Source: a virus. From it: a stretch of DNA of 64,000 bases. The translations under genes were made by a program, and so were the position numbers. How positions within the stretch are numbered: position 1 is the first letter of the stretch; each line of letters opens with the position of its first letter. The stretch is taken from positions 32,001 through 96,000 of the IMG/VR virus record IMGVR_UViG_3300027881_000536. One strand, 5' to 3'. Shown in pieces: positions 1 to 64,000 of the stretch. Below the pieces are notes generated by a model that worked only from the letters and a program-made list of their open reading frames with translations, was not told the origin of the DNA and did no database searches.

Positions 1-3000
1 AAACAGCATGAGGAAGGTGGCCATCATCCGATAGATGACCCTATTGAGGATAGAAAACAGGATGCTGCAGATAATGCTGGTGGGTTGAGGGTCGACGAAT
101 TGATTGACCATATGTATTCGGCTCTAGGTAAGAACATGACGGCTATCGCCAATAATGTAATGGGTCACCCATTAGACCCTGAAGGGACTCATATACCACC
201 GTACTTTGACAAGCACTCACGAGTTAAACAATCAATAATCAGAGAGGGTTTGGAACTAGCGCATTTGTCACCACTGTCTCCTGATTTCAAGAAGAAGAGA
301 GGTAATAAGTCTGGTTATGATACTCCAGAAGGTGGTAGAACTAGTCAGAAGAGTATGGCTCAAATCATGAAAGTCCTTGATTTGCTTGATGAAGTAGGAG
401 TACCAAAGGGGTGGAATATCGACAATCCTGACATCATGGAGGAATTTGATAGAGTAGTTCTTCCTTATCTTGATAACAAATTCAAGAATAGTGCTCGAGA
501 TAGATTCGAGAGTTGGTTTCACACAGACCCTAAAGCCAAGTTGAGAGGGAGGGCTAGAGAATATCAATCAGCCATGGCTCATGATAATTGGTCTTTGGAA
601 GCGAGAGTAGAAGGCGAGACATCGGAACCACATGAGATTACTGAGAATCATGACATGAGTCCTTCTTGGTTATGGCACCACAGTTTACCAAAGACTGGGT
701 ATAATTTGTATGGGCCTGATATTGCTGAGATTCTCTATGGGGTTATCCCTTGTCTTGGTGAGAAGGTGAAAAATAGTGAGAAGATACTTTTCGATTCGAT
801 GGGCACTCGCCCTCCTCATTTTGACAAAGAGAAGAGTAATGAGCATCCTGATAATTATGACTATGCAGAGTGGCTAAAGGGGATTGGTAATGGTCCAGCA
901 CCAGAGACTTGGGATAATGACCCTAGTATACCATTCACAGAAAAAGGTGGTATGTCAGGTTTAGCCATGGAGATTGATGCCTATCTAAGAGGTGGTGAGT
1001 TGGGACCAATAATGGGAGAAGTCTACAAGAGATTCTACGGTGATTTACCCCTTAATCCTCACAAGGGTGATTTCGTAAGTAGACTCTTGAAAGGGCGCCT
1101 TGGGGAGGTTTATGGTGAACATGAAGAGGCTACAATGGCAGAAGACTCACCAGAGCGAGCCAGACAAATAGGTATGACAGAAATGAAAGATGTCACTGGT
1201 GAGAGTGCAGTTGGTGAGCGTTCTAGTGGGTATGGGGTTAGAGTGGCTGGACCTTCTGAAGTGACAAGGAGAAAGGAGGCTGACATAGCAGGGGCTCCAG
1301 ATACACTGCCGAAATCTATCGTAGAAAATTACCCCCTAGGTAGGCGACCTCTCAATGAGAGGATACTTAGGATGATGCTTCCTATTGCTGGTGCTAAAGA
1401 TACTTTCTTCTTGAGAGAGGCATTACAAATGGGGCTTAGAGAGCCAGCGTTACAATTGCTAGAAGCGTTACGAAAGAAATGGGGCGGGGCTGCTGTACCG
1501 AAAAATGAAATGGAAGACCGCTTACTTACTATGGATGAGGCTGTTGATAGAAGGACAGATGAACTAGGGCAGATGGTTGACAGGGCGACTATTCTAAGAG
1601 GTTCATCAGGAGGCATAGTTTTCCCTTATCATAATCGTGGCCTTATAATGCCTGCAGATACTCTGAGGATGATAGAACTAGGGCAGATGTATCCTGGCTT
1701 GGTCAACCAGAGTAACCATGACGGCTATAGGGATGAGGGGGCCAGTAGAGGTTCTGCAATTCTAGACCAACTTGGTCGTAGTGGAGTTACAGAGAACAGA
1801 GGGCTGACTGCTGCTATGTTGGGATTACTTTGCTCAGCATTGATGGGTGGTGGCTCTGCTGAACCTTGGTCATTTGAACATAGAGGGAATGAGAAGGCTT
1901 TGGTTGTAGACCACCCTGGACAATGGGGAGATGAATTCATGGGAAATTTGGCTAATTGGATTCGTAAGCAGCCACATCCACACATTGAGGGAGAGGAAAT
2001 TGGAAACCAATTAGGTGGTTGGGAGAATGAAGATTGGCGTCATCGTGTGGCTGACAAGAGATTCATCTACCCTGTCAATAAGCACATGAATGATGAGGGC
2101 ATAGAGGAATATAGATTACCTTTCAAGAAGACCGGTGGTAAGCATGGTCTGCAATTCAAGGTTCCTGATTTAGATGTATGCAGTCCTTATCCCGAGAAAG
2201 CATTAGGAGATGGATTGAGTTTTTCGCACCCATTCAGTATACAAAACCAATTGCAGGATATAGTCGGCTCCAGAGGTATCTATCCTTCTTGGACTACACC
2301 TAGAGATGGAGAACAGCATATCCAATCCATGCCTAAGCCGTGGATGGTGATTCCCAAAGAGAGTATCATAAATTACAATGGGCAAGACTATGTTGTTGCT
2401 GAACACCCTTCTGTAATCAAGGACGAGTTTAGTAACTATCTATCTGATTATGATAAGAGTCAAGGTAACAAACAACATAAGGACCTGATACTAGGACTTC
2501 GGAGAGAGGCTAAAAATATGGCTCCCAAGATGGAGGGGGGATGGGAGAAGAGTGAGAAGCAACGAGGATGGATGATGACCATGGAAATGTTGACTAGGGC
2601 TGTGGGGACAGGTCACCAAGCGGCTAAGGCCGTTTTACCTTTCATAATGGCCCACCTTGCTTCTAATCATACCCCTGATATAGAACAAGGAAATCAAAGT
2701 GAGTCTCAATGGAAGTTGGATGATTTCACGGAGAAGTATCTAAGGCAGCACAAAGGAGATACTTCTGAGGAGGCTCAAAGGAAATATGCTACATTATGCC
2801 ACTTGTACGAATTGGCTTGGAATTATGCAGACCGTCATGGCCCTGTTAAAAGAGGCTTATTCCTTGAGCAATTAGAGAAGCAAGGTCATAACTTCACTGA
2901 TGAACAGAAGGAAGGATTCCTAAGTCCTGATTTGAATGTGAACAGTGTGCAAGGTCATAAGGAATTCGTCATGCCCAAACATGGGATGGACACAAACCAT

Positions 3001-5709
3001 CCTTTCTATGAGGCCTTCCACGAAGGTATAGGGCAGAATGTAGAAGGATTGAACCTTCTGCGTGCTTTTACCAACAAACGATATGGAGATGATGAACGAT
3101 ATGAAGGATTGATGGATGCAATTGAAGATATCATGAATCAACATTTCTCTTGGGGTTCTGAATCGGTTGGTCAACCTGGCTTGGCTCCAGAGGACTGGAA
3201 AACGAAAAGCGGTCAACCTATGTCCTTCAAATTAAAGAAATTATTCGAGACTTCACAACAGGACCATGACAAAGCCATGTATCAAGCAGACCATTATGAG
3301 AAAGGTCTGGATGGAGGTGATGACCCTCTTTGGTATATTCCAGAGTCTGACGCTCCATTTTCAGATGAGCATCCTGAGCATAGGACGAAGAATGTGGAGA
3401 GGGCTAAAAGGGGTAGTAGGGCTCAGATGTCCTTGAATACAAAAAGCATCTTGAATACTGTAGGTGATGAGCACGATTCAGATTATAGTATAGAGGACCA
3501 TAGAACACTCAATCAATTCATAGTTGCTATGGGGCCTGTGATTAAGGATTTGGTAAGTGAACTAGATAAGGTTAATTATCTGCCAGAACACGCTTCACAC
3601 CAACGATTTGATGAGAATGACCCCCAAGATGTAATGAGAGAATATTGTAGACTTTTGTTCCTTCGGGGTCGTATCAATCCCAAGTATCAACCTAGGCCTT
3701 GGTCATATCGCTCTTCTGGTATGAAACAGATAGGTGATGATAGCGAGCCTGGTGTGATAAATCTTAATAGAACACGACTCTCGAATCTATCTAGTGTCCA
3801 TGCACATGATTCATTCCACCAGTCAGAAGTTATGCCTTTCACTATGGATGTCGAGAATCATATACCTGACCTTCATAGTAGAGGGTCTCCTACTCCCCCT
3901 TGGGATATTGGTGTAGGTGGTGAGTACCAGAACAATTCTCAAGACCCTACAAGAGACCAACGCTTGGGCCATGAGGAGATGCAAGAGGGAAAGAGAGATA
4001 CAGCCATTGCTACTCCCTATAGGACTGTCCACTCTAATATTCTTAATTCAGCATTCGGTCAGAGACTTGCTATTACTGGGGATAACTCTAACATTGGAGC
4101 GTCACTCCAGTATACGGAGGATGATGAGGTGAGGTATTCGTTGGATGTTTTGACTGATGTAGACTTGCTCCTGAAAGAGGAAGAAAGGGATAAGGGTAAA
4201 CCTGCTCCTGTTAAAGCCATGCATCGTATCTTTGACCTTGATGATTTAGAGTATCTCAGAGGGTTTTCTGATGATTGGGTAGTTACTTCATGGCCTGCTG
4301 GTACAAGAGTTATTGTAGAGAAGAAAGGTAAGAAGGTTAAAGCCCGAGATGCAGAAGGTAAATCTGTTACTCTACCCAATGAAATTAAGACCGGTGTTAA
4401 AGATGCTCATGACAAGGATTTCTTAATAGATGCCATTTGGGATGAAGACAGATTATGTATTGTGGATATCTTGGAATGTGAAGATGATGATTTGTGTAAT
4501 AAGCCCACCAAAGATAGAGTCAGGCATCTAAGGGCTCACTTTGAGTCTACTGAGAAGGTTAGTACTCCAGCACCAGTAAATACGAAGAGAGTTGATGGGC
4601 AGGGTCTCAAGAGAGCAGTCAAGGACCTCATGAAGGAACCTGATGTAAAGCAGGTCCTATTGAGAGATGCTGAGTCCACTTACATGCGTGGAGAAATGAG
4701 GCACCCAAAATGGGTATTACTTACGCCAGACCATCAAATTGATGTTTTAATTCTATCTTCCTCTGGGGTTGATAACCATCTGATTGGAGTTGGGCCATTG
4801 TATGAACAGGATGCTAAGGCAATTGGTAACAGGGCGGTTCGTTATGATGGGGATTATTACATGGATGTAGGTACAGTCTCGCGTTCAGGTTTGGAAGAGG
4901 GGATGTACATAACTGTGAAGACATCAGGTATTTCTCATTCGGCTAGAAGGAATTATTCAGTTTACCGATTAAATGCACCTCGTTATCTGAGAGAATCTGA
5001 GAGTGGAGCGACTGACAGTGTAGAGACTTTGGAGATACTGCGTCACAGGCAGGAAGGTAATGTACCTCACAAGGTTCGGATTAAGAAAGGGAGAATCCAC
5101 ATAGATGTACCTACAGGACATGTAGTCTATGAAACAGAAGTGTCTGGGAATGCATTTCTTTTGAAAGATGTAGATTCCCCAGATGATTATACTCTAAGAG
5201 TGACTCAAAGCCAAATGGAATATTGGTCACCGCTGGCTGCAGTTCTTTTGCGTTCTGAAAGAGAGGGAGAGAAGGAAGAGATAGAACCAGAGCCTGCGGC
5301 TAATCATGATAAGAAGCCAAAGAAGGTGCTACCGAAAAGAGATGAGTTGCTCAAAGACCCTGAAGTCGTCAAGACTGTAGTTCTAGCATTAGAGACAGTA
5401 GATGGTATGCTCAAAGAGAAGGTTACTTGGACTGGTCCTAAGGCTCTAGGTATTGATTATGGTACTCCCATAGAATCACCTCATGGGCCTACTGATATAA
5501 CTGAACCATATGATATGCCTGACCATGACCCTGCTGCTAGACAGTCTGAACCTAAGGCATGTTGGTGTGGTGCTGAAAAGGGAGAAGAATGTAAACAAGG
5601 CATGGGTCACGATATGGAAGATTGCCCCAAGGCTAGACCACCAGATAGTGATGAAAAGCCAGAACATCTCACCGTTTCTCAGGATTCTCGCGATGTTTCT
5701 TCCGTGTGA
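1..5709 (+). CDS. Giant head-module protein (>1900 aa, 5'-truncated) with a C-terminal degenerate ATP-dependent DNA ligase-like domain and a terminal Cys/His cluster
   Basis: Frame 1 is open from base 1, so the TTG at 85 is not the true start. About 4200-5050 reads like ligase motifs I/III/IIIa/IV/V (VTSWPAGTR, FLIDAI, IVDIL, KQVLLRDAESTYMRG, KWVLL) followed by an OB-like segment. The C-terminus has CWC..C..H..C. It lies directly upstream of the prohead protease. Confidence 0.75.
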   Translation, partial: KQHEEGGHHPIDDPIEDRKQDAADNAGGLRVDELIDHMYSALGKNMTAIANNVMGHPLDPEGTHIPPYFDKHSRVKQSIIREGLELAHLSPLSPDFKKKRGNKSGYDTPEGGRTSQKSMAQIMKVLDLLDEVGVPKGWNIDNPDIMEEFDRVVLPYLDNKFKNSARDRFESWFHTDPKAKLRGRAREYQSAMAHDNWSLEARVEGETSEPHEITENHDMSPSWLWHHSLPKTGYNLYGPDIAEILYGVIPCLGEKVKNSEKILFDSMGTRPPHFDKEKSNEHPDNYDYAEWLKGIGNGPAPETWDNDPSIPFTEKGGMSGLAMEIDAYLRGGELGPIMGEVYKRFYGDLPLNPHKGDFVSRLLKGRLGEVYGEHEEATMAEDSPERARQIGMTEMKDVTGESAVGERSSGYGVRVAGPSEVTRRKEADIAGAPDTLPKSIVENYPLGRRPLNERILRMMLPIAGAKDTFFLREALQMGLREPALQLLEALRKKWGGAAVPKNEMEDRLLTMDEAVDRRTDELGQMVDRATILRGSSGGIVFPYHNRGLIMPADTLRMIELGQMYPGLVNQSNHDGYRDEGASRGSAILDQLGRSGVTENRGLTAAMLGLLCSALMGGGSAEPWSFEHRGNEKALVVDHPGQWGDEFMGNLANWIRKQPHPHIEGEEIGNQLGGWENEDWRHRVADKRFIYPVNKHMNDEGIEEYRLPFKKTGGKHGLQFKVPDLDVCSPYPEKALGDGLSFSHPFSIQNQLQDIVGSRGIYPSWTTPRDGEQHIQSMPKPWMVIPKESIINYNGQDYVVAEHPSVIKDEFSNYLSDYDKSQGNKQHKDLILGLRREAKNMAPKMEGGWEKSEKQRGWMMTMEMLTRAVGTGHQAAKAVLPFIMAHLASNHTPDIEQGNQSESQWKLDDFTEKYLRQHKGDTSEEAQRKYATLCHLYELAWNYADRHGPVKRGLFLEQLEKQGHNFTDEQKEGFLSPDLNVNSVQGHKEFVMPKHGMDTNHPFYEAFHEGIGQNVEGLNLLRAFTNKRYGDDERYEGLMDAIEDIMNQHFSWGSESVGQPGLAPEDWKTKSGQPMSFKLKKLFETSQQDHDKAMYQADHYEKGLDGGDDPLWYIPESDAPFSDEHPEHRTKNVERAKRGSRAQMSLNTKSILNTVGDEHDSDYSIEDHRTLNQFIVAMGPVIKDLVSELDKVNYLPEHASHQRFDENDPQDVMREYCRLLFLRGRINPKYQPRPWSYRSSGMKQIGDDSEPGVINLNRTRLSNLSSVHAHDSFHQSEVMPFTMDVENHIPDLHSRGSPTPPWDIGVGGEYQNNSQDPTRDQRLGHEEMQEGKRDTAIATPYRTVHSNILNSAFGQRLAITGDNSNIGASLQYTEDDEVRYSLDVLTDVDLLLKEEERDKGKPAPVKAMHRIFDLDDLEYLRGFSDDWVVTSWPAGTRVIVEKKGKKVKARDAEGKSVTLPNEIKTGVKDAHDKDFLIDAIWDEDRLCIVDILECEDDDLCNKPTKDRVRHLRAHFESTEKVSTPAPVNTKRVDGQGLKRAVKDLMKEPDVKQVLLRDAESTYMRGEMRHPKWVLLTPDHQIDVLILSSSGVDNHLIGVGPLYEQDAKAIGNRAVRYDGDYYMDVGTVSRSGLEEGMYITVKTSGISHSARRNYSVYRLNAPRYLRESESGATDSVETLEILRHRQEGNVPHKVRIKKGRIHIDVPTGHVVYETEVSGNAFLLKDVDSPDDYTLRVTQSQMEYWSPLAAVLLRSEREGEKEEIEPEPAANHDKKPKKVLPKRDELLKDPEVVKTVVLALETVDGMLKEKVTWTGPKALGIDYGTPIESPHGPTDITEPYDMPDHDPAARQSEPKACWCGAEKGEECKQGMGHDMEDCPKARPPDSDEKPEHLTVSQDSRDVSSV

Positions 5710-5741
5710 TTCAAATACCATAAGAACCCGTTGTTTGGGCA

Positions 5742-7130
5742 ATGCTGATGATGGAAGCACCGCTAGACAGCCCTATTCTCATCAAAGGTAGGACTGGAGA
5801 CCTAGTTGTTGCCGGCTATGCTTCAGTTGAAATGGTCGATAAACAAGGGGACCTGATAACTAAGGGCGCACTACGAGAAGCATTCAAGAAATTCATGGGT
5901 TCTCCAGGCTTTAGGAATGTGCAACTGGCTCATTCAAATATCCAAGTTGGTTCTGTCATTCCTGAGTATTCGGATAGTAGTGGGCGTGTCTGGAAGTCTG
6001 AAGTAGACGATACTGGTATGTTCGTAGTTATCCAACTCCGTGATGATATCGAAAAGGCTCGTGAGGTAGCCGCAGAAATCCGAAAGGGTAACCTCAAATC
6101 ATTTTCAATAGGTGGGCAGGCTTTCGAGCGTGTCAACAAGAGTAACTCCGAGAGAGGAGATTACCGAGAAATACGCAGGATGGAACTGCATGAAGTTACC
6201 ATCTGCGAGAAGGGCATCAATCCAGAGGCCCAATTCCGAATCCTGAAAGAGGATAAAATTGAAATAAATAAAGGTGAAAATATGACAGATGCAATGACAG
6301 AACTACAGGATGTCTTGGAAAGGTTATCCAAGAGGCTAGACGATGTTGACGAGGCTGAGTCTGCCCTGAAGGGCAAAGACGATGCTGAGAAAGGCAAAGA
6401 CGATGCTGAAAAGGAAGACAAAGAAAAGGCTGATGTAGCAAAGGACAATGAAGACAAAGAATCTTCTGAGAAGTCTGAGAAAACGGAAAAGATGGACGAT
6501 GTGATTACCACAGAGTATCTTGACTGGCTAGAATCGACTGTGAAGTCTGCTGGGTATGACCCATCGGCTGCTCGCGGTCACTTTGATAACACAGAGGGAG
6601 TCGAAAAGGCTTACCTCCAAGAGGGTGCTCATGGTTACGACCATCGTGGACAGGGTAGTATCGAAGGCGCTGGTGAGGATGACTCCGGTAAGCGACCCAA
6701 GATGAATATGGGTGCAGGACCGAGTGGTAACAAAACCGTCATCAAGACAGATGAGTTCATCCATCCGGAAATGGTTTCCTCTGCACAAGTAGAGGAAGCA
6801 TATCAGGTCTACAAGGCCGCTGCTCTTGAGCAGCAGTTCAAGTCTGACCTAGGCAACAACTTCTCAATAAGATTACAAAAAGAAATACAGAATAGTCAGA
6901 ATGAGACCGAGAGGTCATCATTCGATGCGCGTGGGCCTCTACAAGACCTACAGAAAGCAGTTCTCGCTCTAAGCGGTAGGATTGAGGATGTTTCCACCAC
7001 ACCTGGTGAAGATTTCCAGAAATCTGCAGATGCTTCGAGAGTAACTATTCCTGAGACAACCGAGATGGCTGCCTTGTCGTGGGACGATGTCCACCGACTA
7101 GCACACTCGGCTCTAAGGGGTGATAACTGA
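5742..7130 (+). CDS. Prohead protease (HK97/XkdF-like) fused to a C-terminal scaffold region
   Basis: N-terminal VAGYAS..VDKQGD, catalytic-type LAHS and SFSIGG, and HEVTICEKGINPEA. The C-terminal half is acidic/coiled-coil-like. It lies immediately upstream of the capsid gene with TGATG coupling. Confidence 0.88.
   Translation: MLMMEAPLDSPILIKGRTGDLVVAGYASVEMVDKQGDLITKGALREAFKKFMGSPGFRNVQLAHSNIQVGSVIPEYSDSSGRVWKSEVDDTGMFVVIQLRDDIEKAREVAAEIRKGNLKSFSIGGQAFERVNKSNSERGDYREIRRMELHEVTICEKGINPEAQFRILKEDKIEINKGENMTDAMTELQDVLERLSKRLDDVDEAESALKGKDDAEKGKDDAEKEDKEKADVAKDNEDKESSEKSEKTEKMDDVITTEYLDWLESTVKSAGYDPSAARGHFDNTEGVEKAYLQEGAHGYDHRGQGSIEGAGEDDSGKRPKMNMGAGPSGNKTVIKTDEFIHPEMVSSAQVEEAYQVYKAAALEQQFKSDLGNNFSIRLQKEIQNSQNETERSSFDARGPLQDLQKAVLALSGRIEDVSTTPGEDFQKSADASRVTIPETTEMAALSWDDVHRLAHSALRGDN
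6282..7130 (+). CDS. Putative nested in-frame scaffolding protein (282 aa, MTDAMTELQ...)
   Basis: In-frame ATG at 6282 is preceded by GGTGA (6273-6277), the same RBS motif used by neighbouring genes, and sits where the protease domain ends. Confidence 0.6.
   Translation: MTDAMTELQDVLERLSKRLDDVDEAESALKGKDDAEKGKDDAEKEDKEKADVAKDNEDKESSEKSEKTEKMDDVITTEYLDWLESTVKSAGYDPSAARGHFDNTEGVEKAYLQEGAHGYDHRGQGSIEGAGEDDSGKRPKMNMGAGPSGNKTVIKTDEFIHPEMVSSAQVEEAYQVYKAAALEQQFKSDLGNNFSIRLQKEIQNSQNETERSSFDARGPLQDLQKAVLALSGRIEDVSTTPGEDFQKSADASRVTIPETTEMAALSWDDVHRLAHSALRGDN
6372..6409 (+). repeat. 21-nt period tandem repeat in the scaffold (KGKDDAE x2)
   Basis: GGCAAAGACGATGCTGA occurs at 6372 and 6393. Confidence 0.9.
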
Positions 7131-8275
7131 TGGCGCGTAATTATGTAAGGACAATACAGGACATGGAGCGATACTACTACGGTGGTACCGCATTGACCGG
7201 GTACACCTACAGCAGTGGAGATATACTCAAGGCGGATGCACCGCTTCTGAGCACCACGGCTGGTACCTACCAGGCAATCTATGGCAGGAAGGTTTGGTCG
7301 CAGTTGAATCAAGAGTTCAACGCGTTCAGCATCCTACCAAAGAAGCCGTGGGAGCGAAGTGGATGGCGCATCATAACTGCCAAGCCTTCGTTCGATGTTG
7401 GTGGAGGTCTGGCTGAGAACGCCACACTGCCCGACACCACGAAGCCTGACTTCCTGCATGTGGCTGCAAAGCCCAAGACCATTGGCCACTCGTTCGACCT
7501 GAGCGAAGTGTCCATGTTCCTTTCCGATAAGGATGATGGTCTCGGAGATGTGCGCCAAGTGCTCAAGGAAGAGATGGGGAAGCACCACGCTGACCACATC
7601 AACAGGATGCTATTGGTAGATGTCGAGACCCCAGCGGGTAACGACTTCGAGTCACTGGACCGACTAACCTCGGACCCAGACTCGATGACAACTGGTACAG
7701 GCCATGTGAGTGCTACTACAGACCACGACCTATACTCTATCACACGCGATGGGAGTTCCGACTTCCACAGTGCTGAGGTAGATGTGTCGGCTGCGGCTAA
7801 CACTAACAGGAACCTAAGCCTGAATCAACTGGACGGATTGTTCCAGCAGATTTGGGTTCGAGGTGGTAACCCCAAGGTCATGCTGACTGGGTACGATACC
7901 CTGATGCGTGTGCAACAACTACTGCAGAGCCAGCAGAGATTCATGGAATCGAAGAGGGTCACCCCCACCTACAACGGTGTGAAGGGTGTGCCTGGTATCG
8001 AGGCCGGATTCATTGTGGCTACCTACAACGGCGTGCCGCTGATTCCGTCCAAGGATGTAGTAACTGACACGAGTGGAATCTCGAGGATTTACTACTTTGA
8101 TACGGACTACTTGTGGTTCCAGACTGCTATACCGACCCAATATTTCGAGTCGGGTATCGAAACCGGCGACCCGTTCGCCATCAACAGACTAGGCCAAGAG
8201 GGGCTCTACCGAACCATGGGTGAGGTATGGGACTCTTTCTTCGGCGCAGGAGGTTCTATCCGTGACCTTAAGTGA
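7130..8275 (+). CDS. Major capsid protein, HK97-like fold
   Basis: 381 aa directly after protease/scaffold. The C-terminal pattern YNGVPLIPSKD...IYYFDTDYL fits HK97-type capsid proteins. Codons are visibly skewed to C-ending, as expected for a highly expressed gene. Confidence 0.88.
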   Translation: MARNYVRTIQDMERYYYGGTALTGYTYSSGDILKADAPLLSTTAGTYQAIYGRKVWSQLNQEFNAFSILPKKPWERSGWRIITAKPSFDVGGGLAENATLPDTTKPDFLHVAAKPKTIGHSFDLSEVSMFLSDKDDGLGDVRQVLKEEMGKHHADHINRMLLVDVETPAGNDFESLDRLTSDPDSMTTGTGHVSATTDHDLYSITRDGSSDFHSAEVDVSAAANTNRNLSLNQLDGLFQQIWVRGGNPKVMLTGYDTLMRVQQLLQSQQRFMESKRVTPTYNGVKGVPGIEAGFIVATYNGVPLIPSKDVVTDTSGISRIYYFDTDYLWFQTAIPTQYFESGIETGDPFAINRLGQEGLYRTMGEVWDSFFGAGGSIRDLK

Positions 8276-8307
8276 GGTTTATGGAGAGATAACAGAGGTG
8301 ATATGAT

Positions 8308-8721
8308 ATGGCAGTAACATTTACGAGAAGCACAGGAAGCGGCGGAGTAATGACCGTCGACTTGGAACTAGACCTATATGCAGGGGCTTTGGGCTCCGAT
8401 ACAAGGTGGCTGGACGGCGCAGCAGGGGCAGCAGACGCATACCCCGGTAGTCTGACAGGCTTTACAGCAGCAAACGATGATACAACAAATACGGCAGGAC
8501 GAGGACTGAAACTAGTTGTGGGTACTTGCACTTTGGTGCAGGACAACAACGCCTTCACAGTTGGTGGAGATGGTGACACAGTTCACGCAATAGTGGTTGG
8601 CGGCTCAGGAGTCGCAGCGACATCTTGCTCAGTAGACGCAGGGCTTGGAACAGGGATAATCACCTTCGCTTGCGAAGGAACCCTTTCTGGAAGCACCGGG
8701 TTTATGGCGATAGTATCTTGA
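8308..8721 (+). CDS. Small Gly/Thr/Ala-rich virion protein (possible capsid decoration)
   Basis: GAGGTGA RBS, position after the capsid gene, beta-rich composition. Confidence 0.5.
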   Translation: MAVTFTRSTGSGGVMTVDLELDLYAGALGSDTRWLDGAAGAADAYPGSLTGFTAANDDTTNTAGRGLKLVVGTCTLVQDNNAFTVGGDGDTVHAIVVGGSGVAATSCSVDAGLGTGIITFACEGTLSGSTGFMAIVS

Positions 8722-8736
8722 TTGAGGTGACCCAGC

Positions 8737-9075
8737 ATGCCAACACTACTTTGGAGAGGCCCTAAGCGGGCTGTCCGTACTAAGTACGGGTACTATGACA
8801 GGCACACACCAGTGGCTGTTACCCAAGTATGGTTGGATGAGCGACGCGGAGCATTTTCAGGTGACCATTGGCAAATTGAAGATGACTACCCCGGCGTTCT
8901 CTTTGCAGAGAATACTGATGACGGCCTACCAGACAACGACTGGTTGAAGGCTGACATCAAAATCTGGCTAGAGAACAATGGGGTGGAAGTCTCGTCTATT
9001 CGGACAACGAAGGCGACAATGTTGACAATGGTAACTGAAGTCTTGGCGGACGGGGTTACTACCGAGGAGGAATAA
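8737..9075 (+). CDS. Head-module protein with a C-terminal HeH/LEM-like helix pair
   Basis: GAGGTGA RBS. WLKADIKIWLENNGVEV...TKATMLTMV resembles a helix-extension-helix motif. Confidence 0.5.
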   Translation: MPTLLWRGPKRAVRTKYGYYDRHTPVAVTQVWLDERRGAFSGDHWQIEDDYPGVLFAENTDDGLPDNDWLKADIKIWLENNGVEVSSIRTTKATMLTMVTEVLADGVTTEEE

Positions 9076-9077
9076 TT

Positions 9078-9344
9078 ATGGCATTTAGTTTTACAATAGA
9101 CCAAAGACCCAGTACAATGGGAAACCTACTAATGGTATTCGGCACATTTACCAACACTAGCAGCACTACGGGGGGCGACATTGATTTGTCATCCCTCTTG
9201 AATGAGATAGTTTCAGCAGGTGCTAACGGCGACGGTGCGGGTGCTACTGACACAGAGATTGACGGGACTGCTGCGGCAACCCTGACTCTTGTGGTAGCAG
9301 GCGGCCTCGACGGAAAGTGGTGGGCAATGGGACGCCGTGGCTGA
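9078..9344 (+). CDS. Small beta-rich virion protein (possible head fibre/decoration)
   Basis: GAGGAGG RBS, 88 aa, VFGTFTNTSSTTGGDIDL, tight operon packing. Confidence 0.5.
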   Translation: MAFSFTIDQRPSTMGNLLMVFGTFTNTSSTTGGDIDLSSLLNEIVSAGANGDGAGATDTEIDGTAAATLTLVVAGGLDGKWWAMGRRG

Positions 9345-9360
9345 TTGGGGGTAAGACCCC

Positions 9361-9534
9361 ATGACAGATACTAAGATATACGAGTTCAAGCCTTCCGAGG
9401 CAATAGAACTTGGCGCTTCTGTGGCCGGTGGCATACAGAAGGTCTTGGATGACTACACAAACGGTAAGACAGTAGAAGGGATTACCAGTTATTTAATGCT
9501 GGGAAACCTATATGTCGTGGTTGTCACCGCTTAA
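9361..9534 (+). CDS. 57-aa hypothetical protein (MTDTKIYEFKPSEAIELG...YVVVVTA), not in the ORF track
   Basis: Manual translation. GGGGGT RBS; fills the gap between 9344 and 9545 exactly. Confidence 0.75.
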   Translation: MTDTKIYEFKPSEAIELGASVAGGIQKVLDDYTNGKTVEGITSYLMLGNLYVVVVTA

Positions 9535-9544
9535 GGTGACGACT

Positions 9545-9817
9545 ATGGATGCTGAAGACCTTCGACGCTTGTCCAAACAAGGGTGGAACTACGCAACCGG
9601 CGAGAGCGTTCGTACAGAAGCAGGGTCTGACGAGCGCCTCGCTGGCCAAATTGGTGAGCAAAATCTGCGCTCACGAAACATACGAGATGTCATAGACATC
9701 GGCAGTGGTACCCGCTGTAAGCACTGCGGCATGCTCCATTTCTGTTACTTGGAGCGCTGCGGTGCTTGCAGCAAGCCAATGGAGTATAATCTAGGAAAGG
9801 TGGATGTGAAGGTATGA
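9545..9817 (+). CDS. Zinc-ribbon protein (CxxC-x10-CxxC)
   Basis: CKHC...CGAC. Start placed at ATG 9545 behind AAGGTGA rather than 9512. Confidence 0.7.
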   Translation: MDAEDLRRLSKQGWNYATGESVRTEAGSDERLAGQIGEQNLRSRNIRDVIDIGSGTRCKHCGMLHFCYLERCGACSKPMEYNLGKVDVKV

Positions 9818-10521
9818 AATGTGATGTCCATTGGTGCAATGCTCTGAGTACCGGAAATTCCAGGTGGTGTGCAGTACACCAAGATGAGTATGAGCAGCAA
9901 GGTCCTGATTTGCAAAGGGCAGAAGGCCCATACCCACTGGATATATCTTTCGCAATATTGAAGCAAGGGTGGGGTGCAGCCATAACAGGGGGCTTGAGTC
10001 CGCTATATGATAAGGCGAAGCAATTCGGTGAGCGAATGGATAATGCAGCAATGGGAATGGTTCCGTCAAGCCAAGTAAGAGAAGGTGACCCGACTTATAC
10101 TGGTGGTACCAAGCAAGGTTGGGGTGATTCCATAATGGAAGTAGGGAATGAAATTCAGGATACTGCTCGAGAGGCTTTTGTGGACCCAGTGCAACAAGCG
10201 ATTGGGGAACCGGGTAACCCACTTGCTGAAGAGGGTATGGTAGATGCTGGTACAGGTTTACGAGGGAAACTAGGAAGATTCAGAGAGAAGGTAGGGCATA
10301 AGTTACTTGGTGAGAAGGACACGAGTAGAAAAACTGGAATACTCAAACCGTTGTGGTCTGCGAATGTAGTTACAGACGACAAGACTAAACAGAAGTACAA
10401 GCAATCCCCATATGCCCCTCGATTTGCGCGTAGAGAACAACTTACTGTTGCTGAGCAAAACAATCCAGGGTCAGTAGACCCGCAGAAAATCAGAGATTAT
10501 GAAAAGACGAGGATGATATGA
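9814..10521 (+). CDS. Hypothetical protein with an N-terminal Cys/His cluster; candidate capsid cargo
   Basis: ATGA overlap with the upstream gene; C-x4-C...C-x2-H; contains LDISFAILK-QGW. Confidence 0.6.
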   Translation: MKCDVHWCNALSTGNSRWCAVHQDEYEQQGPDLQRAEGPYPLDISFAILKQGWGAAITGGLSPLYDKAKQFGERMDNAAMGMVPSSQVREGDPTYTGGTKQGWGDSIMEVGNEIQDTAREAFVDPVQQAIGEPGNPLAEEGMVDAGTGLRGKLGRFREKVGHKLLGEKDTSRKTGILKPLWSANVVTDDKTKQKYKQSPYAPRFARREQLTVAEQNNPGSVDPQKIRDYEKTRMI

Positions 10522-10522
10522 T

Positions 10523-12136
10523 ATGCCAATAGTATTCCAGACAGGTGAACGCGAGCCTAGACCTCTGTTCCCTAATGACCTAGTTTATTCCAGTGCTCAG
10601 AAGGTAGCAGACATTCTACAGATTCCACTCCCTGACCCAGTATATCTCACAGCGGATTCTAACACCAGCGCTACTTCTGCCAAGATAGTCCCTGCTGACC
10701 AACGCATAGTTGGGTTTGAGGTTGGAGATAGTGTAGAGATAGCGAGTGATGTTGAGATGGGAGAGACTGTAGTCCTAACTAGTGTTGCTCGAGACGGTAC
10801 TGATGTGGTACTATCATGGAGTGGTGGAGTCACAGGGGACTACGATACTGCTGACAATGCTACTATTCAGAATCTACAGTCATTCACTAACGGTAAGCGG
10901 AGGGGGGTAACCCGTTCTGCCGTAGAGACTATGATTCTACGCATGCAAGACAAGATAGATAACCTCTGTAACAATTCATGGAGGCCAATGCTGCAAACAG
11001 CAGAGTATCTCAATTTCGACACATACAAACCCTACAGGAGAAGGTACTATACTGACTATGTAGGTACAGTTCCACTCATGTTCCGCAATGTCCAACAGAT
11101 ACTGAGACTGGAAATATGGCAGGGACAGGAGTACAGAGAAGTAGGTTCTGCAGAGGCTCGACTCAAGATACTCGATAATTCCCTACTTACCACTGACGAC
11201 TATGTGTTTCTTTGTCCTGGGAGTGGTGGAGTAGCCTCTTTACGGGTTGGTAGTACATCCAGTACATGGAGTAATGCATTCGATGTAACTACTACTGCAC
11301 AGGAACTCTCAGACCTCATTAACAAGGACCTAAGGAAGGGTAAATCGGGTGCAGCATTCTCACCTTCATTCACACTCCAGACAGCCAATACTGCTACTGG
11401 GGTAGAGACAGCCAATGTCCATCATGAGTTCATGACTTCTGCTAACGCTGATTATGGCACAGGGCAAATCAAACTGACCAGTATGCATCGTGGTGAAGGT
11501 GGAGAGAACTCTACTGTGGCTATTACTAATCACACTGGTATGAGCATCACTGGTCTGACAGACACCGTCCTCACAGTGACTGGTGTATCAGGTAGTTCTG
11601 GTAGTGCTACAATCACACTAGCCGATACTTCTGCCTTGGTGCCCTATGGTATTATCTGCATTGGTACGGGCACTGCTGTCAAATGCGCCTATTATACAGC
11701 AAAGACTGCCACTACACTCACAGGAGTGACTGACTTGGCTAGCAGTGGCCTTGTTGCGGCACTGTCGAATGGGACTGATATCACACAGTATGCACTCAAG
11801 ATAGACTATTTCGGTAGCACCACAGGAGATGAGGCTAGGCTTCGTGACTGGTGGTGTGACTATGACCTAGGTATCATCTACTTCAACAACACTTACCCCT
11901 ACTTCCAATGGAACTCAGTGAAGGCTACCTATGTCTATGGTGAGCGATATGTTGAAAAAGCAATAGAGGATATTTGTACCAAGATGGTAGCCATGGACCT
12001 GCTCTTGTCTGATGACCGTAGCGTCCTAATGCCTGAAGGGACTCAGAACATAGACTTAGGTTCCAAGTACCAGTTGTTCAAGCAACAGGTTGCTGAGACA
12101 CTACCTCGTTACATGGAGGTGATTAACATTGACTGA
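10523..12136 (+). CDS. Head-tail adaptor (gp6/gp15-like) with large insertions
   Basis: Position between head and tail genes. C-terminal GIIYFN...VKATYVYG...KAIEDICTKMVAMDLL fits adaptor proteins. Confidence 0.6.
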   Translation: MPIVFQTGEREPRPLFPNDLVYSSAQKVADILQIPLPDPVYLTADSNTSATSAKIVPADQRIVGFEVGDSVEIASDVEMGETVVLTSVARDGTDVVLSWSGGVTGDYDTADNATIQNLQSFTNGKRRGVTRSAVETMILRMQDKIDNLCNNSWRPMLQTAEYLNFDTYKPYRRRYYTDYVGTVPLMFRNVQQILRLEIWQGQEYREVGSAEARLKILDNSLLTTDDYVFLCPGSGGVASLRVGSTSSTWSNAFDVTTTAQELSDLINKDLRKGKSGAAFSPSFTLQTANTATGVETANVHHEFMTSANADYGTGQIKLTSMHRGEGGENSTVAITNHTGMSITGLTDTVLTVTGVSGSSGSATITLADTSALVPYGIICIGTGTAVKCAYYTAKTATTLTGVTDLASSGLVAALSNGTDITQYALKIDYFGSTTGDEARLRDWWCDYDLGIIYFNNTYPYFQWNSVKATYVYGERYVEKAIEDICTKMVAMDLLLSDDRSVLMPEGTQNIDLGSKYQLFKQQVAETLPRYMEVINID

Positions 12137-12398
12137 TGACATATTCAAGAAAGCAAAGGAGGGTCTTAAACCAACAATACAGAATGTTAGAAAGCAATCT
12201 ATCTGGTCACCTGAAGGGAGAATGTTTCTAGATGCTGCTGCTAGTGCTGCAGGATACAAGGCTGATGACGCCGGTAATCTCATAGATGAGAGCGGGCGTG
12301 CCCTACCCAAGGAGCACGCGGATTACCAGTGGGTTAAGAGTATGGCAGAGCGTCAAGCAGCAGTGGAAAGTCCAATCGGTAGGGAGTTGTTAGAATGA
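12129..12398 (+). CDS. 89-aa hypothetical protein; candidate capsid cargo
   Basis: TTG start with GGAGGTGA upstream; overlaps both neighbours; N-terminal FKKAKEGLK. Confidence 0.6.
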   Translation: MTDDIFKKAKEGLKPTIQNVRKQSIWSPEGRMFLDAAASAAGYKADDAGNLIDESGRALPKEHADYQWVKSMAERQAAVESPIGRELLE

Positions 12399-12790
12399 GT
12401 GCGTTTGACTTGACTTGGATTAATCTCAAGAAAGCATGGTATGACAACGAGGATTTTCGTGGAGACCCAGATGATGAGGAGGCTCATAGGCGGGGAGAAG
12501 AAGAGGACCATCAAAATTGGCTGAATGACCCTAAGAATCAGGACGATAGTCCTAACGAGAGGGTAGATGCCCCCACCTTGGATTCTAATCACATCTTGAG
12601 GTTGACTAGACCACAACTGGATAAACTTATGGAGGACATTCAAAGTGAGATTCAGCGTAGAGAGACTAAAAAAGCCAACAAGAATGTGGCTGTTGTCAGT
12701 AACAGCCCAAGAGACCTGAGTAGCGACCCTTCCTCACCAGCAGGTAAAGATTGGATAAAGAACAACTCTTGGGCATTTGATGGTGGTTGA
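12395..12790 (+). CDS. 131-aa acidic hypothetical protein; candidate capsid cargo
   Basis: ATGA overlap; N-terminal FDLTWINLK-K. Confidence 0.65.
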   Translation: MSAFDLTWINLKKAWYDNEDFRGDPDDEEAHRRGEEEDHQNWLNDPKNQDDSPNERVDAPTLDSNHILRLTRPQLDKLMEDIQSEIQRRETKKANKNVAVVSNSPRDLSSDPSSPAGKDWIKNNSWAFDGG

Positions 12791-12791
12791 T

Positions 12792-13229
12792 ATGGCTGAA
12801 TCCATAGAACTTTTGGTATCATTATTCGACACGAGTTGGAATCGTGCTAACAGTGGTCAGAGAAAGCCAGTGATAATGGACATCACCACACTAGACCCTG
12901 GTAGAGGTAAGAGGTTCGACCTTAACCGCAGTGATGCCGTTTTTATGTATGAGACTGCTCATAACGAGGAGCAACCTGAGATATTCTATGACTATGTCAA
13001 CACTCGAATCAATGTAACCATCGACATACGAACTACACGAGGTAGAAGTCATTTGATGAATATGGAAGATGAAGTGAGAAGAATCATTCATAGTAAGAGA
13101 AAAGGGGACGCTGGTAACTACGACCGACTACTCTATAAGACGAGGACTGACTTGTCAGATAGGACCAAGCATCTACATAGAATGACCTTTCAGGTCGAAA
13201 TCGTAATATTCAGTGAACTAGTCGCATAG
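12792..13229 (+). CDS. Putative tail terminator/completion protein
   Basis: About 145 aa with an alpha/beta pattern, just upstream of the tail tube gene. Start placed at ATG 12792. Confidence 0.5.
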   Translation: MAESIELLVSLFDTSWNRANSGQRKPVIMDITTLDPGRGKRFDLNRSDAVFMYETAHNEEQPEIFYDYVNTRINVTIDIRTTRGRSHLMNMEDEVRRIIHSKRKGDAGNYDRLLYKTRTDLSDRTKHLHRMTFQVEIVIFSELVA

Positions 13230-13240
13230 GGTGAGAGGAC

Positions 13241-15205
13241 ATGCCGCAGACAATCTACAAGGGCGATTTGGCCGAAGTAACTCTCGGTCACGAAACAGGA
13301 ATAGTACTAACACATGGGGCCTGGGGTGGGCTTACTGTCACCGCCGCATCTAATGGCGACACTACCACTTTGACATTCAGTGGAGTCGCTATCAATACCA
13401 ACGGAAGCCATTCTTCGTATGATACGATGTTTTTCAGGGCTCAAGAGTTGAAATATCCTAAGGGTCTACTCGCTGGCTCCAAACTGAGAGTTAAGGGTGA
13501 TGGTAACTACAGTGATGATGACCACACTAAAGGTAATATGTATACTATTGTTGCTAATGAAGGTAATACTCTCACAGTAACTCCTGCTATGAAAAGGACA
13601 GGTGCCTCTACCACTGGTGATGAGTTCATGATTGAGACTCTGGGAACTCCTACTCTAGATGCAGGTATGATTTATAATAGTAATGCACAGACCAGTGATG
13701 AGTCAGTTCTCACTGACCAGTTTATCGGTTTGGCTGCTGAAATAACGCTTCCAGAAACCAAGGTTGAAGTCTTTCGTTCCCACATCGTGGGTGTAGGGAG
13801 GCAAGTTGTAGTTCAGGAGCCTCAGCACATGGATAATGAAGGAGGCTCCCTATCTACTATGATGCATAGTGCACGATGGCTCTACTACGCCCTTGGTAAC
13901 GAGGCTGTGAGCGAGACTAATCCAACAGGTGCAGCATCAGTGGATAGTGGTACTAACACAAGTGCTATAGCCATGGGTGATACCTATGTCTCATTCCTAA
14001 GGGCGAATTCTAACGGCACAGTGAATGGTTCTTTCCCTGCTATCGGTGATTATATTACTGTAGAGGACACTACTGAAGTCTTAACTCCTTATGCTACTGA
14101 GCCCACTGCTAGAACTAAGTGGACTGGTACACAGACCCAATTCCATAGCAGTGAAAGGTCAGAGATAAGGAGGGTGATTGCTACAGATAGCACTAACACC
14201 CACAACCGTATCTATGTAGATGACCCATTCAATTTTGACCATGCCGCTGGTGCAGTTGTAAGAAAGATAGTTATGGCAGATAATGCTGACACTGGGAGTC
14301 CTAATTTTCTTACTACTACTGCTGCTTATGGGCAGATTGAGAACAGACAGAAGAGAGCCATGTGGAGTATGTGGCATCAACCTTCTTTCTCTCTAGAGAC
14401 CAGTATGAGGAGTCGAGATGTCGGTTCCTATGGTACAGAGCAGACTTCCAATGCACCTGGGTCATCGACGGACACAAAGCAACTCACTCGAGTTTACAAG
14501 GGCTGTAAGGTCAAGTCTTGGCAACTCACTGCTGATGCAGATTCAGAGGTCAAGATGAAGGTCGACTTCGATGCACTGATGTGCTATACTGATACTGGTC
14601 GTCTAGAGGATTCTAATCCTGGTGACAGGTACACTGCTCATAGGATGTTCGAGAATATCGCTAATGGGCCCTTGGAGAGGAAGACGGCTGGTATTGCTCC
14701 CAATACTGAGAAACCGTTCTTCTTCTATAATGGTACAATCACTGCTTTCGGCACCAATCTAGCCCAAGTGACCAAGTTTGAGTTGGGTGGTGAGAACAAT
14801 ATTGCTCAACACCTAGTTGTTAGAGGCAACCCAGCGGTAGAACCCCGTAACACTGCTGGCCAGTCCTTGGAACAGATACCCTTCGCTGGTAGCAGGAACC
14901 CTTCACTGGCTGTTGAGGGTAAAGTGGAGTATAACCTAAAGATAGAGATTCTACCTACTGACCCCCTTCTATGGCATGAGTTTAGAAGTGCTAGAAGTAA
15001 AGGCTACAGTGAACCTATCACGCTGCATCTAGTCAAGGATGGAGCAGGGAGTGACAGAGAGGAGATATATGTCATCATAGATGATTACATCATCACCGAG
15101 GCCCCTCTACAAATCCCTGAGGATAAAGGGGTCATCAAGCATGAGTTGACAATACTTCCGAAGCATGTTAAAATTCTAGCATATGATGCGTTGTTGCATT
15201 CTTGA
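13241..15205 (+). CDS. Major tail (tube) protein with inserted accessory domains
   Basis: Synteny (terminator - this gene - chaperone - tape measure). Tube-like beta segments (ITLPETKVEV, PSFSLE, GCKVKSWQLTADADSEVKMKVDF). No separate sheath gene was recognised. Confidence 0.65.
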   Translation: MPQTIYKGDLAEVTLGHETGIVLTHGAWGGLTVTAASNGDTTTLTFSGVAINTNGSHSSYDTMFFRAQELKYPKGLLAGSKLRVKGDGNYSDDDHTKGNMYTIVANEGNTLTVTPAMKRTGASTTGDEFMIETLGTPTLDAGMIYNSNAQTSDESVLTDQFIGLAAEITLPETKVEVFRSHIVGVGRQVVVQEPQHMDNEGGSLSTMMHSARWLYYALGNEAVSETNPTGAASVDSGTNTSAIAMGDTYVSFLRANSNGTVNGSFPAIGDYITVEDTTEVLTPYATEPTARTKWTGTQTQFHSSERSEIRRVIATDSTNTHNRIYVDDPFNFDHAAGAVVRKIVMADNADTGSPNFLTTTAAYGQIENRQKRAMWSMWHQPSFSLETSMRSRDVGSYGTEQTSNAPGSSTDTKQLTRVYKGCKVKSWQLTADADSEVKMKVDFDALMCYTDTGRLEDSNPGDRYTAHRMFENIANGPLERKTAGIAPNTEKPFFFYNGTITAFGTNLAQVTKFELGGENNIAQHLVVRGNPAVEPRNTAGQSLEQIPFAGSRNPSLAVEGKVEYNLKIEILPTDPLLWHEFRSARSKGYSEPITLHLVKDGAGSDREEIYVIIDDYIITEAPLQIPEDKGVIKHELTILPKHVKILAYDALLHS

Positions 15206-15215
15206 GGTGAAAGAT

Positions 15216-15734
15216 ATGGCAAGATGGAGTTTACATCCTGGGGGTAGGGGAAAAGCCCCTTGGAAGAAGAAACTGGCAGCGGCTGAGCCTGAGCCTGAAC
15301 CTGAGGTGGAGGAAGATTTCTTCAACCCAGAATATGCAGTAACTGACAATAATCCATTCCCTGAAGAACTAATGACAGAGACTGATGCTGTTACTGTTGC
15401 CGAGGAAGTGCAGATGGCTGCGGCGGTAGAACTTGAGCCTGAAGTAGAAGAGGTTGTAGAGCCTGAAGTAGAAGAGGTTGTAGAGCCTGAACCTGAACCT
15501 GAACTTACATATGATTCCATGACTGTATCACAGTTACAAGACCTATTGCGTGAGCGTGGTCTGACTGTTAGCGGAGTCAAGGCGGAACTTGTTGCCCGCT
15601 TGGAAGCAGATGATGCTGGCCCCTCGGAAGAGGCTCCGGCTGAAACTGTAGAGACCCCCTCGGAAGAGGCTGTCTCTAGCGACGAGGTGCCCCAGGAGGG
15701 CGAAGTAAGTGAGTCAGGAGGAACAGAACAATAA
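15216..15734 (+). CDS. Acidic Pro/Glu-rich protein with a SAP (HeH) motif
   Basis: YDSMTVSQLQDLLRERGLTVSGVKAELVARLE matches the SAP consensus. GAGGTGA RBS before ATG 15216. Confidence 0.8.
   Translation: MARWSLHPGGRGKAPWKKKLAAAEPEPEPEVEEDFFNPEYAVTDNNPFPEELMTETDAVTVAEEVQMAAAVELEPEVEEVVEPEVEEVVEPEPEPELTYDSMTVSQLQDLLRERGLTVSGVKAELVARLEADDAGPSEEAPAETVETPSEEAVSSDEVPQEGEVSESGGTEQ
15435..15491 (+). repeat. 24-nt tandem repeat (EPEVEEVV x2 plus partial), followed by CCTGAA hexamers
   Basis: GAGCCTGAAGTAGAAGAGGTTGTA at 15435 and 15459. Confidence 0.95.
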
Positions 15735-16095
15735 GACCTTAATAACCAACATTGATAGCCTGTTAGTTTCATCAGGAACTACACCCCACGATATAGCAGT
15801 GGACCCAGACGAGCCAGACATAGTTCTGCGCGTATGGATAAAGGAGATGTCATTTCTCCAGACCCAGAAGGCTATCGCAGAAGTGGTTCAACTAACACCA
15901 GATGGTCAGGTCAACATAGACTTGGCCAATTACTGGAAGTACATGATTGCTCAGTGTATAGACAAGACTGAGCCATCAATGACCAAAGCACAACTTTACG
16001 CACTCAAACCTGATATTGCAAATAAGATTACAGCATTGTTACCTCAACCACAGGATTTGGTGGCTGGCCCTTTGGAGGATGGGCTGACCGCATAG
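15709..16095 (+). CDS. Tail assembly chaperone (lambda gpG analogue)
   Basis: 128 aa between tail tube and tape measure; carries a slippery heptamer near its 3' end. Confidence 0.8.
   Translation: MSQEEQNNKTLITNIDSLLVSSGTTPHDIAVDPDEPDIVLRVWIKEMSFLQTQKAIAEVVQLTPDGQVNIDLANYWKYMIAQCIDKTEPSMTKAQLYALKPDIANKITALLPQPQDLVAGPLEDGLTA
16068..16074 (+). promoter_or_regulatory. -1 programmed ribosomal frameshift site C CCT TTG
   Basis: Exact X XXY YYZ heptamer in the correct phase. The -1 frame is open from 16026 to the stop at 16368-16370. Confidence 0.85.
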
Positions 16096-16370
16096 ATGAC
16101 AATCTAAATTTCCTAAGGGGGAGGAAAGAGGACCCGACATTAGGTCTTGAGTCCTCGATTTATTTTGTCATGAAACACTATGGGCTCAGCCTCAGAGACA
16201 TCGACGATTTGAGTGCCGAAGAATTCGGCATGATGTTCACTTGGGCTGCGGCAGCCTCTGCTCACGAGGCAGAGCAAATGGAGAAGCAGACCGGAGAATC
16301 CAAGTCCTCGATGGGAGTAGCGGGTACCAATATGGGTGGGCCTATGCCACATAGTGAGGGGAGGTGGTAG
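16074..16370 (+). CDS. Frameshift extension of the tail chaperone (gpGT analogue; fusion about 220 aa)
   Basis: Manual translation GGWADRIDDNLNFLRGRKEDPTLGLESSIYFVMKHYG... runs without a stop into the tracked 16170-16370 ORF. Confidence 0.82.
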   Translation, partial: GGWADRIDDNLNFLRGRKEDPTLGLESSIYFVMKHYGLSLRDIDDLSAEEFGMMFTWAAAASAHEAEQMEKQTGESKSSMGVAGTNMGGPMPHSEGRW

Positions 16371-16372
16371 AT

Positions 16373-17917
16373 ATGACAGATGTTCTTACCAATGAAGAAT
16401 TGCATTTGAAGGTACTGGCGCTGGAAGATGTCGCTAAACAGTTCCAAGCCACTGGTGGTAAGGCTCACAATTATGGCGTACAGATGGGTGTAGTTGAAAA
16501 GGCTCAACAGAAACTAGTCAACATATGGCAAGGTAGTGTCATTGGTAAAGCACAAGTAGTAGGCAAGTGGTTCGGTAATCTGTCTAAGGTCGTAACAAAG
16601 TATTCAAATGATTCTAAGGATATGGAAGATGCCAATAAGAACCTTACAATTGCACAACGACATCTCATAGCACCTTTACTCAAAGGTACAGGCGCTGCCA
16701 AAATGGGGCAGAAGATGTGGGAGAAGTATAGGCATACTATCGTCGATGCTAATGGTGATATCAGTCAAGGAAGGAAAATGCTCCTAATGTTTGGTGCTAG
16801 TCTAATGACTTTACTTGGACTCCTAGGGATAATAGGTTTCGCCTTCGCTGCATTCTCATTAGCCACAGAAGGTGCAGCCTCCCCCATCGCGCAATTTGTT
16901 GCTGAACACTTCCCTCAATTTTCAGCAGGTCTACAGAAAATAATTGATTTGTTACAAGGGGATATGGTAGGCTCTATTCAATCTTATTTGTTACCAGCCT
17001 TTATTCTTTTCAAAGTAGCCTTGATGTTATTACCAGGTCTTTTCGGACCACTCTTTGTGGCTGTTGTCTTAGGTGTGGCACTCTTCAAGAGATTTCGAGC
17101 ACAAGGAGATAGTTTCGGAACGGCCCTTATCAAGACTATCGGTGGAGTTGTTGCAGCATTCTTCATTCTAATGAGTCCAGGTAAGATATTGAAACTGTTT
17201 TGGCTCATCGTTAAACTTGCCGTCAGAACTTTAGGATGGGGTGGGAGTCTAATAATTGCAGGTATTGCTGGGCTTTTCCTTGCTGCTTCTGGTAAATTGT
17301 CAGGGTTTTGGTCAGTAGTAATTGGAATAATGAGTGCTGCAGCACTCTATGTTGGTATGCTCTTAGTTTCAGCAGCGTTGGGTACCACCTCGACAATAGG
17401 GGCTCTATTTGCAGCAATTCCATTCTTCTGGGTAGCAGCATTGCTTTTGATGGTAGCCATGATTTACAGGTTCCGCGAACCACTCTGGGCCGCTTTCAAG
17501 GCTATAGGTAAGGGAATCGCTAACATCTTTATTTGGGTGGCCAATTTGATTATAGACATTCTATTGACACCTTTCAATTTCATTCTTGCCATGCTTTCCA
17601 TGGCTATACCGGGACTGAACTTTAGTCCTCTTGGGGCAGGAGATACAATACCAATGTTGGCTGATGGTGGTCCTGTTAGAGCAGGGCGCTCTTACATTGT
17701 AGGAGAGCGTGGTCCTGAGTTGTTCACCGCTGGGTCTTCTGGCCGTATCACACCTAACCATGAGATGGGAGGGGGTACCTCCAATATCACTATGAACATA
17801 GATGTTGGTGGGGTGACTGACCAAACTGATAAGCGAGCACTGGCTCGTCAGATTGGTGATGCTCTCAACCAAGAACTGAGGAGACTAGGTGGGAATCCAA
17901 CAAGGGGTAGATACTGA
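16373..17917 (+). CDS. Tape measure protein
   Basis: Follows the chaperone pair; long helical/hydrophobic body; C-terminal LADGGPVRAGRSYIVGERGPELF motif typical of tape measure proteins. GGAGGTGG RBS before ATG 16373. Confidence 0.88.
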   Translation: MTDVLTNEELHLKVLALEDVAKQFQATGGKAHNYGVQMGVVEKAQQKLVNIWQGSVIGKAQVVGKWFGNLSKVVTKYSNDSKDMEDANKNLTIAQRHLIAPLLKGTGAAKMGQKMWEKYRHTIVDANGDISQGRKMLLMFGASLMTLLGLLGIIGFAFAAFSLATEGAASPIAQFVAEHFPQFSAGLQKIIDLLQGDMVGSIQSYLLPAFILFKVALMLLPGLFGPLFVAVVLGVALFKRFRAQGDSFGTALIKTIGGVVAAFFILMSPGKILKLFWLIVKLAVRTLGWGGSLIIAGIAGLFLAASGKLSGFWSVVIGIMSAAALYVGMLLVSAALGTTSTIGALFAAIPFFWVAALLLMVAMIYRFREPLWAAFKAIGKGIANIFIWVANLIIDILLTPFNFILAMLSMAIPGLNFSPLGAGDTIPMLADGGPVRAGRSYIVGERGPELFTAGSSGRITPNHEMGGGTSNITMNIDVGGVTDQTDKRALARQIGDALNQELRRLGGNPTRGRY

Positions 17918-19059
17918 TGGCTGGAGTACCTATACGCTTGCTGAGAAAGGATGGTCAAGTGGTCAATCTAAATTGCACTGACTACCAAGTCAATATAACT
18001 CGGAGTCTAATCACTGTACCTGTACCTATCACTGCTGAGAGATTTGGGGCTGACTTGAACATGGTTCAAGCAGAGATAATTATGGAGTGTATCCTCATAG
18101 ATGACGATTGTACTACTGTAGACTTCGGTCTGTCTTATTCTGGTGCTACTATAGACTTCAGTTATCGGAGACCTAAAGAAGATGATGATAATACTGCACA
18201 TACTGCATGGTTAGAAAATGGTATTACTGCGGCTGACTTAGATGATGCTGTTTTCACATTCATTTCTACTGATGACACTAAGTTCACTGTGACCCTCAAG
18301 AATGGGAGTGCTACTACCAGTGGTACTGACATGCAGGTGAACATAAGCAGTGTCACAACGGCTGCAGGGATGGTCACTGCTATCAAGGCTGTTTTGGATG
18401 CTCATGCTGTTTTCCTATCAAAATTCACAGTGACTGCTGGGGCTGGTGCTAACGCCAATCTTTCTGGGAATACCAAATTAGACTTTGCTCAGAAAGGTGG
18501 TGGCTCGTCTGGGGCTACTGACACTCCTACTTTCGTAGCAGAAGGTCTTGATTACGACCCTCATATCAGTGTGTTCAGTAATGTGGAAGATACTGGTTGT
18601 AGGTCTGCTGGAGATAAAATCCAGAACATCCTAGCAACAGTAGCCAATAACTCAGTATTGGGTGGTATGGGTAAAGTAGGTCAGTTCGGTAGTTTTGGTG
18701 GCTTGGATATAGGTGAAGATTCTTTCATGTTTGGCCAAAGCAAAAAGTCTGATTATATCATAGGTTTACAATTACCATACAACTCACTGGCTCAGGCTAA
18801 TCTAACGAATGTAGGTGACCCTGTGGCTGGTTACAATGTGCGTAATTTCCTTTTGGTCACTGGGGGTTCCATGGCCACTAACTTGAAAGATGCCAGTAGT
18901 AATACAAACGATGCTAGTACTCCTTTCATTTTCACTGATAAGCACACTGGCATATCTGGGACTGTCAAGACTGCTTCAATCAAATATGATGCTGGGGAGA
19001 CAATCTATAGAGCCACCCTGACTTTCCAGCCACTTGACTTCGTGCTGGGGGTTGGTTGA
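17917..19059 (+). CDS. Distal tail (Dit-like) protein with an inserted domain
   Basis: First gene after the tape measure. Tube-like beta strands at both ends (VNLNCTDYQVNITR; GISGTVKTASIKYDAG...YRATLTFQP). Confidence 0.55.
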   Translation: MAGVPIRLLRKDGQVVNLNCTDYQVNITRSLITVPVPITAERFGADLNMVQAEIIMECILIDDDCTTVDFGLSYSGATIDFSYRRPKEDDDNTAHTAWLENGITAADLDDAVFTFISTDDTKFTVTLKNGSATTSGTDMQVNISSVTTAAGMVTAIKAVLDAHAVFLSKFTVTAGAGANANLSGNTKLDFAQKGGGSSGATDTPTFVAEGLDYDPHISVFSNVEDTGCRSAGDKIQNILATVANNSVLGGMGKVGQFGSFGGLDIGEDSFMFGQSKKSDYIIGLQLPYNSLAQANLTNVGDPVAGYNVRNFLLVTGGSMATNLKDASSNTNDASTPFIFTDKHTGISGTVKTASIKYDAGETIYRATLTFQPLDFVLGVG

Positions 19060-22000
19060 ATGACACTCATAGGGAAAACCAGTCACTCCTTATTCTTCAA
19101 TGGGATAAGCGATAGCGTTGTATGCCCATCACATGAGTTTGCTTCTACAGGTATCAAGACTACTATAGGAGGTGACGAAGTTAGGTCCTCCCGCCCTGTT
19201 CTTGGTGAGAGGAGTGAGGAAGGTAGTTCATCTTCATCGACAGCCATGGTATCCAGTTTTTCAGTAGAGGCTTGGATTAGACCAGACTGTGGTGGGGTAA
19301 TTGCTTCCAAAGAAGGAATGTTCAAACTAAGTGTTGGCAGTGTTGGTGCTCCAGCCCCTGCAGTATTCAGTGTGACAACTCGTACCAAGACAGGGGATGT
19401 AAGAGTCTTCACGGCTCGAAGTGCTCAGACTATCAGTGACAGTTACTCTGGTATCATCTATCCAACAGCAGGTCAGTCCTTCATCGAGAATAATACGGAA
19501 CTATCTAAGGGTGGGAGAGAACTGTTGCATGTCGTAGGTATGTTCAACGAGAGGAGAGTATCCATATTCGTCAATGGGCAAATAGTGGCTAGTAACAATA
19601 TATCCACTGGTTCTATGTGCATGTTAACTAACTCAGACCTATACCTAGGCGGTAAAGGTGGTGAATTCAGAGGCTATATCGAGGGAGTGCACTTGCGTCT
19701 TGGTGTTGATGAGGATTCTGTCATACCAGCCCCTATAGTAAGGCAGAGTAGTACTGTTGGGCTGTGGAGATTCGAGGAACCTGTAGAGGTTGAGGATACT
19801 GAGTTCTATATCAAAAGTGGAGTCAATGCAGGGGATACTGTTCTCACTCTAGATACTACACAGGTCCAAGAACTGTATGAACTTATCAGTGGTGAATCTA
19901 TAACTATGCCTTCTAGTTACACGGTACCTTCTCTAGGAAATTATCAAGTTGGTGTAACTACTCATAGTGATGGTGCTAAGAAGGTCGAGATTGCTCACAC
20001 TTCAATCAATTTACTCATCAACCCAACTGGGACTGATATCAAGACTGGTAAGCCCAATAGCAAAGCACCTGAGAGGGTAAGACTCAAGTCCATCTCATCC
20101 AGTGGGTCCATCACAGTAGAGAGTATCCATTTGGATTTCGATGTGTCTACTGACACAGGGTCTAGAGGGGTGCTTCATGATAGAACTGCTTTCGATAATA
20201 CTAGCAACCTCGCACATGATAGTTTAATAGTAATACTCAGGTCTGATTTGTTACTAGACCCTGGCACTGGTAGGCCCATGCAACCACCTGGTCTTGGTTC
20301 TCAAGCAATAGATAGGAACGGTATGACAGTCATAGATGAGAGTGGTAATGGATTTCATGGTTTTCTACACAGTCGTACTATGAGTATCAACAAGTCTGGT
20401 AACCCGTATACTGTCAGTAATGCAAACTGGACAATAGATACTAAATTCCAAGTAGGCCATTCGGGTAGACACAAGTTCTCACATTGTTCAGGTCATCCAT
20501 ATCTGAGAATGCTTCCAAGAGCGTCAAAAGAAAGAGTGACTCAAACTGTGGATGGTCTATCTGACAGTATCTATGCTGTGTTCGATGGTCAGAGTATCAA
20601 CCTTCCTGAACAAGTTCCAATCAATAGTCAGATATCTTTACTCAAGAGCAACTCCCTCTTAGATGGTACTCGTGTCATCACTACAGGAGTTATCTCTCAG
20701 ATAAAGAGGAACGGTTTAAGCACTCTTGACCCTGATAGAGATGAGATAATTTCTATAGGTGGTTCTGGATTCAATATCACTCCCTTCCTTTTGAAGTCCC
20801 ATGCTACTAGTGGAGTGGAGGCTACTGATGATGTCTACAATCTACATTTGGCACCAGAGATTGAGTCTAGAGTGGCTATCTTGCAGACCGGAGACACTGA
20901 CTTCCCATATGTGGAGATTCACTACAACGCGATAGACCTCACAGGAGGAACAATTGGGGCCAATGGTCCTGCCTTGTTAGTTAGTAAGACTGTGCCTTCA
21001 GGTGGGTCGGTTATCAACACTAAGAGAGTGGCTGATAGAATCAATACCCTCCTAGGTAGTGGTACTATGACACTCCATGCTCCAGGAGGTATCATTCATG
21101 TCAAAGCGTCTAGAGTGGCTGAGATGGATACTCTGTTCAAGGACCACAATCTAGCAGGTGATAACACTGGAGGAAGGCAGTATGAGGTAGAATTGGACCT
21201 GAGTATGACACCCCCCAATTACACTCCACAAGTTGCTACAGACCCACCGAACTCACCACCTATAGGTGTAGATTCTTCTCATGCTAATGACTCATCACAC
21301 CCTTCTGTATATCATCATCTTGTTTTGAGAGACAACGGTGCTGCAGCCAAAAGCATTCCTGATGACTCTGATGATTTCAGGTTAACAGCGAAAACAGGTA
21401 ACAAAGGGCCTACTAACCAATCTACTCATGCATTTGAGATGTTCGATGTGATAGACAATTACTCGGACAATAAGGGAGTGAATATCATTGTCCATCCCAC
21501 TGACAGAAGTAGAAATCTACAACTCAGTAAGTTCACGAATGATATCAATGACCCCTCACTCTTCAGTCTAGAGTTCCTAATGTCAAGAGGGAGGGTGAGT
21601 TCTTTCAGGAGTGAGCGTACTGAAAGAGGTCTCATTCTAACGATGCAAGGTAGAGGATTGATGGATGATGTGGCAGCCATGGCTTCTGAGTATATTGGTG
21701 AAGGTTCACCAGACTCTATCATAGTGAAAGAGAGTAGACCTGATGCTCCTGTGGTCACTGTCACTCTAGGTGGGCCTGGGCAGGGTGCTGTAGAGACTAC
21801 ACCCACATGGGACAAGAGTCCACTGACTAGGCTGGGGTGGAATACTAGGAGAGATGGTGGGGCTAGGGTGACTGATTCTAGTAGCACTTCTTTGACAGTA
21901 ACACCATTGAATAATAATTCAGATGCTTTGGCTAGTTGGGGGACTTACATGTTCCCTGTGCGTGGTAGGATACATCTAGAGAATGGTGCTAGTGCTGAGT

Positions 22001-25000
22001 ACTATGACACTACTGCTACTGCTTTCACAATCAAATCTGGTGACCAGTCTGGTACTGGGCGTTTCATCAACGGTGATGGGTCTGAACAAGATACCTTTGC
22101 TAATTGGCTTACTGCTAATTCTGTAGTGAAAGGCCAGACTAATGTTCTTCTTGACCCTCTGTTCGATGAGGCTAGTGTGGTGTCTGATGGGACTACTATC
22201 AATGACCGACTCTTCCAAAGCATAGGAAGTGTTGCACACGATTACCAATTAGGTACTCAGTACGCTAGTACTAGAGCCCTAGTTGAGATACCAGTGTTTG
22301 GCAACCAGTTCTTCGATGACCCAAGAAATGGTGTATTCCCTGGGCCTGACAACAGCATGAAGATACATTTAGACCCCACACTCACAGCCCATTCTTGGGC
22401 ACCAAACCCTGTGGGAAGAAGGGCAATGGGAATTTCCCCTGCAGACCGGGATGTACTAGGTCCTTATCACAAGAGATGGATTGAGAACACTACTAAATCG
22501 GCTGTTGTTGTCACCAAGATGGATTGTGCATCTTCTGGTTACAAGATTTACTTTGATGACCTCAGTAAATCCTTCCCTGCTTTTGAGGAGGCTATCTCAT
22601 CATTCAGAGACATCACAGGAGTCCAGAAGGCCGGTACTAATGCTGGTGTCGCTGAAGTAGCAAACACTATCATGCATAGACGCATTTACACTCCTGAAGG
22701 GGAGTGGGCTATCGTAGAGTCAAACTCTGGTAGTGAGTATGTAACTGTCAACAATCCTCTTAGCACTGGGACTAGTGAACATTTCTGGAAGAATTTCTCT
22801 GAAGGGGGGATAGTTTCCAATATAGTAAGTGGGAGTTATGGGGAACCTCTTAGAGGTGACCCTGCATTAGAGAGTACCGAGAATGAGTTTCGTAGGCCCT
22901 ACTACTATGACCGGGCTAATGTTCAGACTCAGGGTGGTAATATTGACTATGGTCTTAGGCAATATGTCAGTGCTGTCGAGTTCAAGGAAGGTCCTACTGC
23001 CAACCCACACGCTAAGAAGATAGAGAGTGGTGCTGCTACTTTTGAGATTATATCTTGGTCTAGTCCTAATGCTGGCTATATCAGTGACAATCTACCTAGT
23101 TTTACGGGCTCTAGTTGGACTGACACTACGATGGAAGCCATCAATCAAGATGATGAGATACTGTTATTCACCCACCATACAGATGGAGATAAGATTGTAG
23201 TATCATCTGGTACCCCAGCAGTTGGTGATATCTACACTCTTAAGCGATTGAAATTTTCACAGAATAATTTAGGTATAACCACTACCAACTATTTCGATAT
23301 CCATGATGGTTATGGGGTAGGAGAACAGTCATGGAAGAATACTCTCAACAAGACATGGAACAACCCCTATGCTCCGGGTGGATTGAGGCATGGTGATACT
23401 GTATGGATGAATATGCACTACACCAATCCCCATGCCATCGAGGGTCTATTCTGTAAGTCTCGCGGAGTTCTCAACGAGTTCCTAGTTTGGAATGGTTTCA
23501 ATGGAGGTAGAGGAGAACTAGGGACACAGGCTCGTGATAGCATACCACTCGAGAACTTCCTGATAGGTAACACCTGTATGGAGACTGCTCAGAACTTCGT
23601 GCAGCATGTGAACAAGACAGTGGAACTTAACTGGTTGGAACTGGGATACTCAGCCTCAGAAGTTCCTGTGGTAGCATACCTTGACCCATACTTAGCCAAG
23701 GAGGGTCACGCACGCGTACTACTCTATGATGTGGCTCATGACAGGGAGTTCATAGCCTTCCATGACATCCACATGCAAGTTCAGACAGGGCAGGCTACCC
23801 CTAAGGTCAACGGATTGGATATTGCTAATGGGTTCTATAGCCAAGATAAACACAGAAATAACAGTAGTCAAACCAGTGGTGGGGCAGCAATAATAGAACA
23901 ATCTGACTTCATAGAAGGGGCTTATGCTCACAAGAGTAGTCCTTACATGGAAGTGACTACTAGCGGACAGACTCACAATGCCTATGGTATGAATGATGCT
24001 ACAATATTCTATGGCTCTTCTTTCCTAGGTAGCACTGGTAGGACAGAGAACAGTACAGTAAGAACAGAAGACCTAACCTATGGGGTTAATTATACAGAGA
24101 AAAGACATCAGTTGGAGACTGCTACTACGAATCGTTCCACCTTCTTTGATACACCTGATGGCACTAGGGCTATACCGGCTTTCCTTTGCCTCAAAGGAAA
24201 TCGAGCAAATACACTTGACCTGACCACACATTCAGAATCTAGATTGCAGCACCTCCCACAATGGAAAGATATGGATTTCGTGAGAAGATTGACACTTGAT
24301 TTGGGTGAGATAGGGCAGGCTGATGGGGTATCTAATACTGAGTCGGCTGTGCGTGAGATGGTTAGAAGAGTGAATCAAGCCGCTGCTTTACAGGGTAGAA
24401 GTGTTGGTGGCTCTACCCATGACCCTGCTACTTTCTGGGATGATACAGCATTCAATGGTGACAAGGGTTCCCATATGGGGTATCTTAGAGCCCATTTCGG
24501 TAGGGCTGTAAAGGACTTGGATGGTAATGATGGGTATACCATTGTGATACACAGTACAGTACCAGGTGCTTCTGGTAGGAACTTCTGTGCTTGGTTGGAC
24601 AACAGCAAGGGTCAAGCAGAGTATAGACCTCAGTTTCTAGTTGGTCATGGTGGTAGATTCCGTAGTTTTTGGGCTATGCCAATGGAAGGAGAGGATGAGA
24701 ATATGCACCCGGCTCCTATGCCTATCACCAAGAATGGAAGGCCCTTTGCTCCCATTACTACATTGAGACAGATGGTTCCACCCGATGATGAGGATGAGGA
24801 ATTCATCAATAACTTGGCTGATTATGAAGGTACCAATACTAGGAGAAATAGTGAGATGGCCACTGGTCGTGGTGCTAATACTGTCTATCAAGAGTCGTTT
24901 GAATCACAGGGTGATGCTAATAGAATGGTAGAAGGTCTGAGGACTGGGACTCGTGCTCGTGCTCGTATCAATTTCGGGGGATTGGTAGCCAGTGGTGTAC

Positions 25001-28000
25001 CAGGTTGGGCACCTGATGCTGGCTCCATGGGTTTTGGTATACTCAACAAAGGAGGTAGATTTGACAAAATCTACAATGATGATAGTAACACCACTTACTC
25101 TACCTATGTGACAACAGATGAACAATCGAAAGATGAAGTTGGTAAGGGGGAGTTATATGGTTTTAGATTCACTGACCACAGAGATAAAGACCATACAATT
25201 AGGTTAGTTTACCGTGAGAAGGGTCAATCTTTCGCAAATAACAATACTGTATTACCACCAGGTTTAGAGAATGAGATAATTATCTCGTTTGATGATAGAG
25301 ATATAGGTAAGGGGGGCTTTACTGTAGGTAAGCATATGAAAGGTTCTACCTATCCTGTTACTATTGACGCAGGAGAAGATAGTGTTGGTGATGATATCAC
25401 TACTAGTGTGACATGGCGAGGTAATAGTTGGAATGGTATAAAAGCACCATCGGCAGGTTATCCAGTCTCTACTGCTTCTGTCAGTGGTAGTAATCTATCT
25501 ATCACATTGAGCAACATATGGTATACAGATGCTTCTACTGCTACTTCTTTGGATTATCTTGGGCTACTAGGTTTCCCTGAAGAAGGTCTCTTCATTTACA
25601 CAGACAATCATTCTAGTTCTCAAACAACCAAAGTCTTCCGCTATACATCTCGTTCTCATAAGTCTGCTGCTAGTGATGCTAATGGTACTATGTCCACCCA
25701 CTCTTTCTATGGTGTTACTGGAGGTACTCTTGATACTAGCAATATGAGTGCTGAATACGCTACTATCAGCCCTATGCTCAACTGGACTACTATAGTGACG
25801 GATGAACTCATCGCTGCTGCCGTAGAATATGCTATGGGTGTCGACCCTAATACTGCAAGTGAGTTTGACTGTAGTAAGTTGTATGGTCCTGATGGTCGAA
25901 CTTACAAGGAATGGATGGGTGATGCTGCCACTACTGCTATACAGATTCATACTCTGAATGATAAGAAGAAAGTCACTCCCTTAGGAGATTTATTTTCAGT
26001 ATCTAGAGAGATAGATTTAGGACTCTATGCTGGTAATGCTGAGACTTATTTAACTTCAACCCAAGTTGATGATGGGGTAGTAGTTGATACTGGTTATCTA
26101 CCTAAAACCTTGTTGAATATCACAAGCAAGTTCAGAGGTGAGAATGCTAATACTGTAAGTCCTACTTTCATCAAGAGTAATGGTGATTCACTATCTACAT
26201 CTGATTGGAAGAAGCACTTGAGAGGTGAGAAGTTCACTGCTTATGCGGGAGACCACATCACCCCTTGTATTAATAATGTTATAGTGAAAGTCACTAGTGT
26301 TTCTGGTACCACCATAACAGTGACTCCTTGGCAGTTGTTAACACCATATGACCCTGCTATTGCTGCTCTTGATAATTACTTCTCAGAATTGTACACCCTC
26401 TATGACCCTAATGGTAAGTGGGCTACATATCAACTAGTACCGGCTGGCAACAATGATTCCGGTGGTAAACTAGAACTGGTCAACAAGCACAGTGATTTCT
26501 CAATTGCTCAGAATAATCATCTTTCTACTTGGGGGCCTGAGAAAGACCCTAGGGCTAGAGAATTTGCAGGGCATCGCTTAACAGGGAACACTTACGGGGA
26601 GCCACTGACCTATTTCCGTGGGGCTCATGATAGCCCTGACCATAGTGTCCCACTTTACTTCGGGGGTGGCTTCAGTGGTGTGGTTATGGATATCAATGAC
26701 GGAACACAGAATGACTATACTGAGTTCTACTCTCACCCCTACGCTTCCGGTCCAACAGGGTGTGCTGGACTGCAGAATGTGGGAGAGAACATGGGGGCTC
26801 ATGCCATACTAGATACTACTGCGATGCTAGCCATGTTCCCTGGCACTCCATTCCTTAATCAACACAGAGGTGAATCCCAACCCCCATTCACTAATGCCGA
26901 TGCCCTATTGGCTCCAGATATGAATGTCAAGAGTGGTAGTGGGAGCAATTTAGCAGGTAATACTACTCAACTGGTGGGGTATGACAATGATTCTGATAAG
27001 GCTACTAGGTACAAAGATGATGGTAGTGATGTAGATAACCAAACCACCATCACCCACCCTACTCCTATAGTCCTTAGGTTCGCTCACCCTTATGCGAGAT
27101 ATACTGATGCTGCCAGTGGATGTGCTGATGAGGTAGCCTACATTGTGTTTGGTCCTGGTCAATCTGTACCAAAGAACATACAGATGTATGCCAGTAGTGG
27201 TGTGAAAGAGCCTACTGCTCTTAAGACTGTGAGTGCTAAGTTCACACATGTCTATCACAATGACCTGGGTGGTATTTCTTTGAGAGGCTCTGGGACTGAG
27301 CCTGGTAAGTATCACCCTAATGAGATGAGCAAGGGATGGAAGAATAGTGGGACTTATACCGATAGGGCTGGACTCTTCAAGCCATATCTACCCCCTACTA
27401 TGTCTTGGCAAAGGAGTGCTGAGTATCCCTATGGAGTTCTGAGAAACTGGGAGCCTGCTTGTGGTACACCAAGTGAGTGGTTGAATACTGAGTTCGACTC
27501 TAGTAGTGCTTCACTCATTACCAATCACTGGGCTAGTAGTAAAGCCACTGCATCATTGACAATAGCACATCCAATGTTCACACAGACTACTGCTGATGCA
27601 TTGTATTACCACTGGCATATGGATGGTGGGTACCCTGCTGGTGGTAACTGGATGGACAATGCTATCGCTAAGAATCCTACACATCCTACTACTGGAAATA
27701 GGTTACCTGATAATCAAGAACACTCTATCAATAGTGAAGACATCACTCTAGGGCTGAATGCCAGTATGTTCAGAGTAGGTGCTCTAGCCCTCGAAGACTA
27801 TGACAGGGGACTAACAGAAAATACCACAGGAGATGGGACCACTAGGGATGTCTTCGTAGTTGATGCCACTAGGGTACAGAACTCAGAGGAACTGGCTACC
27901 ATCATCTCAGCAGCCATTAACTCCTATCCCGGTGAGGGTAATCTCAAAGCCATGGGCGGGACATTCCTCCCTTCCTTCCAAGATGCCATAAGACAGGATA

Positions 28001-31000
28001 GGTATGCTTGGATTAATGTCGGGATGGTGAAAGATAGTGGTTATTCCAATGGCACTACTCTGACTACGGATGAGAGGTTACCGAAATATCTTCCAGAGAA
28101 GGGATGGTTGAGGGTCAGTAAAACAGGTACTGGTGTGTTCTATGGTAGATACACTGCCCATGATGATGATGCTAGTGGTGAGGGTACATTCACCATAGGT
28201 ACTAACTGGCGTAGTGGTGGTGCTAGACTAGAGAGTCCTACGATTGGGAGTGGGACTACTGCAGGTAACCATGACGCTGCTGCTATTGATGACTCTTGGA
28301 CAATCTATGTATGGTCAAAGACAGGTAATCTGAGGTGGAGTAACGGTGCACCTGAAGCATTGCATACTGCAGACGCTTCTACAAGTAACTGGGATACTAA
28401 TGTGTTCCATCATCTCGCTGCTACTCAAGTCCACTTCAATGGCTTCGTAGATGCTATAGACAGGACCAGACCAGTGGGTGCTGTAGGATGGCATGGTGAG
28501 AGATACTCCTATCTGAATAGTCTCAAGGTAGCCAAGACTACTACTGGTCATGGTATTAGTGCTGGTCTAGGGGCATGGCATCCTCTACTAGGCTTCAATC
28601 CATATGGGAGTGCTATGGGAGTCCACGCTCTCAATGGTGCTACTGCTGCTTATGCACAAGCCGGGGCTACCGCCTCATTCACTCAAGACTCGACTGGTCT
28701 GAATAGTGGGCTACACCCTAGACACTATGTTGTGGTATCTAATGAAGCGGAGTTACCTATCATAGCGAAAGCAGACAGAGATGGTCTACTACTTTGTGGA
28801 GATATGCTAGACAAGAGATGGGCTGCTAGTAGCAAGACTGGTGGTACAGTCATAGCCTCTCATAATGCTAGGCACAACAATGACAGGTTCGCTGCTTATG
28901 CTCATGGGGGCCCTCATGTGGATGCACAATTTGCTAAGGATTTTGCTGCCCCTTCTAGTAGTAATGGTGAGTGGGCAGCCAACATTCCAACCGCTGGTGA
29001 GTTGTACCCAATGGAATCTTGTCTATTCCCTACCGGGGACCTGTTCTACGATAGGCTAGAAAACCCAGGAGTGGCACACTACCCACAGGAAGACCCCATC
29101 AATCACAATGACATAGGCTCTAACACTTTAGCAGCACAATCTGCTGTGTTAGCAGCACCTTATTCCTTTTGGAAGGGTAAGAGTGCTGCTCGAAACTTCT
29201 TCACTAATCATGTGGTTTGGAAGAGGATGGACGGTGGTAATCTATGTATGCCTGCCTCTAATGCTAGAGGATTAGGTGCTGTCCCTTGGGTGTGGCGTAA
29301 GGTAGGTAATTCCTATGTGAAGTTCGGGGAGACTATCTATGGTAACACTCGTTTCTCGTTCGAGACTACCAATGCTGCAGTGTTCCCTACTGTACAGGCT
29401 CAGGAGTTAGCCCACCCTCAGTTAGCAGAGAAATACCCAGTGGAGATAGGGGCCGCTTTGTCTATACCCAACGAGGAGATACAATTTGAGGCTATCACAG
29501 TGGTCGATGACTCAGGTCAGGAGCACAAGATAGAGGGTGGCTCACCTCTAGGTACTGTGATTAGAGACTTTTCAAGAGTAGGGGGGAGAGATATCCAAGG
29601 TCCTGCTTTATCAGGCTCTGGTAATGAGCCAAATCTATCTATTAATCTACCAGACCCTAATACCATTCCTGGTAACATTCTAGTGAGAAGTGGTTTCGAT
29701 AAGGTGCAGGCTTACCAACATGAGACCATGGGGGCTGGTGGACTTCAAAGACCTGACCTACCTGACGCTGTAGTGAGCAGCAACTTCGACTCAACTAATG
29801 AGAATCCATCAACCAACCCATTTTGGGAGAACGAGGGATGGGAAAGAGTAGACAATAGTGAGACCAGCGAGGTGGGTACAGGTTTCCCTTACAGTAAGAG
29901 TGGGAGCATGGATGATAAGGCCCCTCTACAGACCTCCTATGAGCCACATGATAGGGCACTCTACTTCCATCTAACCAAGATGGGTTGGGGGTACACTGAG
30001 AGAGAACCCCTAGGTATAGTCAGTGCTACTACTAACGGAGTCACCACTAACACCATGACTCATAATCCACTGACATTCGTGAGTGTGAGTGGCTCAGTTT
30101 TAACTGCTAGTGGGACTATCACTGCACCCATTTGGCAAGCCGAGCAGACTCCTGATGGCAGGTCATTCCTTACTGTCAATGGTCATGTGGTATCATTCAC
30201 AGGGGTCAGTGGCTCGACATTTACTGGCTGTAAGTTCACTCCAGGCTTCACAGCCACTAACGGGAATATGATGAAGCCCTCGTTTTATGTTCCTGCTGGG
30301 AGCACTCGCCACTTCGCTGCTAGGAGGCTCAGAGACCATGCTGAGGTCAGTGGAGAAAGCCCAGACAAGGCACCGATTGATTGGGTGGGCGTTGATGTCG
30401 ATGCTAGCCCAGCAACTGCCATTAGAGATGACCGTCTGACACCAATGCCCATACCTCGAATGGGACACCACTATGTAACGCCTACTATGGCTGTGATGCC
30501 TGGGCATTTATCTCACCCTCTCTATCAGAGAGTCTACAACCTCAATAGGGCTTACCAAGGTGCTACTACTAGCATAGAGCAAGCACAAGGGTACACTTCA
30601 GTGGAGAACAGCCTCATAGGTCTAGACAATGGTAGTCTATTGGAGGAAGAAGGTGTAGGGGTCAACGCCCTGATGTGGTTCTCATCCCCTTCAAGCCCTC
30701 ACCCCCCATCTGATATCCATGGTGGGGCATTCACTCTGATGGTAGAGACCAAGGTGAGATATGATGGCTATGGTATACTAGCCTTCGATGCTGAGAATAA
30801 TAGTGGTGACCATAGGCTCAAACTAGAGGCTGGTACAAACTACAGTACTCATTGGAACTTCCCAGACCCACTAGAGACTGGGGCATACCAAATTATTATT
30901 CAGCCTAACCTATTTGCTCAACAACTCATGGGGTTCAGTACTAACTATGACTTTGGTGCTGATAGTAGTACTCAGTACCCCCTTCTCACTGACCAACAGG

Positions 31001-34000
31001 TGGCCACAGTCATAGCCTTACAGTGGAACGGTACCACCTATGATTTCGTATTGGCTGAGGCTCTCAAGGCTGATGTCAGAGGCTGTGAGGTCTATCTGAA
31101 TGAGGTGATTTTGGACATAGACCCATCACCTAATCAGCAATTTACTAGCCTCCCGACATTAGCACTTTATAATCCACTAGGAGTGAATGAATCTACCTCG
31201 CCTGCTTGGAGTCGCAAGAGTCTACCTTACTATCCTGGTATGTTCCAACTTGCTAGTCCAGGCTATACTCTCACTGTGCCTTGGTGGTCACCAGCATATA
31301 CCACTGCTAGTGGGACACTTACCAATGGCGTGTTTGCAGGAGTCAATACTGATACCCAAGGCAATTCATATAATTGGAGAAACACTGAACAGTATCATCC
31401 TAATCACTACTATCACTTTTCTCGAACTGGTTACGGTTCCGTAGGCGCTCAGTCAGTCATGACTGGCTATCCTACCCATTATCTGAACCCGTATCTACAT
31501 TCTTATGAGTCACTCAATCCTAGTTGTGTAATCAAGTATGCTGATGATGGTAATGACCAAATATTGGTAGACAATAATAATTTATTCCCAGAAGTTTCGT
31601 TTGTTTACGATGATTGTATGTTGACTGTTATTGACCCAGATGGAGGTACATATGAAGCCAACTATGGTTATCGTGGGCAGGCTAGTGGTGAAGAAAATGC
31701 TACCACGAACAGATTCTATCAAGTGAATGGTTCAACACAATTCTGGGCCGCTTGTATTGAAGGTAGGAGGTTGACCCTTACTGGTACTACTAGGAAGCCA
31801 GGGGAAGTCTATACTGACAAACTATCCAGTGTTGCTGCTCATCATATACAGGACCTAAGAGCAGGTACTGGTGATACTGGCACTAGTCATCTACCCGACG
31901 CCTATCTATCCATGTGGCATTACAATCTTGGTAGACCCATGACATATTACTCTGATAATAGGGCAAGCGCAACTGCTGCTGCTGTAGATAAGAAGCCCTA
32001 CAACCATCTACCTGAGCACTATGAAACTGTACACTATCATGACTTTGGTTATGTTGCTAGTGATGGTCCCTTTGACTTTAGGGGATATGGTTGGGATGAT
32101 GATGGGGCTAACATTGTCACTCCTAACTCAATGGGTACTGGGTCAGGAGATTGGTTCCCTCAAGCCCGCACTGCTAATAGTTTGTACTATCACTATGGCG
32201 CATTCTGGCCTGGTGGCTCACGCTTTGGTGCACAGGCTAGTAGGATGGACCTTTGGGGAACTGCTGGGCCTGGTTGGGGTAGATTCTGGGACTCGGACCA
32301 CATCATACAAGAGCAAAGTACTGCAACACAGTTCAGATATGACAGTGCTTCTGGTATAACTGATAGTATCAGCAGTGTAAATCATAAGAGAAATGCTGCT
32401 TTCGGTTTCCGTTTCTGTGTAAGAGGTCCCTTCAATAGACCAAGGGCTGCGCTTTGGTCTGCCCAAGGGTTCGATGATACCTACGATAATGAGCACGCTG
32501 GTTACAGATTCGGACCATATGTACAGAATGATGCAGTTACTGCTGCTATCTATACTCCAGCAACTAATGCTAATACTTCTACTGCAGGTACTGAGTCTAT
32601 AGCCTCTGGTTATTCTGGTATCATTGAGAGGTTGACTAATGCTTCAGCCTTAATCGGTTCTGATTTGAAAGGGCAGCAAGTCAAGTATAGTCATGGTAGA
32701 AGAATGTGTAGACCATTCGGCTGTGCTGTTAGGAATATTGTGAATGACCCTTATGCTATACGCCACCACCAAGGAGATTATGTGGCGGGAGCAGCCTCTG
32801 CTGATACTGATATCACCAATAGGAGAAGAGACTTGGCAACAGCCCTCGCTCACTACATGACTGATTGGTGGGGTAATACTACTGGAGAAGATGTGCGTAG
32901 GCTTCCAGTAAGAGGGTTTGGTATCAGACCGGCTTGGGACCCGGAAGATGCTTACAGGGCTACTGATAGAACTAGAAATGCTCAAGTATTTGCTGCTCCA
33001 AGTGGACATGGTAAGGCTCGAGTCACTCTCGATTTATTTGACCCTGCTACTGCTAAGAGAGTAGGAGATAGAGGAGATGGAAGAGGAGTTAGATGGCCTA
33101 CGGTATTCAATGAAGATGTACTACAAGAAGTGGACACTATCATGGATGCTACTGGCTTAGTGCTCTCATCCAATACTGCAGAGCCACCCCTAGGTAATGG
33201 CTATACTCGTGCACGCAATGATGACTTACAACTCAATGAAGTGCCAAGAGGGATTAGTAGGAGACTGGATGTACATGCTGATGATGGTTTGTTGAAACCA
33301 GAAGCCATGGCAGGTTCCAATGTAGAGAAGGCTGCTAATGATTTACTACCAGCAAGTGAAGTTCTGCAGGAACCAATATCCCGTATCGCTCCTCGGATTG
33401 GGCTTGACACTCTGACTATAGGAGAAAGTACAGGGGGCATCGCAAATACTCATGTTGCTCTTGGGACAGAAGCCCATAGCCTACATACAGATAGAGTGGC
33501 GGGTCGTAGATATACATTATCTGGGGGGATAAGAACAAACGATGCATACAGTAAACCCTTAGCCGACTATGACCTTTCATCCCTCTCCTTTGTGCAGAAA
33601 GATGGTCCTAGTGGTAGTTCCAATGTACCTCATTTCGTACAGGTTATGCGACTCAATTATACTCATGGTCTATGGCCTTTGGGTGGTAATCTCATTATGG
33701 ATTTGAGAAACTATACAGAACCTGTGGATGATGAGAATTGGGGTACTCATTTTCAAGGGAGAAATAACTATTGGAGTGCTAATCCCTATGAAACAACCAG
33801 TCACAATGCTGATACTACACGCACTAACAACTCAGATTACTCAATCAAATTCCTACTAAGACCTGTAAGAGTATTGGACCATCGACATCTAGAAATATTC
33901 CGAGACCGATTCACTAATGCATTGAGTGCTACTGCTGCTGGTCGCTATGGGGTCTTCACCTATGATACTCCTAATGCTAGGGCTACTACTGGTGGATTTT

Positions 34001-34362
34001 TCCTTAGAGGTACTAACCCTGCCCCAGATAATCCTCCTTATCCACCAGCATATCATTTCTTGAATGACACTGTTGTCGACAACACCATTTCTACAGAAAC
34101 CAAAGACTACAGATTACCTATCAGTGTTGGCCCTATTATTCCTGGGACTGAGGCCAGTGGTTTCACTAACAGTTTGAAACAAACAGTTGCTAGAATAACA
34201 GTGGCTGATAATACACTTCAGCATCTAAGGGCTGATGCTAGCAGGAGAGGTGACTTCACTGTCCAACCACGCTACACTCAGTCCCTCTATCCAGGTACCA
34301 ACCTCAACAAGAGTGACCACAGTGGAGAGAGTTCCCATACTGACAACGAGGTGGATGGCTGA
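19060..34362 (+). CDS. Giant 5100-aa tail-tip protein with an N-terminal LamG/concanavalin-A-like domain
   Basis: Uninterrupted 15.3-kb ORF. N-terminal SLFFNG..FSVEAWIRP..LHVVGMFN..SIFVNGQ..LYLGG..FRGYIEGV..GLWRFEE is a LamG-like pattern. Position after Dit. Confidence 0.8.
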   Translation: MTLIGKTSHSLFFNGISDSVVCPSHEFASTGIKTTIGGDEVRSSRPVLGERSEEGSSSSSTAMVSSFSVEAWIRPDCGGVIASKEGMFKLSVGSVGAPAPAVFSVTTRTKTGDVRVFTARSAQTISDSYSGIIYPTAGQSFIENNTELSKGGRELLHVVGMFNERRVSIFVNGQIVASNNISTGSMCMLTNSDLYLGGKGGEFRGYIEGVHLRLGVDEDSVIPAPIVRQSSTVGLWRFEEPVEVEDTEFYIKSGVNAGDTVLTLDTTQVQELYELISGESITMPSSYTVPSLGNYQVGVTTHSDGAKKVEIAHTSINLLINPTGTDIKTGKPNSKAPERVRLKSISSSGSITVESIHLDFDVSTDTGSRGVLHDRTAFDNTSNLAHDSLIVILRSDLLLDPGTGRPMQPPGLGSQAIDRNGMTVIDESGNGFHGFLHSRTMSINKSGNPYTVSNANWTIDTKFQVGHSGRHKFSHCSGHPYLRMLPRASKERVTQTVDGLSDSIYAVFDGQSINLPEQVPINSQISLLKSNSLLDGTRVITTGVISQIKRNGLSTLDPDRDEIISIGGSGFNITPFLLKSHATSGVEATDDVYNLHLAPEIESRVAILQTGDTDFPYVEIHYNAIDLTGGTIGANGPALLVSKTVPSGGSVINTKRVADRINTLLGSGTMTLHAPGGIIHVKASRVAEMDTLFKDHNLAGDNTGGRQYEVELDLSMTPPNYTPQVATDPPNSPPIGVDSSHANDSSHPSVYHHLVLRDNGAAAKSIPDDSDDFRLTAKTGNKGPTNQSTHAFEMFDVIDNYSDNKGVNIIVHPTDRSRNLQLSKFTNDINDPSLFSLEFLMSRGRVSSFRSERTERGLILTMQGRGLMDDVAAMASEYIGEGSPDSIIVKESRPDAPVVTVTLGGPGQGAVETTPTWDKSPLTRLGWNTRRDGGARVTDSSSTSLTVTPLNNNSDALASWGTYMFPVRGRIHLENGASAEYYDTTATAFTIKSGDQSGTGRFINGDGSEQDTFANWLTANSVVKGQTNVLLDPLFDEASVVSDGTTINDRLFQSIGSVAHDYQLGTQYASTRALVEIPVFGNQFFDDPRNGVFPGPDNSMKIHLDPTLTAHSWAPNPVGRRAMGISPADRDVLGPYHKRWIENTTKSAVVVTKMDCASSGYKIYFDDLSKSFPAFEEAISSFRDITGVQKAGTNAGVAEVANTIMHRRIYTPEGEWAIVESNSGSEYVTVNNPLSTGTSEHFWKNFSEGGIVSNIVSGSYGEPLRGDPALESTENEFRRPYYYDRANVQTQGGNIDYGLRQYVSAVEFKEGPTANPHAKKIESGAATFEIISWSSPNAGYISDNLPSFTGSSWTDTTMEAINQDDEILLFTHHTDGDKIVVSSGTPAVGDIYTLKRLKFSQNNLGITTTNYFDIHDGYGVGEQSWKNTLNKTWNNPYAPGGLRHGDTVWMNMHYTNPHAIEGLFCKSRGVLNEFLVWNGFNGGRGELGTQARDSIPLENFLIGNTCMETAQNFVQHVNKTVELNWLELGYSASEVPVVAYLDPYLAKEGHARVLLYDVAHDREFIAFHDIHMQVQTGQATPKVNGLDIANGFYSQDKHRNNSSQTSGGAAIIEQSDFIEGAYAHKSSPYMEVTTSGQTHNAYGMNDATIFYGSSFLGSTGRTENSTVRTEDLTYGVNYTEKRHQLETATTNRSTFFDTPDGTRAIPAFLCLKGNRANTLDLTTHSESRLQHLPQWKDMDFVRRLTLDLGEIGQADGVSNTESAVREMVRRVNQAAALQGRSVGGSTHDPATFWDDTAFNGDKGSHMGYLRAHFGRAVKDLDGNDGYTIVIHSTVPGASGRNFCAWLDNSKGQAEYRPQFLVGHGGRFRSFWAMPMEGEDENMHPAPMPITKNGRPFAPITTLRQMVPPDDEDEEFINNLADYEGTNTRRNSEMATGRGANTVYQESFESQGDANRMVEGLRTGTRARARINFGGLVASGVPGWAPDAGSMGFGILNKGGRFDKIYNDDSNTTYSTYVTTDEQSKDEVGKGELYGFRFTDHRDKDHTIRLVYREKGQSFANNNTVLPPGLENEIIISFDDRDIGKGGFTVGKHMKGSTYPVTIDAGEDSVGDDITTSVTWRGNSWNGIKAPSAGYPVSTASVSGSNLSITLSNIWYTDASTATSLDYLGLLGFPEEGLFIYTDNHSSSQTTKVFRYTSRSHKSAASDANGTMSTHSFYGVTGGTLDTSNMSAEYATISPMLNWTTIVTDELIAAAVEYAMGVDPNTASEFDCSKLYGPDGRTYKEWMGDAATTAIQIHTLNDKKKVTPLGDLFSVSREIDLGLYAGNAETYLTSTQVDDGVVVDTGYLPKTLLNITSKFRGENANTVSPTFIKSNGDSLSTSDWKKHLRGEKFTAYAGDHITPCINNVIVKVTSVSGTTITVTPWQLLTPYDPAIAALDNYFSELYTLYDPNGKWATYQLVPAGNNDSGGKLELVNKHSDFSIAQNNHLSTWGPEKDPRAREFAGHRLTGNTYGEPLTYFRGAHDSPDHSVPLYFGGGFSGVVMDINDGTQNDYTEFYSHPYASGPTGCAGLQNVGENMGAHAILDTTAMLAMFPGTPFLNQHRGESQPPFTNADALLAPDMNVKSGSGSNLAGNTTQLVGYDNDSDKATRYKDDGSDVDNQTTITHPTPIVLRFAHPYARYTDAASGCADEVAYIVFGPGQSVPKNIQMYASSGVKEPTALKTVSAKFTHVYHNDLGGISLRGSGTEPGKYHPNEMSKGWKNSGTYTDRAGLFKPYLPPTMSWQRSAEYPYGVLRNWEPACGTPSEWLNTEFDSSSASLITNHWASSKATASLTIAHPMFTQTTADALYYHWHMDGGYPAGGNWMDNAIAKNPTHPTTGNRLPDNQEHSINSEDITLGLNASMFRVGALALEDYDRGLTENTTGDGTTRDVFVVDATRVQNSEELATIISAAINSYPGEGNLKAMGGTFLPSFQDAIRQDRYAWINVGMVKDSGYSNGTTLTTDERLPKYLPEKGWLRVSKTGTGVFYGRYTAHDDDASGEGTFTIGTNWRSGGARLESPTIGSGTTAGNHDAAAIDDSWTIYVWSKTGNLRWSNGAPEALHTADASTSNWDTNVFHHLAATQVHFNGFVDAIDRTRPVGAVGWHGERYSYLNSLKVAKTTTGHGISAGLGAWHPLLGFNPYGSAMGVHALNGATAAYAQAGATASFTQDSTGLNSGLHPRHYVVVSNEAELPIIAKADRDGLLLCGDMLDKRWAASSKTGGTVIASHNARHNNDRFAAYAHGGPHVDAQFAKDFAAPSSSNGEWAANIPTAGELYPMESCLFPTGDLFYDRLENPGVAHYPQEDPINHNDIGSNTLAAQSAVLAAPYSFWKGKSAARNFFTNHVVWKRMDGGNLCMPASNARGLGAVPWVWRKVGNSYVKFGETIYGNTRFSFETTNAAVFPTVQAQELAHPQLAEKYPVEIGAALSIPNEEIQFEAITVVDDSGQEHKIEGGSPLGTVIRDFSRVGGRDIQGPALSGSGNEPNLSINLPDPNTIPGNILVRSGFDKVQAYQHETMGAGGLQRPDLPDAVVSSNFDSTNENPSTNPFWENEGWERVDNSETSEVGTGFPYSKSGSMDDKAPLQTSYEPHDRALYFHLTKMGWGYTEREPLGIVSATTNGVTTNTMTHNPLTFVSVSGSVLTASGTITAPIWQAEQTPDGRSFLTVNGHVVSFTGVSGSTFTGCKFTPGFTATNGNMMKPSFYVPAGSTRHFAARRLRDHAEVSGESPDKAPIDWVGVDVDASPATAIRDDRLTPMPIPRMGHHYVTPTMAVMPGHLSHPLYQRVYNLNRAYQGATTSIEQAQGYTSVENSLIGLDNGSLLEEEGVGVNALMWFSSPSSPHPPSDIHGGAFTLMVETKVRYDGYGILAFDAENNSGDHRLKLEAGTNYSTHWNFPDPLETGAYQIIIQPNLFAQQLMGFSTNYDFGADSSTQYPLLTDQQVATVIALQWNGTTYDFVLAEALKADVRGCEVYLNEVILDIDPSPNQQFTSLPTLALYNPLGVNESTSPAWSRKSLPYYPGMFQLASPGYTLTVPWWSPAYTTASGTLTNGVFAGVNTDTQGNSYNWRNTEQYHPNHYYHFSRTGYGSVGAQSVMTGYPTHYLNPYLHSYESLNPSCVIKYADDGNDQILVDNNNLFPEVSFVYDDCMLTVIDPDGGTYEANYGYRGQASGEENATTNRFYQVNGSTQFWAACIEGRRLTLTGTTRKPGEVYTDKLSSVAAHHIQDLRAGTGDTGTSHLPDAYLSMWHYNLGRPMTYYSDNRASATAAAVDKKPYNHLPEHYETVHYHDFGYVASDGPFDFRGYGWDDDGANIVTPNSMGTGSGDWFPQARTANSLYYHYGAFWPGGSRFGAQASRMDLWGTAGPGWGRFWDSDHIIQEQSTATQFRYDSASGITDSISSVNHKRNAAFGFRFCVRGPFNRPRAALWSAQGFDDTYDNEHAGYRFGPYVQNDAVTAAIYTPATNANTSTAGTESIASGYSGIIERLTNASALIGSDLKGQQVKYSHGRRMCRPFGCAVRNIVNDPYAIRHHQGDYVAGAASADTDITNRRRDLATALAHYMTDWWGNTTGEDVRRLPVRGFGIRPAWDPEDAYRATDRTRNAQVFAAPSGHGKARVTLDLFDPATAKRVGDRGDGRGVRWPTVFNEDVLQEVDTIMDATGLVLSSNTAEPPLGNGYTRARNDDLQLNEVPRGISRRLDVHADDGLLKPEAMAGSNVEKAANDLLPASEVLQEPISRIAPRIGLDTLTIGESTGGIANTHVALGTEAHSLHTDRVAGRRYTLSGGIRTNDAYSKPLADYDLSSLSFVQKDGPSGSSNVPHFVQVMRLNYTHGLWPLGGNLIMDLRNYTEPVDDENWGTHFQGRNNYWSANPYETTSHNADTTRTNNSDYSIKFLLRPVRVLDHRHLEIFRDRFTNALSATAAGRYGVFTYDTPNARATTGGFFLRGTNPAPDNPPYPPAYHFLNDTVVDNTISTETKDYRLPISVGPIIPGTEASGFTNSLKQTVARITVADNTLQHLRADASRRGDFTVQPRYTQSLYPGTNLNKSDHSGESSHTDNEVDG

Positions 34363-36128
34363 TGGTTGGTACTGCTATTTTCCCTGTGCCTGGTAATCAG
34401 AATACTGTTCCAGGTGGGAGAGATGACGATATCAGAAGTAGTGTAGGCTCTAAGGTATCTACTGCCAAGTTTGTAGATAATACTGTACACCATGCTGTAT
34501 ACAAGAGAAGCAGTAACACTACAGGACAGTATATGACTGTAGATAGACCTACCAATACTGATTTCCAAGTTACTAGTGAAAGGGCTTATGACATTATAGA
34601 AGAGGAGAGTTCGGTGATATTGAACCACTCATTGGCTGCTGGAGTTAAGAGTAATATCTCACCCTTCTTCTCAGACAGGAAACTAATCACAGGTGTTACC
34701 CCACCACTTCTCTTGATGTCTAGAAGTGGTAGAATGATACCTGACACAGTAACTATTATAAATAAAGGTAGTAGACTGGACTTCCGAAATCTAAGGGGAC
34801 TCACTCCATCTGGTATTAGTGAAGAATTTACTACTGGTACTAGTGTCCATGCTGGACAGATAGTAGATGTGGGGATGAGAACCAGTGACTTGGTCATGAA
34901 ATTATTCAATGGAAAAAATCACTCATTGAATTCTATATCTGTGGGTAGGCCATTTGCTGGTCCTAGAACTGAGGAAGTCACGACTTACAAAGGGGCTAGC
35001 CTTGCTAAACATTCCCATAGATTCCTATCTAAAAACTTCATCTCAACTACGATTCCAGATGCTGCTAGATTCATCAGTAGACATGACAATTATCACATCT
35101 TCTTCGACAGATATGGAAATTTCATTTATGCTCCTGATGGATTCTCCAATATAGACAAGCAGATAGACCCCCTTATTGCTTCCAATGTAGAAACAGATTC
35201 TGTTGTGGATGTGGCTAACAGTGTATCAGTCAAAGGTAAGGTTGTAGCAGATAATGATAACAATAGGGTCACAGTCAATGATGTAGAAATGCAAAAGAGA
35301 GATGGGATAGTGAAAACCATGAGTGTTTTTGACCCTGCAGCAACTACACTCACTGCTTCTAGACGCTCTGCGAATCAACTACTTCGACTCAACAGGAAAG
35401 CGCAAGGTGTAGTCAAGAGTAAGGGGCATCAGATGGCTTGGGACTTGTACCCTAGTGACATTATTGATTATAGAAGCCCCATAGATGGTGGGGTTAGTAG
35501 AAAGGCGGTACTGGAAGTAGAGCATAACTTAGAAACCATGAGTAGCGACTTCCAATTATTGTCATACGAAAGTGGTATTGAAAGGGTATTAATTGACCAT
35601 AACTCAAAGATAGATGATGAGGAACCTACTGTTCCCAATGATAAAACCAAAGCGTTAGAGATGGGTAGTGGTGACAGGGCCATGTTTAGGGTTAGAGGTA
35701 AGATGTTGACTAGGAACTTATCTAGTATTCTCAAGCGAATTAACAGTGACCCTTACACCCTAGCAAATGCTGGTAATGACATACATAGTGGCTTCTTAAT
35801 TGGGCATAGGAATTATGACACTGGCAATGGTGCTGGTCGTGGTGCAATAGGTACAGGTTTGGCTCCTAGATTGACTGGTGGTACTCACAATAGTGGTACT
35901 ATAACAGTGTCCTCGACAACAGGCTTCCCAAGTGCAGGTCATCTTATCATAAACGAGGCTATACATATACAGTATACTGGTAAGAGTGGGACAACATTCA
36001 CAGGTGTGACAGTACAGGCTCCTTCAGGAGAGAGTGTGCCAGCAAGCGGTTTGAGTGTTAGGTTGCTTAGAAGTAGGGGACATGAGATGAGAACTGTGAA
36101 GAATACGGTGAAAGTGAGGATGTTCTAA
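34362..36128 (+). CDS. Putative baseplate hub / Tal-like tail protein
   Basis: ISRHDNYHIFFDRYGNFIY and VANSVSVKG resemble hub domains; TGATG coupling. Confidence 0.5.
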   Translation: MVGTAIFPVPGNQNTVPGGRDDDIRSSVGSKVSTAKFVDNTVHHAVYKRSSNTTGQYMTVDRPTNTDFQVTSERAYDIIEEESSVILNHSLAAGVKSNISPFFSDRKLITGVTPPLLLMSRSGRMIPDTVTIINKGSRLDFRNLRGLTPSGISEEFTTGTSVHAGQIVDVGMRTSDLVMKLFNGKNHSLNSISVGRPFAGPRTEEVTTYKGASLAKHSHRFLSKNFISTTIPDAARFISRHDNYHIFFDRYGNFIYAPDGFSNIDKQIDPLIASNVETDSVVDVANSVSVKGKVVADNDNNRVTVNDVEMQKRDGIVKTMSVFDPAATTLTASRRSANQLLRLNRKAQGVVKSKGHQMAWDLYPSDIIDYRSPIDGGVSRKAVLEVEHNLETMSSDFQLLSYESGIERVLIDHNSKIDDEEPTVPNDKTKALEMGSGDRAMFRVRGKMLTRNLSSILKRINSDPYTLANAGNDIHSGFLIGHRNYDTGNGAGRGAIGTGLAPRLTGGTHNSGTITVSSTTGFPSAGHLIINEAIHIQYTGKSGTTFTGVTVQAPSGESVPASGLSVRLLRSRGHEMRTVKNTVKVRMF

Positions 36129-36475
36129 TGCCGATGTTGAACTCAATCAAAAGGAGATTGATAGAGCATCTATCAGGTCTAGTCAATGAGTTGCATATCG
36201 GTAGTGATGGTACAGTCGCTAGTGTAGATGATGGTGGCTCTAGAACCTTGGCTACAGTTACTCCTACTGTCAGAATTCTAGATGACAACAGCCTTCTAAT
36301 CGAAGGAACTTTTGACTCTAGTCATATTTATTCCACTGATATACAAGAGGTCTATTTACAATACAAGGATGCTACAACTGGAGAATTCATACCAGTATAT
36401 CGTACAGCCTTACCAGCCTTCACTAAGGATGGGCAGAATGAAGTTAAATTTTCATTCATACTGGAGGTAGAATGA
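36128..36475 (+). CDS. Small tail/baseplate protein
   Basis: 115 aa, TAATG coupling, beta-rich. Confidence 0.55.
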   Translation: MPMLNSIKRRLIEHLSGLVNELHIGSDGTVASVDDGGSRTLATVTPTVRILDDNSLLIEGTFDSSHIYSTDIQEVYLQYKDATTGEFIPVYRTALPAFTKDGQNEVKFSFILEVE

Positions 36476-36657
36476 TGGCTAAGAGTTACATTTCACAGAG
36501 ACCTGCTAAGTTGGCTCAAGCCCGAGTCAAGAGAATGTCTCAAAAGAACCAGAAAAAGAGGAAGATGCGACAATATCGTAGGCACAGTAAAATCGGGGTG
36601 CGGCGTCCGAAGATGCGTAGGCAGATTGGATTGACTAGAGTGTCAAGGAGTAGATAG
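36472..36657 (+). CDS. 61-aa highly basic (Arg/Lys-rich) protein
   Basis: GGAGGT RBS, ATGA overlap, fills the operon gap; no acidic residues. Confidence 0.65.
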   Translation: MMAKSYISQRPAKLAQARVKRMSQKNQKKRKMRQYRRHSKIGVRRPKMRRQIGLTRVSRSR

Positions 36658-36659
36658 AT

Positions 36660-38993
36660 ATGGTAGACCCTCTCAGTGGACATACAGCAGCAGGTAATAC
36701 GCTAGGTGGAGATGGGCTTAGAGATGGTGATGCTCTAGCCTCACCAACACTCACCAACATTCTCCAAGGACTCAAAGGTAATGGTATAATCAGACTTCAG
36801 GATGCTGCCTATGGTTCTACTAGAAATGCTGTTAATGACCAGCCCGGAGCAGTAGTAAGGGCTACTGCCCATACTCTCACTGTAACTGGTGGGTATGTAG
36901 TTTTGGATGGGCAACTGTATGAGTTTGCAGGTGGTCCAGGAGGTGCTGCTACTATCACTCTAGGTTCTGATGGCACAGGTACTGCTCTTGCAGCCAGTGG
37001 AGAACAGTCAATCTATGTCCTTTATCTGACCTCCCAAGGTGGTAATGCACAGGTTCATGTTGTTGGTGGTACTCCAGTCCAAGTCAGTACTGGACTCTAT
37101 CCCTCTATCCCCTCTCAATATCTCACAAATTATGATACAGGTACAACTCGAGATAATCAACAGGTAGTGGTCTTAGCCACAGTTAGATGTCAACATGTGA
37201 GTAGTGGTGGTGGTAACCACCTTGTAGATGTTCAAGAGGTGAATGACAAGAGACATTTCCTTAGAAACAATCCAATCTATATGTTCCCATTGACTTCATC
37301 AACCATAGTTACTGACGGGACTGAGGTCAGTCAGGTACGAAGGAACCCCGATGATGGAGTACAGTCACCTGCAGACCTTAGAGGGCTGTTCGGCTCAGAG
37401 CCTGGGAAATTAGGATTGGCAGCAAATGGTAGTACACTTATTGATGCTGGTGCCATGTGGATGTCCACATCTAAGAGTGGGGCTGGGATAGGAGCCACTG
37501 CTACCATCACCATTACAGATTTCACCGAACTCAACACACCCGACAAGGTGAACTTAGTCGCCACTGATGGAACTAACTATGACTTTGTGCAGGGTGACCA
37601 GAGTTCTGTTGCTGGTACATTTGAAGCCACTACATCAAACGATGTAACTGCAACTAACCTGATGAATGTCATTAACACATCATCAGGGCCATCGGGAACG
37701 AGATTTACCGCCACGGTTGATGGGGCAGTTGTGACTGCAACTCAGGCGGTGGGTGGTATAGCCGGCAATACAACTGTCACTCTTACAGACAGTGGGACTG
37801 CTGGTATGACCAAGACTGATTTCGTTAGTGGTTCAGGTTATGGGTTCGGTCCTGGTGATGGAGAAGACAGGGGTGAGAATCAAATGAAAGATGAACTGTT
37901 CTTCGCAGGCCAGAATAATACTGAGACTGCTTTGGTCAGCAAGAGACTGTTCAGTAAGGGTGTGTCTGCTCCTACTGCTGCCATCAGTACCAGTATTACT
38001 TACAGTATTACATCATACGGTGACTCATTCTTCATCCTTAGCCCTGCTTCTACTAAGGTTGTGACACTGGCACCGGAAAAGAGTGGCAGTAACTATCTAT
38101 TCCCCGAGGGTCACATCATAGAAGTGGTCAACAGTGCTAGTGCAGGTGGAGGAAATATTACCTTCGACCCTAGTGGATTAGATTCAGATGTCGCTCCTGA
38201 GTTTCGCGCTACATTCATATTCGAGGGTAGTGTGTGGTTACGCACAGCATATGAAACATCTACTTCTGCTGCTGCAACTACTTTCCTAACACTGACTGAT
38301 ACCCCTAGTGCTTTCACTAGTCAAGCAGGTAAAGGAGTAAGAGTGAATAGTGGCGCTAATGCTCTTGAGTTCTATACTATACAGAGCACCCTTGCTGGTA
38401 TAGATGACCAAACATCATCTAATGATGACCAGTTGACTATCACTGACACTGCTGTAACCATCAATGTAGACCATGATGACTTGGACTTCAAGGTGATATC
38501 AGATGATAACAGTGCAACTCTGCATGTAGACGGTGCAGGTGCAGGTAAGGTAGGTATCAATCAGGCTACTCCTGAGATGACCTTCCAAGTAGAAAGTGCT
38601 GGGTTTGAATATGGGACTGCCACTAGTGGTAGTAGCAATAGTAGTACTAGTACAGCCATCCCTCTCAACCTATTCCATATTCAGAACTTTAGGTCTGCCA
38701 AGATACTAGTAGAGACTGAGAATAGTAGTGAGGAGAAGTATGAGGTAGCAGAGATTGTAGTGACCACTCCTTACAAGAGCAATAGTACTATCAGTAGTGA
38801 CGCTGAGATGCCTATACAGGTCTACGGTGTCACATCTTCAGACAGTCAGGACAATAACCCAGGTACGACTGTAGTCAATACCTACAGCGTATACGCGGAG
38901 AGTAGTAACAGTAACATTCAATTGCGAGTGACGCCAGCACACTCCGGCGATACGGTAACCGTGAAGGCGTTTTGGTATGCAATTGGGCTATGA
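36660..38993 (+). CDS. Proximal tail fibre/baseplate protein (777 aa)
   Basis: Gly/Thr/Ser-rich. C-terminal FRSAKILVE...EVAEIVV...NIQLRVTP domain of the kind seen at the ends of marine-virus fibres. Confidence 0.7.
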   Translation: MVDPLSGHTAAGNTLGGDGLRDGDALASPTLTNILQGLKGNGIIRLQDAAYGSTRNAVNDQPGAVVRATAHTLTVTGGYVVLDGQLYEFAGGPGGAATITLGSDGTGTALAASGEQSIYVLYLTSQGGNAQVHVVGGTPVQVSTGLYPSIPSQYLTNYDTGTTRDNQQVVVLATVRCQHVSSGGGNHLVDVQEVNDKRHFLRNNPIYMFPLTSSTIVTDGTEVSQVRRNPDDGVQSPADLRGLFGSEPGKLGLAANGSTLIDAGAMWMSTSKSGAGIGATATITITDFTELNTPDKVNLVATDGTNYDFVQGDQSSVAGTFEATTSNDVTATNLMNVINTSSGPSGTRFTATVDGAVVTATQAVGGIAGNTTVTLTDSGTAGMTKTDFVSGSGYGFGPGDGEDRGENQMKDELFFAGQNNTETALVSKRLFSKGVSAPTAAISTSITYSITSYGDSFFILSPASTKVVTLAPEKSGSNYLFPEGHIIEVVNSASAGGGNITFDPSGLDSDVAPEFRATFIFEGSVWLRTAYETSTSAAATTFLTLTDTPSAFTSQAGKGVRVNSGANALEFYTIQSTLAGIDDQTSSNDDQLTITDTAVTINVDHDDLDFKVISDDNSATLHVDGAGAGKVGINQATPEMTFQVESAGFEYGTATSGSSNSSTSTAIPLNLFHIQNFRSAKILVETENSSEEKYEVAEIVVTTPYKSNSTISSDAEMPIQVYGVTSSDSQDNNPGTTVVNTYSVYAESSNSNIQLRVTPAHSGDTVTVKAFWYAIGL

Positions 38994-39008
38994 TAAGAGG
39001 TAGAAATA

Positions 39009-42000
39009 ATGGCAAGTGCATCAGATTTTAAGGTCAAGAAAGGATTGCAGGTACAAGGCGGAGACCTCAATTTAGGTAACGCTCAGAACGCAGTTATCCA
39101 AGTCGATGCAGTTTCCGGTACTAATACTGCAGGTAAGACTCTCACTATTAGTGGTGGGGAAGGTACTGGTACAGGTGCTGGTGGTAGCATCATCTTCCAA
39201 ACTGCAGACGGAGGGGGCACTGGGTCCAGTGTTAACCCTCTTGCTACAGCATTAACAATCGCTGATGATTTGTCTTCTGCTTTCACTGGTGCAGTAACTC
39301 TCAATGGTGCAGTGACTCTTGGTAATGCTAGTGGAGACGACATTACGAACACAGGTCGATGGGTTGGGGACTTTGTACCAAAGACAGACAGTTCGATAGA
39401 CCTCGGTACTTCTGCACTCCAGTTCGCTGAAGCACACATAGATACTGGACACATTGACGACATCACTTCGACTGGTACATCCACTCTAAGCACTGTGGAT
39501 ATAGGTGGAGGTGCGATAGATGATACAACTGTTGGTGCAACTACTGCTTCTACAGGGGCATTCACGACACTCGGTGCTACAGGTGCTGTTACTTTTGGCA
39601 CTGATGCTAGTGGTGTTGATGTCACATTCCATTCAGCCACTACTGGCGACAATATGTTGTGGGATGCTAGCGAGGAGCAATTAGTTATCACAGGCACTAA
39701 CGGAGCCACTGCTCTGAATGTAGCAGATGGTAATGTCACTATTGCTGACAATTTAACTGTCACTGGCACTAGTGCTCTTATAGGTGCTACATCAGTAGGG
39801 TCGGCAACTGCAACCTCCACAGTCACTCAAGTAGCATCTGGTCAAGGTATACATGGGAAGTCACTGACTATCACTGGGGGTAACACAACAACTGGTGGTG
39901 TAACTAATGACCGTACTGGTGGTGACCTCTTACTTCAGGGTGGGCAAGGTACTGGTACAGGTGCTGGTGGAAGTATCATATTCAAATCAGCCGGTGCTGC
40001 TGGAAGCACTGCTAACTCCCCTCTTAACCCTCTCGATGATACGCTGCTTACTTTAGCCTCGACTGGGGCTGCTACATTTGCAGGGGCTGTATCTGGTATC
40101 ACTACACTTGCTACAAGTGGTGCTGTGACAATAGGTGCTAATGAAGCAGGTGCTGATGTTCAGTACTATGGAGACACAGATGGCTTAGGGATGCTTTGGG
40201 ATACAAGCACTGACAAATTAGTCATTCATGGACGCGCTGCTTACGACGCTCTCCAAGTTACTCAAGGAGATGTTCTTGTATCCCAAACCATCAACACTAA
40301 TGTCCTGGAGACAGACACAATAAATGAGTCGACCGCTGACGCTGGTGTCACAATAGACTCTGTTCTTCTGAACAATTCAGCAGTGTATACTGGAAGTAAT
40401 ACCACTGACAAGGGTAAACTGTATGGCAACGCAACCAATACTTACCTCACCCACACCGCTACCAGTGGTAATATCAACCTAGTGGCGACGGGGACTGGTG
40501 AAGTCCTAATGGACAATGTCCGTGTAGGTGGTGACACTGTTTGGAATAATACAGCCAATCTGAAACTGAACGGTATTGCTACTGGTGGTGTGAACATAGC
40601 CAGTACTGCTGGTACTCATGCAACTGTAGCGGGTACTGCTATTGATGTGAATGGAGGTTCGGCAGGTAACTTCGACATAGGTTTACAGGTTAACCCCGGC
40701 GCTTCTGCTGGACAATATGCTGAGGTCAGGATTAAGACCAGTACTGAATCACCTATTGCGAACAGTGCTCCTGGCTCTTGCTTGGTTCTGAGGAATGCTA
40801 ACACTGCTGCTACTGGAACCAATGCAACATACTATGATTTTGGTACCGATAATGATGGTAGAGTATGGGGTACTGGTACACTACATGGTGACCCTGACAT
40901 ATTCACGATAGGGAATTTCATTGGTAAATCATATGATGGGGCCAAGAACAGTAGTACCCAGACACCTACTGATGTAGCCAATTCAGTCTTGGAGATTAGC
41001 AAGCCGACTGCTGCTACTGCTGTTAAGGATGTATTGACACTAGTCAACACAGTTAACGCGACTGGTGGTGCAGGCGGAGGCGGACATACTGGTACTGGCT
41101 CAGCGATTGCATTTGACCAGTGGTATTTCGATAGTACTATCCCAGCAAGAGCAGATGCAGGTAGGATTGCAGTCAAAACAGCGGCTGATTGGACTGCTAC
41201 TAGTACTACTCGTGATGCTACAATGGTATTCGGTGTCGCTCTGAATAACACAGTCACTGATTCCCTTACTCTCAACAGTGACGGTTCAGTCGGTTTCCGA
41301 AGTTACACATTCCCAACCGCCATAGGAAGCAGTGGTGAAGTTCTCAAGGCCCCATCTAGTGGTACTCTATTGGAATGGGCCAGTGATACTGGTGGTGGTA
41401 CAGCATCAGATGTGGCTGCGGATGATATCACTGTTGGTAACGCTGCAGTAGAGATTGAGACTTCAACAGGTGGAGTCGATATCAGTACAAATGCTGTGAA
41501 TCAGGCTCTCACAATGGGTAACACCAGTGGGGCTACTGCCATTCTTGGCTCGACCATTGATTTGACTTCTATTGGTGCGATTGGTATCAGTGCTCCCGTA
41601 TTCAAAATTAGCAGTGGTACTACTGACAGACCAGTTTTCACAGTTGAAGGTACTGCTGCCGATGCTACTGCACCTACTATAGAATTGAGAAGCACTGCTG
41701 GTACTGGGTCTGCTGGTATTGGAGAGGATGGTAACCCTAGCGGTTTCTTCACCTTCAGTAGTAGAAACGACAATAATCAGGACCATATGTATGGTAGAAT
41801 TAGGACTATCGGTTCTGCTGCGGCTGATGGGTCAGAAGAAGGCACCATGACACTCGCTGTATCTACTACTGATAGTGGTACCATAACTGATGTCATTACC
41901 ATAAAGGGTAATGATAATGCTGTTGGTTCAAAAGTTACTATCGCAGGTGACCTTCAAGTTGACGGAACAACGACCACGGTTAATTCGACTGAGGTAGATG

Positions 42001-42893
42001 TCACAAATGCTTTCGTCTTCGATGGTGCTAACGATGGGAACCACAAAACTACTTTAACGATTGTTGAGCCCACTGGTACTCGTACAATTAACCTACCTGA
42101 TGCAGATGGTACTGTCACTGTATCAGGTGGCACTGGTCTTACTCTATCGGTTCTTGGTGACATGAGCGTCGATGCATCACAGACTCAGATTACATCAGTG
42201 GGTGCTCTCAATGCTGGTTCGATTACATCTGGTTTCACTTCAATAGATGTAGGCTCAGGTGCTATCAGTACCACAGGCACTCTAACTGGTGGAAGTGTAG
42301 TAGCAGAAGACTCCATTACAATAGAGGGAGGTAGTTTCACTGATGCTACCTGTGATTACAACGATGACCCCACAATAACAATGGATAGTACTGCCGCAGT
42401 GTTCGCTGGTATGTCAGTTAGTGGTACGGACATACCTGTCGGAGCAACAGTCTCTAGTGTAACCAATAGTACCACTTTCGAGTTGAGTGCATCTACTACT
42501 GGTGGTATCAAGACCAACCAGACACTTACATTCACTAATAACACTGTGTTTATGGACACTTACTCTGCTACTCTCACTACAATCAACGCTACTACTATGT
42601 TCACTCTAGCATCCAATGCTTACAGTGCCGCTAAGGTTCTAGCAAGTGTGTGGTTGGATGATGGTAGTGATAACAGGTCAGTGACCGAGTTCTTATTCAC
42701 CTATGTTGGTGCCTCTACTCCCGCTGCTACTGGTAATATCCACATGACAGAATACGCTCTAGTGGATACTAGTGGTTCACAACTAGCCACCTTTGATGTA
42801 GTGAAGGACAGCGGAAACATCTTAGTCCAAATCACTCCTGGTTCTACCACAAGTACCAAGGTCAGGGCTCAAATAACTCAACTCGCAATATGA
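39009..42893 (+). CDS. Long tail fibre protein (1294 aa) with internal repeats
   Basis: Gly/Thr/Ala-rich; duplicated GTGTGAGGSIIF and LWD modules; same type of C-terminal domain as the previous gene. Confidence 0.78.
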   Translation: MASASDFKVKKGLQVQGGDLNLGNAQNAVIQVDAVSGTNTAGKTLTISGGEGTGTGAGGSIIFQTADGGGTGSSVNPLATALTIADDLSSAFTGAVTLNGAVTLGNASGDDITNTGRWVGDFVPKTDSSIDLGTSALQFAEAHIDTGHIDDITSTGTSTLSTVDIGGGAIDDTTVGATTASTGAFTTLGATGAVTFGTDASGVDVTFHSATTGDNMLWDASEEQLVITGTNGATALNVADGNVTIADNLTVTGTSALIGATSVGSATATSTVTQVASGQGIHGKSLTITGGNTTTGGVTNDRTGGDLLLQGGQGTGTGAGGSIIFKSAGAAGSTANSPLNPLDDTLLTLASTGAATFAGAVSGITTLATSGAVTIGANEAGADVQYYGDTDGLGMLWDTSTDKLVIHGRAAYDALQVTQGDVLVSQTINTNVLETDTINESTADAGVTIDSVLLNNSAVYTGSNTTDKGKLYGNATNTYLTHTATSGNINLVATGTGEVLMDNVRVGGDTVWNNTANLKLNGIATGGVNIASTAGTHATVAGTAIDVNGGSAGNFDIGLQVNPGASAGQYAEVRIKTSTESPIANSAPGSCLVLRNANTAATGTNATYYDFGTDNDGRVWGTGTLHGDPDIFTIGNFIGKSYDGAKNSSTQTPTDVANSVLEISKPTAATAVKDVLTLVNTVNATGGAGGGGHTGTGSAIAFDQWYFDSTIPARADAGRIAVKTAADWTATSTTRDATMVFGVALNNTVTDSLTLNSDGSVGFRSYTFPTAIGSSGEVLKAPSSGTLLEWASDTGGGTASDVAADDITVGNAAVEIETSTGGVDISTNAVNQALTMGNTSGATAILGSTIDLTSIGAIGISAPVFKISSGTTDRPVFTVEGTAADATAPTIELRSTAGTGSAGIGEDGNPSGFFTFSSRNDNNQDHMYGRIRTIGSAAADGSEEGTMTLAVSTTDSGTITDVITIKGNDNAVGSKVTIAGDLQVDGTTTTVNSTEVDVTNAFVFDGANDGNHKTTLTIVEPTGTRTINLPDADGTVTVSGGTGLTLSVLGDMSVDASQTQITSVGALNAGSITSGFTSIDVGSGAISTTGTLTGGSVVAEDSITIEGGSFTDATCDYNDDPTITMDSTAAVFAGMSVSGTDIPVGATVSSVTNSTTFELSASTTGGIKTNQTLTFTNNTVFMDTYSATLTTINATTMFTLASNAYSAAKVLASVWLDDGSDNRSVTEFLFTYVGASTPAATGNIHMTEYALVDTSGSQLATFDVVKDSGNILVQITPGSTTSTKVRAQITQLAI

Positions 42894-42918
42894 TGGACAG
42901 TGAAATCATGGTGATAAA

Positions 42919-45900
42919 TTGGCAACAGATACAGACTTCAAGATAAAAAAAGGATTGACGATTACCGATGGTGATATCACCATCAATCCTGGTCAGAAGT
43001 TAACCACTTCATCCAATGGTAATTTCACATTGGACATAGGTGGAGATTTACTCATCTCAGCGGGAGGTACAGAGTATGGTAGATTTGAGGCTAGTGGTAG
43101 AGGACTATCAGTGGGCTCAGGCGCTGACCCAATGGCTGATTCTAAAGTGGATGTTTATGGTAGACTAGGTATATCTCTTGAGGGCGCAACTCCCTCCCAA
43201 CCTGCTGATGGTAAGGGCTTGCTCTACACCAAAGCGGGTGGAGGATTATACTGGAGAAGTTACGACCAAGCAGAGAACAAACTTAGTGGCATGTCTGTCT
43301 CGACAGCGAGTGCTAGTGGTAATGGTTCACTAGCCATAGACACAGCCACAGGGGTTCTTACTTTCACACCAGCCAATGTATCAGGTGATGGTGGTGCTTC
43401 TGACATAGGTGCACTAGACGATGTTCTAATGGATGCGACTAACTTCGTTGATGGTCTTCTGATACAACCCTCATCAAACGCATCAGCACCGGGGACAGGC
43501 ACTTTGTTTAGTGCCACAGGTAACACAGGTATTGGGAAGGACACCTATGCTGCGTTGACTTCAGGGACTTACAATACATCAGTAGGATATGTAGCAGGTA
43601 AGAATCTGATAGATGGCGCAAACAATGTAATGTTTGGTAAAGCCGCTGGTCAAGAAGTAACATCAGGGTCATCTAATACTGCAGTTGGCACTAATGCAGG
43701 TTTGAATATTATTGGTGGTTCTACCAACATTGCTATTGGGTCTGGTGCTGGTGACAATATCACTAGCGGTTCACACAATGTAATGATTGGCGGAGCAGAT
43801 GCTGGGAGTGCGACAGGTAATAGCCAACTAAAAATTTCTTCTGGTGACGGTGGAGTCACATGGCTTACAGGTGCAAGCGATGGAACACTTGCATTAGGAA
43901 CACCTTCTGCATTAACTCTAACCAACGCAACAGGTTTAGTTGCTACGACAGGGCTAACTGCAACAGGGACCAAATCATCTTCAACATATCTTAGAGGCGA
44001 CAATACTTGGGCTTCTGTTTCAAGTGGCGCTTCCACTGTTGGTGCATTAACTGATGTGCTAATGGATGCTACTAACTTCGTTGATTCATTCCTACTCCAA
44101 CCCAATAGTGACGGTTTAGCACCAACGACAGGAATACTAAGTAGTGCAAATTACAATGTAGGTATTGGTTCAGATGTATTCAAATTCATAACAAATGGAA
44201 CTCAGGATGTTGCTATTGGTCAATACTCTCAGGAAAAGATTACTTCCGGCGACTACAATACAACAATTGGTGGTCAAACATTCAAAGAAGCAACTACTGC
44301 CGAAAAAAATACTGCATTAGGATATGCGGCACTAAGGAACACAGTAAGTAATTCAAATGTAGCAATTGGTTTCATGGCCCATCAAGGGGCTAATACAAGT
44401 GGTGGATTCAATGTAGCAATAGGCGCAAGTGCAATGTATGGTGTAAGTAGCCACGCAAAATGGAATGTAGCAATTGGTAACGAGGCTCTTGAAAATATTA
44501 CTACCGGAGATTATAACATCGCCGTTGGTTACAAAGCAGGGGAGGCTCTCACAACTGCTAATGATTCTATTCTATTGGGCAATTCAGCCGGGAAAAACAT
44601 AACAGGTGGTGCGAACAATACAATAGCAATAGGAAAAGAATCCTGTTTTACCTCAACAGGAGATGCGAATAATATAGGTATTGGGTACAGAACTCTATAC
44701 TTAGCAAATGGTGGAACCTACAACATAGCAATTGGTAACATGGCTGGCGATTCCGTAACAACAGGAGATTACAATACATTGATGGGAACTTCTGCTGGTG
44801 CTACTATATCCACAGGCTCACGAAATATCGCTATTGGGTATGCGGCGGCAGATGGATTCGACACAGAATCAGACAACATAGCAATTGGCTACGATGCAAT
44901 TGGTGGTGCTGTTGCTGGTGCAGAAAAGACAATCGCAATAGGGAACTACACGCTCGATGCTTTGACGAGTGGGGATAACAACATAGCGATAGGATACGAA
45001 GCACTCACTTCTTGCACGACAGGCGGCTCAAACATAGCCATTGGAAACTACGCTATCAACAACATGGATGCCGAGAGTCACAACTTAGCAATTGGATATA
45101 CCGCATTAGGCGGGGTAATCAACGGGGCTGAATACAATGTTGCTATTGGGAATGAATCTTTAGTTGCCGTCACAGAGGGCGACCATAACATCGCAATAGG
45201 ATACCAGTCCGGCGATAACATCACGACTGGCTCTAATAATGTGGTAATAGGTAAAGCAGATGTAGCGAGTGCAACAGGTAATAACCAACTCTCAATTTCT
45301 TCAGGGGATGGCTTGGTCACATGGATTACAGGAACAAGCGCAGGTGCGGTCAATCTTCCCAATTCAATACTCACAATCGCCGGGTCTGTTGGTTCAGACG
45401 GACAGGTTCTCACTTCAACGGGTTCAGCCGTAGCATGGGAGGACGCAGGTGGTGGTGGTGCTTCTGTAATCGGTGACTTAACCGATGTATCAATGGATAT
45501 TGCTAACTTCACAGATGGCTTCCTTCTTCAAACAGATAGTGACGGTTTAGCACCGACAACAGGGACATTAAGTGCAACAACCGGAAACATAGGCATTGGA
45601 AAAGATGTATTTGCGTCAATGACTTCGGGAAGTTATAATGTAGGTTTGGGGCATACTGCGTTAGACGCTTTAACCACCGCAACAGGAACTATCGGCATAG
45701 GATATGCCGCTTTTTCAGCAGTTACTACAAATACGCATAATGTTGGGATAGGATATGGTGCAGGTAGGCTCGCAACAGGTGCGGGAAATATCTATCTCGG
45801 TTATTTCACAGGTGGGCAAAATGCAAACAACCTGTCTTACAATATAGGAATAGGTTATGCAAGCCAACTCCTTGCAACAAGTGGTTGGGGAAGAAATGTA

Positions 45901-47070
45901 GCGGTAGGACAAAGCACACTACGAAATAATACAAGTGGTGGCCGAATGGTTGCTATTGGTGATGAGGCACTTTACAGTAATACTACTGCTGATGCTAACA
46001 TTGGAGTAGGTTACAAAGCAGGTAGGTCAATTACTACTGGAACACGAAACATAGCAATAGGGTATCAAGCAGCAGATGGATTCGATACAGAATCAGACAA
46101 CATAGCAATTGGTTACGATGCTTTAGGTGGTGCTGTTGCGGGTGGTGAGAAGAATGTCGCTATTGGAAATTATGCTGGTGACGCTATTACGAGTGCTGAT
46201 GATAACACACTAATTGGCCATCAAGCGGGAACTGACTTGAACTCAGGTGGACAGAATACCTACATTGGATTCAAAGCAGGGCAACTTGCTACAACAGCAT
46301 CCCAAAATGTTGTTATCGGTTATCATGAATATGATTCAGGGACTAAGACCGGAGGATATAACGCTCTTGTTGGTAATAGAGTTGGAGGAAGTCTAACTAA
46401 TGCAAGTTACAATGTGGCTATGGGTTACAGAACATTGGGGTCTGCATCATCAGGCGCATATAATGTGGCTTTGGGAACTTATGCGCTTTACACAGCCAAT
46501 CCATCGGGTGCTATTGGTATAGGATATGAAGCCGGAAGAAGCGTTGGTGGAAATTATGGTATTCACATAGGCTATGAAAGTGGCCCTCAATCTGGTTCAA
46601 ATACTGGTGAAAAGAATATAGCAATCGGTTATCAATCAGGAGATAATATCACAAGCGGTTCAAACAATGTAATCATTGGAAATGCTGATGTAGCAAGCGC
46701 AACAGGTGATGACCAACTTTCTATATCATCAGGAGATGGTAGCCCTGTTTGGATTACAGGTGACTCAAATGGAACTGTTAAACTCAATCAATTAGCAGAT
46801 GTTGTAGCAGTATCAAGTAATACACAATTAACACCGGGTCAATCAGGTTCCTATGTTTATTGGACAGCAGGAACTTGCACTCTACCTGTTAGCGCAACAG
46901 TAGGGCAACAATTTACAGTGTTCAATAATACAGGCTCAAGTGCTACTGTGGGTCTTGGTTCAGGTAACACTATGGCTACTAATTGGGCTGCTAATGCGGC
47001 AGTAGCAGATAATGATGCCACAGCCTATGTATGTGTAGCATCAACAGATTGGGTTCAGGTGGGAGCATGA
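42919..47070 (+). CDS. Distal fibre/adhesin with arrays of N-x-A-I-G repeats (trimeric autotransporter head-like beta-roll)
   Basis: Dozens of roughly 14-aa N[IV]AIGxxA repeats arranged in three modules. TTG start behind GGTGA. Confidence 0.8.
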   Translation: MATDTDFKIKKGLTITDGDITINPGQKLTTSSNGNFTLDIGGDLLISAGGTEYGRFEASGRGLSVGSGADPMADSKVDVYGRLGISLEGATPSQPADGKGLLYTKAGGGLYWRSYDQAENKLSGMSVSTASASGNGSLAIDTATGVLTFTPANVSGDGGASDIGALDDVLMDATNFVDGLLIQPSSNASAPGTGTLFSATGNTGIGKDTYAALTSGTYNTSVGYVAGKNLIDGANNVMFGKAAGQEVTSGSSNTAVGTNAGLNIIGGSTNIAIGSGAGDNITSGSHNVMIGGADAGSATGNSQLKISSGDGGVTWLTGASDGTLALGTPSALTLTNATGLVATTGLTATGTKSSSTYLRGDNTWASVSSGASTVGALTDVLMDATNFVDSFLLQPNSDGLAPTTGILSSANYNVGIGSDVFKFITNGTQDVAIGQYSQEKITSGDYNTTIGGQTFKEATTAEKNTALGYAALRNTVSNSNVAIGFMAHQGANTSGGFNVAIGASAMYGVSSHAKWNVAIGNEALENITTGDYNIAVGYKAGEALTTANDSILLGNSAGKNITGGANNTIAIGKESCFTSTGDANNIGIGYRTLYLANGGTYNIAIGNMAGDSVTTGDYNTLMGTSAGATISTGSRNIAIGYAAADGFDTESDNIAIGYDAIGGAVAGAEKTIAIGNYTLDALTSGDNNIAIGYEALTSCTTGGSNIAIGNYAINNMDAESHNLAIGYTALGGVINGAEYNVAIGNESLVAVTEGDHNIAIGYQSGDNITTGSNNVVIGKADVASATGNNQLSISSGDGLVTWITGTSAGAVNLPNSILTIAGSVGSDGQVLTSTGSAVAWEDAGGGGASVIGDLTDVSMDIANFTDGFLLQTDSDGLAPTTGTLSATTGNIGIGKDVFASMTSGSYNVGLGHTALDALTTATGTIGIGYAAFSAVTTNTHNVGIGYGAGRLATGAGNIYLGYFTGGQNANNLSYNIGIGYASQLLATSGWGRNVAVGQSTLRNNTSGGRMVAIGDEALYSNTTADANIGVGYKAGRSITTGTRNIAIGYQAADGFDTESDNIAIGYDALGGAVAGGEKNVAIGNYAGDAITSADDNTLIGHQAGTDLNSGGQNTYIGFKAGQLATTASQNVVIGYHEYDSGTKTGGYNALVGNRVGGSLTNASYNVAMGYRTLGSASSGAYNVALGTYALYTANPSGAIGIGYEAGRSVGGNYGIHIGYESGPQSGSNTGEKNIAIGYQSGDNITSGSNNVIIGNADVASATGDDQLSISSGDGSPVWITGDSNGTVKLNQLADVVAVSSNTQLTPGQSGSYVYWTAGTCTLPVSATVGQQFTVFNNTGSSATVGLGSGNTMATNWAANAAVADNDATAYVCVASTDWVQVGA

Positions 47071-47654
47071 GTTTCTTAGGTGCTGTTGGGGTTGTAGCCC
47101 AACAAGGAAATCAATCAGTTTCTGGACCAACAAATGTAATTATTCAAGTTAGTGATGGTGGGACTACTGGATTTATTACTGAAGAGTCAACGGGTGGATG
47201 GTCTTCTGCTTATACTGCAACATTCTCCGAAGATGGCGACCCTCCCGCTTCAAGTCATGTTTTGGAAATAAGTGCTGGTGACCTTGAAGATGGCTATGAA
47301 GCAGACCATGTTTTACATACAGGGTATATTGAAGTTATGACCTTTGCATGGCTTGGTGCTGATGCAGCCACTAGTTATGCTTGGTCAGGTTCAATTGCTG
47401 GCCAACAATTTAATGAAAGTATAAATGCTACTGTGGAGGGTTCAAGTAGTGATGTTCAAATGGCCCTTGATAGGGATGGGACAGGAATAAAGTTAAGATT
47501 AACTTTACCCGTTGAAAATAATTTCCCTTCCCCTAATGAGTATACTACACCTGAACCGGGTGACTATGTGCATTTCACACTTACCGGAACAGCAACTGGT
47601 AATTCAATTGATGTATCTACTTCACGAACTTGGAAAATAGAATTCATAACATGA
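47067..47654 (+). CDS. Fibre-associated/tip protein (MSFLGAVGVVAQQG...)
   Basis: ATGA overlap with the adhesin stop; beta-rich; start moved from 47031. Confidence 0.6.
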   Translation: MSFLGAVGVVAQQGNQSVSGPTNVIIQVSDGGTTGFITEESTGGWSSAYTATFSEDGDPPASSHVLEISAGDLEDGYEADHVLHTGYIEVMTFAWLGADAATSYAWSGSIAGQQFNESINATVEGSSSDVQMALDRDGTGIKLRLTLPVENNFPSPNEYTTPEPGDYVHFTLTGTATGNSIDVSTSRTWKIEFIT

Positions 47655-47672
47655 CGAGGGGGTGAATACGAA

Positions 47673-47999
47673 ATGGCACTGAGAATAGAATACGAGACGC
47701 ACTACGGAATAACTTGTGACTACGCGCACTGTATCGTTAGAGATGCTAGAGTGAACAAGGAAGTCAACGAGCAAGAGGTCGATGGGGAGACTGTCACAAC
47801 CACAGTCTTCGATGTACATTACAACGGTAAGATTTTTGCAAGCGATGATGCTTACGCAGATGGTGCATCGCCTATAGGTGGGTTCAACGGGAGTTTTGAG
47901 TTGAACACGGCTGGCTCCAAGAACCAGTACAATCTAGTCAAGCAGTCTTATCTCCACTTGAAGGAGAAAGATGGCTTTACTGATGGAACTGATTGTTGA
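47673..47999 (+). CDS. 108-aa protein, possible fibre assembly chaperone
   Basis: GGGGGTGA RBS; follows the fibre genes. Function is inferred from position only. Confidence 0.55.
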   Translation: MALRIEYETHYGITCDYAHCIVRDARVNKEVNEQEVDGETVTTTVFDVHYNGKIFASDDAYADGASPIGGFNGSFELNTAGSKNQYNLVKQSYLHLKEKDGFTDGTDC

Positions 48000-48160
48000 T
48001 GGGGGAACTAGTACAACGACTGAGTCAGGAGTGTCCTGGCTGTGGCGAGTTCGTATTAGCGAAGCGTATCGAAGGACGATATGTCAACGACAGGTCAGAG
48101 AGAATCCTTATTTGGGAGTGCCCTGAGTGCCTATCACTCTGGCAGAAGGCGAGGAGATAG
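47999..48160 (+). CDS. 53-aa zinc-ribbon protein (CPGC...CPEC), not in the ORF track
   Basis: Manual translation MGELVQRLSQECPGCGEFVLAKRIEGRYVNDRSERILIWECPECLSLWQKARR; TGATG coupling. Confidence 0.8.
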   Translation: MGELVQRLSQECPGCGEFVLAKRIEGRYVNDRSERILIWECPECLSLWQKARR

Positions 48161-48161
48161 T

Positions 48162-48254
48162 ATGCCCGAACACAAGCACAAACCTAAGATGGTAATGGTC
48201 ATCTCCATTGGTGCCAAGCCCAAGAAGAAGGGTGAGACAGGGGTGAAAAAATGA
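48162..48254 (+). CDS. 30-aa basic peptide MPEHKHKPKMVMVISIGAKPKKKGETGVKK
   Basis: ATG one base after the previous stop, with GAGGAG upstream. Confidence 0.5.
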   Translation: MPEHKHKPKMVMVISIGAKPKKKGETGVKK

Positions 48255-48453
48255 ACAGTACAGATATGAAAGAGAAGAACGAGAATACTACGCTTTGGAC
48301 TTAGGTGTGCACAGGGATACCAAAACTCCAAGTAGGTGTAGTTTTTACACCGCTTGTTGTTCCAATGGGTCTCTTCAATCTTGGCGGTTATCCATGGTTT
48401 AAGAGCATGGGGCCGTCTGCGTTTGTGATTAGTTGTCAGTGTGAGGAAGAGGG

Positions 48454-48711
48454 TTGACCAAAGACTGGGATATCGACTGGGACTACTGGGATGCACAGGT
48501 CGAAGGCTACAAGAAAGCACTTAGAAAACCTCTCTGGAGAGACTATCTTCAGACACAAAAGGAGAAGATGGACAAGGTCCATGATTTCTTTTGGAGTAGA
48601 ACTTTGAACGGGGGGGAGAGTACAAGAAGAGAAGAAGAGTCGGATGTGCCTGCACGCCACGCCGGAAAAAAACTCTCCCCCCCAGTTCCTCCTGTTAATA
48701 CACCCAAGTAG
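48454..48711 (+). CDS. 85-aa hypothetical protein, last + strand ORF
   Basis: TTG start behind GAGGAAGAGGG; Trp-rich N-terminal half. The 3' half overlaps an inverted repeat. Confidence 0.45.
   Translation: MTKDWDIDWDYWDAQVEGYKKALRKPLWRDYLQTQKEKMDKVHDFFWSRTLNGGESTRREEESDVPARHAGKKLSPPVPPVNTPK
48610..48683. repeat. Perfect 12-bp inverted repeat (GGGGGGGAGAGT ... ACTCTCCCCCCC) with a 50-nt spacer
   Basis: Arms at 48610-48621 and 48672-48683, at the convergence of the two gene blocks. Confidence 0.9.
48666..48672 (-). terminator. Putative archaeal oligo-T terminator for the - strand operon
   Basis: A7 on + (T7 on -) about 50 nt past the last - strand stop at 48723. Confidence 0.4.
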
Positions 48712-48722
48712 AGGGAGGTTTA

Positions 48723-48875
48723 TCACTCTTCTTCATCTTTGGGTAGATTCAAAGCATAAAATGAGAGGTCATTGAGTAGTGAGAAAATCATCCCACCGAC
48801 AGTAATGGCTACAGGTATCACACAGCATAGTGAGAATAGTATGTAAAGCAGGGTAGTAGCCCAATCAATGTCCAT
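48723..48875 (-). CDS. 50-aa single-pass membrane peptide, not in the ORF track
   Basis: Manual translation MDIDWATTLLYILFSLCCVIPVAITVGGMIFSLLNDLSFYALNLPKDEEE; overlaps the chaperonin stop; followed by a second stop. Confidence 0.7.
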   Translation of the reverse strand: MDIDWATTLLYILFSLCCVIPVAITVGGMIFSLLNDLSFYALNLPKDEEE

Positions 48876-50379
48876 CTTCCTGTCCTCTCATCGCTATGAT
48901 GTCGTCAATCCTAAGGACTGAAGTGCCTACTTCTGTGGCACTACTAATCACTTGCTTAACCAGGGACTCTGGCTCCACAATTCCCTTATCTAGTGTGTTG
49001 CAAATCTCACCCACACCGTCATCATCTATGTAGAGACCGATACCTGGCTCTGCTGACCTTAGTTCCATGACCACATCTAAGGGGTCCATGCCAGCGTTGT
49101 TCGCTATGGCTGCAGGGATTATCTCTAGTGCGTCAGCGTATGCCTCCATGCACATGCGCTCTCGAGCACTCATGTTAGCCTGCTTAGCAGCATGAGTTCT
49201 CACTGCCATAGATGCAGCAGAGAAGGCTGCTCCACCACCGGGAAAGCCTCTGTTACCATCCTTCATACTGAGGCAGGTCACACCCACGGCGTCGTCGAAC
49301 GCCCTCTCATATTCATCTAGAGTCTGGCGTGTTGCACCTCTGACTACCAAAGTGGTAGCCTCTCCTGGTCCGGAGACAGTCACGAAGTCTAGGTCACCTA
49401 TCCTTTCCTCCTTCACTGCGATGTCTATCCCATCTACAGGGTCTGTGATGTCCACTACTCTGTGATAGATTGGGACATTGAACAGTCTGGAAAGTGATTC
49501 CATGTCACTCTGTTGTAGTCTAGTGATGAGGGGGATGCCATTCTGCCCTAGGTAATGGGCTACAGCCTCATGGACTGAGTCCCTAACAAATACACACCCG
49601 TTAGGCCCTGTGGCACCAGCAACCATGCTTGCTAGTTCACTGAGCATCTCGAGTTCCTGTTGCTTGAGAGCCTGGAGTTGACCCATGTTCTCAACCTGTA
49701 TCTGGTCTACATCATATCCATCCAGTCCCCCGTTTATGAGTAGCACACTGACCTCACCTGAGACCTCTTTGATATCTCCCACATCGTTAGCGAACTCCTT
49801 GTTCAGAACCAATCCGTCCTGCACATAGGAATCTTTGAGGGAACCACCAGCCTGAGTTATCACCTTGATTCTCTCGAGGTCACCTCCTGCTTTCTCTGCT
49901 GCTTTGAAGCAAAGCGTAGCAGCATAATCAAGTTCACTTTCGGCAGCCTTACCGCGCATGGCAGTCTTGGCTGCATCTAACACATCTATCTCGACTGGGT
50001 CTAGATTGTTGAGAGCAATGTGTTTGCCTCTGTCAAATGACCTGAGTATAACTCGGGGGTGAATACCCCTGAGTAGTAGCCCTTCACTGAGGGCTAGCAT
50101 CTGACCGGCTAACACCACCACACTGGTGGTCCCATCCTTACAGACAGCCTCCTGTGTCTTACTAGCATCTATCATCATCAACGCACCAGGGTGTGCTGCA
50201 TCTAATTCTCTCAGGATAGTCACACCATCGTTGGTCACGATGTTATGATTACCATTGGTCAGCATCTTATCCATACCTGCTGGCCCAAGGGTAGACCTGA
50301 CGGTCTCGGCTATATTCATAGCCGCTTTTATGTTACTCATTTGCGCTTCTCTTCCACTTTGCTGTGTTTTCTCACTCAT
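48865..50379 (-). CDS. ths: Group II chaperonin (thermosome-like)
   Basis: TLGPAGMDKML, VTNDGVTIL, DGTTSVVV, GGGA and ALEIIPAAIANNAG motifs; 504 aa. Confidence 0.95.
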   Translation of the reverse strand: MSEKTQQSGREAQMSNIKAAMNIAETVRSTLGPAGMDKMLTNGNHNIVTNDGVTILRELDAAHPGALMMIDASKTQEAVCKDGTTSVVVLAGQMLALSEGLLLRGIHPRVILRSFDRGKHIALNNLDPVEIDVLDAAKTAMRGKAAESELDYAATLCFKAAEKAGGDLERIKVITQAGGSLKDSYVQDGLVLNKEFANDVGDIKEVSGEVSVLLINGGLDGYDVDQIQVENMGQLQALKQQELEMLSELASMVAGATGPNGCVFVRDSVHEAVAHYLGQNGIPLITRLQQSDMESLSRLFNVPIYHRVVDITDPVDGIDIAVKEERIGDLDFVTVSGPGEATTLVVRGATRQTLDEYERAFDDAVGVTCLSMKDGNRGFPGGGAAFSAASMAVRTHAAKQANMSARERMCMEAYADALEIIPAAIANNAGMDPLDVVMELRSAEPGIGLYIDDDGVGEICNTLDKGIVEPESLVKQVISSATEVGTSVLRIDDIIAMRGQEDGH

Positions 50380-50495
50380 TGTATTTCCTCCGTTAATGAT
50401 AGGAATAGTGCGTCGGGGTCTATCTTGTAGTAATCACACATCGTTAGATAGAACTCCTTGAAGAAGTCGATTGGTGCGTCCTCTAAGAGTTCCAT
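50376..50495 (-). CDS. 39-aa acidic peptide MELLEDAPIDFFKEFYLTMCDYYKIDPDALFLSLTEEIQ
   Basis: Manual translation; TGATG and ATGA coupling on the two sides. Confidence 0.7.
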   Translation of the reverse strand: MELLEDAPIDFFKEFYLTMCDYYKIDPDALFLSLTEEIQ

Positions 50496-51091
50496 CACCA
50501 CATCACCTCTATGTCATCAATGATACCAGTCTTTGCATTGCGAGCCTTAACGAAGCCTTCATCCCTACCATAGTGTAGTAGGTCGTAGACTAGTTGAGTA
50601 TCTTTGAGACAATACTCTGCTACCTCGTTGTAGCGACCTTCTTCCCAAGCCTTGGGAGCATCTGCACTTTCCATCAGTTTCTCACTACCTAGAGTGTGTT
50701 TACAGACATCTCCGAGGGAGACTGGAGTACCAGAAGAGCGAAGGATGGCTGAGGTGTCTATGACATGCTCCTTGTAATTGCTCATCAATTCCCCTGCATA
50801 GTGGCAGTCTAGTGCATCTCTTAGGACTGGTAGGTCGAAGCCCATTAGGTTGTGACCTATGACTCTACCCCCACCCTCTACATGTTTTTGCAGGTGTTCT
50901 CCTAAGTTCCTAGGGTGGAGTGGATGAGTAACAACTCCCTCTAATTCTATGTCCTTCTTGGAGAACACATGCCCTTCGTCACCATCCCAAGTGGCTACTA
51001 CCGTGGGCTCAAACAAGTGAGTGTTATCCCAACCACCCACTTGCCATGAGTAGTTGGATGTCTCAATGTCTAGGGACATTATCTTACTCAT
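50495..51091 (-). CDS. DEDD/RNase H-fold 3'-5' exonuclease
   Basis: LDIET (ExoI), GHNLMGFD (ExoII), YCLKD (ExoIII). Confidence 0.88.
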   Translation of the reverse strand: MSKIMSLDIETSNYSWQVGGWDNTHLFEPTVVATWDGDEGHVFSKKDIELEGVVTHPLHPRNLGEHLQKHVEGGGRVIGHNLMGFDLPVLRDALDCHYAGELMSNYKEHVIDTSAILRSSGTPVSLGDVCKHTLGSEKLMESADAPKAWEEGRYNEVAEYCLKDTQLVYDLLHYGRDEGFVKARNAKTGIIDDIEVMW

Positions 51092-52554
51092 ACCTTATCA
51101 CCTACCCACCTGATGTATGGAATCCCAGACATCTTAGTTTCCTTGAACAGAGCCCGAGCCTCCTTGTAGTGGTTGTATACCACAGGGGTGCTGCGGTCTT
51201 GTAGTCTTCCGTAAGCCTTGAGAACATCCTTCTTGAGATTCCACCCATCACCACGATGGTCGCCTAGGTCATAATCTTTACAGGCTTCTAGTGCCTTGGT
51301 CCATGCGTCTGTCTTGGCTATCTTCTCAGCCTTAGCAGCACCCAGTTCTAGGTCACTCTCAAGCCACACGATGAGTCGCTCGTAGACATCGTAGAGTATT
51401 TCCATAGCCATATCTATGTGGTCACCTGTGATAACCCACGCTTCGGACGGGTCATATGGACCTTCCTTTTTCACCTCATTCATCTCAATTAGGAGAAGGT
51501 GAGTAGCCATGATGTTCAGATAGTTCTCGATGTTAGGCATGAAAGACAGGATAACATCACTCAGTTGGTCATCCATTCCCTTCACCAGTCTGTAGAACTC
51601 CTCGATTGCTGAGTCTAACGCTGGGTCGAAGTCCCTACTCTTTTGGAACATGTTCAGAGCAGAGGCCCTGACTAGACGCTCTCGCTCTTCTCTTTCCTCC
51701 TTGATGTTCTCATCCAAGTCCTCCCACATTACTGCATCAACATGGGGTGATGAGGCGAACAAATGTTCTCTCACCATAGCCTCCACCTCTCTGAAGTGTC
51801 GGGCCAAATCCTCCGTGGACTTCACGCCTTGCATCTCATCAGACCATAGACCTGACATCCTCCGCTTGGACACTGCCATCCTCATGTCATTGTCCCAGTG
51901 ACAGAACATGAGTAGCACACGCTGGAACAGCCCCTTGGTCAGGACATACTCCTTCACGCCCGATGGGGGGAAGGTTGTAATCCAATGTGAAGTGCGGGAC
52001 TCAGTCTCAATCTTACCATCCTTCATGTGCTTGGTGAGTGTGTTACTGTGGCTTCCTACAGGGTTCATCGACTGCTGTAGGTAGAGAATAACTTCTGAGA
52101 AGAACTGCTTCGGGTTAGGTTGTAGCAGGACACTCCCTTCATCGAAGTTCAGCAGTTTCTTACCATTGAGTAGACCAGGTGTCTCCTCGGTGTAGAAGTT
52201 CCCTTCCTCATCCTTCATCTGTTTGAAGGAACCTATCAGTCCAGCGTCTGTGCCAGAGGTGAAGGTGTCTGCGTCGAGGTTGGCGTGCTTTGCTACTTCA
52301 CCTATGAATTCCCAAGAGATGGATTTTCCAGCGCGGGTAGGTTGAATCCAGAACACATGGAATCTAGGGTCTAGATAGGATGCCCAAACTGGTATCCTCA
52401 CATAATCCACCACCGCTTGCCCCTGTAAGTAGAAGAAGGAGAGTAGTCCCGGTAACTCATTGAAGAAAGAGGTCTTACTAAACCTCTCAATGTAGTCTTT
52501 CAGTATAGGATAGCGTTTGACTGCAGTGTATTGTCGCCAGGTTCTTCTTGCCAT
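51088..52554 (-). CDS. Divergent MCM-like AAA+ ATPase/helicase lacking the usual N-terminal OB/Zn domain
   Basis: Walker A-like PTRAGKS, DAGLIGS (cf. MCM SxAGLT), Walker B-like LNFDE, arginine-finger-like GLFQRV. Confidence 0.62.
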   Translation of the reverse strand: MARRTWRQYTAVKRYPILKDYIERFSKTSFFNELPGLLSFFYLQGQAVVDYVRIPVWASYLDPRFHVFWIQPTRAGKSISWEFIGEVAKHANLDADTFTSGTDAGLIGSFKQMKDEEGNFYTEETPGLLNGKKLLNFDEGSVLLQPNPKQFFSEVILYLQQSMNPVGSHSNTLTKHMKDGKIETESRTSHWITTFPPSGVKEYVLTKGLFQRVLLMFCHWDNDMRMAVSKRRMSGLWSDEMQGVKSTEDLARHFREVEAMVREHLFASSPHVDAVMWEDLDENIKEEREERERLVRASALNMFQKSRDFDPALDSAIEEFYRLVKGMDDQLSDVILSFMPNIENYLNIMATHLLLIEMNEVKKEGPYDPSEAWVITGDHIDMAMEILYDVYERLIVWLESDLELGAAKAEKIAKTDAWTKALEACKDYDLGDHRGDGWNLKKDVLKAYGRLQDRSTPVVYNHYKEARALFKETKMSGIPYIRWVGDKV

Positions 52555-52578
52555 AGGTCGGGTGGCGTCATACCTAGT

Positions 52579-52586
52579 CTATAATA
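52579..52586 (-). promoter_or_regulatory. Putative TATA box for the MCM-like gene
   Basis: TATTATAG on -, ending 25 nt before the ATG at 52554, in one of the few intergenic gaps. Confidence 0.45.
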
Positions 52587-52612
52587 CCTGTCCCTATCAA
52601 GAAAGAATAAGC

Positions 52613-53359
52613 CTAAGAATCTCGAGAACTTCGACGCTCGATGTGGACTGGTTCCTCACTGGTGAGAGCCTCTAGAACCCTAGCCCTAAGCACCTTACCC
52701 ATGCGTGGTACTCCCCTGAGACAGTCCCCACAAGCAGCCTCCTCTAGGCTACCACAAGCACCGATAATCTTGTCCACCATCTCATCACCTATGCCTGGGA
52801 TGGTACGGAGCATGTCTACTCTGACATCGTTGCTTGATACCCTACGGATAGCCTGTGCGCCGTGTCTACTGGCACTCTTGTAGGTCTTCTCATGTAGACC
52901 TACCATGAAGTGTGATGCCTCCATCAGGTTAGGTGCACGGTATACTAGGCACCCAAAGTCTGCAGCGATGCGGGCTAAGCCTCCTGCTACCTGCTTTGTT
53001 GCAGCACTGAAATTGATGGAGCCTCCTCTTGCTTGGGCCTGCTTGACATAGTCTGCTACTGGACCCCACACTACTACTCCATACATATCTACATTGGCGT
53101 CGAGATTATCTAACTGCCTCATTAGATGCCCACTCCTAAGTGATTCTAGGAAGTCCCCCACACTCTTGGCTTCCATATACCATTCTCCACACTTGTAGTC
53201 CCCAACAACTAGATGTTCTCTAACTATGGAGAGGGGTGGGCTCTTCTTGTGAGCCCTGCGTTCCACTGCATCGAACAGTGGACCACGCTCGTTGGTGTCT
53301 ATCACTAGTGGTCTTACAGACTTCCTGTCCCGTCCCATAACTGGCACCTCCCGAGGCAT
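52613..53359 (-). CDS. ERCC4/XPF-family structure-specific nuclease with a C-terminal HhH
   Basis: IDTNE, VGDY, EAKSVGD (ERKxxxD variant) and IPGIG HhH. The true start may be the second Met. Confidence 0.88.
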   Translation of the reverse strand: MPREVPVMGRDRKSVRPLVIDTNERGPLFDAVERRAHKKSPPLSIVREHLVVGDYKCGEWYMEAKSVGDFLESLRSGHLMRQLDNLDANVDMYGVVVWGPVADYVKQAQARGGSINFSAATKQVAGGLARIAADFGCLVYRAPNLMEASHFMVGLHEKTYKSASRHGAQAIRRVSSNDVRVDMLRTIPGIGDEMVDKIIGACGSLEEAACGDCLRGVPRMGKVLRARVLEALTSEEPVHIERRSSRDS

Positions 53360-54387
53360 AAACCGCCAGCCTCGAGAGAAGCACAGTGTTTTTGGTATCC
53401 TTTGTCCACTATGCTCCTAACATGGTAGCGAGTCACATTTTCATCGTAGTCAGCCCATTGAAGGGTGGCTATGTATCTTGATATGGATTCAGCGTGACCT
53501 TCACGCATCTCCTGTGTCGTTCGTTCTACAGGTAGAAAGTTCCTGAGTCTGGAGGCTAGGTAAATCACTAGAGATGCCCGAGCATCATGTGGTGGGTTGC
53601 TTCCCACTTGACAGGCTGCTTCTACTAGACAGGGGAGAATCCTCACCCCTTCCATCTCTACTGTATCGAATTGTAATGCTGGGCCTGATGTATCGAAGCG
53701 TGTCTTCTTCACATGCTCGAGAGGTAGGTCTATTCCGTTAGTCCCGTAGGTGAAGTGGCCTTTACGGTGTGCTTCTGCTTTCTCACACACATCATCCCAG
53801 GACCACTTGAGTATCTCTGCACTCCTAAGTGGTATACTCCATCTCCCTACATGTTGCTTGGCATTGTAGGAGTTGGGAATACGGATGAGTCTAGCCATGT
53901 CGAAAGGTACAGTAGGGTCCATGCAGGTTAGGTCTAGACTATCCTTCCAGTCATTGATGACCTTCTTACCTGCAGCCTTGATGAGAGAGACCTCACTACC
54001 AGTTGCTGGCCGGTGTGTCTTGGAGAGTTGAATCCAGATATGAAATCCATTTCCGCTGAACCATACAGCATGGCAGACATCTTTGTCCATCAAGACTTGA
54101 TGTAGTCTGCGTACCTGCTCCATCACTTTGTCCCCATCTACATCGAGAACCATGCTACCTTTCCTTTCCTTCTTGTCGAAGTCCAGCACGAAGTTCCTCA
54201 CTATTGCGGTGTTGTATTCAGCACGCTTACCACTAGTCTTGACTGCCCTGTAACCATACACACTGGTGTAGGCACACTGACTGTTTCTAAGTGAAGTCCA
54301 GTATCGTTCTAGTTCCTCAGGGTTGTGGACTACCTTACGGAATAGTCCTACCTCACGAGGGAAGTCGAAATCAAGGACTGAATTCAT
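53314..54387 (-). CDS. Archaeo-eukaryotic primase: PriS catalytic domain fused to a PriL-like Fe-S domain
   Basis: LDFD, FSGNGFH, D..RLIRIPNSYN; C-terminal LPC...H.AR...C....LCLGRC. Confidence 0.88.
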   Translation of the reverse strand: MNSVLDFDFPREVGLFRKVVHNPEELERYWTSLRNSQCAYTSVYGYRAVKTSGKRAEYNTAIVRNFVLDFDKKERKGSMVLDVDGDKVMEQVRRLHQVLMDKDVCHAVWFSGNGFHIWIQLSKTHRPATGSEVSLIKAAGKKVINDWKDSLDLTCMDPTVPFDMARLIRIPNSYNAKQHVGRWSIPLRSAEILKWSWDDVCEKAEAHRKGHFTYGTNGIDLPLEHVKKTRFDTSGPALQFDTVEMEGVRILPCLVEAACQVGSNPPHDARASLVIYLASRLRNFLPVERTTQEMREGHAESISRYIATLQWADYDENVTRYHVRSIVDKGYQKHCASLEAGGLCLGRCQLWDGTGSL

Positions 54388-54673
54388 CTAATTCCCCCCA
54401 CTTGAAATCAGTCAAGGCTTTGCGACACTTCTCATACACCAAGAGGATAGTTTCAGGGCTCGATATATGTTCTTTGGTGATAGTGATATCTAGATACTCT
54501 GCTATCGGAATTGGGTCTATCAGATTGTCTTCAGGTGGTTTTCCGTAGTGGACATAGACCCCTTCACTTCCAGCCTCAACCCTCAATGCTTCCTGCAGTA
54601 TCAGTCTGAATGCCTCTAGTATACTGTCCCTGTGTTTGTACATATCTTTGATAGACTCATCGAATGGGTACAT
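54371..54673 (-). CDS. 100-aa hypothetical protein
   Basis: Tightly packed in the operon. Confidence 0.65.
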   Translation of the reverse strand: MYPFDESIKDMYKHRDSILEAFRLILQEALRVEAGSEGVYVHYGKPPEDNLIDPIPIAEYLDITITKEHISSPETILLVYEKCRKALTDFKWGELDEFSP

Positions 54674-55591
54674 CTAACTCACCTTGAACTTGGGACATAG
54701 GTCCATGTAATCACAGTATGAACATTTGAAATCATCTTTGGTAATGGGGAAGTCCTGGGTAAGATACATCTTGATGAGTTTGGTGAGCCTGTGTTGCATG
54801 GCTCTTTCACTGACTTTGAGTGGCTTCTCATAATCTAACACTCCTGCTGAACTATAGCGCCAACCCCAATGGGTCACTGGTAAGTCACCCAATCCTAGGG
54901 CCTTTAGTTCTTCCATTGGAGTTAGTTCAACTAGCATCTTGTAGTAGGACATTTCCATCCTCATGTCTGATGTTTTGTACTTGCTCCACTTACCAGTTTT
55001 CAATTCCATGAGACCTAGTCCGTCCGTGTCTTGGAATACTCGGTCAATCACTCCGACCAGTTGTACTTCTACTTCCTTCCCATCTATGTGGAAGGTAGCC
55101 TTGGGTGAGAGTTTCACTTCGTTGGCTACAGGTAAGAACAGTTGGTCATCAGTAACTGACAGGCGTTGCATCTCATTACGCATCAACCAGTCCACATTGA
55201 GTTCGTAGTCACGCTCATAGAATGGTTCGTCCTTATCGCTCCCCCTTCTCATCTCAACCACTTCCTCCTGTGAGGGGAGCCATCCTCTGAATGTGTCAAG
55301 GACCAACCTGTTCTTCCCTTCCAGCACTGCTTTCCTCAAGTCCATCAGGGACTCGGGCTCAGCACGCTTGTAGAACTCCTCCACTGTGTTGTGGACATCA
55401 GTCCCTATTATGAGGTAGGGTTTGGACTCTTCAGGTACAGAGTGTGTCTTGGAGAGCCACAGTTGTTGAGCACACCACTTGGTATTTGCTAAGGTACTCT
55501 TACTGATGCGTATCTTCACCCCATCCTCCCCCATCTCAGGGGTCCAAGCATATGAGGACTCATCCTCATAGATGAGAGGTAGGGCTGGCAA
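54674..55591 (-). CDS. Cas4-like PD-(D/E)xK exonuclease
   Basis: ISKS, C-x-QQ, GTDVH, GVIDRV, ELKTGK and C-terminal CSYC...C (four-Cys Fe-S staple). Confidence 0.88.
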   Translation of the reverse strand: MPALPLIYEDESSYAWTPEMGEDGVKIRISKSTLANTKWCAQQLWLSKTHSVPEESKPYLIIGTDVHNTVEEFYKRAEPESLMDLRKAVLEGKNRLVLDTFRGWLPSQEEVVEMRRGSDKDEPFYERDYELNVDWLMRNEMQRLSVTDDQLFLPVANEVKLSPKATFHIDGKEVEVQLVGVIDRVFQDTDGLGLMELKTGKWSKYKTSDMRMEMSYYKMLVELTPMEELKALGLGDLPVTHWGWRYSSAGVLDYEKPLKVSERAMQHRLTKLIKMYLTQDFPITKDDFKCSYCDYMDLCPKFKVS

Positions 55592-55593
55592 AA

Positions 55594-55824
55594 TCAGTCC
55601 TCCAATTTTGGGGCGGTCTCGTATGCTATAGTCTTTATAGTTTCTAATTGTATGAGTTTCTCAAGGTATACCACTAGGTCCATCGCTTCCTCTTGTGCGT
55701 ACACAAGCCAGTCTAACTTGGAGAAGTCCTCCCTCTCCATAGTAGTGCCGTATTTCTTCAGTCCTACTGCAGCCCGTTCCTGTATCTTCTTACACGCAGC
55801 ATCTTCAATGGAACTCAAACCCAA
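55594..55824 (-). CDS. Small all-alpha NTP pyrophosphatase (MazG-like) family protein
   Basis: KKYGTT...WL.YAQEEAMDLVVYLEK contains the EExxD signature. Confidence 0.65.
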   Translation of the reverse strand: MGLSSIEDAACKKIQERAAVGLKKYGTTMEREDFSKLDWLVYAQEEAMDLVVYLEKLIQLETIKTIAYETAPKLED

Positions 55825-55885
55825 ATTCCTCCAGCGTCGTCTGTCTACTCTCTTCTTCTGTCATTGTTCTTCTTTCTTCTATCAT
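55805..55885 (-). CDS. 26-aa acidic micro-ORF with a PIP-box-like motif (MIEERRTMTEEESRQTTLEEFGFEFH)
   Basis: Manual translation. ATG one base after the PolB stop, with GGTGG upstream; QTTLEEF fits QxxLxxF. Confidence 0.6.
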   Translation of the reverse strand: MIEERRTMTEEESRQTTLEEFGFEFH

Positions 55886-55886
55886 A

Positions 55887-58205
55887 TTACCACCAACCAT
55901 ACGCCTTGGGACGGGGTGCTCCAAGAGCACCGTCTATGTCCCAACCAAGGGTAGTGTAAACACTATCTAACTTGGCCTTCAGCATTTTCTGGAGTATTAC
56001 ATCTGAATCTAGCACATAGCCCTCTAACTCAGAGGGTTCTCGATAGGCTATGATGTTGGGAATGCCCTGCACATAGGTCCAGGGAACTGAGTCCCCCTTC
56101 CCAAACTTGGGGCCTTTGGAATCGTCGTTGTAGTTTGTTGCTGCTTTAGCAGCACCACCCAACACCTTGTAGTCTCGGAGTGCCATCCCTAACCTAGTGG
56201 TCAGGGTCACCTCCTTGAGAGGGACTTCACCCTCGCGTATGGACATGGCTATCGGACGGACATAGGATTCTACCTCACCCTCATCTGCTCCGCTACACAC
56301 CATGTTGAACACCTCTTTCTGCACCTTCTTGGATAGGGGTGCTGCGTTGGAGGATTTCATCTCAAAGCCTGCCACTTTTAGTTCACCGCTCATCTTCTTA
56401 CCTACATACCTGTTCTTCTTGACCAGCAACCAGTAAGGCATCCAGTCTTCTAGTTCTACGGACAACATCTTGTTGCCAGTGGCCTCCTGCACAGTCTTCG
56501 TGATTTTGTCGGCCAGCATCTCAGCGTCCTCGTAAGGGACCTTGATGAATACTGAGTCAGTGTGACCATAGAGGCACTCGTAGCCATTGCTAGTGGTGAC
56601 TTGGTCCAGTAGGTGGATGCACCTCCTCCCCTCGTGGGTGATGGTGTGTGCTATGTCTAGGTCAGCCCAGCCATAACCACCATGTGCGGTCATGCCATAG
56701 AGTGAGGCCATGACCCTCTTAATCGCCATCTGTGTGGTGTTCCAAGCACCGCGTTCTTCCTCGGTTTCAGCGTGTCGCATCTTGAACTTACATTCATCTC
56801 GATAGGCGAACAGATACTCTACTACACTAGGTAGCAAACCCTGCTCACTCTGGTCCCAGAAGGTGCCGTTATCGAGTTGGAGTATGTTCTCACCAGGGCC
56901 GTCCCTCTTGGTCTCATAAGAGAGGTTGTTGCCTAAAATGAGAGATGCATACAGCCCCTTGTAATCAAGCAGGCCAACGCCTTGATGCAAACCAGTTACA
57001 AGATTCAGTCCTACTTCTGCACCCTTGAGTGAGCCACTGTCACCTCTGGCTCTGGTTGGAGCCTTCTTGTCTGTCCTCCTTGAGAGTAGACCCCTAGCGA
57101 AGTTAGTCACATTACATGCTGAGGGTAGAGTGACTCCGCAGAGTCTGACCATCTGTATGTAGAAGTCGGTGACATTCTTGGCCTCATCTATCCCTCTGAG
57201 TAGATGGGTGTCTAGTAGACAGTAGTCCACGAAGTCACCCCAGTGTTTGTACCATCCATTGTGGACATCCATGCCCTCTATATCCTCAGTGAGTTTGGAA
57301 CCTAGGCCTAGCGTCTCTGCTATGTCGTTGAGTTTGAGGGATGGTAGTTGACCACCCCCACTGTCTTTCCATACTCGCTCGAATCCTGTGCCACTGCTGG
57401 CCTGGGCTGCAGTATCGAACTGCCATCTACCTATGATGGGTTGGTCTGTTGGGTCATACCTGTCCTTACCCTTCCTGAATCTCCTGACCTTTCCCACTGG
57501 ACTCATTCGCTCAGGGTATGGAATCCTGTTGATGAGGTGAGGTAGGTCTGCGAATGTCCCCGCGTGTGCAATTAGCATGTCGGGGTCGCGCTCACGCATG
57601 AATGATATGAAGGCCTCATGGAGTTCATGTTCTGAGTTGAAGAATCTTAGTTCATACTCTACATCACGAGCCATTCTCATTTGTGTGTCACCATGAGGTA
57701 TGTATTCCCACACATTGGTGCGTTCGTCAGCCCAAGCAAAGACCACTGGCGTGTCTAAGTCGCTGTCTATCACAGCGATGACTGTGGTGAATGGGTCATC
57801 ACCAGTGTCCCATTCTATGTCATACCACCACTTTCGTGGCTTCCAGTCTGGCATAACTTGGACATTGTCTATCAGCCAGCGGTCTGTGAATCTAATATCA
57901 GCCTCGTATGTGTTGCTGAATTGCTCCCTCATCCTTGTAATCTCAAAGGGAGACTGTGCCTCTACTTTCACCAGTGGTGTGCCGTCGAGGCCAACGGCTT
58001 GCTCCTCGTAGATGACTCTGCTTTCTGGGAATCTAGTCATCACCCTCCTGAACTGGAAGTCAGGAGAGTTCTTTGGCACCCAGAAGTATGGCTTGTAACT
58101 CCTATCTGTGTGCTCGATGAGGTTACCCTCCTCATCACGGTATCGTGAGTATATGATGGGTTGCTCACCATTCTCATAGTAATCATCGACTATCATTCTG
58201 AACAC
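55887..58205 (-). CDS. polB: Family B DNA polymerase with variant motifs
   Basis: ExoI YDIEW, ExoIII YCLLD, motif A DYKGLYAS, motif B KRVMASLYG, motif C YGHTDS. An alternative ATG at 58196 overlaps the upstream stop (ATGA). Confidence 0.95.
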   Translation of the reverse strand: MFRMIVDDYYENGEQPIIYSRYRDEEGNLIEHTDRSYKPYFWVPKNSPDFQFRRVMTRFPESRVIYEEQAVGLDGTPLVKVEAQSPFEITRMREQFSNTYEADIRFTDRWLIDNVQVMPDWKPRKWWYDIEWDTGDDPFTTVIAVIDSDLDTPVVFAWADERTNVWEYIPHGDTQMRMARDVEYELRFFNSEHELHEAFISFMRERDPDMLIAHAGTFADLPHLINRIPYPERMSPVGKVRRFRKGKDRYDPTDQPIIGRWQFDTAAQASSGTGFERVWKDSGGGQLPSLKLNDIAETLGLGSKLTEDIEGMDVHNGWYKHWGDFVDYCLLDTHLLRGIDEAKNVTDFYIQMVRLCGVTLPSACNVTNFARGLLSRRTDKKAPTRARGDSGSLKGAEVGLNLVTGLHQGVGLLDYKGLYASLILGNNLSYETKRDGPGENILQLDNGTFWDQSEQGLLPSVVEYLFAYRDECKFKMRHAETEEERGAWNTTQMAIKRVMASLYGMTAHGGYGWADLDIAHTITHEGRRCIHLLDQVTTSNGYECLYGHTDSVFIKVPYEDAEMLADKITKTVQEATGNKMLSVELEDWMPYWLLVKKNRYVGKKMSGELKVAGFEMKSSNAAPLSKKVQKEVFNMVCSGADEGEVESYVRPIAMSIREGEVPLKEVTLTTRLGMALRDYKVLGGAAKAATNYNDDSKGPKFGKGDSVPWTYVQGIPNIIAYREPSELEGYVLDSDVILQKMLKAKLDSVYTTLGWDIDGALGAPRPKAYGWW

Positions 58206-58297
58206 CCATCACATCTTGGAGCAATCACTCTGCCGCAAGCACGACAGTGAGTAGTGTCAACTCCCTGCCAACCACAGAAACAATGCACTACTTTCAT
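58193..58297 (-). CDS. 34-aa Cys-rich peptide MKVVHCFCGWQGVDTTHCRACGRVIAPRCDGCSE
   Basis: Manual translation; ATGA overlaps on both sides; six Cys. Confidence 0.7.
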   Translation of the reverse strand: MKVVHCFCGWQGVDTTHCRACGRVIAPRCDGCSE

Positions 58298-58380
58298 ACT
58301 GCCACACTCATATTCCACATCATTAGGGCAACGGCTATTCCACCGAGCATTATCAAAGCCCAATCCCAATCTCTATCCAT
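58294..58380 (-). CDS. 28-aa hydrophobic membrane peptide MDRDWDWALIMLGGIAVALMMWNMSVAV
   Basis: Manual translation; ATG immediately after the clamp stop, with GAGGGGA RBS. Confidence 0.65.
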   Translation of the reverse strand: MDRDWDWALIMLGGIAVALMMWNMSVAV

Positions 58381-59136
58381 TCAATCCCCTCTTTGGTCCA
58401 AGATAACTAGCAGATGCTCCTTCTCCATGTGGCGCAGTATTAGCACGAACTTGTGCGAGGTGTATAGTTCTACCACTCCCGAAGGGATGCAGTTAACAAC
58501 ACTTGGAAACCAACCACCGAAACTTGACTCACAGGTCTTGGGTGGTCCAGCACAATCTTCTATGTCTACACTCAATGTCATGTTAGCAGTTCCTTTCTCA
58601 CCTGCAGTAATGTTCCACACCTTGTTTTTCACAGAGAATTGAGTGTTGATAGCGTGGTTCTTCCCTACTATCTTCTCGAGGGTCTGCACCTGCATGAGGT
58701 CAGAGGTGTGCAACTTACCGTAACAGGTTAGAGGTTCCCCTCCCCAATGCTTCCAGTTATCTCGTTCACTGTCCTCTTTGAGAGCCAGTGCCTTACTCGT
58801 CCTTACATTGGAGTGGACATACTCACTGTATGGTAGGGTGAGGTCTACATTGCCTGAGAGGACACGCAATGGTGTTTCTGAGGGCTGGTAGAGGCTCACC
58901 ATTGACTCCTTTGGTAGAGCCTTGGTAAATGTCAGGAGTTTACCTAGGTCTGAGATGACTATTGCACCTGAGTCTTCCACATCAGCACTCACACTAGTGT
59001 GCAACATGTGTGTCTTCATTGCAACGGTCCCAGTGAGGGACATATCCCGAGCCTCGAGCCTGAGGTCCCCCACCCCAGGCCCAAAGCCGTTCAACAGAAC
59101 GAGGAGTGCTTCCTTGCCAATATTTACTCGAGCCAA
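58381..59136 (-). CDS. Divergent PCNA-like sliding clamp
   Basis: 251 aa (PCNA size); alternating beta/alpha pattern with two similar halves; lies between PolB and RFC/RPA genes. Sequence similarity is weak by eye. Confidence 0.62.
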   Translation of the reverse strand: MARVNIGKEALLVLLNGFGPGVGDLRLEARDMSLTGTVAMKTHMLHTSVSADVEDSGAIVISDLGKLLTFTKALPKESMVSLYQPSETPLRVLSGNVDLTLPYSEYVHSNVRTSKALALKEDSERDNWKHWGGEPLTCYGKLHTSDLMQVQTLEKIVGKNHAINTQFSVKNKVWNITAGEKGTANMTLSVDIEDCAGPPKTCESSFGGWFPSVVNCIPSGVVELYTSHKFVLILRHMEKEHLLVILDQRGD

Positions 59137-59167
59137 GCGCCTTCCCCCATTTTTGGCGCAGCCTCGT

Positions 59168-59184
59168 GTATAAGAGTGTTTATA
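59168..59184 (-). promoter_or_regulatory. Putative TATA box(es) for the clamp-PolB sub-operon
   Basis: TATAAA (59179-59184) and TTATAC (59168-59173) on - in a 51-nt intergenic gap. Confidence 0.45.
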
Positions 59185-59187
59185 GTA

Positions 59188-60150
59188 TCACCCCTTAAGT
59201 TCAGGAAGCCCATGCCACTTGAGTGGCTTGTCGTCATATGTGCTCATCACCAGTCGGGTCTTATCCAACATCTCAGGTAGATTACGAGCCTTGGCGAATG
59301 TGGCCTCATAGGTGGTTTCACCTGTAGGGAAACCCTCATCGTCACGAATCTGCGTTTTCTTCATTTCTATGATGGTATGTAGATAGTTGCTCGTCTGCTT
59401 TTCCCATTTTGGTTTCTTAGCACCAGTAGCGGTCCCATCGGCCCTCTGTTCGTATTGCCAGTGTGTTTCATACCACACATTGACTCCCAAACGGGTCAAT
59501 TCTCGACATAGTGAAGTTAGTTGGTGGAACCGCGTACTGCGAATCTGCCAATTGAACCTCATACCCACTTTCTCGTGAGGACTGATTTTAGCACCAATTC
59601 CGTCAGGAGCGGTGCCTAGGTCCTCGATGAACATACAGGCCATGGAAACTGAGTCCCAAAGGTCTGTAGCAGTCACTAGGACTGTATTCAGTCTCTGACC
59701 CTTGTAGTTAGGTTCTAGTTGGTCTCTAGCCCAATTTAGGGCCTCCCTCCCTATTTCCATTACTTTGTCGTGTGTAGCAGGGTAGTTGTAAGCGGTTCGA
59801 GCCTCGTCCTGCATCACCCATGGATTGATTGACTTGAAATCTGACCTTCTATGGTTGTAGAAAGCGTCCCTGAGGGATGCGCCCCCACCATCGAAGTCTA
59901 CAATGACACAGGCGTCACCCTCAGGTATGCTGTTCAGGATGATGGCCGTTTTACAGGTCCCATCGTCACCTACTATACCACCGAACTCGCCGGTAATGGG
60001 TGCGATTTCCTCAGCGAAGTATTTGTCTCCTCGATGTTGTTGAGCCTTCTCCACAGGAGTGGCACCTCCAGGTGGCCCCGGAGTCAATGGTTTATCATTG
60101 GCTTTTGGGTCTATTATCTCCTTATCCTTTAGATTCTTGAAACCACTCAT
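59188..60150 (-). CDS. RecA-fold P-loop ATPase (Sak4/AAA_24-like recombination protein)
   Basis: Walker A variant GDDGTCKT, IVDFDGG, Walker B-like VLVTATD; C-terminal beta strands. Confidence 0.65.
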   Translation of the reverse strand: MSGFKNLKDKEIIDPKANDKPLTPGPPGGATPVEKAQQHRGDKYFAEEIAPITGEFGGIVGDDGTCKTAIILNSIPEGDACVIVDFDGGGASLRDAFYNHRRSDFKSINPWVMQDEARTAYNYPATHDKVMEIGREALNWARDQLEPNYKGQRLNTVLVTATDLWDSVSMACMFIEDLGTAPDGIGAKISPHEKVGMRFNWQIRSTRFHQLTSLCRELTRLGVNVWYETHWQYEQRADGTATGAKKPKWEKQTSNYLHTIIEMKKTQIRDDEGFPTGETTYEATFAKARNLPEMLDKTRLVMSTYDDKPLKWHGLPELKG

Positions 60151-60338
60151 TGTTGGAACCCCCTATAGTGATTCTCACGAGCAGATTCCCACATATGCCT
60201 TATTTCGGCAGTCATATCAAGTGACTCATCTTTGCTGATATTTGGGTCTTTAGCATTCTCACGAATCCACTTAGCGATGGTTTTGTCATCATCACCATTG
60301 TGTAGCATGATATCTATGTTCTTGAAGAACCCCATCAC
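60147..60338 (-). CDS. 63-aa hypothetical protein
   Basis: GTGA/ATGA overlaps on both sides. Confidence 0.65.
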   Translation of the reverse strand: MMGFFKNIDIMLHNGDDDKTIAKWIRENAKDPNISKDESLDMTAEIRHMWESARENHYRGFQQ

Positions 60339-61681
60339 TCTACCCCCTTGAACTGGTCTAGTGAGGTATTACCGCCTTCACCAGCAGGTATCGCTAGTCT
60401 CGGTGGAGCATATACACCCAAAGCCCTCATTGTGGGTACTTCCTGTTTACCATCTTCTACAGCCCTTAGTCCCAATCTACCGAAAATGTAGACTGTTGAC
60501 TTCACTGCATAAGGCTTCCAACCCTTTCGACCCTTGTAGTCGAATACATGACAGTCTTGACCTAAGAATCCATGAACTCTGATAGAGACTTCTTGTTTCC
60601 ACATATTGTCCGGGAATTCTCTCTGTAGAGCAAATGATGACACTCTCATGGTGTAATTGACACCTGCTGGGTCATATTCGCTCTCGTATCCTGTCTGGTT
60701 GATATCTGTCACTTTTCCTTTGATACAAACCAAAGGACCGATGGGGTTGTCGAACCCTTCAATGGTCTCAGACTCTGAGCGATAGACATCCATTAGGTCG
60801 GATAGGTCTGATACATAACAGTCCATCCCACCCATCAACAGGTCACCCTTGAGGTATTCCCTGTCGTCCTCGCTCACGAACTCCTTGTTGTAGTGGATTG
60901 ACTTGAAGAAATTGCTCATTCCTCGCCACATATCCTCCCAACCGGGATTCACATTCTCTGGTTGAGGCCTTACTTTGACAGTGCAAGGTTCACCGAATAC
61001 TACATGTTGAGATACACTCAATTCAGTAGAGCCACTCACATCAATTCTGAACAGTTCCATCTCATCCTCAAACCTTTCAGGGGTATTTCCATAGAATCGG
61101 TAGGTTCTGCTGAACAGGTAGGGTGAGATAGGTTCACCATGTCTTGCCCAGTCAGGGTTTTCTTGTAGGATGGCTAATGTCATCCCACTGTCCCTAACTA
61201 GGAACCAAGGGTCATTATCCTCGTCAAACCTCTCTTGGGTCGACGCTACTATTCCCATAGCCTTCTCAAGCATCCATACCTCGTTTTCTACGAAGGCTCT
61301 GGCTACTGTGCCTTTCTCGATAGCAGCACCTAAGTCTTCTTTGGCGAATTGTATAGCATTCTCTCTCACATTCTCTCTCTTGTCTCGTATCTTGGGTTCT
61401 ACACCTACGAAGCATCCCACTAACTCGGTGGAACTCCCTCCCGGTGTGCTCATCACCCTTCTCTCAACCACGAAGGTCTCAGCGGCATCCACTAGGAAAT
61501 CGTCGTCCTCTTCGTGGGTGTTAACGATTCCGAGATGTTCCTCGATGTAAGCGAGGTATTGTTCCACGGCCTTGTGTTGGCTGATACTATGATGTTCAGC
61601 ATACCAATGTAGTCGTTCTAACACTTCTTCTGGCAATTCTTCTTTGTTTTCATTTTTCTTTTTCAGCGTGCTCATTTTCAC
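60335..61681 (-). CDS. RPA-like multi-OB-fold ssDNA-binding protein with a C-terminal PIP-like tail
   Basis: OB-like strands (VCIKGKVTDI, VYIFGRL); replication context; tail NTSLDQF. Confidence 0.55.
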   Translation of the reverse strand: MKMSTLKKKNENKEELPEEVLERLHWYAEHHSISQHKAVEQYLAYIEEHLGIVNTHEEDDDFLVDAAETFVVERRVMSTPGGSSTELVGCFVGVEPKIRDKRENVRENAIQFAKEDLGAAIEKGTVARAFVENEVWMLEKAMGIVASTQERFDEDNDPWFLVRDSGMTLAILQENPDWARHGEPISPYLFSRTYRFYGNTPERFEDEMELFRIDVSGSTELSVSQHVVFGEPCTVKVRPQPENVNPGWEDMWRGMSNFFKSIHYNKEFVSEDDREYLKGDLLMGGMDCYVSDLSDLMDVYRSESETIEGFDNPIGPLVCIKGKVTDINQTGYESEYDPAGVNYTMRVSSFALQREFPDNMWKQEVSIRVHGFLGQDCHVFDYKGRKGWKPYAVKSTVYIFGRLGLRAVEDGKQEVPTMRALGVYAPPRLAIPAGEGGNTSLDQFKGVE

Positions 61682-62591
61682 TCCTCATTCTCTTCTCTTC
61701 TCTCCCGTTAGGGAGGGACAGAGACCCCACGAACCAGTCAATAAACCCTCTGTTATCTAGAGGCCATTGGTGGGTCGAAAGGACTGCGTCCCCCCATACC
61801 TTGGAGTAGTGGTGGAACCTATCTGGCTCCATATCTAAGTCGCGCACTCTATCGTGCAACATGTTGAGTATAGTCATCATATTCCTGCCTGGTTGGTTGA
61901 GTGAGTAGAGTTCTTCTCTCAATGATACCCAATCTCCACCAGCGATGGAAAGGGAGGCTTCAGACAGCATCTCTGCTTTGATGGTGGCCATATTTTCGAG
62001 TTCTCTAGCGTCCTGCACAGTTTGGGCCGCTATGCCGAGACTGCGAAGGTCTCCATTGAAAGCCATACCTATCTTGCCGATATTGTAGCCGTTCCACCCA
62101 TATGTTGACTTACATAGGTGTCTGAAGTTCTTTTGCAGAAACGCATGCACATGGGTGGTCCCGTATGGCGCGAAATGTAGTGTGTGGCATCGCGAGCGCA
62201 ACGCGGGTATGATGTTAGCCTCTTCGTTGGCTGTGAGTATGAACAGCGCATGACCTTTCTCTATGGTCCTGCGTAGGGCGTCTTGGGCCTGTCTTGTGAG
62301 ACCATCTGCCTCATCGAGTAGTATGATGGTGGTATCACTGTAGCCACGCTGTGTTGCTACCTGCTTCACACGCGTGCGTATGAAGTCTATACCGCGCTCA
62401 TCAGAGGCATTGAATTCGTGCACATCAGCATCTAGGAACTGACCTACTGCTAGTGCTGTAGAGGTCTTACCAGTGCCTGGAGGCCCTACGAATAAGAGGT
62501 CAGGGACATTGTTTGACTCACATAATTCTCTCACTTGGCAGATGGGATGGGTGGAATCATCACTCCCAATCAAGTCCTCGAATGTCAACAT
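61650..62591 (-). CDS. rfcS: Replication factor C (clamp loader) small subunit
   Basis: LLFVGPPGTGKT, EFNASDERGIDFIR, LLDEAD, AQDALRR and LRSRC RFC boxes. Confidence 0.95.
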   Translation of the reverse strand: MLTFEDLIGSDDSTHPICQVRELCESNNVPDLLFVGPPGTGKTSTALAVGQFLDADVHEFNASDERGIDFIRTRVKQVATQRGYSDTTIILLDEADGLTRQAQDALRRTIEKGHALFILTANEEANIIPALRSRCHTLHFAPYGTTHVHAFLQKNFRHLCKSTYGWNGYNIGKIGMAFNGDLRSLGIAAQTVQDARELENMATIKAEMLSEASLSIAGGDWVSLREELYSLNQPGRNMMTILNMLHDRVRDLDMEPDRFHHYSKVWGDAVLSTHQWPLDNRGFIDWFVGSLSLPNGREEKRMRSENEHAEKEK

Positions 62592-62617
62592 GGAACCCCT
62601 CCGATGTACCCCAAGTG

Positions 62618-62623
62618 CTTATA
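62618..62623 (-). promoter_or_regulatory. Putative TATA box for the RFC gene
   Basis: TATAAG on -, overlapping the upstream stop, 27 nt before the ATG at 62591. Confidence 0.4.
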
Positions 62624-62978
62624 CTATTTCCTCGAACTGTCTCATAAGTTCGGAGATGTCACCATGATTCATCTTACGAGCAGTAGGGGCATCCATAGTG
62701 ATTAGCAATTTCTGTAGGTTACCCCCATCCTTCACTGCCTCCCATACGGGTGCTAGAAGTGAGAGGACCTTCTGTATCTGCTCCTTGTCCCTCAAGACTC
62801 TACCATGCACACCCTTTGTTGCAAGCCATAGATTCAGTTCGGGTTCGTCTTCCATACTTGTATACACCTTTCGATGCACTTTGTATCCTAGTTTCCGCTT
62901 GGGGGAGAAGTGAATGCTGGCTTGGAAGCGAGCATCTCGGGCTAGCCATGCTAGGAAGAAATCATCGTGCCTGTCCAT
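62619..62978 (-). CDS. Degenerate single-domain LAGLIDADG-like protein
   Basis: FFLAWLARDARFQASI...KLGYKV follows the LAGxxDxDGxF-x-I...GYxV layout but with a non-canonical core. Confidence 0.5.
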   Translation of the reverse strand: MDRHDDFFLAWLARDARFQASIHFSPKRKLGYKVHRKVYTSMEDEPELNLWLATKGVHGRVLRDKEQIQKVLSLLAPVWEAVKDGGNLQKLLITMDAPTARKMNHGDISELMRQFEEIV

Positions 62979-64000
62979 TACCTTCCCTCTCTATGATATC
63001 GCCGTATTGGAGTGCATCACTCATCCCTAGCCCTGTGTCTATACGGACGAGATATGCTCCTTCGAGTCTGTGGTCCCTGCAACGCAGGGCGTGAAACAGC
63101 CCCACTAGGGGTATTTCGAGTTCTGTCCATACCTTCCTTCTACAGGCTTCCGTGAGTATGGAGTTATCAGGGAGATTTTCCCTCTTGACATTAGCATACC
63201 CCACATGAATGGGGTCAAAACCGTCTAGAGCCTCTATCCTCAAGTCTATCCACTCACCATTCTTCTGCTCTTTGGCTTGGGTTATGAGGAGTGGCATCTC
63301 ATAGATTCTTTTGGGCTGGATGAAGCCCCCTCTGTGCTGACCATGAATGTGTGGTTTGTCTCCATCAATGAGTCTGAGCACTTCCCCATCTTCCATAGCC
63401 TGTGAGAGTGTCCTGAGATGAGCAGCATCTCTTATTCTCTGAGGTTTTACTGACCTTGCTTGGTATTCCATTTCCCACTGGTCGGGGTTGGCTTCTGTGT
63501 GGAGCCACTCTATCACATCCCCCCCTTCGTCTACCAAAGCCACACAGTCTCCTCCTATGGCTAGGTCTGCTGGTGCGTTAGGTAGTATCTCACCCATGCC
63601 GTCATACACGAAGATGTCATCTTGGTATTGGTGCGCGTACCTGCGTGGACCTGATACAATCTCGTAGTAAGTGTTCAAGAATGGGACAGACCAGTATTTC
63701 CAGGGACCGAATGATGGGGCCCTGAATGGGTGGCCTGGTTGAATGCGAAATTCATCAGAAAGAGTACCTTCTATAGCCCTACCAAGGACTACTGCGATAT
63801 TCTCCACTGATAGAGCACTTGTAAGCCTCTCTGGGGGGTACTTACCTCCACCATGTGCAACGGCTCTGAGCAGCCTCTTACGGGGCAAAACTGGCCTTTC
63901 TCCGAGGGCTCTACACCATAGGGCTTCTGCAGACCTCTTATCCATCTTAGCGAAGATGGCTTTTATGTCTGGAGCAGTCTCTATGACTCTCAATTCTGAG
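62962..64000 (-). CDS. Degenerate ATP-dependent DNA ligase-like protein (frame open to the window edge; N-terminus probably truncated)
   Basis: Co-linear with archaeal ligase: AEALWCRALG...LLRAVA, IQPGHPF, YYEIVSGPRRYAH (KxDGxR position), EVLRLIDGDKPH, OB-like EMPLLIT...HVG...LVRID. No catalytic Lys. Confidence 0.65.
   Translation of the reverse strand, partial: SELRVIETAPDIKAIFAKMDKRSAEALWCRALGERPVLPRKRLLRAVAHGGGKYPPERLTSALSVENIAVVLGRAIEGTLSDEFRIQPGHPFRAPSFGPWKYWSVPFLNTYYEIVSGPRRYAHQYQDDIFVYDGMGEILPNAPADLAIGGDCVALVDEGGDVIEWLHTEANPDQWEMEYQARSVKPQRIRDAAHLRTLSQAMEDGEVLRLIDGDKPHIHGQHRGGFIQPKRIYEMPLLITQAKEQKNGEWIDLRIEALDGFDPIHVGYANVKRENLPDNSILTEACRRKVWTELEIPLVGLFHALRCRDHRLEGAYLVRIDTGLGMSDALQYGDIIEREGNGQAR

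What the first reader, a model, noticed from the sequence alone, without database searches (positions are those of the whole stretch)
62962..64000. Second, independent dead ligase in the replication module
This ORF is co-linear with archaeal ligase (DNA-binding domain end, adenylation domain, OB domain). KxDGxR is replaced by EIVSGPR (63631-63663), and the motif IV/V lysines are gone. It shows no obvious sequence identity to the head-module copy. Two separately inactivated ligase folds with no active ligase in this window suggest a recurring non-enzymatic role, such as nick shielding, clamp-loader or PCNA partner, or competitor of host ligase.
Basis: partly seen in the sequence, partly recalled or inferred. 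Interest (0 to 1): 0.75.

Follow-up and report, generated by a model that had tools for sequence, protein, structure and literature searches.

The report
Dead DNA ligase in viral replisome
A marine archaeal virus of the magrovirus type keeps, next to its clamp-loader gene, an intact and strongly conserved copy of a three-domain DNA ligase that has lost the lysines needed to seal DNA, so it most likely works as a DNA-binding part of the replication machinery, not as an enzyme.

Summary
The gene lies on the minus strand and runs off the window: stop at 62962-64, probable GTG start at window-equivalent 64305, about 447 aa. No sequence library recognises it (Pfam, PHROGs, PDB). An AlphaFold model (pLDDT 84) matches archaeal and eukaryotic three-domain ATP-dependent DNA ligases over 439 residues (VIA-align Z 17.4; Foldseek E 8e-13).

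A collinear profile alignment places Ile231 at the motif I nucleophile position (EIVSGPRRYAH, 63631-63663). The motif IV lysine and the first motif V lysine are also gone. No lysine is invariant anywhere among 40 homologues.

It is not a pseudogene. dN/dS is 0.03-0.08, as low as for the neighbouring RFC and PolB genes. The gene order dLig - p119 - RFC - p448 - p320 - PCNA - PolB holds in all 51 related viral loci. All 64 readable ORFs upstream of p119 lack KxDGxR.

The complete 118-kb genome has no recognisable active ligase.

The non-enzymatic role itself (nick or junction binder in the replisome) is inferred. A PCNA docking run gave no verdict.

Other first-stage notes of this scan, on this same genome only, flagged the same gene and the head-module copy.

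Verdict: a real feature, a new inactivated variant of a known enzyme family, moderately high interest.

The parts
62962..64000 (-). dLig: 3' 345 codons plus stop of the inactivated three-domain ligase homologue. The full gene runs to window-equivalent 64350 (first GTG) or 64305 (probable start, residue 16).
   Evidence: ORF. 42 close homologues and 26 cluster representatives, none with a Pfam domain. Model pLDDT 84. Ligase fold.
63751..64000 (-). C-terminal part of the helical DNA-binding-domain equivalent (residues about 16-200; the N-terminal part lies beyond the window end).
   Evidence: VIA-align model range 16..458 against chain 12..562 of Thermococcus ligase 3rr5. hhalign is collinear from residue 16.
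63307..63750 (-). Shrunken nucleotidyltransferase (adenylation) domain, residues about 201-348. It is about 148 aa, against about 205 aa in active ligases.
   Evidence: Residues 202-348 align to the LigIIIa NTase domain (10ye_L 387-592) at rmsd 2.3 A over 144 residues, Z 13.2. Gaps in hhalign remove, among others, the segment between motifs III and IIIa.
63631..63663 (-). Degenerate motif I, EIVSGPRRYAH. Ile231 is at the lysine-nucleophile position and Ser233 at the Asp position. Gly234, Arg236 and His240 are retained.
   Evidence: Translation, alignment to active ligases. Column counts: I 24, K 10, V 5, T 1. Ile/Val is the state throughout the deep tree.
63541..63555 (-). Motif III equivalent, GGDCV. 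Asp268 replaces the ribose-binding Glu and is present in 39 of 40 sequences.
63367..63384 (-). Motif IV equivalent, EVLRLI. The Glu is kept (E323) and the Lys is replaced by Ile328. A nearly invariant Arg326 lies two residues earlier.
63307..63330 (-). Motif V equivalent, GGFIQPKR. The first Lys is replaced by Gln/Leu (position 345). The second position is Arg/Lys (347), and Arg348 is invariant.
62965..63306 (-). OB-fold domain equivalent, residues about 349-462.
   Evidence: Beta-rich secondary structure. Covered by the full-length alignments to ligases.
62619..62978 (-). p119: a small conserved gene whose ATG lies 17 nt inside the 3' end of dLig (probable translational coupling). Its fold resembles a single-motif LAGLIDADG domain.
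   Evidence: Overlap. Present directly downstream of dLig in all loci. Model pLDDT 85. Foldseek hits I-TnaI, I-CreI and I-Vdi141I at E 7e-4 to 1e-2, TM 0.6-0.7.
61650..62591 (-). RFC small-subunit-like clamp-loader ATPase, next gene downstream in the same block.
   Evidence: Pfam AAA 3e-16 and DNA_pol3_delta2 1e-11.
58381..59136 (-). Candidate sliding clamp (PCNA).
   Evidence: No Pfam or PHROG hit. The nearest ESM Atlas clusters are viral 'PCNA N-terminal domain' and sliding-clamp clusters, score 0.96: a lead only.
55887..58205 (-). Family B DNA polymerase of the same replication block.
   Evidence: ORF. tblastn hits to halovirus PolB genes. Pfam DNA_pol_B on the syntenic gene of L081.

Best explanation
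The gene encodes a pseudo-ligase: a descendant of a three-domain (DBD-NTase-OB) archaeal-type ATP-dependent DNA ligase that can no longer form the lysyl-AMP intermediate. It is nevertheless an obligatory, co-transcribed part of the replication module of this magrovirus-type archaeal virus.

Shown: the ligase architecture; loss of the motif I nucleophile, the motif I Asp, the motif IV Lys and the first motif V Lys; a shortened NTase domain; strong purifying selection; fixed gene order beside p119 and RFC; restriction to viral contigs; and no recognisable active ligase in the complete genome.

Inferred: the protein keeps the DNA-encircling, nick- or junction-recognising scaffold of a ligase. Part of the nucleotide/5'-phosphate pocket survives (Gly234, Arg236, His240, Asp268, Glu281, Glu323, Arg/Lys347). 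It would act stoichiometrically in the viral replisome, holding or marking 3'-OH/5'-P discontinuities on the lagging strand or at replication starts and coupling them to the viral clamp and clamp loader. Actual sealing would be left to the host ligase.

Confidence that it is a selected, catalytically disabled ligase homologue is about 0.9. Confidence in the specific DNA-discontinuity-binding replisome role is about 0.45.
For: Fold: Foldseek top 47 PDB hits are all three-domain ATP-dependent ligases (best 3gde, E 8.3e-13). VIA-align gives Z 17.4 with 439 residues aligned to 3rr5, and the NTase domain alone aligns at rmsd 2.3 A. BFVD hits are viral DNA ligases, including that of Halogranum tailed virus 1. 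The nearest ESM Atlas family-bearing clusters carry PF01068+PF04679+PF04675 (score 0.91).

Active site: hhalign of the family against 5 active archaeal ligases is collinear over 440 columns (E 7.6e-4) and gives the residue map used here. No Lys is invariant in 40 sequences, and Ile/Val is ancestral at the nucleophile position.

Selection: dN/dS is 0.03-0.08, against RFC 0.10-0.19 and PolB 0.13-0.15 on the same genome pairs.

Context: gene order is identical in 51 of 51 IMG/VR loci and in a 30%-identity clade. All 64 readable ORFs upstream of p119 are 170-477 aa and lack KxDGxR. There is no homologue in 185,579 cellular genomes.

No active ligase: PF01068 gives only a 16-bit hit in the head-module ORF, and PF01653, PF09414 and PF04679 give nothing in the 100%-complete genome. 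A 98%-complete relative has no PF01068 hit.

Precedent for a structural role of a ligase without catalysis: catalytically inactive Lig4 supports end joining (PMC9638927, PMC11754673, PMC3694833; titles and abstracts seen).
Against: No DNA-binding, PCNA-binding or RFC-binding evidence was obtained.

The protein is acidic overall (net charge -23, pI 5.05). The five active archaeal ligases used as reference are equally acidic, so this does not discriminate.

The residue map rests on one profile alignment of modest probability (25%), built on a thin 5-sequence reference, plus a predicted structure. No coordinates could be inspected.

Several pocket residues are retained, and ten homologues carry Lys at the motif I position, so residual chemistry cannot be excluded.

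Published magrovirus papers call the module's ligase genes 'ATP-dependent DNA ligases' without mentioning inactivation (PMC5434244). I could not establish whether they refer to this family.
Confidence: 0.55

Rival explanations
1. Nick-and-hold initiation or anti-ligase module. dLig shields specific nicks or ends from the host ligase, possibly nicks made by the co-translated LAGLIDADG-like p119. The 3'-OH then stays available for RFC/PCNA/PolB loading, or the genome keeps programmed discontinuities.
For: p119 overlaps the dLig stop by 17 nt and always follows it. p119 has a LAGLIDADG-like fold and keeps an acidic residue at the position of the catalytic Asp, by my reading of the alignment. RFC is the next gene. 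The virus has no ligase of its own.
Against: The LAGLIDADG match is weak (E 7e-4 to 1e-2), and at 119 aa p119 is shorter than I-CreI. No nick sites, target repeats or origin were looked for or found. Nothing shows that the two proteins bind each other.
Confidence: 0.15
2. Cryptically active enzyme.
For: Gly234, Arg236, His240, Asp268, Glu281, Glu323 and Arg/Lys347 are retained. Ten homologues have Lys at the nucleophile position. Engineered adenylation-dead RNA ligases that join pre-adenylated substrates exist (PMC3514331; abstract seen).
Against: No invariant Lys exists anywhere. The motif I Asp, the motif IV Lys and the first motif V Lys are missing in all members, including those with Lys at position 231. 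That Lys is derived and shallow in the tree. The segment between motifs III and IIIa is deleted.
Confidence: 0.1
3. A ligase-fold protein recruited to a role unrelated to DNA discontinuities, for example a nucleotide-sensing regulator, an RNA-binding factor, or a decoy that titrates a host factor such as host PCNA or a defence protein that senses ligase.
For: The fold alone does not fix function. The NTase domain is strongly remodelled. An invariant acidic loop (L..SESP, residues 96-101, low pLDDT) looks like a protein-docking motif. In the profile alignment it falls where the archaeal ligases carry a 'KSQxTFF' motif.
Against: It is embedded in a tight replisome operon with unchanging order across deep divergence. 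All three DNA-encircling domains are retained in full.
Confidence: 0.1
4. A decaying pseudogene or an annotation artefact.
For: No profile library recognises it.
Against: The 447-aa frame is intact in more than 60 viral contigs. dN/dS is 0.03-0.08. There are 46 invariant columns among 40 sequences, and the fold prediction is confident.
Confidence: 0.01

Closest known systems
Archaeal three-domain ATP-dependent DNA ligases (LigB/Lig1 type; e.g. Thermococcus sp. 1519 3rr5, P. furiosus 2cfm, S. solfataricus 2hiv/7rpx)
   Same: Same DBD-NTase-OB order and fold over the whole length (Z 13-17). Collinear motif order I-III-IIIa-IV-V. Located in a replication module with PCNA and RFC.
   Different: About 13-15% identity and below all Pfam ligase thresholds. 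The nucleophilic Lys, the motif I Asp, the motif IV Lys and the first motif V Lys are lost. The NTase domain is about 55 residues shorter. The PIP-like 'QxxFF' element of the DBD is replaced by an invariant acidic SESP loop.
Magrovirus 'ATP-dependent DNA ligases' of the replicative and structural modules (Philosof et al. 2017, PMC5434244)
   Same: Same kind of virus: thermosome, PolB, RFC, clamp, AEP, and two oppositely transcribed modules. One ligase-like gene sits in the replicative block and another in the structural block, as that paper describes for groups A and B.
   Different: The paper describes them as ligases with readily detectable similarity and does not mention inactivation. This family is undetectable by HMMER and lacks the catalytic lysines. 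I could not check whether it is the same gene as any of theirs (no supplement held; type records absent from the collection).
Catalysis-independent (structural) function of DNA ligase IV in end joining
   Same: A three-domain ligase scaffold that contributes by binding and bridging DNA and partners without sealing (PMC9638927, PMC11754673, PMC3694833; abstracts seen).
   Different: There the inactive forms are laboratory point mutants of an active enzyme. Here the inactivation is natural, ancient and family-wide.
Halovirus three-domain DNA ligase (Halogranum tailed virus 1, R4T9C5)
   Same: Among the best viral structural matches (E 1.5e-9, 475 aa). It comes from tailed haloarchaeal viruses, which are the nearest cultured relatives of magroviruses.
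   Different: It is annotated as DNA ligase. I did not inspect its motifs. No sequence-level similarity was found (tblastn against the phage collection found nothing).

Membership tests
ATP-dependent DNA ligase (EC 6.5.1.1; Pfam PF04675/PF01068/PF04679) | Three-domain architecture: helical DBD, nucleotidyltransferase domain, OB domain, in that order. | tested here: met
   Foldseek E 8e-13 to archaeal ligases. VIA-align Z 17.4 with 439 residues aligned, model 16..458 against chain 12..562.
ATP-dependent DNA ligase (EC 6.5.1.1; Pfam PF04675/PF01068/PF04679) | Motif I KxDGxR with the lysine that forms the covalent enzyme-AMP. | tested here: not met
   EIVSGPR: Ile231 at the Lys position and Ser233 at the Asp position. 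The column reads I 24, K 10, V 5, T 1, and Asp is present at position 233 in only 2 of 40. No Lys is invariant anywhere.
ATP-dependent DNA ligase (EC 6.5.1.1; Pfam PF04675/PF01068/PF04679) | Motif III acidic residue (DGE) and motif IIIa. | tested here: inconclusive
   Glu is replaced by the near-invariant Asp268, and motif IIIa 'FD..Y' reads 'IEWLH'. The character is conserved but the residues are not identical.
ATP-dependent DNA ligase (EC 6.5.1.1; Pfam PF04675/PF01068/PF04679) | Motif IV EGxxxK lysine. | tested here: not met
   EVLRLI: Ile/Leu/Val at the Lys position in 38 of 40 sequences.
ATP-dependent DNA ligase (EC 6.5.1.1; Pfam PF04675/PF01068/PF04679) | Motif V (W)LKxK lysines. | tested here: not met
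   FIQPK: the first Lys is Leu/Gln/Met in all 40. The second position is Arg 32 / Lys 8. It is not conserved in distant members.
ATP-dependent DNA ligase (EC 6.5.1.1; Pfam PF04675/PF01068/PF04679) | Match to the curated sequence models above the gathering score. | tested here: not met
   No PF01068, PF04675 or PF04679 hit for the protein at E <= 10. Six-frame genome search gives nothing at this locus. One distant homologue reaches 12.7 bits.
ATP-dependent DNA ligase (EC 6.5.1.1; Pfam PF04675/PF01068/PF04679) | Nick-sealing and self-adenylation activity. | not testable with these tools
   Needs purified protein.
PCNA-interacting replicative ligases (PIP-box or PIP-like motif) | A Qxx[LIM]xx[FY][FY]-type or QKSFF-type clamp-binding motif and binding to the cognate clamp. 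| tested here: inconclusive
   No canonical PIP box was seen in the alignment. The invariant SESP loop aligns with the archaeal 'KSQxTFF' segment. Binding could not be assessed.
LAGLIDADG homing endonuclease (for neighbour p119) | alpha-beta-beta-alpha-beta-beta-alpha core with the LAGLIDADG helix carrying a catalytic acidic residue. | tested here: inconclusive
   Foldseek E 7e-4 to 1e-2, TM 0.6-0.7 to I-TnaI, I-CreI and I-Vdi141I. The N-terminal helix 'FFLGWLAR[DE]xRF' keeps Asp/Glu. There is no Pfam or PHROG hit, and it is fixed in synteny, not mobile.

The most novel reading that the evidence does not exclude
A viral replisome has converted a DNA ligase into a non-catalytic 'nick holder'. 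Together with the co-translated LAGLIDADG-like p119 and the adjacent clamp loader, it would create or capture a DNA discontinuity, keep it from being sealed by the host ligase, and hand the 3'-OH to RFC/PCNA/PolB. That would be a new way to start or restart replication. Paired with the second ligase-like domain in a giant head-module protein, it would point to a recurrent non-enzymatic use of the ligase ring in these abundant ocean viruses.
Probability: 0.12. Interest if true: 0.8.

Novelty: new variant of a known kind. Interest (0 to 1): 0.62.

Why it matters
Magrovirus-type viruses are among the most abundant archaeal viruses in the surface ocean. They are cited for carrying a near-complete archaeal-type replisome, 'including ATP-dependent DNA ligase'.

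If the replicative-module 'ligase' of a large clade is in fact a conserved pseudoenzyme, and the genome has no active ligase, two things follow. First, these viruses depend on the host ligase for sealing. Second, they offer a natural example of a ligase scaffold selected for a non-catalytic job, a role so far known mainly from engineered Lig4 mutants.

The case is directly testable with recombinant protein. It also gives a handle on how Okazaki-fragment maturation or replication initiation is organised in an uncultured virus-host system.

Tried and rejected
Searches and look-ups that found nothing:
- Sequence-level searches found no family: Pfam, PHROGs, PDB by phmmer and by profile.
- tblastn against 50,697 phage records gave no match.
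- 185,579 cellular genomes contain no relative.
- The broad alignment A2 was too divergent for the search for related loci.
- ICTV type records ON649702 and OR863078 are not in the held collections. The magrovirus clade and the published annotation of this gene could therefore not be checked.
- The supplement of PMC5434244 is not held.

Tests without a usable result:
- Co-folding of dLig (residues 16-462) with the viral PCNA candidate gave no verdict: score 0.00, controls not run. This is neither support nor evidence against binding.
- Sequencing runs: 24 DNA holders in seawater or marine metagenomes, but no RNA holder listed. Nothing can be said on expression, and read laying was not used.
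- hhalign of the head-module C-terminus against active ligases was uninformative (E 0.44).
- Net charge and pI per domain do not discriminate, because the active archaeal ligases are equally acidic.

Readings rejected:
- Decaying pseudogene, rejected on dN/dS and conservation.
- RFC large-subunit equivalent, rejected because there is no AAA+ fold.
- p119 supplying a lysine in trans, rejected because p119 has no invariant Lys.

Literature: searches found no paper describing a natural catalytically dead ligase paralogue in these viruses. Absence from this library is not proof of novelty.
Full report
**Location and gene model.** The window is positions 32001-96000 of a 118,155-bp virus record rated 100% complete. 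The finding's frame is on the minus strand and is cut by the window end. In the full record it is L001:1563-2951(-), which is window 62962-64350: 462 codons from the first GTG. All homologues begin at the equivalent of residue 16, and the ESM Atlas holds the protein from residue 16. That GTG is preceded by a GGAG-containing stretch. The product is therefore about 447 aa. The ATG of the next gene (p119) lies 17 nt inside the 3' end of this gene.

**What kind of virus.**
- The minus-strand block contains a thermosome (Cpn60_TCP1, E 7e-105), a DnaQ-like exonuclease, an ERCC4 nuclease, an archaeo-eukaryotic primase, a Cas4-like PD-(D/E)XK nuclease, PolB, a candidate PCNA and an RFC-like ATPase.
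- This matches the published description of magroviruses, the viruses of Poseidoniales (Marine Group II) archaea (PMC5434244; PMC10768690).
- The close homologues of the target protein come from marine metagenomes, Tara Oceans included.
- The stretch is held by seawater and marine metagenome runs.

**Is it a ligase fold?**
- No sequence method recognises it: Pfam, PHROGs, and PDB by phmmer or by profile.
- An AlphaFold2 model built on 40 homologues is confident (mean pLDDT 84).
- Foldseek against the PDB returns only three-domain ATP-dependent DNA ligases at the top: Archaeoglobus 3gde at E 8.3e-13, then Pyrococcus, Thermococcus, Sulfolobus and human Lig1/3/4.
- VIA-align gives Z 17.4 with 439 aligned residues spanning model 16..458 against chain 12..562 of Thermococcus ligase.
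- The NTase domain alone (202-348) superposes on LigIIIa at 2.3 A.
- BFVD hits are viral DNA ligases, including that of a halovirus.
- The nearest family-bearing ESM Atlas clusters carry PF01068+PF04679+PF04675.
- The fold assignment therefore rests on three methods, two of which use the same model.

**Is it catalytically dead?** I fetched five active archaeal ligases, all with KxDG, and aligned their profile to the family profile. hhalign gives one collinear alignment of 440 columns at E 7.6e-4, though its probability is only 25% because the reference profile is thin. Read together with the column counts:

| Motif | Active ligase | This protein |
|---|---|---|
| I | K-x-D-G-x-R...H | I231-V-S233-G234-P-R236...H240 |
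| III | DGE | G-G-D268 (D in 39/40) |
| IIIa | F-D-x-x-Y | I-E281-W-L-H |
| IV | E-G-I-M-I-K | E323-V-L-R326-L-I328 |
| V | W-L-K-V-K | F343-I-Q345-P-K347 (position 345 is L/Q/M; position 347 is R/K) |

The roughly 27-residue stretch between motifs III and IIIa, which holds a conserved PFQ...RxRRK element in the reference ligases, is absent. The NTase domain is about 148 aa instead of about 205 aa. Among 40 sequences there are 46 invariant columns, and none of them is a lysine.

Ten sequences do carry Lys at position 231 (EKxSGxR). They form a shallow, derived group nested inside Ile-bearing lineages, and every deep branch has Ile or Val. They share all the other losses. The canonical three-step ligase mechanism (lysyl-AMP formation, AMP transfer to the 5'-phosphate, sealing; established knowledge of the nucleotidyltransferase superfamily) therefore cannot start in this protein. 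Several pocket residues survive (Gly234, Arg236, His240, Asp268, Glu281, Glu323, Arg/Lys347). For that reason I keep a 10% rival for residual chemistry, such as sealing of pre-adenylated nicks.

**Is it a functioning gene?** Nei-Gojobori dN/dS is 0.06-0.08 between the window and three relatives, and 0.03-0.07 among relatives. On the same pairs RFC gives 0.10-0.19, PolB 0.13-0.15 and p448 0.03-0.11.
- The gene order p255 - (p104) - dLig - p119 - RFC - p448 - p320 - PCNA - PolB - Cas4-like - AEP - ERCC4 is identical in all 51 IMG/VR loci found with the protein. It holds down to 35% dLig identity, at which point PolB is about 55% identical.
- The same order recurs in a Tara/ENA clade at 30% identity.
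- Searching with p119 gave 74 loci. All 64 readable upstream ORFs lack KxDGxR, and the full-length ones are 435-477 aa.
- No cellular genome of 185,579 species encodes a relative.

**No active ligase.** Six-frame searches of the complete genome gave the following:
- PF01068 finds only a 16-bit match inside the 2395-aa head-module ORF.
- PF01653 (NAD ligase), PF09414 (RNA ligase) and PF04679 find nothing.
- A 98%-complete relative has no PF01068 hit at all.

The head-module segment reads ...SWPAGTR... at the motif I position and KWVLL at motif V. It shares no detectable identity with dLig. It looks like an independent, equally Lys-less ligase-like domain, but I did not fold it, so that copy remains provisional.

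**Mechanism.** What is shown is the anatomy: a full ligase ring without the chemistry, fixed in the replisome operon, and translationally coupled to a small conserved protein that precedes the clamp loader.

What is inferred is the role. Three-domain ligases encircle nicked duplex, and archaeal and eukaryotic ligases work on PCNA (structures 7rpx and 7qnz appear among the hits). The most economical reading is a stoichiometric binder of 3'-OH/5'-P discontinuities or junctions that operates with the viral clamp and clamp loader, while sealing is done by the host enzyme. A structural, catalysis-independent role for a ligase has precedent in Lig4.

An invariant, low-confidence acidic loop (L96..S98-E-S-P101) falls, in the profile alignment, where the reference archaeal ligases have a 'KSQxTFF' segment. 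This is only a lead for a docking site. The one co-folding job (PCNA monomer with dLig) returned no verdict and is not used either way.

**Neighbour p119.** It folds confidently (pLDDT 85). It resembles single-motif LAGLIDADG endonucleases at weak significance (E 7e-4 to 1e-2, TM 0.6-0.7), and its N-terminal 'FFLGWLAR[DE]xRF' helix keeps an acidic residue. It is fixed in synteny and under dN/dS 0.03-0.06, so it behaves as a domesticated component, not a mobile element. This motivates the 'nick-and-hold' rival and novel case, but nothing tests it yet.

**Comparison with the literature.** Philosof et al. report that group A and B magroviruses carry two distinct ATP-dependent DNA ligases, one in the replicative block and one in the structural block, and that group C has none. 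They say ligases are among the few replication proteins with easily detectable similarity. Later profiles repeat 'ATP-dependent DNA ligase'. None mentions inactivation.

The arrangement here mirrors that description: one ligase-like gene in each module. Both copies, however, lack the lysines, and this one is invisible to HMMER. I could not determine the clade or check their annotation, because no supplement is held and the type records are absent from the collections.

**Verdict.** The 'dead ligase under selection' reading is strongly supported. The specific non-enzymatic role is open. I class it as a new (inactivated) variant of a known enzyme family, with interest 0.62.

Noticed in passing
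window 62619-62978 (-): The 119-aa gene p119 always lies between dLig and RFC. Its start overlaps the dLig stop by 17 nt, and its dN/dS is 0.03-0.06. The predicted fold resembles a single-motif LAGLIDADG endonuclease (weak, E 7e-4), with a conserved 'FFLGWLAR[DE]xRF' helix. It looks like a domesticated, non-mobile LAGLIDADG-like protein in a replisome operon.
   Followed up: partly
window 1-5709 (+), ligase-like part about 4200-5050: The C-terminal part of a 2395-aa ORF in the head module gives a 16-bit PF01068 match (profile positions 117-200). It reads SWPAGTR at motif I and KWVLL at motif V, so it is also Lys-less. There is no sequence identity to dLig. A relative (G002) has the same weak hit. 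I did not fold it.
   Followed up: partly
window 19060-34362 (+); also G000 5784-14900 (+), outside the window: Giant ORFs of 5100 aa and 3038 aa, besides the 2395-aa one, lie on the plus-strand (structural) side of a 118-kb archaeal virus genome. I did not examine them.
   Followed up: no
homologues P0022, P0024-P0027, P0029-P0031, P0033, P0034 (alignment A1): A shallow subclade has Lys at the motif I nucleophile position (EKxSGxR). It still lacks the motif I Asp and the motif IV/V lysines. On the tree this Lys is derived, not ancestral.
   Followed up: yes
L001:2649-2666 (-), residues 96-101, just beyond the window end: An invariant 'L.SESP' loop of low model confidence sits in the DBD. In the profile alignment it falls at the place where archaeal ligases carry a 'KSQxTFF' (PIP-like) segment. 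It may be a docking motif.
   Followed up: partly
window 58381-59136 (-), 59188-60150 (-), 60335-61681 (-): Three conserved replisome-block proteins (251, 320 and 448 aa) have no Pfam or PHROG hit. The 251-aa one is nearest to viral PCNA/sliding-clamp clusters in the ESM Atlas (0.96). By position, the others may be the RadA-like ATPase and the SSB described for magroviruses.
   Followed up: partly
window 48865-50379 (-): A virus-encoded thermosome (Cpn60_TCP1, E 7e-105). Its nearest cellular relatives found in the genome collection were only 31-33% identical (Methanobrevibacter, ANME-2).
   Followed up: partly
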